Part shown: piece by piece, positions 1 through 15,548 of the stretch
How positions within the stretch are numbered: the first letter of the stretch is position 1
How the letters are laid out: each line of letters begins with the position of its first letter
Source of the DNA: a virus
Lineage: Duplodnaviria; Heunggongvirae; Uroviricota; Caudoviricetes
IMG/VR virus record: IMGVR_UViG_2636416166_000011
DNA length: 15,548 bases
Reading direction: 5' to 3' (one strand)
Program-made: the position numbers and the translations under genes
Notes under the pieces: model-generated
Told to the model about the DNA's origin: nothing
The model's database searches: none
What the model saw: the letters and a program-made list of their open reading frames with translations, nothing else

Positions 1-303
1 CTCCGGACGTAAATCACCATCCTTTGGTGCATTCAGAAACGCGTTCAGTGTCCCCGGTGCATCAGTCGGTGCCACATCAATATCCCCGACACGGGTTGGC
101 TGCCAGCCGTTACAGTGAAGCGCAACCTCGTAATACCCCGGCTCAGCCTCAATCACATAAGCACCGTTATTGTCCGTCACGCAAGTGGCAACAACGTGTG
201 CCACAACGGTCGGACTGGTTCTTCTGGCCCGCAGTTCAATCGCACAATTTACGACAGGTTTACCCGCCCCATCTTTCAGTACACCTGAAATCTTTACTGC
301 CAT
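1..303 (-). CDS. stf: Side tail fibre protein Stf, N-terminal 101 codons (partial; continues beyond window start)
   Basis: Minus-strand ATG at 303..301; translation MAVKISGVLKDGAGKPVVNCAIELRARR... matches my recollection of the lambda Stf N-terminus (MAVKISGVLKDG.GKPV.NC). Lies immediately downstream of lom as in lambda. Open to the window edge. Confidence 0.75.
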   Translation of the reverse strand, partial: MAVKISGVLKDGAGKPVVNCAIELRARRTSPTVVAHVVATCVTDNNGAYVIEAEPGYYEVALHCNGWQPTRVGDIDVAPTDAPGTLNAFLNAPKDGDLRPE

Positions 304-313
304 ATTCACCCCA

Positions 314-340
314 CAAAAAGCCCGCCTGAACCAGCGGGCT
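314..340 (-). terminator. Rho-independent terminator downstream of lom
   Basis: Minus strand reads AGCCCGC-TGGTTCAG-GCGGGCT followed by TTTTTGTGGGG: 7-bp GC-rich stem (plus 319..325 / 334..340) with T-run (plus A-run 314..318). Sits 27 nt after the lom stop. Confidence 0.6.
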
Positions 341-366
341 GTCATAACACTGTGTTACCTGGCTAA

Positions 367-966
367 TCAGAACTTATAACCGACACCCACGATGAAACCG
401 TCAGTGCGCCAGTCGCCACTGCCGGAACCTTCATAAGCAAGGTCAATGGCCACGGATTCGGTCGGGTTAAACTGCACGCCAGCCCCCCACGCCAGAGACG
501 TGTTGCTGTGGCGGTTGTCATCACTCCCGGTCAGCACATCGTGCGTTTTCCCCTTGTTGTCAGTTACGCGGAGATAATCCCCGGAGAAGGTCGACACACG
601 GCTGTAAGCCACGCCCGCCATCGCATACGCGCTGAACCATTCATTCACGCGCACAGACGGCCCCGCCATCACGCTGAACCAGCGGTTACGCACGGAATCC
701 TCATGCCAGCGGGTATCGCTGTAATGCGTTTTTTGCTCATCTTCAGCGTTGGCATAGCTGAATGACGTCACCAGCCCCAACGTGTCCGTAAACTCATAAC
801 GGTATTTCACGTTAATGCCCTTCAGGTCATCGCTGCCTGGCATATCAGTATGGGGCTGAAGATACCCGGCGCTCAGCGTGGACTGATGTTCAGACGCCCA
901 TGCAGGCGCACCGGATACAGCCAGACAGATGGCTGCGGACAAAATGGCTGCACAAACTTTACGCAT
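367..966 (-). CDS. lom: Lom outer-membrane protein (Ail/Lom family beta-barrel), 199 aa
   Basis: ORF 367..966, ATG start with GAGAGG Shine-Dalgarno upstream; N-terminal signal peptide (MRKVCAAILSAAICLAVSGAPAWA); C-terminal aromatic residue (…GVGYKF) typical of OMP barrels; position between J and stf as in lambda. Confidence 0.9.
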   Translation of the reverse strand: MRKVCAAILSAAICLAVSGAPAWASEHQSTLSAGYLQPHTDMPGSDDLKGINVKYRYEFTDTLGLVTSFSYANAEDEQKTHYSDTRWHEDSVRNRWFSVMAGPSVRVNEWFSAYAMAGVAYSRVSTFSGDYLRVTDNKGKTHDVLTGSDDNRHSNTSLAWGAGVQFNPTESVAIDLAYEGSGSGDWRTDGFIVGVGYKF

Positions 967-990
967 AATTACCTCTCGCTTTTCTGCAAT

Positions 991-1014
991 AAAAAAGGCA
1001 CCATTTCTGGTGCC
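991..1014 (-). terminator. Rho-independent terminator between J and lom
   Basis: Minus strand GGCACCA-GAAA-TGGTGCC followed by TTTTTTATTG (plus stem 997..1003 / 1008..1014, A-run 991..996). Starts 20 nt after the J stop. Confidence 0.6.
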
Positions 1015-1033
1015 CGTATCTGGGTTATAAAAT

Positions 1034-4000
1034 TCAGCTAATCGTGATGCCTGCAGTGGCTTTCTTCATCACAACAACCAGCAAATCGCTGATACTTGCT
1101 GTGGGATACCAGCCATTTACCAGCCATGCCGATACAGAAAACTCCAGCGTCATGTGACCGTGACCGGCAGGCATATCAATAACACCCGTATATATCAGCG
1201 TATTATCCAGGGTCGTTCGGTTATAAATTTCAGCACCGTTTTTCTTCACTATCAGGCTGCATGACGAATAAATATTGTTATTCTTCCGCTCATGTTTAGC
1301 ACCGCGAAACGCCACCGCGGGAATAACAATTTGCCGATCAAACGGCTGATCGTCATAAACCCTGACGGTAATGGTCCCTGATGGCCACCTCTCCGGTGCC
1401 CGGGAGTCCCGTGGGAAAGGTTTGCCCACTGTTTTAACGAGATCGCCTTCAATCTGGTTCGCGGACAATTTTCCCAGAACCCGACAGTTCTTATTAATCG
1501 TGACGTTGTTGAGCGTCCCGGAGTTCGCGTTCACGTTACCGCTGATATCGGCATTTTTCGCCGTCAGCCGTCCGCCAGGTGTCAGGGAAAATGCCGGAGG
1601 ATTACCGCCGCTGGTAATGGTCGGAGCCGTCAGGCGTTTCAGGAACACGTCGTTCATGAATATCTGATCGCCCTGACCAACAAACATCGGCTTTGTGTTG
1701 CCATTCGCAGGATTAATCATCGCAATCCTGTCTGCCGCCAGCAGCACCTGACTCTGCATTCCTGCTGGCGTATTCTCAATACCGGCACCGATACCCGCAA
1801 TATAAAGGCGTCCGTCCTTCATCTGTTGCAGCTTCACAGCCCACATGCTGTTCAGGTTATTATTTGTATCAACCTGAACTTTCTGTATCTGCTGGATTGC
1901 AGCACTCTGATTTTCCAGTTTTTTATTGACGGTTTGCGTGATTTCATTGCTGACATTCGTAATGGACGTCCTGATTTCAGTCAGGTCCGGCGCAAGCTGA
2001 CCGTTATCAATCTGCGTCCACAACTCCTTGCCGAGATGCGTGTTATTGATCAACCCTTTATAAAAACTCAGATAACCTTCCGCATCATCGCTCGCCCGAC
2101 CGACGGCCTCCACAAATGCCGATTTGCCAACGGTGTTCACACTGCGAACGTAAAAATAATAATCATGGCCCGGCCTGATATTGATACTGGCGGCTATCCA
2201 GTACAGCGCCGTGCCAAGATAGCGGGCGCTGGTTTCAACCTGCCTGATATCCGCAATCCGCTTTTCCGAAAACCAGAACTCAAACTGCACCGTCGGGTCG
2301 TATACAGCCAGTTTCGGGACCGCCGTTATCTGAAAATACCCCGGTATCAGTTCAATAGTGACGGCGCTGCCGGTGCGGCAATCCGGAACGATACCGACGC
2401 CGGATCGCCCTGCTGCCCCCGGGCATTTACCGCCCGGACTGTCAGACTGTAATTCCCCAGCGCCAGCTGCCTGAAGCGGTATGTGGTTTCCGTCGTCCTG
2501 GCTGTGCTGACCAGCCGCTCACTGCCGTCATCCGCTGCCACGGTCAGGCGAAGCAGGAAGCTCACACCCTTCACCACCTTCGGCGTGTCCCATCGCGCCA
2601 GCACCTGATATTCCCCGCTGTCTGCGGTGACTTCGGCGGTCAGATGCTGCACCGCTGGCGGCGTGACACCATTCACCGTGCCGCGCCGGTCACCGTCAAA
2701 GTGTGCCCCGTTATCCACGATGGCCTCTTTTTCCGGCACATGCTGCACGGCGGTGATGGCATACGTGCCGTCGTCGTTCTCACGGATACTCACGCAGCGG
2801 AACAGGCGCTGGCGCAGCGTCGGCAGCTTCAGCCCCCACACGCTGTATTCTGCAACGCCGTCAGGAACCCGGCTCACTTTCACCTTCACGCCGTCGGTGA
2901 CGGACTGAACCTCCACGCTGACCGGATTGCCATTTCCGTCAACCAGGCTTATCAGCGTGGTACAGGAGGACGGCAGCGTGATTTCACGGTCGAGCGTCAG
3001 CGTCCGGGTCTGGCTGTTCACCGCCAGTACGCGACCACCGGTGCTGATACCGGCATAATCATCATCGCAGATTTCAATGACATCACCCGGTACATGGCGA
3101 AGCCCTTCTGCGCCGACGCTGAAGTCCACGGTCTGCGTTTCCAGCAGTTCCGTTTTAATCAGCCACAGCCCGGCGCGGTGCGCCTGTCCCCGGCTGGTAC
3201 AGCCAAAGGCATCCATCTTCGTGACGTTACGACCGTAACGGAGAATGGCCTGCGCGTCCTCCACAAGCTCTGTCGCCGTCTCATGACCGTTGTCCGGATC
3301 AATCCAGTTCACCTCAACGACATTATGGCGGTCCTTCAGGGCGCTGAAGCTGTAGCGGAACGGCGCGCCATCATCCGGCATCACCACATTACTGCGGTTA
3401 TAGGTCCACACTTTATCCGACGGTCGGTCCTGCACGAACGTCAGCGTCTGCCCGTTCCATACCGGCATACAGCGCATCGCCGAGCAGAAATCACTGAGAA
3501 CATCCCACGCCTTACGCTGTGTGGTCAGGTAAGCGTTACAGGTGATGCGCGGCTCCGTGCCGCCAAATCCGTCCGGCACTGACTGGTCGCAGTACTGGCC
3601 GATGACATACAGCGCCCATTTGTCCACATCTGCCGCACCAAGACGTTTCCCCATGCCGTAGCGCGGATGAGTGAGCATGTCCCACCGACACCAGGCCATG
3701 TTGTTGCTGTATGCTGGCTTAAGCGTTCCGTCCCAGATACCGCTGTATTGCCGCGTCTGCGGGTTATAGTTCGACGGCACCTGCAGAATGCGCCCGCGAA
3801 GATGATAATTGCGACTCACCTGCTGGTTACCGAACTGCTCTGAATCCACCTGCACGCCGACCAGCGCCGTGTTCGGGTAGCACTGTTTCACATCGATGAT
3901 TTCGGTGTATGACGACCAGAGCGTTTTGTTCTGCAGCTGGTCTGTGGTGCTGTCCGGCGTCATCCTGCGCATCCGGATATTAAACGGGCGCGGCGGCAGG

Positions 4001-4512
4001 TTACCCACCACCACCGAGGCCAGATACTGCGAAGTGGTTTTGCCCTTAATGGTGATGTCTTTTTCCGTCACCCAGCCACCGTTACGCTGTATCTGAACCA
4101 GCAGGCGGACTTCCGACGGATTCCGGTCCCCCTTTGAGGTGTTTTCCACCAGTGCCTGCACACCGAAGGTCAGGCGCAGACGATCAATGTTTGCCGACGT
4201 GATGGTCCGGGTGATCGGCGTGTCGTATTTCACTTCCGTACCCAGCACAGTCTCTGAGCCGGAAGATTCAACCCCCTCCGGCGGTGTCTGCTCCTGCTCG
4301 CCGGCGCGGAACACCACCGTAACACCGGAAAAGTTTGTCTTCCCCTCGCTGTCCAGGACTGGCGTACCGTTCAGCAGCACGCTTTTTAATCCATCCACCG
4401 GACCGTCAACCGGCCCTTCGCTGATGGCATCAATCACACTCAGCAACTGCGTGGATTTCAGGTTGTCCTTCGCTTCGCGCGGGGTATGCCCCTTACTGCT
4501 GCCTTTACCCAT
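1034..4512 (-). pseudogene. J: Tail tip host-specificity protein J (central fibre), reading frame broken near 2356..2361
   Basis: Two ORFs in different frames: 2347..4512 (721 aa, MGKGSSKGHTPREAKDN... ends ...[13 protein letters not shown]) and a second frame open from upstream of 2400 to 1034 (…[33 protein letters not shown]… to …[10 protein letters not shown]). Lambda J as I recall it reads ...[19 protein letters not shown]..., so the two frames join with an apparent 1-nt deletion in minus-strand TCAC-TATTGAA. Combined length about 1159 codons versus 1132 in lambda. Confidence 0.85.
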
Positions 4513-4533
4513 TCCTCACGCTCCATAAACGAC

Positions 4534-4554
4534 AAAACCGCCCGCAGGCGGTTT
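4534..4554 (-). terminator. Candidate stem-loop (weak terminator/attenuator) in the I-J intergenic region
   Basis: Minus strand AAACCGCC-TGCG-GGCGGTTT followed by TGTCGTTT; 6-bp GC stem (plus 4537..4542 / 4547..4552). T-run is interrupted, so termination efficiency is doubtful. Confidence 0.3.
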
Positions 4555-4572
4555 CACATGAAACATTTTGCA

Positions 4573-5214
4573 TCAGCGACCAATCACCACAACCTGACCA
4601 CCATCCCCTTCGTCTGCCGTGCTGATCTCCTGAGATACCACCCGCGACCCCACGCGCATTTCACCGTACAGAACAGGCAGAACATTGCCCTGGGCAACCA
4701 TGTTATCCAGTGAGGAGAAACAGGTGTTCTGTTTGCCGTTATCCGTTGTCTGTGTACGGGGAGTTCTGGCTTTCGGTGCCAGCATCTGTGCAACACCGCC
4801 AAGCGTCATACTGGCACCGAGAGAAAACAGCAGATTACTCGCCATAATTCCTACCCCCGGCATCCATATAGCAACCGCCATAACAGCTGCCCCCAGCACC
4901 GCCTGAAACACACCGCCACTTTTAGCTCCCACCAGACGCGGTACTATGTGGATCACTGCACCATTTGCCAGCGGCTCATTAAGACGGGCAGACAATTCGG
5001 TTTCACCTGCATCACGCCCGGCAATGCGCACCTGATACCAGCCGTCACTCAGTTTCTGACGAAACGCCGGGAGCTGTGTGGCCAGTGCGCGGATGGCTTC
5101 AGCCCCCGTTTTCACACGAAGGTCGATGCGGCGGCCAAATCGTTGCAAATCCCCGTAAAGGCAGATGCGTGCCATTCCCGGTGACGCCAGAGGGAGTGTG
5201 TGCGTCGCTGCCAT
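4573..5214 (-). CDS. I: Tail tip assembly protein I, 213 aa
   Basis: Translation MAATHTLPLASPGMARICLYGDLQRFGRRIDLRVKTGAEAIRALATQLPAFRQKLSDGWYQVRIAGRD... and C-terminus ...VLYGEMRVGSRVVSQEISTADEGDGGQVVVIGR match lambda gpI as I recall it; central hydrophobic segment. Confidence 0.85.
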   Translation of the reverse strand: MAATHTLPLASPGMARICLYGDLQRFGRRIDLRVKTGAEAIRALATQLPAFRQKLSDGWYQVRIAGRDAGETELSARLNEPLANGAVIHIVPRLVGAKSGGVFQAVLGAAVMAVAIWMPGVGIMASNLLFSLGASMTLGGVAQMLAPKARTPRTQTTDNGKQNTCFSSLDNMVAQGNVLPVLYGEMRVGSRVVSQEISTADEGDGGQVVVIGR

Positions 5215-5855
5215 TTGTCGGTATACCTCTCTCGTTTACTCAGTTGTTCAGGAATATGGTGCAGCAGCTCACCGTCGCCGCAGTAAATGGCGGCATGATT
5301 CGGCACCGATGAACCAAAACAGCACAGCAGCACATCGCCCGGTTGTGCTGATGACAACGGCACCTGATACAGCCCTGTGGCCTCCAGATTATCCAGATAG
5401 AGATTCTGACCGTGACGCCACCAGTCATCCCCGCGATGAAAATCCGGCATCTCAATCCCCGCCAGATGATAAGCATCCCGGAACAGCGTGTAACAGTCCG
5501 TCACCCCGTGCTCAAAGCGCCGCCCGGTGAGATGCGGCACACAGCGGAACTTGTGAATCGCCCCCCGGCAGACCAGCCACCACGGCAAATCACTCTGCAC
5601 CTGCAGCCGCCGGTCAGCCTCACTCAGCCAGGGCAGACCACCGGGATGACTGTGGACCAGTGCCACAATCTCCCCCTGCATCTCTGCCCGCAGCCAGTCT
5701 TCCGGTGCGATACGAAAATACGCCTCCGGCTCTGCAGAAATATTCACACAAGGGATATACCGCTCCCCCTCCGGCGTTCTCACCACGAAGCCACACGACT
5801 CCGCTGGCGCACATCGCCGGGCGTGCGCCAGAATCGCTGATTCTGTCTGTGTCAT
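5112..5855 (-). CDS. K: Tail tip assembly protein K (MPN/JAMM plus NlpC/P60-like domains), 247 aa
   Basis: The six-frame ORF 5112..6119 is over-extended; the real start is the ATG at 5855 (MTQTESAILAHARRCAPAESCGFVV...), 4 nt after the L stop. Contains HSHPGG (JAMM-like) and Cys/His/His residues (VTDCY, NHAAIY, LLHH) of an NlpC/P60-type fold. Overlaps I by 103 nt. Confidence 0.8.
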   Translation of the reverse strand: MTQTESAILAHARRCAPAESCGFVVRTPEGERYIPCVNISAEPEAYFRIAPEDWLRAEMQGEIVALVHSHPGGLPWLSEADRRLQVQSDLPWWLVCRGAIHKFRCVPHLTGRRFEHGVTDCYTLFRDAYHLAGIEMPDFHRGDDWWRHGQNLYLDNLEATGLYQVPLSSAQPGDVLLCCFGSSVPNHAAIYCGDGELLHHIPEQLSKRERYTDKWQRRTHSLWRHREWHASAFTGICNDLAAASTFV

Positions 5856-5859
5856 GGAT

Positions 5860-6559
5860 TTACTGAGAAAGTTTATTGATGGAAAGGAAACCGCCGAAAT
5901 TACCGGTATTGTTGCGCAACTCACACCCGCGCATACACTTGCTGCATTTGTCCTTCCGGATATCCGTCGTTGGTTTGTCGAACTCGTCAGCCACTGCCCT
6001 GCCCGTGTAACCACACTCATCAGAACGGTAGGTCCACATACAGGTATTCGCCAGCATGATACGCCCCGGGAAAACCGCGCCATCCGTCTCCGTTGGTGTG
6101 GCCAGCACAAAAGAGGCACTGACCGCGCTCAGTTCGCTGCACTGCTCGATGCGCCAGCGGCTGATCACCTCCTGCTCCGGATCGGCGTCACTGTTTCCGT
6201 TGACGAAGTTCACCGCATCCAGAAAACGGGCGTAAACCTTACGCCGGACCACCGTTCCGCCGACCAGACTCTGCAGATCTTCCGCCATCCCGGCGACCAT
6301 ACCGTACAGGTTAGAAACCGTCAGCGTGGGGCGCGTACTGGTGCCTTTGCCATTCAGTTCAAAACCACTCCCCCTGAATGGGATACGGCTGATACTGTCG
6401 CCCCTGCCAGGTGACCGGCTCACCTTTTTCGTTCTGCTCATTACAGAAAAAATAACGTTCTCCACCGACCTCTGTCAGGTCGATTTCCCAGAGCACCACG
6501 CTGGCCGACTGCTCCGCACGGGTGCATTCATTCAGTGTTTCCTGCCGGATATCCTGCAT
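5860..6559 (-). pseudogene. L: Tail tip protein L, reading frame broken at a C5/G5 homopolymer (6370..6374)
   Basis: N-terminal ORF 6359..6559 (MQDIRQETLNECTRAEQSASVVLWEIDLTEVGGERYFFCNEQNEKGEPVTWQGRQYQPYPIQGEWF*) and second frame down to 5860 (…GSGFELNGKGTSTRPTLTVSNLYGM…FGGFLSINKLSQ*). Removing one G from minus-strand CAGGGGGAG gives ...YPIQGSGFELNGKG..., the lambda gpL sequence as I recall it. ATGA overlap with the M stop at 6559. Confidence 0.85.
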
Positions 6560-6888
6560 CAGTTCACCACCTGTTCAAAATCGGCCGTTACAGTCACCCA
6601 TAACGCCCCCACGCTTGCCGACCATTTACGACAAGCCACCCTGATCGGTTTCCAGTCATAAGGTGGCGTCCACTGAAATGCGCGGACGCCACCGTGCCGT
6701 TCCAGAAAGGCTTTTAAAGGTGGGTGTTCACCTTTACGAACACGTATCGTCACGCTGTAAGTCGACAGCAGATTATTCAGTCCCGCCGGGCGACGCTGTT
6801 CATAACCATCACCCAGCTTCACTGCCACCACTTTTGGCTCTGATACCACATTCATATCCGGGCGCACCTTCCAGCGAAACGTCTCCAT
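6559..6888 (-). CDS. M: Tail tip protein M, 109 aa
   Basis: METFRWKVRPDMNVVSEPKVVAVKLGDGYEQRRPAGLNNLLSTYSVTIRV...FEQVVN; same length as lambda gpM and collinear with it as I recall; start overlaps the H stop (TAATG). Confidence 0.85.
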   Translation of the reverse strand: METFRWKVRPDMNVVSEPKVVAVKLGDGYEQRRPAGLNNLLSTYSVTIRVRKGEHPPLKAFLERHGGVRAFQWTPPYDWKPIRVACRKWSASVGALWVTVTADFEQVVN

Positions 6889-9800
6889 TACCGGTATGCT
6901 CCACTTAACCGGCCACCATCACGGGCCTGCTGTTGCATAAAGTCCGCGGCCGCTTTTTTCCCGAGGTCATAAACCACCTTCAGTGCTGCCGGACCTATCT
7001 GCCCGTTCGTGCCGTCGTTATTGATCCCGATGTTGTACTGCGGGGCAAACATCACCATGCCTGAACCACCAGTATCCGCCACAACCCCCAGCTTACCATC
7101 AGCACCGCGACGCAGTGGCAGAATGGCTTTAGGTCCCGCTTCCCCCATCACACCCGCGCCTTTTGCAAAAGCAAAAAACGTCGGACGGTTAACCACCGTG
7201 CCACTGTAGCGACTCAAATCAGCAGACTGGTAAACACCGCCATCAGCATTAGTCGTGAAGCCGAATAAAGAGCCGACGCCCTTTACCGCCTGCATCATGG
7301 CCATCTGTGCCATAATTCTGGCCATATCTGACAACAGGGAAGAGGTGAAGGATTTAAAATTCAGCTTACCGGTGGTACAGAATGTCGCCAGTGCATTACC
7401 GGCACTGCTGAATGCCACTGTAAACATCTGTTCTGCCGTTCCCACCGCATTATCCGCATCCGCCGTAAAATTCTGAAACGCCCGCATGGCACCGTTTTTC
7501 CAGTCGCCCTGCGCCACTTCCAGTTCCTGCCAGTAGCGTTTGTTTTCATTCAGTTGTCGCTTCAGGCTCCCCTTCAGCACCTCCTCAGCCCTCCGGTAGT
7601 CCTCCGTCCCGTAAGTGCCTTTCTGGCGACTGTCATTCTCAAGCTGTTGCAACTGTTGCCGGTATTCCTGCCGGATGCGCAACTGTGCCTGGTAGCGCTG
7701 CCGCTGCTTATCCCCCATACCTGCAGTGGCAATATCCAGATTGTGCTGCTCACGCAGTGCACGTTCTTTGTCTGCCAGCTGGCTGGTCAGCTGAACCGTT
7801 TTTTTTCTCAGGTCGTTAAGCGCTGTCTGTTTCTGCAGCTCCTGCTGTTTCACATCCAGCAGCGTCAGCGCCTGAATCAGCTCATTCTTACGGGCCAGCA
7901 CACTCTTTTCATCTGCCGTCAGCTTTTTCCCGTCCAGGTCGCTGATGCGCTGCTGCAGGGCCAGAAGCTGTTTATGCGCTTCAGTCATCCTTTCAGTGGC
8001 AATGCCTGCTGACTGTCTGGCAGCAGCAATCTGCCCTTCCACCTGTGCCTGCTGCTGACTGTACTGCAGCAATAACCGGGTGGCCTCATCATTACGGGTT
8101 GCCCGTGTATTTTTCTTAATGGCTTTTTCGTAACGTTCATTTTCACGCTGTATCGCCGCATCCCTGACAGCCTGGTCGGCGTACTGCATGGCATTAATAC
8201 GCGCAATTTCCCGCTGATGTCGTGCAGCTTCCGTTTCATTCATCCGGTTCAGCGCGGCATTTTCAGCATTCCGGCGTTTCTGTTGCTCCTGGTAATTCCG
8301 TTCTGCCTGCGCTTTTGCATCCTGCAAATCCTTCCGGCGTTTTTTCTCCTGAAGATCGTTAAGACGCTGCTGATCGTACTCCACCTGTGTGGAGGCGTTT
8401 GTCCACGGATATTTTTTCGCGCGCTGAATTTTTTCCTGTAACGCATCAATCTGCGCATCCAGCGAGTCTTCACGACCAATATTCATGGCCGCATCCCAGA
8501 ACTGCTTCCACCAGTCAGACAAGGTTTGCAGCGTACTACCCAGCGCATTGAGATTATTATCAATATCAGATGTGCGTTTACCGGTTTCCTCTGCCAGCGC
8601 AGACATGGCGATCCGGGCCGCATCACTGGACCGCCCCTGCTCCCCAAGGACGCGTATCTGCTCAAGCTGAGTGGCAGTCAAAAAATGCAGCGCATTGTCC
8701 AGCGCCTTCGCGGCATTTACAGGATCATCCTTCAGCCGCTTAAACTGATTTATGGTATCGCTGACCGACTGGCCAACCGATCGCTCCATCTGTGCGGCAG
8801 CTTTCGCCACCATACCAATATCGTTTCCATGAAATGCCCCACTGCCCACCACCTGTGCCAGCGCACCGGCTGCCGCATGTTGCGTGATACCATTCCCGGA
8901 TATGGCCCGGCTGAGTTTCCACAACTGCCCGACAGTGACACCGGCATAATGTCCCGTCAGCGCCAGCTGACGGTTAAATTCCTCGCCCTCCTTCCGGCCG
9001 TCATGCCAGGCTTTACCCAGACCCAGGACCGCCGCGACAAGTCCGCCAATAACGCCGCCAGTCATCATGCCTTTCGGCGACATCAGTGCGCCTGTCCATC
9101 CGGCACGGTTAGCCAGCGTTATCCCGGATCCCCTCAGCGCACCAAAATTGCCGCGCGCCATCTGACTGATTAACACCCCCAGCTCCCGCCGGGCTGCCGC
9201 ACTTTTCAGCCCCAGCGAATGTGTGGCTTTTCCTGCCCGCTCCATTTTGCGGATATACACTTCTGCAGCACTGCTTACCCCCAGCTGAGCCGCCCTGGCG
9301 CGAAGCAACTCAGAAGACGACAGATTCTGGCGGGTTGCCTGCTCTTTAAGCTGGCGGATAAACGCCGCTTTCTGCCGGGTGGCCTGTTCCTCTGCCTGCG
9401 TCAGGGCACGGGTTTTCGCCGTGATCTCCGAAATCAGCGCCAGATAATCCTGCTGACCAACCCCGCCACTGTTTCTGGCCTGTCGGATCTGCTGCTGAAT
9501 ACGCTGTAATTCCTGAAGCCCCGCACCGGCCTGTTTCACACTGTCAATCTGGCGATAAAAGGCGGCAGCCGCTTTATCCTGCGCCTCCGCCAGTGCCCTG
9601 GCCTGCGCCTGTTCCTCGCGCATTTTCTGATTCAGGGCATCCACGCGCAGACGGGTTTGTTCCACCTCACGGGCCATGCGTTCATGAGCCCGTGCATTCT
9701 TCTCCACCGTCTGCGCATGGGCTGATGCTGCTGTTGCAGCCGAAGAAGCCGCATGCATTGTCTGCCGGGCCGCCTGAGTCTGACGCTCCATAAAACGCTG

Positions 9801-9929
9801 CATACGGGCAGAAGACCGTTCTGCATCACCGGCTGCACCATTCAGAAGGTTTTTGATACGGGGAATTTCATTTTTAAACTCTGCCGCATCAATCCCCAAA
9901 TCAATGACCAGGTTGGCTATCTGGTCCAT
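6888..9929 (-). CDS. H: Tail tape measure protein H, about 1013 aa
   Basis: Long ORF with a coiled-coil-rich, Q/R/E/A-rich central region; N-terminus MDQIANLVIDLGIDAAEF and C-terminus ...NNDGTNGQIGPAALKVVYDLGKKAAADFMQQQARDGGRLSGAYR resemble lambda gpH ends. Start chosen at ATG 9929 preceded by GGAGG (9940..9944); the ORF track begins at an upstream TTG at 9959, which is possible but less likely. Confidence 0.85.
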   Translation of the reverse strand: MDQIANLVIDLGIDAAEFKNEIPRIKNLLNGAAGDAERSSARMQRFMERQTQAARQTMHAASSAATAASAHAQTVEKNARAHERMAREVEQTRLRVDALNQKMREEQAQARALAEAQDKAAAAFYRQIDSVKQAGAGLQELQRIQQQIRQARNSGGVGQQDYLALISEITAKTRALTQAEEQATRQKAAFIRQLKEQATRQNLSSSELLRARAAQLGVSSAAEVYIRKMERAGKATHSLGLKSAAARRELGVLISQMARGNFGALRGSGITLANRAGWTGALMSPKGMMTGGVIGGLVAAVLGLGKAWHDGRKEGEEFNRQLALTGHYAGVTVGQLWKLSRAISGNGITQHAAAGALAQVVGSGAFHGNDIGMVAKAAAQMERSVGQSVSDTINQFKRLKDDPVNAAKALDNALHFLTATQLEQIRVLGEQGRSSDAARIAMSALAEETGKRTSDIDNNLNALGSTLQTLSDWWKQFWDAAMNIGREDSLDAQIDALQEKIQRAKKYPWTNASTQVEYDQQRLNDLQEKKRRKDLQDAKAQAERNYQEQQKRRNAENAALNRMNETEAARHQREIARINAMQYADQAVRDAAIQRENERYEKAIKKNTRATRNDEATRLLLQYSQQQAQVEGQIAAARQSAGIATERMTEAHKQLLALQQRISDLDGKKLTADEKSVLARKNELIQALTLLDVKQQELQKQTALNDLRKKTVQLTSQLADKERALREQHNLDIATAGMGDKQRQRYQAQLRIRQEYRQQLQQLENDSRQKGTYGTEDYRRAEEVLKGSLKRQLNENKRYWQELEVAQGDWKNGAMRAFQNFTADADNAVGTAEQMFTVAFSSAGNALATFCTTGKLNFKSFTSSLLSDMARIMAQMAMMQAVKGVGSLFGFTTNADGGVYQSADLSRYSGTVVNRPTFFAFAKGAGVMGEAGPKAILPLRRGADGKLGVVADTGGSGMVMFAPQYNIGINNDGTNGQIGPAALKVVYDLGKKAAADFMQQQARDGGRLSGAYR

Positions 9930-10250
9930 AACGCACACCTCCGGAAATACCTTCCCCAAGATGCATCAGTTCTTCGTCCGTTCGCTCCGGTATCCCGTTC
10001 TCTTCCGGTAAAAGGCTGAAATCAGCCACCGCAGCATCACTGCTGCCGGACACCATTCTCACGATCAATGCCTTCAGCGAGGCAAACTGCGCATCCATCC
10101 ACACATCACTGAAGCTCTGCATCCGGAAATAATCGCCCCCTCACCAAGCTCAGTGGCCGACATTTCCGACAGCATCCGCCGCCAGTCTGCCCGCCGGAAC
10201 TCCCGGGCAAGCCGCATGACAAACTGCATTTCCCGCGTCAGGACTTTTCC
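9901..10250 (-). pseudogene. T: Tail assembly chaperone T region (expressed as G-T fusion by -1 frameshift); the T frame itself is interrupted at a C5/G5 run (10136..10140)
   Basis: The -1 frame relative to G is open from 10262 to a stop at 10074 (…AGKVLTREMQFVMRLAREFRRADWRRMLSEMSATELGEG…). A third frame is open from 10140 to 9901 (GGDYFRMQSFSDVWMDAQFASLKALIVRM…GPDSQPGH*), ending 29 nt inside H. Adding one G to the minus-strand G5 run would fuse the two into one T-length ORF of about 120 codons. Confidence 0.6.
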
Positions 10251-10627
10251 GGCGTCAGCGCCTCATGATCATCATCCCCGGCATTCTCAATGGTCCCCAT
10301 ACCGCTCAGCGACAGAACCCTCTCCGCCCCCGCGCCCAGCGCATCATACGACCATGTTGTCATAATGGATGCGCAAAGCGTCTCAACATCCTGAGACTGC
10401 TCAGCATTCCACAGTGAGCGGGAAACCAGCCAGGCATTGATATCCATTCCCATACGCAGAAAAGCAATCTGTCGTTCAGCCTCCGGCAGTTCTCCCTCCT
10501 GTGCATCAAACTTTGCCGTTCGCTGCTGAACAAACGTCAGATATTCAATTCTCTGCAGCCCGGACAGCTCACTGAGCACCACGGACTGTTTTTCATAATT
10601 AAACGTATCCTGTTTCAGAAACATCAT
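10238..10627 (-). CDS. G: Tail assembly chaperone G, about 129 aa
   Basis: ORF 10238..10642 begins at a TTG; more likely starts are the tandem ATGs at 10627/10624 (MMFLKQDTFNYEKQSVVLSELSGLQRIEYL...) with GGAG 6 nt upstream. Acidic C-terminus (...ENAGDDDHEALTPEKS). Position between V and T/H. Confidence 0.8.
   Translation of the reverse strand: MMFLKQDTFNYEKQSVVLSELSGLQRIEYLTFVQQRTAKFDAQEGELPEAERQIAFLRMGMDINAWLVSRSLWNAEQSQDVETLCASIMTTWSYDALGAGAERVLSLSGMGTIENAGDDDHEALTPEKS
10244..10250 (-). other. Putative -1 programmed ribosomal frameshift site for G-T fusion (GGAAAAG)
   Basis: Minus-strand heptamer G-GAA-AAG in the G frame, 2 codons before the G stop. The -1 frame opens just upstream at 10262, so the shift must occur in the last 8 codons of G. 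Position matches lambda, where the slip site as I recall is G-GGA-AAG. Confidence 0.4.
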
Positions 10628-10640
10628 GTTCTCCGGATGC

Positions 10641-10663
10641 AAAAAGCCCCGGATAACCGGGGC
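10641..10663 (-). terminator. Rho-independent terminator between V and G
   Basis: Minus strand GCCCCGG-TTAT-CCGGGGC followed by TTTTTG (plus stem 10646..10652 / 10657..10663, A-run 10641..10645). Begins 20 nt after the V stop and ends just before the G Shine-Dalgarno. Confidence 0.6.
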
Positions 10664-10682
10664 AATGATGAGTATCGTCCTG

Positions 10683-11423
10683 TTATGGTGCGCTGACGGT
10701 CACCGCAGCCACTGCCACAAACTCTCCGTCAGAGGTCATGCCCACGATGCTGACACTGCCCTGCTTCACGCCTTTCACCGTGGCCACAAGCCCGCTCAGG
10801 GTCACCGAAGCAGTCTGAGGATCTGACGAATGCACACTGATCGCTTTGTCACTGGCCCCGTCAGGTTTTACTGTAAAGGTCAGTGTGGTGGTTGCTCCCG
10901 CTTTGACACTGACAGATGCCGGTGCCACCGTCAGTCCGGTAACACCCACGGTTTCAGCGCCCTCCTCTGCCAGATACGGACGCCCCACACCGCTGATTTT
11001 TACAGTACGGGTCATCACCTCTTTTGAGGTAATGGTTTTACCCAGTGAACTCAGCCAGCCACGGAAAACATCAACCGTACCGTTGGGGTATTTGATACGA
11101 AACGCGCAGACTTCACCGGAATCGAACAACTGAACCAGTTTTTTCTGCCCGCTGTCACCCGGACGCCAGGCCAGCGTCGCCAAAGTATCACCGACGGATT
11201 TCTGCCCCTGGGTTGTCGTTTTCCAGTCTGCATCTTCATCATCGAGATAAGTGTCATCTTCTGCATCAGCGGTCATTTCGCCAGGTTGCAGATCCTTCAC
11301 CATCGCAAGACGCAGCCAGTCAGTGTCCGACAAAGGGTTCGCAAACGCATCGCCCTTGCCGGTGTACATCCAGAACGTCGTTCCCGCACCTTTCGTCTTT
11401 GCCAGTGGATTTGGTGTGGTCAT
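10683..11423 (-). CDS. V: Major tail tube protein V with C-terminal Ig-like (Big_2-type) domain, 246 aa
   Basis: The ORF track starts at an upstream alternative codon; the real start is ATG 11423 (MTTPNPLAKTKGAGTTFWMYTGKGDAFANPLSDTDW...) preceded by AAGGAGG. Collinear with lambda gpV as I recall (…YLDDEDADW…FPNGTVDVFRGW…) and same length. Confidence 0.9.
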   Translation of the reverse strand: MTTPNPLAKTKGAGTTFWMYTGKGDAFANPLSDTDWLRLAMVKDLQPGEMTADAEDDTYLDDEDADWKTTTQGQKSVGDTLATLAWRPGDSGQKKLVQLFDSGEVCAFRIKYPNGTVDVFRGWLSSLGKTITSKEVMTRTVKISGVGRPYLAEEGAETVGVTGLTVAPASVSVKAGATTTLTFTVKPDGASDKAISVHSSDPQTASVTLSGLVATVKGVKQGSVSIVGMTSDGEFVAVAAVTVSAP

Positions 11424-11433
11424 TGCCACCTCC

Positions 11434-11835
11434 TTAATTCGTGTACGTGATCTGGTACGTGATTTCCGCCATCGCCCAGGTGGCCATCTCATTATCACGT
11501 TGATAGTTAAAACCGAGTGGGATCATGGTGTCGATGAGTCCGGAAAGCACCGGAATATCCTTCATGGCCGGAAATATGGTGTTCTCCATCCACGTATCCA
11601 GCTCAGAATCCGGCGCCTGTGCACGGACGAAAACGGCAATATGCAGAACAGCCTGCCAGTCGTCCTCATCCGTCATTTTTCCGGTGTACTGCGCATCACT
11701 CAGCCACACCGCCACGGCGGGCAGTTCCTGCGCATCAATAAATGCCGGAAGCCCGTCAAAAAGCACGACATTCCCCCCGCATTCGCCCTTCAGGCTTGCC
11801 AGTACTGCCTGGCGGATTTGTGTGTGCCTGTTCAT
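11434..11835 (-). CDS. U: Tail tube terminator protein U, 133 aa
   Basis: MNRHTQIRQAVLASLKGECGGNVVLFDGLPAFIDAQELPAVAVWLSDAQYTG... resembles lambda gpU (MKHTELRAAVLDAL...FFDGRPAVFDEADFPAVAVYLTGAEYTG...) as I recall; ATGA overlap with the Z stop. Confidence 0.85.
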   Translation of the reverse strand: MNRHTQIRQAVLASLKGECGGNVVLFDGLPAFIDAQELPAVAVWLSDAQYTGKMTDEDDWQAVLHIAVFVRAQAPDSELDTWMENTIFPAMKDIPVLSGLIDTMIPLGFNYQRDNEMATWAMAEITYQITYTN

Positions 11836-12419
11836 CCCAAATGTATCCTCAGTTGCTGTTTCAGGGCATACCCCAGCTGTTTCGGCATTTCCGCGGCAAT
11901 GATGCGATCGCGGGCATCCTCAAATGCCTGTGTCAGCGGTCCGGCCAGCGGAATTTTCACAACCTCCACGGGCAGACGATTTTTTCTGGGCCGCCCCTTA
12001 CTGTCCTTTCCTGTTTCAAAACACGCTTCAGGAAGACGCCTGAGAACATGCCAGCGACCGTTCGCCAGCTGCTGGATAAACGCACCACGAAAAAAGTATT
12101 TCCCCACCTTCAGTCCGTCACCGGCACGCCGGCATGTTGTGCCAAGCTTAATGGCGGGCAGATTGCCCCGGTTAACACGGATACGGGCATACATTTTTCC
12201 TGCCGGACTGGCTTTAAATACCCGGACGCGCTGACGCACCAGTTTCAGGGGGCCCCCCTTCACCTGGTTATCTCCCGCAACGGTATTCCTGGCGACCTGC
12301 CGGGTGGCAACCGAGACAACTTTTGCAGCAACCCGGTTTACTGCCCATGCGCTGGCCTGCGGCACCATACGGGTATCAAGACTGTTCAGATTGCGGATGG
12401 CATTCTCAAGCCCCCTCAT
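11832..12419 (-). CDS. Z: Tail completion protein Z, 195 aa
   Basis: MRGLENAIRNLNSLDTRMVPQASAWAVNRVAAKVVSVATRQVAR...GAFIQQLANGRWHV...VVKIPLAGPLTQAF...LGYALKQQLR resembles lambda gpZ (MKGLERAIQNLNSL...GAFIQQLKNGRWHV...) as I recall. Confidence 0.85.
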   Translation of the reverse strand: MRGLENAIRNLNSLDTRMVPQASAWAVNRVAAKVVSVATRQVARNTVAGDNQVKGGPLKLVRQRVRVFKASPAGKMYARIRVNRGNLPAIKLGTTCRRAGDGLKVGKYFFRGAFIQQLANGRWHVLRRLPEACFETGKDSKGRPRKNRLPVEVVKIPLAGPLTQAFEDARDRIIAAEMPKQLGYALKQQLRIHLG

Positions 12420-12564
12420 AATATCCCCCTGCCCTTACGTTTCCTGCTCCTTCACGCCGCAACCGGATATAACTACATCCGCCGTCATCAGGAGTAATAC
12501 GATCCACGCTGAAAGACTCCCGGCCAATCATCAGCGAATCATTGCGACACAGCTGTAAAATATC
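12406..12564 (-). pseudogene. FII: Head-tail joining protein FII, 3' fragment (last 52 codons), truncated by IS66 insertion
   Basis: Minus-strand frame entering from the IS66 boundary reads DILQLCRNDSLMIGRESFSVDRITPDDGGCSYIRLRREGAGNVRAGGYYEGA*; compare my recollection of the lambda gpFII C-terminus ...RQLRRGDTLTIGEENFWVDRVSPDDGGSCHLWL.... Stop overlaps the Z start. No start codon; the frame is cut by the IS66 left end. Confidence 0.6.
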
Positions 12565-12589
12565 GTAAGCGTAAACTGACCGCCGTATG
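12565..12589. repeat. IS66-family left terminal inverted repeat
   Basis: GTAAGCGTAAACTGACCGCCGTATG, matches the right end in inverted orientation. Confidence 0.7.
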
Positions 12590-12650
12590 TAGCCATTAAG
12601 CCTGTATTGGTAACGTAGGTGCCCACCTTTTCAACTAGTGGACACCTGTT

Positions 12651-13070
12651 ATGGAACAGAAAGCATTATCTGCAGAACCCCGCAGATCATTTTCAAATGA
12701 GTTTAAACTTCAAATGGTTAAACTGGCTTCACAACCAGGAGCCTCTGTTGCCCGTATTGCCCGGGAACACGATATCAATGATAACCTGCTGTTTAAATGG
12801 CTCAGGCTCTGGCAGAACGAAGGGCGCATATCGCGGCGTCTTCCGGTAACAACCTCTTCTGACACTGGCGTTGAATTATTACCTGTGGAGATAACGCCGG
12901 ATGAGCCGAAAGAACCTGTGGCTGGTCTTACTCCGTCTTTATCTACTCAGACTACAGTTAGTGCCAGCTCCTGCAAGGTGGAGTTCCGTCACGGTAACAT
13001 GACGCTGGAAAATCCTTCACCAGAGCTGCTCACAGTGTTGATCCGTGAACTGACCGGGAGGGGACGATGA
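12651..13070 (+). CDS. IS66-family accessory protein TnpA (orf1), 139 aa
   Basis: First ORF of the element (MEQKALSAEPRRSFSNEFKLQMVKLASQPGASVARIAREHDINDNLLFKWL..., helix-turn-helix-like N-terminus); stop overlaps the orfB start (ATGA). Confidence 0.8.
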   Translation: MEQKALSAEPRRSFSNEFKLQMVKLASQPGASVARIAREHDINDNLLFKWLRLWQNEGRISRRLPVTTSSDTGVELLPVEITPDEPKEPVAGLTPSLSTQTTVSASSCKVEFRHGNMTLENPSPELLTVLIRELTGRGR

Positions 13071-13417
13071 TCTCACTCCCGTCAGGCACCCGCATCTGGC
13101 TCGTTGCTGGGATAACCGATATGCGTAAGTCTTTCAACGGGCTGGGTGAACAGGTACAGCATGTGCTGAATGATAATCCCTTCTCCGGTCACCTGTTCAT
13201 CTTCCGTGGCCGACGGGGTGACATGATTAAAATCCTGTGGGCTGATGCTGATGGTCTGTGCCTGTTCACCAGACGCCTGGAGGAAGGCCAGTTTATCTGG
13301 CCTGCTGTGCGTGACGGCAAGGTATCCATTACCCGCTCGCAACTGGCAATGCTCCTCGATAAGCTGGACTGGCGTCAGCCAAAAACATCCCGCCTTAATG
13401 CACTGACAATGTTGTAA
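13067..13417 (+). CDS. IS66-family TnpB (orf2), 116 aa
   Basis: MISLPSGTRIWLVAGITDMRKSFNGLGEQVQHVLNDNPFSGHLFIFRGRRGDMIKILWADADGLCLF... is the characteristic IS66 Orf2 sequence; translationally coupled to orfA. Confidence 0.85.
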   Translation: MISLPSGTRIWLVAGITDMRKSFNGLGEQVQHVLNDNPFSGHLFIFRGRRGDMIKILWADADGLCLFTRRLEEGQFIWPAVRDGKVSITRSQLAMLLDKLDWRQPKTSRLNALTML

Positions 13418-13447
13418 AAATGTCATGGCCGGATTATAAAAACGGCC

Positions 13448-15040
13448 ATGAATCAAAAATACCTCATTCGCATTGCAGAACTGGAATGCCAGCTCCGTCA
13501 GAAAGACCAGCAACTGAGTCTGGTTGAAGAGACGGAGGCCTTCCTGCGCTCTGCACTGGCCCGCGCCGAAGAAAAGATCGAAGAAGATGAACGGGAAATA
13601 GAACATCTGCGGGCTCAGATAGAAAAACTGCGCCGGATGCTGTTCGGTACCCGTTCTGAAAAACTGCGTCGTGAAGTTGAACAGGCTGAGGCCCTGCTGA
13701 AACAACGCGAACAGGACAGTGATCGTTACAGTGGGCGGGAAGACGATCCGCAGGTTCCCCGCCAGTTGCGACAGTCTCGTCATCGTCGCCCGTTACCGGA
13801 GCATCTGCCCCGCGAAATAAATCGCCTGGAGCCAGAAGAAAGCTGTTGCCCGGAGTGTGGCGGTGAGCTGGATTATCTGGGGGAAGTCAGCGCAGAACAA
13901 CTGGAACTGGTGAGCAGCGCTCTGAAAGTGATCCGCACAGAACGGGTAAAAAAAGCCTGTACAAAATGTGACTGCATCGTTGAAGCACCGGCACCATCCC
14001 GTCCGATAGAGCGTGGTATCGCGGGCCCGGGGTTACTTGCCCGCGTGTTAACGGGAAAATACTGCGAACACCTGCCACTGTATCGTCAGAGTGAAATTTT
14101 TGCCCGTCAGGGTGTCGAACTGAGCCGTGCATTACTCTCCAACTTGGTTGACGCGTGCTGCCAGTTAATGACGCCGCTGAATGATGCTCTGTACCGTTAT
14201 GTAATGAACAGCCGCAAAGTTCACACTGATGACACACCAGTAAAAGTGCTGGCACCGGGCAGGAAGAAGGCGAAAACAGGATATATCTGGACGTATGTCC
14301 GGGATGACAGGAATGCCGGTTCGCCAGAGCCTCCGGCGGTCTGGTTCGCCTACTCACCGGACCATCAGGGTAAACATCCGGAGCAGCACCTTAGTCCCTT
14401 CCGGGGTATCCTGCAGGCAGATGCGTTTAATGGTTACGATCGGCTGTTCAGTGCCGAACGAGAAGGCGGCGCGTTGACGGAAGCAGGATGCTGGGCTCAT
14501 GCGCGGCGCAAAGTCCACGATGTATATATCAGTACCAAAAGCGCGACAGCGGAAGAAGCCCTGAAACTAATCGGTGAGCTGTACGCCATCGAGCACGAAA
14601 TACGCGGGTTGCCGGTGTCTGAACGCCTGGCGGTCAGGCAAATGCAGAGTAAACCGCTACTGACTTCCCTGTATAAGCTGATGCAGGAGAAAGAACACAC
14701 GTTATCGAAAAAATGCCGTCTGAGAGATGCGTTCCGGTATATCAGGAAGCACTGGGTTGCGTTGTGCAACTTCAGTGATGATGGTCTGGCTGAGGCGGAT
14801 AATAATGCCGCGGAAAGAGCGCTTCGTGCAGTCTGTCTCGGAAAGAAAAACTTTATGTTCTTCGGCAGCGATCACGGTGGAGAGCGTGGTGCGCTACTGT
14901 ACGGGCTGATCGGCACCTGCCGACTGAACGGTATCGATCCGGAAGCGTATCTGCGCTATATCCTGAGCGTACTGCCGGAATGGCCTTCCAACCGTGTTGA
15001 CGAACTCCTGCCATGGAACGTAGCACTCACCAATAAATAA
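13448..15040 (+). CDS. IS66-family transposase TnpC (orf3), 530 aa
   Basis: N-terminal coiled-coil/leucine-zipper region, zinc-ribbon CPECGGEL...CTKCDC, then DDE-type catalytic core (…HTDDTPVKVL…YIWTYV…, …DAFNGYD…, …CWAHARRKV…); ends just before the right inverted repeat. Confidence 0.85.
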   Translation: MNQKYLIRIAELECQLRQKDQQLSLVEETEAFLRSALARAEEKIEEDEREIEHLRAQIEKLRRMLFGTRSEKLRREVEQAEALLKQREQDSDRYSGREDDPQVPRQLRQSRHRRPLPEHLPREINRLEPEESCCPECGGELDYLGEVSAEQLELVSSALKVIRTERVKKACTKCDCIVEAPAPSRPIERGIAGPGLLARVLTGKYCEHLPLYRQSEIFARQGVELSRALLSNLVDACCQLMTPLNDALYRYVMNSRKVHTDDTPVKVLAPGRKKAKTGYIWTYVRDDRNAGSPEPPAVWFAYSPDHQGKHPEQHLSPFRGILQADAFNGYDRLFSAEREGGALTEAGCWAHARRKVHDVYISTKSATAEEALKLIGELYAIEHEIRGLPVSERLAVRQMQSKPLLTSLYKLMQEKEHTLSKKCRLRDAFRYIRKHWVALCNFSDDGLAEADNNAAERALRAVCLGKKNFMFFGSDHGGERGALLYGLIGTCRLNGIDPEAYLRYILSVLPEWPSNRVDELLPWNVALTNK

Positions 15041-15045
15041 GCGTC

Positions 15046-15308
<263 letters not shown>

Positions 15309-15548
15309 CCCCTTCTCATTCAGGCCACGGATAATGGTGGTGTACAGACCATCCTGCGTGCTCAGTGACGGCGGGAATGAAGTTTCAATCGGACGAACAA
15401 CGACCACGCCAGAATTCAGATCGGTGTGCTCATTCAGGAGATCGATTTGCCAGTCAACAAAGGCGCGCAGGAAGTTACCTTCACCAAACTGAATGATACG
15501 TTCTGGATACTGTGCACCGGGAATATCGCGACGATTTAGTGTTTTCAC
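15309..15548 (-). pseudogene. uxaB: Altronate oxidoreductase (tagaturonate reductase) UxaB, N-terminal 80 codons only; 3' part removed at the IS3-family element end
   Basis: Minus-strand translation from the window edge (GTG at 15548..15546) [80 protein letters not shown] matches my recollection of the E. coli UxaB N-terminus (mannitol-dehydrogenase family Rossmann fold). The stop codon ending the ORF at 15306..15308 is the terminal TGA of the IS element, not a native stop; the full protein is about 480 aa. Confidence 0.7.

Follow-up and report, generated by a model that had tools for sequence, protein, structure and literature searches.

A tail-only lambdoid prophage remnant bordered by an IS66-family element in the Shigella chromosome

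The stretch of DNA analysed here, 15,548 nucleotides in length and referred to below as the window, corresponds to positions 1–15548 of the NCBI contig AMJU01000140.1 from assembly GCA_000815585.1, position 1 of the window being the start of the contig. Very probably, it carries the surviving late right arm of a lambdoid prophage of the Shigella chromosome, the product of one old IS66-associated deletion. Judged by the state of its genes, the remnant is an ordinary dead, decaying prophage fragment that would yield neither phage particles nor tails; tail-only prophage remnants eroded by IS elements are a known kind of object.

The tail gene block and its decay

Between positions 1 and 12564 the minus strand carries, in window order, stf'-lom-J-I-K-L-M-H-T-G-V-U-Z-FII', which is the gene order of phage lambda. 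The original prediction of a lambda-order tail module running from FII' to stf' is confirmed to the base: tblastn searches of the window with lambda proteins matched every tail gene, on the minus strand and in strict lambda order, and the colinearity of Z-U-V-G-T-H-M-L-K-I-J together with the homology of the encoded proteins identifies the block as a lambda-type siphovirus tail module. The Pfam families precomputed for the contig from which the window comes are consistent with the tblastn results (Minor_tail_Z, Phage_tail_U, Phage_TTP_12, Phage_TAC_2, Phage_tail_T and TMP_2/Tape_meas_lam_C, and further Phage_min_tail, Phage_tail_L, NLPC_P60, Lambda_tail_I, GpJ domains and Ail_Lom). Neither an Rfam scan nor a tRNA scan gave a match in the window. 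The genes are listed below, with the matches to lambda, Pfam and an intact EIEC prophage (L001, described in the final section) on which the assignments rest.

1–303, minus strand: stf' (side tail fibre), first 101 codons, truncated where the source contig begins
367–966, minus strand: lom (Ail/Lom outer-membrane protein), intact, 199 aa; lambda and EIEC matches, Pfam
1034–4512, minus strand: J (tail tip/host specificity), pseudogene, ORFs of 721 aa and 418 aa
4573–5214, minus strand: I (tail assembly), intact; lambda and EIEC matches
5112–5855, minus strand: K (JAB/NlpC-P60 tail tip protein), intact, 247 aa; lambda, EIEC, Pfam
5860–6559, minus strand: L (minor tail protein), pseudogene; lambda and EIEC comparison
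6559–6888, minus strand: M (minor tail protein), intact; lambda and EIEC matches
6888–9929, minus strand: H (tape measure), intact, 1013 aa; lambda, EIEC, Pfam
9901–10229, minus strand: T (G-T chaperone extension), -1 frame relative to G, frameshifted
10238–10624, minus strand: G (tail assembly chaperone), intact, 128 aa; lambda, EIEC, Pfam
10683–11423, minus strand: V (major tail tube protein), intact, 246 aa; lambda, EIEC, Pfam
11434–11835, minus strand: U (tail terminator), intact; lambda, EIEC, Pfam
11832–12419, minus strand: Z (tail completion), intact, 195 aa
12406–12564, minus strand: FII' (head-tail joining), last 52 codons and stop, codons 1–70 missing

The stf' product is 100% identical to residues 1–101 of its EIEC counterpart and 52% identical to residues 1–101 of lambda orf-401; at the other end of the block, residues 71–107 of lambda FII are matched at 12454–12564 (tblastn). 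Z is a mosaic allele, 73% identical to that of the EIEC relative, and bears the database name 'MULTISPECIES [Shigella]'. T starts with an ATG at 10229, in frame -1 with respect to the stop codon of G (10240–10238), as in a G/G-T pair. The exact lom protein is present in more than 2000 index blocks.

Comparison with the intact, 98%-identical EIEC prophage reveals that T, L and J each carry a single-base frameshift. All genomes with the FII'/IS66 junction described below have the frameshift in T (a 1-nt deletion at ~10139), and that in L (a 1-nt insertion at 6370, converting a C4 run to C5) is common to most, not all, sister genomes. In J, a 1-nt deletion at ~2362, outside any homopolymer, is the sole indel relative to five sister genomes; the resulting 721-aa product is found in the source assembly only and, as this is a draft, the J frameshift could be an assembly error. 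Other strains display independent IS or frameshift damage in Z, V, G, H, J and stf.

Lambda needs the G-T chaperone extension, L and J to assemble its tail. A functional (inducible) lambdoid prophage has all its essential tail genes intact; here three are frameshifted and the block is cut inside FII, so that no tails or phage particles can be made. The original prediction that the remnant could not form particles alone is therefore supported, the tail block itself also being defective. Its further suggestion, that the tail genes could be recombined into incoming lambdoid phages or complemented, was in the latter respect too generous: with T, L and J frameshifted, only single ORFs that are still intact (Z, U, V, G, H, M, K and I) come into question as donors, and their possible recipients could be phages of roughly 90% identity. 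That these ORFs have been kept as a recombination reservoir by which incoming lambdoid phages are rescued or re-assorted, or that the lom/ipaH-proximal part now serves virulence gene expression, seems very unlikely.

A head-less, lambda-like tail cluster superficially resembles the F-type pyocin loci, and eight of its ORFs are still intact; the block might be read as a domesticated tail-only machine, a bacteriocin of the F-type tailocin kind kept for its usefulness. Such a reading is barely credible, and the combination of disabled genes (the G-T chaperone extension, L and J), additional disruptions that vary between strains, absence of a lysis cassette or regulator within 10 kb, an upstream edge set by an IS within a head-joining gene, and loss of the whole block in a sister lineage means that it is already effectively refuted.

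The junction in FII and the genomes that share it

The cut in FII lies after codon 70 and coincides with the start of an IS66-family element (12565); homology to the intact prophage L001 ends precisely at 12564, which bears out the earlier placing of the end of the structural cluster. The features on the far side of this breakpoint are as follows.

12565–15070, plus strand: IS66-family element, complete, 2506 bp, with intact tnpA, tnpB and tnpC
12651–13070, plus strand: tnpA, IS66 ORF, 139 aa
13067–13417, plus strand: tnpB, IS66 ORF, 116 aa
13448–15040, plus strand: tnpC, IS66 ORF, 530 aa
15071–15308, plus strand: IS911-like (IS3-family) 3' terminal fragment, 238 bp
15309–15548, minus strand: uxaB' (tagaturonate reductase), first 80 codons only, stop codon supplied by the IS911 end

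The original prediction had placed only IS sequences and the chromosomal gene uxaB here. Both are present, the former now refined to one complete element and one 238-bp fragment, and the latter reduced to its first 80 codons: uxaB is a truncated pseudogene. The tnpA-tnpB-tnpC operon and Pfam families (TnpB_IS66, LZ_Tnp_IS66, zf-IS66, DDE_Tnp_IS66) are those of IS66, and the element is bounded by terminal inverted repeats (GTAAGCGTAAAC... and ...GTTGACGCTTAC, with GTAAGCG at 12565 and CGCTTAC at 15070). Its flanks, AAAATATC and GAAACTGC, differ, so that the window copy lacks the 8-bp target duplication that six of the nine other full IS66 copies compared possess; it is therefore the product of a rearrangement rather than of a simple insertion. 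FII codons 70–73 are AT-rich, and the points at which IS66 in the window and IS1 in an unrelated E. coli contig interrupt them differ by no more than 1 nt; the site may be a real insertion hot spot.

As the source assembly is a draft and IS66 is multi-copy in Shigella, a contig mis-joined via the repeated element has to be considered, but the chance of this is negligible. A 40-mer spanning the FII'/IS66 junction is found, identical, in 12 other Shigella assemblies (CP000036 among them), several of which have contigs of 4.2–4.7 Mb. The 40-mer spanning the IS66/IS911' junction is identical in 11 of these 12, the twelfth (CP026766) having one base change, and over 13.7 kb the window is 99.86–99.94% identical to five junction-bearing genomes. 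Complete genomes with the junction include CP000036, CP055124, CP160647, CP026811 and CP026766. The arrangement is old and common to many Shigella genomes, and is no strain-specific accident.

Head, packaging, lysis, regulatory and integrase genes were detected neither in the window nor within 10 kb on either side of the locus in related complete genomes, in agreement with the original prediction that everything upstream of FII is missing from this side. The contiguous head, packaging, lysis, Q/immunity and integrase genes that mark a functional prophage are thus absent at this locus; they are present in the intact relative L001. Head genes beyond uxaB, which the original prediction had named as evidence against itself, were not seen: all related genomes have dgcF-yneG-glsB-sad-yneJ-yneK-ydeA-mar there.

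At the other end of the remnant, ipaH, a gene for an LRR/NEL E3 ligase, lies downstream of stf in the EIEC relative and in the sister genomes L028, L030 and L033. The window stops before this gene because the source contig ends in stf, and the ipaH neighbour is known from the relatives only. Since the remnant ends in ipaH in these relatives, it is probably a Shigella 'ipaH island', a feature of Shigella genomes characterised earlier (PMC4226921); effector genes located after the tail fibre genes are the usual lambdoid arrangement (PMC3530523).

A search with the C-terminal part of UxaB returned mainly full-length orthologues from other genera, but a look-up of the 80-aa uxaB' product led to a sister genome type, to which CP026866, CP026762, CP026814 and CP026797 belong. 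Four genomes (L037–L039 and L041) share the IS911/uxaB' junction, and share the stf-C'/ipaH/IS1/ydfI flank at 99.7%; they have lost the tail genes and retain a complete IS911, uxaB-3', yneE and tam. In the IS911 of these genomes the IS66 target, GAAACTGC, is uninterrupted.

A probable single deletion and its alternatives

The ancestral arrangement that we infer is reconstructed from the two derived genome types. The prophage would have adjoined ydfI/ydfJ (the Qin site in K-12) with its tail fibre/ipaH end facing ydfI, whilst on the opposite side, in this Shigella clade, would have lain the tam-yneE-uxaB-dgcF...mar block, with uxaB already split by IS911. An IS66-family element would then have made a deletion extending from inside IS911 to FII codon 70, either by recombination of two directly oriented IS66 copies or by IS-mediated adjacent deletion. 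Lost in this event would be IS911-5', uxaB-3', yneE and tam, together with the remaining prophage upstream of FII, that is, the head, packaging, lysis, Q, immunity and integrase genes, as far as these were still present. The tail genes would thereby have been parted from the late promoter region found upstream of them in intact relatives; a promoter scan found no sigma-70-like promoter at the IS66/FII' boundary, and the genes are presumably silent. Neutral decay is likely to have followed, first in T, next in L, and in J in the source strain, with other IS damage in other strains. The locus has probably been kept by neutral persistence together with the cargo at its end, namely lom and, in relatives, the ipaH type III effector gene.

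Measured against the gene order of K-12, the junction jumps backward by ~21 kb with orientation unchanged, and at least one earlier rearrangement is therefore needed. A junction permuted relative to K-12 by tandem duplication, or by circle excision and re-integration, was considered and set aside: the sister type has uxaB-3', yneE and tam between IS911 and the remnant, so a single deletion suffices within the clade and is simpler.

The same facts bear on the possibility that nothing was deleted and that the prophage was instead split, its head, packaging and early half relocated within the chromosome by inversion or translocation (IS66 x IS66). This split prophage would fit a window copy of IS66 that lacks a target duplication and so is recombinant or rearranged, a junction that cannot be obtained from the K-12 order by one deletion, and the many IS66 copies of Shigella genomes, several of them without duplications. 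It is nonetheless unlikely, because one deletion is enough within the clade and the reciprocal flanks occur at none of the IS66 copies sampled from junction-bearing genomes (L005, L011–L013). Nor did a protein search with FII residues 1–70, in which short fragments can hide as members of full-length clusters, return an FII N-terminal fragment reading into IS66 among the cluster representatives. Even if heads exist elsewhere, the T and L frameshifts are fixed. The comparison with the sister type favours deletion over inversion, as originally predicted.

Candidates for a reciprocal product were each rejected. P0125, an exact 73-aa match ending in KTADIL, is the predicted reciprocal peptide, but the 666-bp S. 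flexneri contig that encodes it ends in GATATTTTAC, the sequence of uninterrupted FII rather than the GT of an IS66 end, and the match was dismissed as a chance contig break. P0001 is FII(1–70) fused to an IS1 end on a different E. coli contig where head genes are also present, and P0044, a 39-aa S. dysenteriae fragment on a 551-bp contig, has a different breakpoint.

The deletion reading makes the locus a clean, well-dated case of the erosion of Shigella prophages by IS elements, of little importance past annotation: one IS66-associated deletion would have taken the head/early half along with uxaB-3', yneE and tam, lineage-specific damage would have come later, and the effector-bearing end persists. 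Annotators and prophage predictors should mark T, L, J, FII and uxaB as pseudogenes here, and database entries for an 80-aa 'altronate oxidoreductase' represent truncation products. For this Shigella clade, the shared junction can serve as a phylogenetic marker.

Comparison with known systems

Lambda (NC_001416) and the window are alike in gene order, in orientation and in the -1 position of T relative to G, with protein identities ranging from 26% (H) to 95% (K and the N-terminal part of J). The C-terminal, receptor-binding part of J is only 58% identical to that of lambda, and H is 1013 aa long in the window versus 853 aa in lambda. Unlike in lambda, FII is cut at codon 70 and T, L and J are frameshifted.

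Much closer is L001, the intact ipaH-carrying lambdoid prophage of E. coli VL46 (EIEC; NZ_CM177010), which is 98.5% identical to the window over positions 1–11984 and has the same lom and the same N-terminus of stf; beyond its tail fibre gene it carries ipaH, as do the sister genomes of the window. The Z/FII alleles of the two are 73–86% identical. L001 is complete (FII-FI-E-D-C-B-W-A-Nu1, lysis genes, tRNAs, Q and replication genes) and occupies another chromosomal site, next to yecD.

F-type (lambda-like, flexible) tailocins have a head-less lambda-like tail gene cluster in common with the remnant, but its frameshifted essential genes, missing lysis/regulatory module and edge at an IS inside FII set it apart. 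As far as the ipaH-bearing relatives show, there is no essential difference from the ipaH islands and IS-eroded cryptic prophages of Shigella, which likewise comprise an IS-bounded phage remnant with (in relatives) an ipaH end, and the same locus is present in S. boydii-type genomes. The K-12 cryptic prophage Qin, likewise defective, has the same ydfI/ydfJ-side neighbourhood and the same orientation, its tail fibre end being toward ydfJ. Qin has kept remnants of lysis, Q, immunity and int and has lost its head and tail genes, nohA directly adjoining stfQ; the Shigella remnant has retained the opposite part.

The tail gene block and its boundary

Open reading frames were listed in six frames and all lambda late proteins were searched against the window by tblastn. 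The minus strand carries a block of tail genes in exactly the order seen in lambda, and each gene's assignment is matched by the precomputed Pfam families of the source contig, bearing out the contiguous lambda-order module, from a truncated FII (FII') to a truncated stf (stf'), of the original prediction. Judged by gene order and homology, the block can be placed in the lambda-type tail module family. GC skew is negative throughout to ~12.5 kb and changes sign within the IS sequence, consistent with a single minus-strand operon terminating at ~12.5 kb. tblastn with the lambda head, packaging and FI proteins yielded no match within the window.

Features of the window (tail genes from tblastn against lambda)
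1-303, minus: stf, first 101 codons
367-966, minus: lom
1034-4512, minus: J
4573-5214, minus: I
5112-5855, minus: K
5860-6559, minus: L
6559-6888, minus: M
6888-9929, minus: H
9901-10229, minus: T
10238-10624, minus: G
10683-11423, minus: V
11434-11835, minus: U
11832-12419, minus: Z
12406-12564, minus: FII, last 52 codons
12565-15070: complete IS66-family element, 2506 bp, ends GTAAGCG...CGCTTAC; tnpA, tnpB and tnpC intact
15071-15308: last 238 bp of an IS911-like IS3-family element (IS911')
15309-15548: uxaB', first 80 codons only; frame stops in the IS911 terminal TGA

Codon 101 of stf, where the source contig starts, is also where the stf frame is interrupted in Shigella boydii Sb227 (L030 10664-10992); this suggests that the site holds a repeat or a lesion.

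In megablast comparisons with complete E. coli genomes, prophages 98% identical over 1-12564 cease to match at exactly 12564, and IS66 starts at 12565. The cluster thus stops inside FII where IS66 begins, as predicted, and the break lies between FII codons 70 and 71. Perfect 8-bp target duplications flank six of nine other full copies of this IS in related genomes. The flanks of the window copy differ (AAAATATC on one side, GAAACTGC on the other), and this copy is therefore the product of a rearrangement. On an unrelated E. coli contig, IS1 interrupts FII (L035 7294-7561) at most 1 nt from the IS66 position, which may be a coincidence or may mark an AT-rich hot spot for insertion; the head gene region of that contig is scrambled and partly duplicated. 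The coordinates and gene list of the original prediction are thus correct. Beyond FII, the expectation of IS sequences held (IS66 and the 238-bp IS911-like end), but that of a uxaB gene did not: uxaB is here an 80-codon stump, the product of which appears in many Shigella records (576 contigs) under the name 'altronate oxidoreductase'.

An intact relative and lesions in the tail genes

An intact ipaH-carrying lambdoid prophage in EIEC strain VL46 (L001) continues past the point equivalent to 12564 with the remainder of FII, FI, major capsid, decoration, protease, portal and W, followed by the large and small terminase subunits, lysis genes, four tRNAs, Q and replication genes; its opposite flank has ipaHd right after the tail fibre genes. 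The head and packaging genes predicted to be missing upstream of FII are thus present in this relative and have no lambda match in the window. Identity to the EIEC prophage is ~98.5% over 1-11984 and ~86% over 11984-12564, where indels of 5, 37, 18, 18 and 3 bp are spread across Z and FII' and the Z protein is 73% identical. The transition at 11984 is an ordinary mosaic boundary.

Base-by-base alignment against this prophage, confirmed at the protein level, revealed three single-base indels in the tail block, in surroundings 98-99% identical: a 1-nt deletion in J at ~2362 (outside any homopolymer, in the context GAC-GGC), a 1-nt insertion in L at 6370 (C4 to C5) and a 1-nt deletion in T at ~10139. 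As in lambda, T is read in the -1 frame with respect to G, so the T lesion truncates the G-T fusion. Lambda tail assembly requires G-T, L and J, and the module is therefore non-functional as a unit. The reading of this locus as a tail-only remnant is supported, with even the tail module disabled. The T frameshift is common to all sister genomes carrying the junction and the L frameshift to most, not all. The J frameshift is confined to this assembly and absent from sister genomes; the resulting 721-aa fragment is encoded on one public contig only, AMJU01000140.1 (GCA_000815585.1; 21,227 bp), of which the window is positions 1-15548.

Deletion or inversion

Four Shigella genomes (L037-L039, L041), found by look-up of uxaB', share with the window type an identical IS911/uxaB' junction and, at 99.7%, the flank comprising the stf C-terminus, ipaH, IS1 and ydfI. 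Between these flanks lie a complete IS911 in which the IS66 target GAAACTGC is uninterrupted, the uxaB 3' part, yneE, tam and, joined to the C-terminus of stf, an IS4-family element; the tail genes are absent from this interval. This arrangement leads to a proposed ancestral order with one deletion per type. The simplest common ancestor would read uxaB5'-IS911-uxaB3'-yneE-tam-[rest of prophage]-FII-Z...J-lom-stf-ipaH-IS1-ydfI, an earlier event having placed tam beside the prophage. The window type would have arisen by a single IS66-associated deletion reaching from within IS911 to codon 70 of FII, and the sister type by one IS4-associated deletion with its junction in stf, taking the whole tail module. 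The former would have removed at least ~3.8 kb of chromosome together with the prophage DNA upstream of FII, which in the intact EIEC relative amounts to at least 15 kb.

An inversion should have left reciprocal products, and non-exhaustive tests for these were negative. No reciprocal flanks were seen among the sampled IS66 copies, nor any FII N-terminal fragment running into IS66 among the cluster representatives returned, although members inside full-length clusters may hide such fragments. An exact match to the predicted 73-aa reciprocal fragment proved to be a contig-end coincidence within intact FII sequence. The evidence favours a deletion, as the original prediction had it, and an old one.

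Comparison with K-12 is more complicated. In window orientation, CP000036 (S. boydii Sb227) comprises K-12 1,625,979 to 1,631,157 (dcp to ydfI, then the ydfJ 3' end, the Qin site), then IS1, ipaH, stf...FII', IS66 and IS911', and finally K-12 1,610,431 to 1,617,057 (uxaB', dgcF...ydeA). All segments are co-oriented with a backward jump of ~21 kb, so neither a single deletion nor a single inversion suffices relative to K-12. The sister type found through uxaB' resolves this, a single deletion being enough within the clade. In this Shigella clade (Sb227 L016 and L030, against K-12 L034), the prophage at the Qin site has tam-yneE-uxaB...mar on its far side, in K-12 orientation, a block interchange relative to K-12. 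Outside the window, Shigella carries an insertion of ~500 bp, absent from K-12, between dgcF and yneG (L016 reverse complement 14927-15426).

Decay, possible remaining function and known relatives

The locus also turned up in many Shigella genomes when Z, lom and the 80-aa uxaB' product were looked up; exactly these proteins carry the database names Shigella boydii CDC 3083-94, S. flexneri CDC 796-83 and 'MULTISPECIES [Shigella]'. The FII'/IS66 junction 40-mer is identical in 12 other assemblies, and the IS66/IS911' 40-mer in 11 of those 12 (CP026766 has one base change). Five of the 12 are 99.86-99.94% identical to the window across 13.7 kb, the J deletion being the sole indel. Elsewhere Z is split, its pieces separated by an additional uncharacterised 169-aa ORF, and H frameshifted (L042, L044), IS elements lie in V and H (L023/L046), G is split (L021, L022), J is cut by an IS (L028, L033) and stf is disrupted (Sb227). 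Such scattered, independent lesions on a common ancient junction bear the signature of neutral decay.

A promoter scan of the IS66/FII' boundary, a weak test, found no sigma-70-like site. As the upstream late region is gone too, it is most likely that the tail genes are silent and drifting. Remaining function could plausibly reside in lom and, in relatives, in ipaH just outside the window; effector genes that follow the tail fibre genes are a typical cargo of lambdoid phages (PMC3530523). Intact ORFs share ~90% nucleotide identity with temperate phages including PhiR55_1, cdtI and mEp460, making recombination into an incoming phage conceivable.

Beyond the original prediction, the analysis adds tail-block pseudogenes, a truncated uxaB and evidence that the deletion is old. 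The block failed all functional-prophage tests and all F-type tailocin tests; it belongs with the known Shigella cryptic prophages eroded by IS elements and, since ipaH lies at this end in relatives, is probably an ipaH island, a feature of Shigella characterised previously (PMC4226921). It is nothing new in kind. A related assembly (AMKB01000074, L004 ~9,000-15,000) has an IS66-bounded lambdoid remnant with the complementary pattern, retaining holin-lysozyme-Rz and a tail-fibre-assembly stub and having lost all structural genes. K-12 Qin, in the same chromosomal neighbourhood, is the mirror case: head and tail genes are lost, whilst lysis and regulatory remnants are retained.

Follow-up and report, generated by a model that had tools for sequence, protein, structure and literature searches.

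A frameshift in gene J of a Shigella prophage remnant that very probably marks the edge of a short patch of paralogous sequence

The host-specificity gene J in IMG/VR virus record IMGVR_UViG_2636416166_000011 is split between two reading frames, which raises the question of how the break came about and whether it is a genuine mutation of the phage gene. A preliminary description of the stretch of DNA analysed here (15,548 nt in full, hereafter the window), made from its letters, had placed the split at 2347-2365 as an apparent 1-nt deletion outside any homopolymer, and had considered it more likely to be genuine than the frameshifts in the tail genes T and L. Translation of the open reading frames, together with gpJ Pfam domains on both pieces, confirmed that J is in two frames at this place: on the minus strand, a 721-aa frame (4512-2347) gives way to a -1 frame that continues to the C-terminus at 1034. 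The first of these was authentic J sequence up to Pro717, followed by SLLN and a TGA at 2349-2347, with APAAPSLLN as its end. The -1 frame was open from 2518 and J-homologous from about 2361, and the two frames overlapped by 172 nt (2518-2347).

Both pieces belong to a recognizable gpJ. Pfam matches on the N-terminal piece comprised FNIII-A_GpJ (residues 86-207), Phage-tail_3 (330-498), and Ig_J (611-714), and those on the C-terminal piece Ig_J_second (716-817), Phage_Tail_Tip, and Ig_GpJ_C; their E-values ranged from 1e-27 to 1e-43, and thus the matches are not due to chance. Summed, the domains of the two fragments equal the full gpJ set of the intact orthologue. When repaired, J matched the lambda gpJ structure 8iyk_J over residues 1-836 (E=0) and the C-terminal gpJ constructs 9wca and 8xcj over residues 867-1159. 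The gene is positioned between I and lom, where a member of the gpJ family is expected as one continuous ORF of about 1130-1160 codons; such an ORF was absent from the window copy, which is therefore either a pseudogene of the lambda gpJ family or a family member with an error in its sequence. The break at residue 717 falls in the linker between Ig_J and Ig_J_second, and the reading that the sequence, as written, splits the tail-tip hub part of J from the fibre and receptor-binding part is supported. The constructs in PDB 9wca ('gpJ 713') and 8xcj start at about residue 713, the same domain boundary.

Exact-protein look-up identified the source of the window as contig AMJU01000140.1 (21,227 bp) of draft GCA_000815585.1. 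The sequence is what remains of a Shigella prophage, of the S. flexneri 6 / S. boydii type. Gene calls and Pfam recovered a minus-strand lambda-type tail module consisting of Z, U, V, G, T, H, M, L, K, I, J, lom (367-966), and the start of stf (Table 1). The IS66-family element adjoining it is complete and has taken the place of the prophage's entire head, packaging, and early region. On the host side (15071-15548), an IS911 fragment and a mannitol-dehydrogenase fragment were located beside IS66.

Table 1. Features of the window that bear on the interruption of J, with coordinates given as positions in the window.
Feature	Position	Strand	Description
IS66-family element (tnpA, tnpB, tnpC)	12565..15070	+	replaces all upstream of tail gene Z
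G and T	9901..10624	-	T frameshifted, missing T near 10139 (GGTGAG-GGGGCG); common to all orthologues
L	5860..6559	-	broken into products of 66 aa and 146 aa, with one G too many in a G-run near 6374; common to all orthologues
J, N-terminal frame	2347..4512	-	721 aa; Pfam FNIII-A_GpJ, Phage-tail_3, Ig_J; lambda gpJ 8iyk, E=0
J, patch 1	3866..3981	-	at most 116 nt paralogue-type; private synonymous changes 3958 (T185) and 3910 (S201)
J, patch 2	2504..2565	-	at most 62 nt paralogue-type; private synonymous C>T at 2530 (D661)
J, patch 3	2363..2420	-	at most 58 nt lambda-type; private synonymous G>C at 2377 (A712); 3' end coincides with the frameshift
J, missing T	between 2362 and 2363	-	codon 717; orthologues GCGCCTGTCAC, window GCGCCGTCAC
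J, C-terminal part (-1 frame)	1034..2361	-	Pfam Ig_J_second, Phage_Tail_Tip, Ig_GpJ_C

Searching with the 66-aa product of the frameshifted L, we found the same chromosomal locus in many assemblies, with the conserved order GGDEF gene, mannitol-dehydrogenase fragment, IS66, tail genes, lom, stf, and ipaH. Nine orthologous loci were 99.8-99.95% identical to the window, and the IS66 junction was identical in those that reach it (L005-L010). An ipaH-type effector gene with LRR_TTSS and NEL domains was present after the remnant (19448-20201 in L005 and 18177-19301 in L006) and at 18377-20022 in a further locus, L001; this neighbour may be the reason for the persistence of the remnant. L001 (NZ_CP065615.1, 296181-323660) comes from FDAARGOS_943, a strain filed as E. 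coli, and held an apparently intact version of the prophage beside ipaH, in which portal, capsid, G, T, L, and J were all whole and the ipaH gene was annotated as frameshifted. In this genome 28 places matched the IS66 query, and it looks like a Shigella/EIEC-like strain.

Nearly every J homologue that we examined was one base longer than the window at the break. The whole gene measured 3480 nt, versus 3479 nt in the window, in 28 of 30 listed E. coli genomes (the other two were shorter); the segment around the break measured 147 versus 146 nt in all 40 listed E. coli matches; and the J region measured 402 versus 401 nt in 29 of 30 listed phage records. Alignment to the nine orthologues and to FDAARGOS_943, the closest complete genome (J 99.5% identical), pinned the missing base as the T in GCGCC[T]GTCACTATTGAA: all of these read GCGCCTGTCACTATTGAA (A P V T I E), while the window reads GCGCCGTCACTATTGAA. 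This base lies within the range that had been given before, and 5 nt upstream of the junction TCAC-TATTGAA at which the gap had been drawn; the earlier placement results from taking lambda-type J (GCGCCGTCACAGATTGAG) as the reference. By either placement, orthologue-based or lambda-based, the break is outside a homopolymer, as had been stated.

The frameshifts in T and L, which the preliminary description had suspected to be homopolymer errors, recurred in each of the nine orthologous loci, one of them on the complete chromosome CP026811.1 of S. flexneri serotype 6 strain 64-5500 (PMC9455713). By exact-protein look-up, the frameshifted T product was on 478 contigs and the L product on 64, with the former in S. 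boydii Sb227 and the latter in S. flexneri CCH060 and CDC 796-83. Being common to all orthologues, the T and L lesions are genuine, ancestral, and inherited. The J lesion had the opposite distribution. In six of the nine loci J was continuous over 1159 codons, and in six the J base was the sole gap relative to the window. J had 1149 codons in the remaining three (L004, L005, and L008, from S. flexneri 6 strain 64-5500 and two other assemblies), with its 3' end cut by an IS3-family insertion at about 15497-16710, which is independent damage to the same gene. The intact 1159-aa orthologue occurred as an exact protein on 90 contigs, whereas the exact 721-aa and 418-aa products of the broken gene were found on AMJU01000140.1 only. 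Likewise, 16- to 28-mers spanning the J junction had no occurrence in the 80 J loci of our panel (below), the nine orthologues, IMG/VR, GTDB representative genomes, or JGI metagenomes, while an intact 23-mer used as a positive control was found on 87 viral contigs and in two representative genomes. An inherited lesion should recur in independent assemblies; this one was confined to a single contig, was in none of the related strains' loci, and is private to its assembly, such that the earlier ranking of the J lesion above those in T and L was backwards.

What the window alone carries at this locus provided the clue to the origin of the break. Relative to all covering orthologues, it was private at eight positions (15258, 12925, 7130, 3958, 3910, 2530, 2377, and the deletion at 2362), five of which were in J: the deletion and four substitutions, all synonymous. 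We compared these with a panel of 80 paralogous J loci from IMG/VR, taking the majority state from 77 paralogues. The orthologue consensus and the paralogue majority differed at 179 J sites, and the window was orthologue-type at 175 of them; the four at which it was paralogue-type were exactly its private substitutions, and the deletion was paralogue-type too. By our own arithmetic, random substitutions would give this result with a probability of about (179/3479 x 1/3)^4, roughly 1e-7. Exact copies of patches 1, 2, and 3 were present in 28, 8, and 17 paralogous loci, respectively, out of 80, and in none of the nine orthologues, and twelve paralogues held all three core patches. Thus, all five private J changes had the properties of a paralogue-derived tract, in which every change is a paralogue state and the tract itself can be found verbatim in paralogues.

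The deletion was linked to the synonymous G>C located 15 nt upstream, and the way in which the two allele types differ at this point accounts for its form. Lambda-type J reads ATTGCCGCACCGGCAGCGCC-GTC(G/A)C(A/G)GATTGAG, and the resident type reads ATTGCGGCACCGGCAGCGCCTGTCAC-TATTGAA (alignment A1). The codons for APVTIE in the resident allele and APSQ/RIE in the lambda-type allele are equal in length and shifted against each other by one base (GCGCC-T-GTCAC-TATTGA versus GCGCC-GTCAC-AG-ATTGA, respectively). In the same alignment the window follows the lambda type before GTC and the orthologue type after it. In 100-nt steps, identity of the paralogues to the window was 94-95% as far as 2363 and fell to 82% in 2362-2263; the C-terminal 440 residues of J are of non-lambda type, with DNA about 76-90% identical to most paralogues. 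Among E. coli genomes with any J match, the median number of matching places was three, so donor copies are likely to have been present.

Collectively, these observations make it very probable that a short patch (16 to 58 nt, within 2363-2420) of paralogous lambda-type J, rather than of the resident allele, ends at the frameshift. The sequence would match a paralogue as far as GTC(AC) and then switch to the resident allele, emerging one base short, and J would stop after four wrong codons past the switch. The switch would lie at the Ig_J / Ig_J_second linker, where similarity among J paralogues drops from about 94% to 82%; at a drop of this kind a heteroduplex would be expected to terminate, and a read alignment likewise. 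The donor would be a J copy carrying ATTGCCGCACCGGCAGCGCCGTC in the genome of the strain. We also considered a conversion tract of greater length: none of 5426 complete E. coli genomes matched the 238 nt preceding the lesion perfectly (best 97.9%). Over these 238 nt the orthologues were closer than any E. coli match, and hence the patch must be short.

Such a patch could have formed in silico or in the cell. Our favoured reading, to which we would give about even chances, is an origin in assembly, whereby reads of other J copies were folded into the consensus of a multi-copy region. Paralogue reads would then support the deletion and the G>C, and would be clipped or outvoted in the divergent part that holds the compensating extra base. 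A de Bruijn assembler cannot create a junction k-mer that is found in no read, so this route needs a mapping, consensus, or gap-closing step. If it is true, the real J of the strain is whole, like that of its relatives. Somewhat short of an even chance, in our judgment, is real ectopic gene conversion between the resident J and the lambda-type J of another prophage, with the heteroduplex repaired in patches. The tract, ending at the similarity drop, would have left J one base short, and the outcome would be a strain-private pseudogenization without selection. If this is true, the recipient J was inactivated without importing a defect, by a tract that ended between two mutually compensating allele indels, and the window would be a concrete case of a pseudogene arising from recombination between intact paralogues at a module boundary.

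Several findings count for the artefact, and most of them also count against conversion. The lesion is known from one draft assembly only, and conversion needs three separate short patches within 1.6 kb of J, with dozens of unconverted discriminating sites between them. Outside J, and unrelated to it, the private change at 15258 flips the IS911 remnant to the canonical multi-copy IS911 allele (its 81-mer was perfect in 394 E. coli records); we lean toward taking this additional paralogue-type flip as a sign of in-silico origin. Contig AMJU01000140.1 runs through the multi-copy IS66, while de novo short-read contigs from other projects (L011 and L012) stop there. Moreover, a sibling draft, AMJZ01 (L013), had the same kind of change: in a survey of 27 close J relatives, in which private alleles were classed as paralogue-type by a 5% rule, three of its four private J alleles were paralogue-type and all four were present in at least one paralogue. 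By comparison, five J lineage changes in other orthologous loci (of which 4272 is shared with the window) were in no paralogue. The same draft also had a local anomaly in Z. At about 1250-1300 of AMJZ01000045.1 (window 11883-11896), a 25-nt direct tandem duplication, with GAGGATGCCCGCGATCGCATCATTG present twice, replaces 13 nt and shortens Z to 182 aa, which looks like a misassembly of the gap-closing kind. Judged by their neighbouring accession numbers only, AMJU, AMJZ, and AMKG would come from one project.

Other findings stand against the artefact. Conversion draws on the same paralogue-state evidence as the preferred patch reading, and a single event with patchy repair would be enough, given that one donor type has all three patches. 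The element was already dead, so the lesion would not have been selected against. Paralogue-type private changes were also found outside the batch of AMJ- and AMK-prefixed accessions (five of five in L153, two of three in L019/L120, and one of four in the complete genome FDAARGOS_943), which indicates that real conversion between J copies occurs and lowers our confidence in the artefact. The five in L153 (IMGVR_UViG_2693429508_000014) lie at J 2410-3441, in the C-terminal half, and the J of this record is either a real mosaic or another case of cross-talk. Furthermore, AMKG01 (L009), despite its neighbouring accession, was without private changes. Finally, two of the eight private changes of the window were not paralogue states, namely 7130 (in H, tape-measure E944K) and 12925 (in IS66 tnpA). 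These two ordinary substitutions are either real strain divergence, as conversion would favour, or plain errors, and the strain may be somewhat diverged.

Readings that do without a paralogue fared far worse. An independent spontaneous 1-nt deletion, with the nearby private substitutions unrelated to it, was the view taken in the preliminary description and would suit a non-homopolymer site in a decaying prophage; we regard it as improbable, since the deletion restores lambda-type sequence exactly, as does the G>C, and the four private substitutions, synonymous throughout, match the paralogue majority, for which we calculated a chance of about 1e-7. A simple point deletion is thus contradicted. 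The same linkage and paralogue-state arguments, and again the non-homopolymer site, make a random base-calling error in reads, with no paralogues involved, very improbable, even though the lesion is in a single draft and other drafts of the locus (L006 and L007) show scattered 1-nt gaps. That J is naturally two-framed, by programmed -1 ribosomal frameshifting or as two genes, would fit the -1 direction of the downstream frame, as in the G-T tail chaperone pair, and a break at a domain linker, yet can practically be dismissed: J was continuous and one base longer in all nine orthologues, all listed E. coli records, and 29 of the 30 listed phage records, homologues with a single uninterrupted frame at this place number in the thousands, the 172-nt overlap of the frames contained no slippery heptamer of the form X XXY YYZ, and the only in-frame downstream start was a GTG at 2290 that had no Shine-Dalgarno sequence, nor was a promoter found.

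No homologue was naturally split at the position of the break. The only split J that we found was that of PhiR63_1 (PV340573.1; L015, 3043-3071), where it is annotated as two overlapping CDS and broken about 200 nt upstream of the lesion in the window. There, a 2-nt gap lies beside a G-run (GGGG--GAGC versus GGGGGTGAGC in phage 21), which probably reflects an error made in sequencing a viable phage.

The frame break in J is confirmed but ordinary rather than novel, being located in a defective Shigella prophage remnant and private to one draft. It has no functional consequence on either account of the patch, in vivo or in silico, because the remnant consists of tail genes without head genes and had inherited frameshifts in T and L. 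The earlier statement that the lesion would abolish a functional tail fibre is therefore moot. Biologically its weight is small: J was the last long readable tail gene in a remnant unable to make particles, and the J of close relatives is whole. The lessons are of another kind. In a multi-copy prophage gene, a frameshift cannot be trusted on the ground that it lies outside a homopolymer; comparison of orthologous loci inverted the ranking made from the letters, and it was the homopolymer-associated T and L lesions that proved genuine. Additionally, a frameshift can form at the edge of a paralogous patch if the alleles are locally out of register, which should be checked before pseudogenes are called in draft genomes.

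With respect to known systems, the programmed -1 frameshift of lambda G/GT resembles the J of the window in its two overlapping frames, the second at -1, but the window J is without a slippery site, its arrangement is not conserved, and its homologues are continuous. Short-tract ectopic conversion and mis-assigned paralogue reads both share with the window the clustered private changes, the donor states, the bounds in shared sequence, and an end at a similarity drop; they differ in that the window case is known from an assembled consensus, for which each process is a candidate. Lambda gpJ itself (PDB 8IYK, 8XCG, and others) has the same full domain set, aligns at E=0, and occupies the same place between I and lom, while the window J is in two frames and has a second Ig-like domain, fibre, and receptor-binding domain of non-lambda type in its C-terminal part. 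The ipaH-carrying remnants of S. boydii Sb227 and S. flexneri serotype 6 64-5500 differ from the window in that their J is continuous at this point (1159 aa, or with the 3' end cut by the IS3-family element), and are otherwise alike in locus, in the T and L frameshifts, and in the IS66 truncation, at 99.9% identity.

Follow-up and report, generated by a model that had tools for sequence, protein, structure and literature searches.

The tail tip gene L in a 15,548-nt stretch of prophage DNA (hereafter the window) is interrupted by a single-nucleotide insertion, and comparison with related loci indicates that this is very probably an inherited mutation, fixed within a lineage in an already defective prophage, and that L is now an ordinary pseudogene. 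At least ten independent Shigella flexneri serotype 6 assemblies show an identical break, which argues for an inherited mutation and against a sequencing error. The window matches NCBI contig AMJU01000140.1 (21,227 nt) at 100% identity, and is best read as the tail-gene remnant of a lambda-like prophage adjoining an ipaH effector gene in S. flexneri serotype 6 or a close relative.

On the minus strand, the L frame opens at the ATG at 6559..6557 and reads MQDIRQETLNEC...PYPIQGEWF before it terminates at the TGA at 6361..6359, giving a 66-codon open reading frame rather than an uninterrupted gene. The lesion, CAGGGGGAG, is a run of five Gs (CCCCC on the plus strand, 6370-6374) where intact relatives have four, which identifies the run as the frameshift site. 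Past it, the neighbouring frame continues from 6372 as GSGFELNGKG...SINKLSQ and is free of stops until the TAA at 5862..5860. Only the first 63 residues of the 66-aa fragment are native; residues 64 and 65 (E and W) are read out of frame, and F66 coincides with the native residue by chance. Deleting one G restores a frame of 232 aa that aligns from 1 to 232 with residues 1-232 of the lambda 'Tail tip protein L' (PDB 8iyk_L; E = 4e-149). The first-pass annotation, which had described a frame ending in PIQGEWF with a stop at 6359, a gene continuous to 5860 when four Gs are read, and collinearity with lambda gpL, was thus accurate in every detail on these points.

The two halves are also recognizable separately. 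The Phage_tail_L profile (PF05100) matches the N-terminal fragment over profile positions 1-36 with 54.1 bits and the C-terminal fragment over positions 59-206 with 217.1 bits, against a cut-off of 25 bits in each case, and gene callers report a 146-aa open reading frame at 5860-6300 for the remainder. The C-terminal cysteines of gpL bind an iron-sulfur cluster. The corresponding cysteine columns are conserved here relative to 8iyk_L, but they are encoded in the shifted frame only, and the 66-aa product therefore lacks them.

Features of the window, in window coordinates.
Feature	Position	Strand	Basis
Host-specificity gene J, 721 + 418 aa, 1-nt deletion at 2363	1034..4512	-	
Tail assembly gene I, intact	4573..5148	-	
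Tail tip gene K, JAB + NlpC/P60 domains, intact, 247 aa	5112..5855	-	
L remainder, shifted frame, GSGFELNGKG...SINKLSQ*	5860..6372	-	Translation, 8iyk_L alignment and PF05100
L N-terminal fragment, 66 aa, ...PIQGEWF*	6359..6559	-	Open reading frame and PF05100
L frameshift site, five-G run	6370..6374	-	Sequence and comparison with intact relatives
Tail gene M, intact, 109 aa	6559..6888	-	
Tape measure gene H, intact, 1013 aa	6888..9929	-	
Tail assembly gene T, split by 1-nt deletion at 10140	9901..10229	-	
Tail assembly chaperone gene G, intact	10238..10624	-	
Tail gene Z, last phage gene before truncation	11832..12419	-	
IS66-family insertion sequence, three ORFs, ends GTAAGCG...CGCTTAC	12565..15071	+	
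Chromosomal mannitol-dehydrogenase-family gene fragment	15306..15548	-	

The phage part of the window is a lambda-type tail operon on the minus strand, comprising Z, U, V, G, T, H, M, L, K, I, J, lom and the start of a tail-fibre gene, with L lying between M and K. All genes other than J, L and T are at full length when compared with the prophages of Escherichia coli CFSAN029787 and FDAARGOS_943. The lambda G-T slippery heptamer GGGAAAG is absent from the 3' end of G (10238-10260, minus strand), which reads CCG GAA AAG TCC TGA; any programmed -1 site here must therefore differ from that of lambda.

Phage homology stops at 12564, where a complete IS66-family element with GTAAGCG termini and open reading frames of 139, 116 and 530 aa abuts Z. 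Beyond this element lie an IS-like piece and then the N-terminal part of a mannitol-dehydrogenase-family gene, and this segment (15072-15548) is the chromosomal edge of the prophage remnant. Related loci carry, beyond the mannitol-dehydrogenase-family fragment, a gene for a 472-aa GGDEF protein. Because the element adjoins Z on one side and leads into chromosomal genes on the other, head, lysis, regulatory and replication genes are absent, and indeed no head, lysis, regulatory or replication/early genes occur in the window. The lack of phage sequence on the far side of the element indicates that it marks a place where DNA was deleted or rearranged, not one where it simply inserted.

The split form of L is widespread in one group of Shigella. 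We found CCCCC at the L site in all ten of the assemblies encoding the 66-aa fragment that were fetched (AERO01, AKMW01, AKNB01, PSSU01, AMKG01, AMJU01, AMJZ01, LSCP01, LPTI01 and CP026811.1), which come from several WGS projects. AERO01 (strain CDC 796-83) and AKMW01 (strain CCH060) are S. flexneri serotype 6 (PMC4206707), as is strain 64-5500 (PMC9455713), whose sequence CP026811.1 is a closed chromosome. The five-C loci are 99.8-100% identical to the window and have their prophage lesions in common with it. Exact matches to the 66-aa fragment are on record on 64 contigs, in 109 index blocks, the longest contig being 4.66 Mb, and those to the 146-aa product of the L remainder on 58 contigs; the split gene has in fact already been deposited, as two 'phage minor tail protein L' coding sequences in CDC 796-83 and CCH060. 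Three of the loci, those of CDC 796-83, 64-5500 and CCH060 (L003, L004 and L007), additionally carry an IS3-family element inserted near the end of J, on its 3' side, at a site equivalent to window positions 1069-1074, which shortens J to 1149 aa. The window lacks this insertion, which thus defines a sublineage of the serotype 6 group.

A comparison with 5,426 complete E. coli genomes gave as the closest intact relatives the ipaH-adjacent prophages of CFSAN029787 and FDAARGOS_943, which we take to be enteroinvasive E. coli. Both are 98-99% identical to the window over positions 1-11984, and both have CCCC and an annotated intact L. Relative to the two, the window shows only three uncompensated 1-nt indels, namely a deletion at 2363 in J, the insertion at 6370 in L and a deletion at 10140 in T. 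The four-C state is also found within Shigella: the repaired 232-aa L protein (with Ala89) is intact on 34 Shigella contigs, some of them source-named S. boydii, and eight of these contigs have CCCC and 99.5% DNA identity to the window. These four-C Shigella loci form a distinct haplotype, 38-39 substitutions removed from the window, and at this locus the five-C allele serves as a clean marker, telling the serotype 6 group apart from the four-C Shigella most closely related to it.

One four-C locus gives a view of the upstream region. In the closed chromosome CP026766.1 (locus L013), the only sister-lineage locus at which the states of T and the IS66 junction could be read, the Z/IS66 junction and the T deletion are identical to those of the window, and V and H bear IS insertions of their own. 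The truncation of the prophage and the T frameshift thus predate the split of the two lineages, and the prophage was already defective when L broke. The T lesion itself is a 1-nt deletion at plus-strand position 10140, CCCCACTC becoming CCCCCTC, that is common to every related Shigella locus reaching the site, including 10/10 serotype 6 group assemblies as well as CP026766.1. Since the latter has it together with an intact L, the T deletion came before the L frameshift. A total of 478 recorded contigs carry the 73-aa T fragment.

The J lesion is of a different kind. Only the source contig has the deletion at 2363, each of the two J fragments is on record on a single contig, and the deletion is present in no E. 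coli genome. The same contig has private substitutions at 2377, 2530, 3910 and 3958 in J and at 7130 in H. More than 2,600 E. coli records have J genes that combine 3910T with 3958C and match at 100% identity, and 2377G is present in a J gene of a single E. coli strain; at least some of these E. coli J genes belong to other prophages. The J variants suggest either that gene conversion took place with a paralogous prophage as donor or that reads from paralogous J copies contaminated the consensus (a collapsed paralog), and the deletion in J could have arisen as an artefact of assembly or by recent mutation.

The lesions are nested by lineage, with the T deletion and the IS66 junction common to both lineages, the L insertion confined to the serotype 6 group and the J deletion private. 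Read from this distribution, the order is T as the oldest lesion, L as one fixed in the serotype 6 group and J as one peculiar to the contig. This order agrees with the published phylogeny, in which serotype 6 sits beside S. boydii (PMC9455713). The first-pass annotation had linked the disruptions of T, L and J; all three are indeed present in the sequence, but with their differing ages and distributions, treating them as one phenomenon is only partly justified. Its proposal of relaxed selection on a defective prophage is supported for L and T, given the ten of ten assemblies, the missing head and early region and the junction and T deletion in the sister lineage.

Taken together, these comparisons are consistent with a simple course of events. 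The head, regulatory and replication regions were lost through an IS66-associated rearrangement, and T was frameshifted, before L. After the lineages split, the coding-strand G4 of L became G5 in the serotype 6 group, probably by replication slippage, so that the tail tip protein, 232 aa in its intact form, breaks off once 63 native residues have been read. Since the prophage by then had neither head nor early regions and carried a frameshifted T, the mutation in L is likely to have been neutral and to have been fixed by descent. The simplest account is that a slippage mutation was fixed neutrally while selection was relaxed, and the locus is presumably not expressed.

An alternative, which we regard as improbable, is that the frameshift is leaky. 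The mutant L messenger RNA would read AGGGGG-AGUGG-UUU-UGA-A (6359-6377, minus strand; the 30-nt cassette around the site is CAGGGGGAGUGGUUUUGAAC), which partly resembles the +1 frameshift site of prfB, AGGGGG-UAU-CUU-UGA-C, of which natural variants with TTTTTGA exist (PMC12421855). A Shine-Dalgarno-like AGGGGG and a slippery XUU-U with UGA (here UUU UGA) are both in place, and pairing of the L AGGGGG with the anti-Shine-Dalgarno sequence, computed with the core of the 16S sequence (CCUCCU), amounts to -9.4 kcal/mol, compared with -10.6 kcal/mol for prfB. As only three codons of L are out of frame, a +1 slip of tRNA-Phe at UUU-U, aided by AGGGGG, would restore a full-length L altered only by S64E and G65W. 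On the other hand, a spacer of 5 nt (AGUGG) takes the place of the conserved 3-nt one, and the stop is followed by A rather than by the C of the weak UGA-C context. The motif was born by the mutation itself and has no conserved counterpart, as close relatives and lambda read through with four Gs. Moreover, with T frameshifted and the head and late-control regions missing, there would be no tail for a rescued L to help build. Were this reading true, ribosomes could bypass the stop at a measurable rate, and L would be a naturally occurring pseudogene softened by a recoding site that arose by chance. Transcriptional slippage on the G5 run is likewise improbable, as productive transcriptional slippage requires much longer runs, usually of A or T.

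It is still less likely, to the point of being very unlikely, that the extra C stems from a homopolymer error, made in sequencing or assembly of this draft genome, and that L is really intact. An added base in a homopolymer is a classic type of error, spurious pseudogenes caused by assembly errors are common in public genomes (PMC11017572) and the same contig has its private 1-nt deletion in J. Against this, the five-C run is also present in nine other assemblies from several projects, one of them a closed chromosome, and the existence of a close four-C lineage means that the two states follow phylogeny. None of the 74 homopolymer runs of at least 5 nt in the window differs in length from its counterparts in five sister assemblies (L004, L007, L008, L010 and L011). 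Two further assemblies are visibly error-prone elsewhere, yet both have five Cs in L: L005 (PSSU01000001.1) has five private homopolymer contractions, and L006 (AKNB01000209.1) has private 1-nt deletions at three sites, of which two are homopolymers. The private 1-nt contractions in these two (in C6, C5, C4, G5 and T8 tracts), which split the gene calls of Z, K, H and the IS66-family element, are probably sequencing errors.

The concordance of all 74 runs and the agreement of L005 and L006 at the L site rule out, at the level of these assembled sequences, a systematic homopolymer problem in this stretch, and make an error at 6370 very unlikely. The deletions in J and T likewise involve no change in homopolymer length, each dropping a lone A, and the sole indel private to the source assembly, that at 2363 in J, lies outside homopolymers. 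The suggestion of systematic indel errors in the assembly, offered earlier as the other explanation of the broken genes, hence finds no support. The case also illustrates how a real frameshift may be told from an assembly error in the absence of reads, the former being common to independent assemblies and nested by lineage and the latter private.

Homopolymer tracts do slip recurrently, but the idea that the C4 tract is a mutational hotspot at which the five-C state arose several times independently is extremely improbable in view of the near identity and common lesions of the five-C loci, the distinct haplotype of the four-C Shigella loci and the result of a 901-nt query that found no 100% match among complete E. 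coli genomes in RefSeq (the best being 900-nt alignments at 99.7%).

An inherited, neutral frameshift in a decaying prophage therefore remains our preferred reading, and it can be set beside several known systems. The prfB (RF2) +1 site has its AGGGGG, XUU-U and UGA in common with the mutant L, which differs in its 5-nt spacer and 3' A, its lack of conservation among homologues and the absence of any autoregulatory logic. Compared with lambda, whose gpL is a PF05100 protein of known structure (PDB 8IYK and 8XCG), the window matches the gene order Z-U-V-G-T-H-M-L-K-I-J-lom and its repaired L is likewise 232 aa long and alignable from end to end; the window phage is nevertheless a relative and not lambda itself, as the lengths of H (1013 aa) and K (247 aa) indicate, and its L is broken after codon 63. 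The prophage of CFSAN029787 and FDAARGOS_943 is flanked by ipaH, tail-fibre and lom genes as at the window locus, and its L (WP_001152598.1) differs from the repaired L of the window only by T89A. It carries the four-C form, however, with L, T and J all intact, and in CFSAN029787 the head genes are kept upstream of Z, unlike in the window. Prophage decay in Shigella is well established, and the case of L matters little beyond bookkeeping: the locus is not substantially different from other examples of such decay, and IS insertion, IS-associated deletion, single-base frameshifts and lineage-nested lesions are all represented here too.

Follow-up and report, generated by a model that had tools for sequence, protein, structure and literature searches.

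In phage lambda, the tail assembly chaperone gpG is produced at a ratio of about 30:1 to gpGT, the product of a rare -1 frameshift, and the G part of each attaches to the tape measure protein (PMC5009743). The T domain carried by gpGT interacts with the tube protein gpV and initiates gpV polymerization, thereby recruiting V onto the complex of tape measure protein and G (PMC5009743). The two parts correspond to the Pfam families PF06894 and PF06223, the programmed shift takes place at the heptamer G GGA AAG, and the lambda T coding sequence is 435 nt long (~144 aa). Gene decay is well documented in Shigella (e.g., "Gene Decay in Shigella," PMC3218036). Here, we describe a lambda-type T gene from a decaying Shigella prophage, in which the reading frame is broken by the loss of a single base.

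The stretch of DNA analyzed, referred to below as the window, is a viral sequence of 15,548 nt (IMG/VR record IMGVR_UViG_2636416166_000011). Pfam searches, together with the matching gene order of annotated E. coli prophages, identified the genes on its minus strand, which form a tail block of the lambda type (Table 1). As in lambda, V, G, T, and H follow one another in this order, T is read in the -1 frame relative to G, and a lambda-like heptamer, the predicted slip site, is found in the overlap at the end of G. The G product corresponds in position to the protein annotated as gpG in E. coli prophages; its frame is open from 10642, with an ATG at 10624. The start of H overlaps the end of T, and the length of H equals that in the relatives. 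At the place of the lambda heptamer G GGA AAG, the window has G GAA AAG, and this stretch is identical in the intact relatives, phage mEp460 included. By likeness to lambda (PMC5009743), ribosomes would be expected to slip at this heptamer, and it presumably works, being identical in the functional phages mEp460 and cdtI. P-site re-pairing on G GAA AAG would be from GAA to GGA, which is non-canonical. Between V and G, inside the tail operon, the minus strand also holds a GC-rich hairpin (GCCCCGG TTAT CCGGGGC, followed by TTTTT; 10646-10663), and in phage mEp460 the equivalent sequence carries the annotation of a rho-independent terminator.

Table 1. Features of the tail block and its surroundings, in window coordinates
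Feature	Position	Strand	State	Basis or remark
Mannitol_dh-family gene fragment	15306-15548		fragment	Pfam; beyond the IS66-family element
IS66-family element	12563..15072	plus	apparently complete	26-nt imperfect terminal inverted repeats, three ORFs; repeats and Pfam
ORFs of the IS66-family element	12651-13070, 13067-13417, 13448-15040			
Z	12419-11832	minus	intact	
U	11835-11434	minus	intact	
V, major tail tube gene	10683..11423	minus	intact	Pfam Phage_TTP_12 and Big_2
G, tail assembly chaperone	10238..10624	minus	apparently intact, 128 aa from ATG	Pfam PF06894 Phage_TAC_2, 137.5 bits
Presumed G-T slippery heptamer G GAA AAG	10244..10250	minus		0 frame ...CCG GAA AAG TCC TGA
T, 5' part	10074..10250	minus	split	
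T, 3' part	9901..10140	minus	split	
Deletion junction in T	10139..10140	minus	one T missing (plus-strand A), first base of Trp31 TGG	alignment with relatives, VL46, and survey of the pattern at all loci
G5 run made by the deletion	10136..10140	minus		G of GAG plus GGGG from T-GG-GGC
H, tape measure, 1013 aa	6888..9929	minus	intact	Pfam TMP_2, TMP_4, Tape_meas_lam_C
M	6888-6559	minus	intact	
L	6559-5860	minus	split	
Lesion in L	6370-6374		C4 to C5 insertion on plus strand (minus strand G4 to G5)	true homopolymer change
K	5855-5112	minus	intact	
I	5214-4573	minus	intact	
J, tail tip	4512-1034	minus	split	
Lesion in J	2362..2363	minus	1-nt deletion	plus-strand A outside any run
lom	966-367	minus	intact	

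The original prediction, made from the sequence of the window alone, had placed a split of T between two frames at plus-strand CCCCC (minus-strand GGGGG, 10140..10136), with the frame entered from G stopping at 10074 and a second, protein-like frame running from 10140 to 9901. All of these particulars matched the sequence. The ORF in the -1 frame of G (10229 to 10074, 51 aa) reads MQFVMRLAREFRRADWRRMLSEMSATELGEGAIISGCRASVMCGWMRSLPR and ends at a TGA at 10076-10074. When T is followed from 10250, it begins correctly (MQFVMRLAREF...SATELGE), continues with 20 out-of-frame residues (GAIISGCRASVMCGWMRSLPR), and terminates at the same premature TGA. The path from the slip site (10250-10244) to the 51-aa ORF is free of stops, and a simulated G-T fusion likewise ended at this TGA; no uninterrupted frame thus leads from the slip site to the terminal GGVRYG. 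The downstream frame of T (GGDYFRMQSF...GGVRYG) reads GGDYFRMQSFSDVWMDAQFASLK...GGVRYGPDSQPGH up to its stop, and a TGA at 10143-10141 directly precedes it in its own frame.

Pfam searches identified the displaced frame as T. The 3' fragment scored 42.1 bits against PF06223 (Phage_tail_T; profile positions 11-73 of 73) and the repaired T scored 56.5 bits (residues 24-99 against profile positions 1-73), both above the curated cut-off of 25.9 bits, and the 51-aa truncated ORF gave no match in the same database. A natural end of T near 10074 in related phages had been offered as grounds for discarding the split; this view, with the downstream frame open by chance, can be rejected outright, as the downstream frame matches Phage_tail_T, it aligns with lambda T up to the GGVRYG end, and all relatives have a continuous T of 109 aa. 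The G5 run alone is unremarkable, the window holding 27 runs of at least five C or G; what is non-random is the frame break, every intact relative having an uninterrupted T at this place.

Alignment with relatives revealed the nature of the lesion. All intact relatives read GAG TGG GGC GAT (E-W-G-D), whereas the window reads GAG-GGG GCG. The intact allele, GAGTGGGGC, was found in the 99.7-99.9% identical prophages of E. coli FDAARGOS_943 and CFSAN029787 and in phage mEp460; the window allele spanning the deletion is GAGGGGGC. FDAARGOS_943 was 99.9% identical to the window over 771 nt, and in a 374-column alignment of the T region the missing T was the only difference of the window from both FDAARGOS_943 and mEp460. 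Once the T is restored, the protein is identical to the intact WP_001161009.1 of E. coli prophages and phages mEp460 and cdtI, with DNA identities of 96-99.9%. Unlike the window, these prophages and phages lack the deletion, still possess head genes, and show no break in L or J. As the T was lost between a G and GGGG, the G5 run is a product of the deletion. The alleles do not differ in the number of repeats, the comparison being GAG-T-GGGG versus GAG-GGGG, and the change in G-run length that had been proposed as the mechanism gives way to the loss of a T. The locus is neither a homopolymer-length variant nor a programmed frameshift site.

The base lost belongs to a conserved codon. Alignment with homologous T genes, the check put forward together with the original prediction, showed an uninterrupted T in the homologues and an invariant Trp31 in seven T proteins at 35-43% identity (the T family of the window, lambda, phi80, mEp043, VT1-Sakai, an Stx2a phage, and Vibrio phage K245). 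The T of the window aligns with lambda T, including the position of Trp31 and the GGVRYG end, but it is interrupted after residue 30 by the 1-nt deletion, and the codon of this conserved Trp in the N-terminal part of the T domain is destroyed. Addition of one G in a simulation rejoined the frames into a continuous T ORF of 109 aa, so that this part of the earlier proposal stood. The "lambda-like length" expected of the product was a loose description, since lambda T has ~144 aa and the repaired T, like that of its close relatives, has 109 aa from its ATG. Furthermore, the one-G repair restores the frame yet gives W31G and not the ancestral protein, and six Gs would not amount to an intact T, as had been assumed, with a change at a residue invariant in the seven homologues.

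A slipped-strand contraction from six Gs to five would lead to the same final sequence if a T to G substitution (TGG to GGG) had first created a G6 ancestor, and six Gs do restore the frame. We consider this route highly improbable. It requires two events where one suffices, the G6 ancestor would already have been W31G at an invariant residue, and no G6 intermediate was seen. The G6 allele (GAGGGGGGC) was absent from the fetched loci and from the identity bands of the E. coli matches. In a scan of species representatives (GTDB) allowing N{0,1} at the site, six copies were found (from S. flexneri, E. coli, E. ruysiae, and one MAG); all had the T, with no G6 or deletion allele among them. An 81-nt stretch was also searched in 5,426 complete E. 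coli genomes, which yielded full-length matches in 1,836 records. The deletion was present in none of these 1,836 records, all of which fell in the 95-99% identity band. The 30 E. coli matches listed were all 98.8% identical, which equals exactly one gap, and every full-length E. coli match differed from the window by a single gap.

We found the identical deletion in 12 other fetched contigs from different projects (L004-L006, L014-L021, and L023), three of them IMG/VR contigs containing the exact deletion-spanning 36-mer and the other nine NCBI assemblies. Records of 478 contigs list the 73-aa ORF that follows the lesion, and the deletion was present in nine of the ten places fetched. The tenth, L022, has the 73-aa ORF but not the stretch around the deletion; it is a differently arranged remnant with the ORF beside a DUF1441 gene, and not all 478 contigs need have exactly this T deletion. 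An exact look-up of the 51-aa truncated ORF found it absent from the protein collection, with no encoding contigs, and a metagenome scan with the deletion 36-mer gave no matches.

The carriers fell into two sub-lineages. One is close to the window: over 11.6 kb, CP000036.1 (S. boydii serotype 4 Sb227, so named in PMC8767353) showed seven mismatches and two indels internal to the IS, and CP026811.1 (S. flexneri serotype 6 strain 64-5500; PMC9455713) showed 12 mismatches and no indels. Serotype 6 is phylogenetically near S. boydii (PMC8767353). The second sub-lineage (L014, L016-L018, L020, L021, and L004-L006) is separated from the window by ~40 substitutions and does not carry the insertion in L, but it shares the T deletion. 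Its members are truncated in other ways, with an IS4 next to FI upstream, with a shortened U, or with an IS66-family element, inverted relative to that of the window, lying directly against V at window position 11416. The presence of the same deletion in two diverged sub-lineages with different IS truncations indicates that the deletion is older than these rearrangements and was inherited. No substitutions were seen inside T among the Shigella copies and deletion carriers compared, and relaxed selection on T itself is for this reason not demonstrable from sequence.

These carriers also bear on the two causes that the original prediction had left side by side, a true inactivating mutation and a homopolymer-length sequencing error. 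An error in the window, either a miscounted homopolymer or a dropped base in a T that is really intact, would fit a single-base indel beside a G run. The window has two other 1-nt indels, of which the one in L is a true change in homopolymer length and the one in J, at 2363, is private to the window, and some related assemblies are prone to error in C runs. One of these, L017 (CP026823.1, a complete-genome record), has 17 C or G runs that are one base shorter than in the window across ~8.4 kb, with many tail genes broken, and these contractions look like homopolymer assembly errors and not biology. However, L017 agrees exactly with the other carriers at the deletion site despite its many miscounted runs. 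The base lost is a T with Gs on either side and belongs to no run, and the identical deletion recurs in 12 fetched contigs from separate projects and across both sub-lineages. The carriers include Sb227, which we take to be a Sanger-era genome of 2005. An error is thus very unlikely, and the alternative of a true inactivating mutation is upheld by the same 12 contigs, the loss of function itself being what the truncated product would predict.

One carrier stands apart from this pattern. L023 (CABVWS010000008.1, GCA_902502095.1, position 5984) has the identical T deletion in a prophage that is ~90% identical to the window overall, carries mEp460-type alleles at window positions 10268 and 9955, and possesses portal and capsid genes of an HK97-like head together with intact-looking tail genes. 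Three substitutions and the missing T are all that separate it, across 12.2 kb, from the E. coli 21EVA prophage (L030, NZ_CP138427.1). As L023 is otherwise intact-looking, simple vertical inheritance does not explain its deletion, and the cause is one of three: an independent recurrence, a gene-conversion tract shorter than ~310 bp, or a draft error. No informative site in L023 lies between window positions 10268 and 9955. The region is present in one copy in 21EVA, which argues weakly against a resident conversion donor. In the classical dislocation model, misincorporation is followed by realignment, and by this analogy recurrence through a G misincorporated opposite the template A, with realignment on the adjacent run, would be plausible. 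If recurrence is real, the hotspot is weak, none of the ~2,000 copies in complete E. coli genomes carrying the deletion.

The prophage surrounding T is itself decayed. The intact prophage of E. coli VL46, 98% identical over window positions 1-12564, served as the reference for lesions, and three frame-breaking 1-nt indels relative to it were found, in J, L, and T. The insertion in L leaves ORFs of 66 aa (6559-6359) and 201 aa (6465-5860), both of which match PF05100; it is common to Sb227 and 64-5500 and absent from the second deletion-carrying sub-lineage (L004/L005). The deletion in J leaves ORFs of 721 aa (4512-2347) and 418 aa (2290-1034). J is called intact in Sb227 (1159 aa), and the lesion is either private to the strain of the window or an error; in a sister lineage (L005), J has lost a different single base, at window position 2172. 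The IS66-family element has taken the place of all that lay upstream of Z, the head and packaging region, with homology to VL46 ending at 12564, and no head or packaging genes are left in the window. Beyond the element lies the fragment of a chromosomal gene of the Mannitol_dh family.

Essential modules have thus been lost and several inactivating lesions have accumulated, as is the case for a defective prophage. Independent hits in several tail genes, together with the differing IS truncations in sister contigs, are the signature of neutral decay. The prophage is a defunct, headless remnant of the S. boydii/S. flexneri serotype 6 lineage. It resembles known Shigella prophage decay in its host lineage, in its multiple independent frameshifts, and in truncation by IS66 or IS4 at different points in each strain, with no difference of substance, and the window is a further instance of it.

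Two further features of the comparison with VL46 were noted. A patch of K (5673-5766) has ~25 substitutions and compensating indels in less than 100 nt and distinguishes the lineage of the window and Sb227 from E. coli VL46 as well as from the second Shigella lineage; from its sequence, it looks like a small recombination mosaic. VL46 and allied strains hold the closest intact relative of the prophage, which adjoins a gene for an ipaH-family T3SS effector (ipaHd; L013, 386-2137), a neighbor that fits a Shigella/EIEC-type background.

Because a short homopolymer lies exactly where the two frames of T meet, the locus also recalls the indel-correcting recoding described for tssM of Citrobacter rodentium (PMC4256274). 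Frameshifting that corrects indels is a known phenomenon (PMC5009743), and the geometry would permit it here: a P-site tRNA-Gly on GGG (10139-10137) can re-pair with GGG (10140-10138) in a second -1 slip on G GGG G, and the downstream frame is open from exactly 10140, so that some functional G-T could in principle be made. We give almost no credence to such a rescue. In contrast to tssM-type recoding, the run has only five Gs, is not conserved, has no stimulatory structure, and lies in a defunct prophage. No intact homologue has the G5 site, which occurs solely where the deletion is present; it contains no X XXY YYZ heptamer, G GGG GCG not being a tandem-slippage site, and the 95 nt downstream fold no better than their shuffles (z = +0.51). 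The yield would be the frequency of one rare slip times that of the G-T slip, itself rare, the protein made would carry W31G, and with no head genes and with L and J broken there would be nothing to select for rescue. A speculative proposal is that two successive -1 shifts, at the end of G and then at the G5 run, still yield a trace of full-length G-T with W31G, a double-frameshift rescue of a tail chaperone, or, in a milder variant, that GAG-T-GGGG is a site-specific deletion hotspot acting through misincorporation and realignment beside the G4 run. The same deletion in the unrelated intact prophage L023, compared with 21EVA, suggests the hotspot variant; overall, we regard this proposal as extremely unlikely.

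Collectively, these findings make it highly probable that the window carries a vertically inherited deletion of the T of Trp31, with loss of function of G-T, in a pseudogene free of selection within a decaying prophage remnant. According to this explanation, a single base has been lost from a lambda-type T, changing GAG TGG GGC to GAG GGG GC. T would be made only as the C-terminal extension of a G-T fusion, through the rare -1 slip at the end of G, and the fusion would now consist of G, 37 correct residues in the T frame (VLTREMQFVMRLAREFRRADWRRMLSEMSATELGE), and 20 nonsense residues. The deletion falls at about position 8 of the Phage_tail_T profile and puts positions 11-73 out of frame, and almost the whole Pfam T domain would be missing from the fusion. 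By analogy with lambda, loss of T function would be expected: with no domain to recruit V, tail assembly would fail. In a remnant without head genes and with L and J frameshifted, T would no longer be under selection.

The locus is a member of the T family by descent but a pseudogene, and frameshifted genes in Shigella prophages eroded by IS elements are a kind of event known before. As a further pseudogene in such a prophage it carries little biological weight. For users of sequence alone, it offers a caution: where a frame breaks at a homopolymer, the run may itself have been produced by a deletion and need not be what slipped, and the addition of one G is here the wrong repair, giving W31G. 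T at this locus should be annotated as a pseudogene rather than as a 73-aa "partial T", and its deletion is a stable marker common to the S. boydii/S. flexneri serotype 6 group of genomes.

What the first reader, a model, noticed from the sequence alone, without database searches (positions are those of the whole stretch)
10238..10262. Putative G-T programmed -1 frameshift uses a non-canonical heptamer GGAAAAG
The only place where the -1 (T) frame and the G frame are both open is the last 8 codons of G, and the only slippery-looking sequence there is G-GAA-AAG. The A-site AAG to AAA lysine slip is classical, but the P-site GAA to GGA re-pairing needs a middle-position mismatch, unlike lambda's G-GGA-AAG as I recall it. 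Either frameshifting efficiency is altered or a different mechanism operates. The conserved placement supports a real recoding site.
Basis: partly seen in the sequence, partly recalled or inferred. Interest (0 to 1): 0.45.

Follow-up and report, generated by a model that had tools for sequence, protein, structure and literature searches.

The report
Known phage tail frameshift site, broken copy
This is the usual slip site where lambda-like phages make their G-T tail-assembly fusion protein; the odd-looking GGAAAAG is the commonest version in this family and is already annotated in phage phi80, and in this prophage remnant the downstream T gene is broken.

Summary
On the minus strand, gene G (10627..10238) ends ...CCG GAA AAG TCC TGA. 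The -1 frame is open only from 10262, and G-GAA-AAG (10250..10244) is the only slippery-looking sequence in the overlap.

It is not a decayed GGGAAAG. The junction is identical in 17 sequenced phages of the mEp460/cdtI lineage and in every related IMG/VR locus examined. The canonical variant in this sequence context has 0 IMG/VR hits, against at least 120 for the actual sequence.

Across genera the core is G-GNA-AAR at a fixed distance from the conserved T motif. GGAAAAG is also used by phi80, LLS, Gifsy-2, mEp043 and N15-like, Klebsiella, Proteus and Providencia phages. GenBank already labels GGAAAAG as the -1 slip site in phi80 and LLS.

Likely mechanism: a cognate tRNA-Lys slip from AAG to AAA, with tRNA-Glu re-pairing on GGA through a central G·U. 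An upstream GAGG 10 nt away may help.

In this window T has a 1-nt deletion at 10140/10139, so the fusion would stop after 184 instead of 242 residues. L and J also carry indels, and an IS66 element replaces the head genes. The site here is therefore a relic.

Verdict: ordinary and already known.

The parts
10238..10627 (-). Gene G, tail assembly chaperone (128 aa plus stop TGA at 10240..10238)
   Evidence: Pfam PF06894 Phage_TAC_2, E=2.7e-40. Lies between the V homologue and the tape measure gene.
10244..10250 (-). Slip heptamer G-GAA-AAG. In the 0 frame GAA (Glu) is in the P site and AAG (Lys) in the A site; in the -1 frame these read GGA AAA.
   Evidence: Identical in mEp460, PhiR55_1 and FDAARGOS_943, in 83 of 83 close loci and in at least 120 IMG/VR contigs. 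Annotated as the -1 PRF site in phi80 and LLS.
10238..10262 (-). The only stretch where the G frame and the -1 (T) frame are both open
   Evidence: Three-frame translation. The -1 frame stop is TGA at 10265..10263.
10261..10264 (-). SD-like GAGG, with a 10-nt spacer to the heptamer (11 nt before its second base); candidate upstream stimulator
   Evidence: Meets the motif and spacing criteria of Sharma et al. 2014. An SD-like motif at this spacing occurs in 7 of 13 non-canonical lineages, against a 17-19% background. Inferred, not shown.
10074..10250 (-). T, N-terminal part, read in the -1 frame from the slip site: 58 codons, then a premature stop at 10076..10074
   Evidence: Intact relatives read 116 codons from the slip site.
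10139..10140 (-). Site of the 1-nt deletion in T (GAG|GGGGC here; GAGTGGGGC in intact relatives)
   Evidence: Alignment A1 and coordinates. The same deletion is found in L028-L030 and in 2 of 111 other IMG/VR loci.
9901..10137 (-). T, C-terminal part, now out of frame with the N-terminal part
   Evidence: Pfam PF06223 Phage_tail_T, E=1.2e-10..
6888..9929 (-). Tape measure gene H, whose start overlaps the end of T
   Evidence: ORF. The start is placed by homology to the annotated H in FDAARGOS_943 and mEp460.
10683..11423 (-). Major tail tube gene V homologue, upstream of G
   Evidence: Pfam PF16461 Phage_TTP_12, E=4.3e-66, plus Big_2.

Best explanation
This is the conserved programmed -1 ribosomal frameshift site of a lambda-type tail assembly chaperone pair (G and G-T). 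It belongs to the mEp460/cdtI lineage of lambdoid prophages.

In intact relatives a small share of ribosomes slip back one base at G-GAA-AAG, six bases before the G stop codon. They then read GTC CTG ACG... and produce a 242-aa G-T fusion that is colinear with lambda gpGT.

Proposed steps:
- tRNA-Lys (anticodon mnm5s2UUU) moves from AAG to AAA, which is a cognate re-pairing. This A-AAR element is the invariant part of the site across genera.
- Peptidyl-tRNA-Glu (mnm5s2UUC) moves from GAA to GGA. It keeps the first-position G:C pair and the third-position A:U pair, and forms a U·G pair in the middle.
- Because the P-site re-pairing is weaker than on lambda's GGGAAAG, context probably helps. The candidate here is the SD-like GAGG 10 nt upstream, which could pair with the 16S rRNA 3' end as in dnaX.

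GGAAAAG is the normal, selected heptamer of this family and not a mutated GGGAAAG.

In this window the site is a relic. A 1-nt deletion 110 nt downstream truncates T, so the fusion would be 184 aa and lack most of the T domain. The prophage is otherwise degraded as well.

Shown: gene identities, frame relations, conservation, the T lesion and prior database annotation. Inferred: the tRNA pairing details, the role of GAGG and the efficiency.
For: - Gene order is Z-U-V-G-T-H-M-L-K-I-J-Lom, with Pfam matches PF06894 (G) and PF06223 (T).
- T is in the -1 frame and overlaps G by only 25 nt.
- The conceptual G-T fusion of the 99.9% identical relative aligns colinearly with lambda gpGT across the junction, E-K|V against G-K|V.
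- The junction CCGGAAAAGTCCTGA is identical in sequenced phages mEp460 and PhiR55_1. The lineage occurs in 17 phage records and in 1847 of 5426 complete E. coli genomes.
- All 83 close loci carry GGAAAAG. The canonical variant has 0 IMG/VR hits against at least 120 for the actual sequence.
- Distant T-family loci keep G-GNA-AAR at the same position. GGAAAAG occurs in Citrobacter, Klebsiella, Proteus, Providencia, Gifsy-2, phi80, LLS, mEp043, Kp4865-4 and an N15-like phage. GGCAAAA occurs in Kluyvera and Ewingella, GGTAAAG in Pantoea, and AGAAAAG in Morganella.
- phi80 and LLS GenBank records mark GGAAAAG as the -1 slip site and carry joined G-T coding sequences.
- In E. coli, A_AAG is the most shift-prone tetramer, and GAGG 6-17 nt upstream is an experimentally validated stimulator (PMC4066793).
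- An SD-like motif at that spacing occurs in 7 of 13 non-canonical lineages against a 17-19% background.
- T lesion.
Against: - No frameshift product has been measured for this lineage, so the evidence is comparative.
- In a reconstituted E. coli system G GAA AAG gave mainly 0-frame product at all EF-G concentrations, and was chosen as the unfavourable control (PMC6924986).
- Tetramer A_AAG without a strong stimulator is at background, about 0.15%.
- No downstream RNA structure better than shuffled sequence was found (z = -0.5 and 0.0).
- The SD-like element is absent from the phi80 group, which uses the same heptamer. The lineages in the enrichment test are not independent.
- GGCAAAA, GGTAAAG and AGAAAAG show that P-site re-pairing is weakly constrained, which fits a single-tRNA slip at least as well.
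Confidence: 0.85

Rival explanations
1. Same site, different mechanics: only tRNA-Lys slips (tetramer A-AAG), either in the A site or as P-site tRNA while the next codon waits. The upstream tRNA-Glu does not need to re-pair, and the conserved GG has another cause.
For: The codon before A-AAR varies (GAA, GGA, GCA, GTA) and position 1 is A in Morganella, while A-AAR is invariant. In 7 lineages a 0-frame stop codon follows the heptamer directly, which would favour a P-site tRNA-Lys slip while the A site awaits a release factor. Natural A_AAG single-tRNA sites are known: IS1222 G_CGA_AAG and Bacillus cdd A_CGA_AAG (PMC5009743).
Against: Positions 1-2 are GG in 12 of 13 non-canonical lineages, although position 1 is a third codon base. 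This suggests selection for first-position re-pairing of the P-site tRNA. Tetramers alone are at background without a strong stimulator, and none was found here. In this window's lineage the stop is one codon further on, not adjacent.
Confidence: 0.3
2. The heptamer is a decayed canonical site: a G-to-A point mutation of GGGAAAG in a dying prophage.
For: The window is a degraded prophage with lesions in T, L and J and an IS66 insertion. GGAAAAG differs from lambda's heptamer by one base.
Against: The same heptamer is found in 17 sequenced phages of the lineage, including mEp460, cdtI, Tritos and Ayreon, and in all 83 close loci. The canonical variant in this context has 0 IMG/VR hits against at least 120. 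Distant genera and phi80 use it as well.
Confidence: 0.02
3. T is made on its own from the ATG at 10229 (the way PGAP and GenBank annotate it), by re-initiation after the G stop 8 nt upstream, so no frameshift is needed.
For: All 17 phage records and RefSeq annotate T as a separate coding sequence starting at this ATG. The stop and the start are 8 nt apart.
Against: The in-frame ATG is not conserved. Citrobacter, Gifsy-2, the phi80 group, Proteus and lambda have no start codon there, while the overlap and the A-AAR are conserved. In lambda, T is reported to be made only as the G-T fusion, at roughly 1:30 relative to G (PMC5009743; PMC3296357).
Confidence: 0.05
4. The frame change happens at the RNA level, by RNA polymerase slippage on the A run.
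For: There is a run of four A in the site.
Against: From established knowledge of transcriptional slippage, productive realignment needs runs of about 7 or more A or T; four is far too short. The lineage variants GGCAAAA and GGTAAAG keep a codon-phased A-AAR and not a longer run.
Confidence: 0.02

Closest known systems
Bacteriophage lambda G / G-T tail assembly chaperone -1 frameshift (Levin, Hendrix & Casjens 1993; Xu, Hendrix & Duda 2004, 2013, 2014; cited via PMC5009743)
   Same: Same gene order (V-G-T-H) and the same Pfam families. T is in the -1 frame, and the slip site sits at the same position, 32 nt before the L-A-R-E codons. The A-site slip AAG to AAA is the same, and the junction is K|V.
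   Different: The P-site codon is GAA (Glu) and not GGA (Gly), so re-pairing has a middle-position U·G instead of a wobble-position pair. The G stop is 1 codon after the site, against 5 in lambda. An SD-like GAGG lies 10 nt upstream, and lambda has none within 6-17 nt. T identity to lambda is only about 38%.
phi80 gpG-T (FN582354.1) and phage LLS (PQ299149.1): annotated -1 slip site GGAAAAG
   Same: The same heptamer at the same position in a homologous G-T pair, explicitly annotated as the -1 programmed frameshift site with a joined coding sequence.
   Different: T is about 42-43% identical. The downstream context differs (GGAAAAG CCC TTG..., stop 5 codons on). The phi80 group has no SD-like motif at the stimulatory spacing. 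Records of the mEp460/cdtI lineage do not annotate the frameshift.
E. coli dnaX -1 frameshift (A-AAA-AAG with an SD-like element 10 nt upstream and a downstream hairpin)
   Same: tRNA-Lys slip AAG to AAA, and an SD-like element about 10 nt upstream.
   Different: dnaX has a fully slippery P site and a strong downstream stem-loop. Here there is no significant structure, and a few per cent would suffice, not about 50%.
Single-tRNA A_AAG sites: IS3, IS1222 (G_CGA_AAG) and Bacillus cdd (A_CGA_AAG)
   Same: A non-slippery codon precedes A-AAG, and the site depends on the shiftiness of tRNA-Lys(UUU).
   Different: IS elements pair the tetramer with a strong pseudoknot or hairpin, and none is evident here. 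Here the P-site tRNA can still keep 2 Watson-Crick pairs plus a G·U.

Membership tests
Lambda-type G/G-T tail assembly chaperone with programmed -1 frameshift | Two ORFs located between the major tail tube gene and the tape measure gene | tested here: met
   V homologue 10683..11423, G 10238..10627, T fragments 9901..10250, H 6888..9929.
Lambda-type G/G-T tail assembly chaperone with programmed -1 frameshift | Homology of the first ORF to gpG and of the second to gpT | tested here: met
   PF06894 E=2.7e-40; PF06223 E=1.2e-10. The conceptual fusion aligns with lambda gpGT at E=9e-42.
Lambda-type G/G-T tail assembly chaperone with programmed -1 frameshift | Second ORF in the -1 frame, overlapping the 3' end of the first, with no conserved start codon of its own | tested here: met
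   The ATG at 10229 is not conserved in other lineages.
Lambda-type G/G-T tail assembly chaperone with programmed -1 frameshift | A conserved slip-prone sequence inside the overlap | tested here: met
   G-GNA-AAR at a fixed position in 23 lineages. Invariant GGAAAAG within the lineage.
Lambda-type G/G-T tail assembly chaperone with programmed -1 frameshift | Intact T reading frame, so that a full-length fusion can be made | tested here: not met
   A 1-nt deletion at 10140/10139 gives a stop after 58 codons instead of 116. The feature is met in 108 of 111 relatives.
Lambda-type G/G-T tail assembly chaperone with programmed -1 frameshift | Frameshift fusion protein detected, at a few per cent of G | not testable with these tools
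   Needs a western blot or mass spectrometry on an intact relative.
Canonical X-XXY-YYZ heptamer | Positions 1-3 identical and positions 4-6 identical | tested here: not met
   The sequence is G-GA-A-AA-G: position 3 is A, not G. Positions 4-7 (A-AAG) do meet the A-site half.
Z_ZZN tetramer (A_AAG) -1 sites with a stimulator (Sharma et al. 2014) | A_AAG in the 0 frame | tested here: met
   GA A_AAG with AAG as a 0-frame codon.
Z_ZZN tetramer (A_AAG) -1 sites with a stimulator (Sharma et al. 2014) | Downstream hairpin or pseudoknot starting 4-10 nt after the motif and more stable than its surroundings | tested here: not met
   The fold of the following 63 and 108 nt is no better than shuffles (z=0.03 and -0.50). 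The only local hairpin starts 0 nt after the motif.
Z_ZZN tetramer (A_AAG) -1 sites with a stimulator (Sharma et al. 2014) | [quoted passage not shown] | tested here: met
   GAGG at 10264..10261, spacing 11. Whether it functions is not testable here.

The most novel reading that the evidence does not exclude
Weak, non-canonical G-GNA-AAR slip sites in lambdoid G-T genes may be tuned by interchangeable context elements. These would be either an SD-like sequence 10-14 nt upstream (as here) or a 0-frame stop codon directly after the heptamer. Together they would reach the few per cent of fusion protein needed. If so, the heptamer used as the non-slippery control in ribosome kinetics (G GAA AAG) is a widely used natural programmed site. 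Both of its slipping tRNAs (Glu and Lys) carry mnm5s2U34, so these phages could be more sensitive than lambda to the host's tRNA-thiolation state.
Probability: 0.3. Interest if true: 0.4.

Novelty: already known. Interest (0 to 1): 0.15.

Why it matters
It matters little for discovery. The G-T frameshift is a textbook case, and GGAAAAG is already annotated as the slip site in phi80 and LLS.

Two practical points follow:
- None of the 17 phage records of the mEp460/cdtI lineage, nor the RefSeq annotation of this prophage type in about a third of complete E. coli genomes, annotates the fusion. T is called as a free-standing ORF from a non-conserved ATG.
- The heptamer that ribosome biochemists use as an unfavourable control is the most widespread natural G-T slip site in enterobacterial lambdoid phages. 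Measuring its efficiency in its native context, with and without the upstream GAGG, would be a cheap and informative experiment.

For this window, the site belongs to a dead tail module.

Tried and rejected
- Decay from GGGAAAG: rejected, because the heptamer is invariant in sequenced phages and the canonical variant is absent.
- Downstream stimulatory structure: RNA folds of the 63 and 108 nt after the site are no better than shuffles.
- Synonymous-site conservation around the site within the lineage: uninformative, because T and the junction are nearly invariant across 50 distinct sequences.
- The search for related loci in viral contigs with lambda T placed first returned only 99%-identical lambda-type loci. 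This confirmed GGGAAAG in 80 of 80 but added no diversity.
- Literature searches for GGAAAAG or 'G GAA AAG' with 'frameshift' found no phage paper, only Peng et al. 2019.
- Xu et al. 2004 and the phi80/Lula genome paper are not held, so I could not check whether they list or test this heptamer.
- The PRFect supplement does not hold the motif definitions.
- A 2025 preprint on frameshift-prone 10-mers does not mention this sequence.
- The source genome was not identified. No complete E. coli genome matches the whole window; the best matches are 98% identical over 1..12564.
- The independent-initiation and transcriptional-slippage rivals were considered and given low weight (see rival explanations).

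Full report
**Observation.** All relevant genes are on the minus strand. G starts at ATG 10627 and ends ...GAG GCG CTG ACG CCG GAA AAG TCC TGA, with the stop at 10240..10238. The -1 frame carries a TGA at 10265..10263, so the two frames are both open only across 10262..10238, exactly the coordinates given. The only slippery-looking sequence there is G-GAA-AAG at 10250..10244. Lambda has GCG GGA AAG at the equivalent place. The heptamer is not rare in itself: the window has 4 copies against 1.84 expected. The case rests on position and conservation.

**Context.** Pfam assigns the neighbours as a lambda-type tail module:
- Z (11832..12419), U and V.
- G (PF06894, E=2.7e-40).
- T (PF06223, but only on the ORF 9901..10137).
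- H (tape measure), M, L, K, I and J.
- An Ail/Lom gene (367..966).

**Conservation within the lineage.** The 821-bp G-T region is 95-99% identical to 17 phage records, including mEp460, cdtI, Tritos, Ayreon, HannyBb and PhiR55_1, and to prophages in 1847 of 5426 complete E. coli genomes. In an alignment with mEp460, PhiR55_1 and the 99.9% identical FDAARGOS_943 prophage, the junction CCGGAAAAGTCCTGA is identical. All 83 close loci from IMG/VR and the phage records carry GGAAAAG. The 26-mer with the actual heptamer occurs in at least 120 IMG/VR contigs, and the same 26-mer with GGGAAAG occurs in none.

**Conservation across the family.** T homologues down to about 40% identity were located in genomes of other genera and in other phages. 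The G/T junction was extracted from each. In every lineage the heptamer lies 32 nt before the codons for L-A-R-E.

| Heptamer | Lineages |
|---|---|
| G-GAA-AAG | this lineage, Citrobacter, Klebsiella spallanzanii, Proteus, Providencia, Gifsy-2, phi80, LLS, mEp043, Kp4865-4, an N15-like Enterobacter phage |
| G-GGA-AAG | lambda, 21, PhiR12_4, Stx2a phages; also 80 of 80 lambda-type IMG/VR loci |
| A-AAA-AAG | VT1-Sakai, Stx1 phages |
| G-GCA-AAA | Kluyvera, Ewingella |
| G-GTA-AAG | Pantoea |
| A-GAA-AAG | Morganella |
| G-GGA-AAA | Providencia rustigianii |
| C-CCA-AAA | Vibrio phage HY01 |

The invariant element is the lysine A-AAR slip. The codon before it varies, but positions 1-2 are nearly always GG. 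GGAAAAG is the most widespread form.

**Prior knowledge.** The phi80 GenBank record (FN582354.1) has a joined gpG-T coding sequence and a misc_feature 'slippery sequence for -1 translational frameshift' whose bases are GGAAAAG. Phage LLS (PQ299149.1) is annotated 'minus-one programmed translational frameshift site GGAAAAG'. Gifsy-2 is annotated as a G+G' frameshift hybrid. The heptamer's use is therefore already on record, although records of the mEp460/cdtI lineage and RefSeq call T as a free-standing ORF.

**Mechanism.** A conceptual slip at GAA-AAG gives a 242-aa fusion in the intact relative that aligns colinearly with lambda gpGT, with junction E-K|V against G-K|V.

From established tRNA knowledge, and from PMC5009743 and PMC3296357:
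- tRNA-Lys (mnm5s2UUU) reads both AAG and AAA, so the A-site move is cognate.
- tRNA-Glu (mnm5s2UUC) on GGA would keep G:C at position 1 and A:U at position 3, with a U·G in the middle.

Sharma et al. 2014 show that A_AAG is the most shift-prone tetramer in E. coli, but that it sits at background without a stimulator. They also show that SD-like GAGG, GGAG or AGGA 6-17 nt upstream stimulates frameshifting. Peng et al. 2019 used exactly G GAA AAG as their unfavourable control and saw mainly 0-frame product.

The window has GAGG at 10264..10261, 10 nt before the heptamer. An SD-like motif at the stimulatory spacing occurs in 7 of 13 non-canonical lineages, against a 17-19% background in the same genes. 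The binomial P is about 0.003-0.006, but the lineages are not independent. Seven lineages instead have a 0-frame stop codon directly after the heptamer, and the phi80 group has neither element.

No downstream structure beats shuffled controls.

I favour a dual slip with near-cognate P-site re-pairing, assisted by the SD-like element. A pure tRNA-Lys slip is the main rival.

**State of this copy.** Relative to all intact relatives the window lacks one T, reading GAG|GGGGC where they read GAGTGGGGC, at 10140/10139. This shifts the rest of T into another frame. The -1 frame then stops after 58 codons instead of 116, and the fusion would be 184 aa. The same deletion is present in L028-L030 and in 2 of 111 further IMG/VR loci, so it is an inherited mutation and not a read error.

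The module carries further damage:
- A 1-nt insertion in L, in a C run at about 6370.
- A 1-nt deletion in J at about 2363, which splits J into ORFs of 721 and 418 aa.
- An IS66-family element (12651..15040) where the head genes should be, followed by a chromosomal gene fragment.

The recoding site here is a relic in a defective prophage.

**Verdict.** It is ordinary and already annotated elsewhere, and this copy is non-functional.

Noticed in passing
window 10139..10140 (minus strand): A 1-nt deletion in T (GAG|GGGGC here, GAGTGGGGC in relatives) splits T into a 58-codon piece and an out-of-frame C-terminal piece (9901..10137). It is shared with a few other public assemblies (L028-L030, L300, L312) and is absent from 108 of 111 relatives.
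   Followed up: yes
window ~12565..15070, ORFs 12651..13070, 13067..13417 and 13448..15040 (+): A complete IS66-family element: an HTH transposase ORF, TnpB_IS66, and a 530-aa DDE_Tnp_IS66 protein. It sits immediately upstream of tail gene Z, where the head genes should be. Similarity to related prophages ends at 12564. In L030 a copy of the same IS end abuts position 11416 instead.
   Followed up: partly
window ~2363 (J), ORFs 2347..4512 and 1034..2290 (-): The tail tip gene J is split into 721-aa and 418-aa ORFs in different frames by a 1-nt deletion (GAC-GGC here, GACAGGC in relatives).
   Followed up: partly
window ~6370 (L), ORFs 6359..6559 and 5863..6465 (-): The minor tail gene L appears frameshifted by an extra C in a C run (CCCCC here, CCCC in relatives, including the closest one, L312). 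A homopolymer sequencing error cannot be excluded.
   Followed up: partly
window 15306..15548 (-): A fragment of a mannitol-dehydrogenase-family gene lies directly beyond the IS66 element. The prophage therefore lacks its head, terminase and early regions on this side.
   Followed up: no
window 11417..11647: The closest relatives that share the T deletion (L028, L029) have 168 nt where the window has 231 nt, near the 3' end of gene U. This is a small mosaic replacement between otherwise 99.7-100% identical flanks.
   Followed up: no
L091, L093-L096, L103, L089, L090, L102, L190 (junctions listed): In Proteus, Providencia, Morganella, Kluyvera and Ewingella G-T pairs, the 0-frame stop codon (TAG or TAA) follows the heptamer directly. 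This is a 'shifty stop' arrangement that lambda, phi80 and this lineage lack.
   Followed up: partly
GenBank/RefSeq records of the mEp460/cdtI lineage: None of these records annotates the G-T fusion. T is called as an independent coding sequence from an ATG (window 10229) that is not conserved in other lineages. This is an annotation gap affecting about a third of complete E. coli genomes.
   Followed up: partly
window 367..966 (-): A full-length Ail/Lom outer-membrane protein gene (PF06316, E=1.9e-128) lies downstream of J, in the position of lambda lom. It is apparently intact, unlike the tail genes.
   Followed up: no
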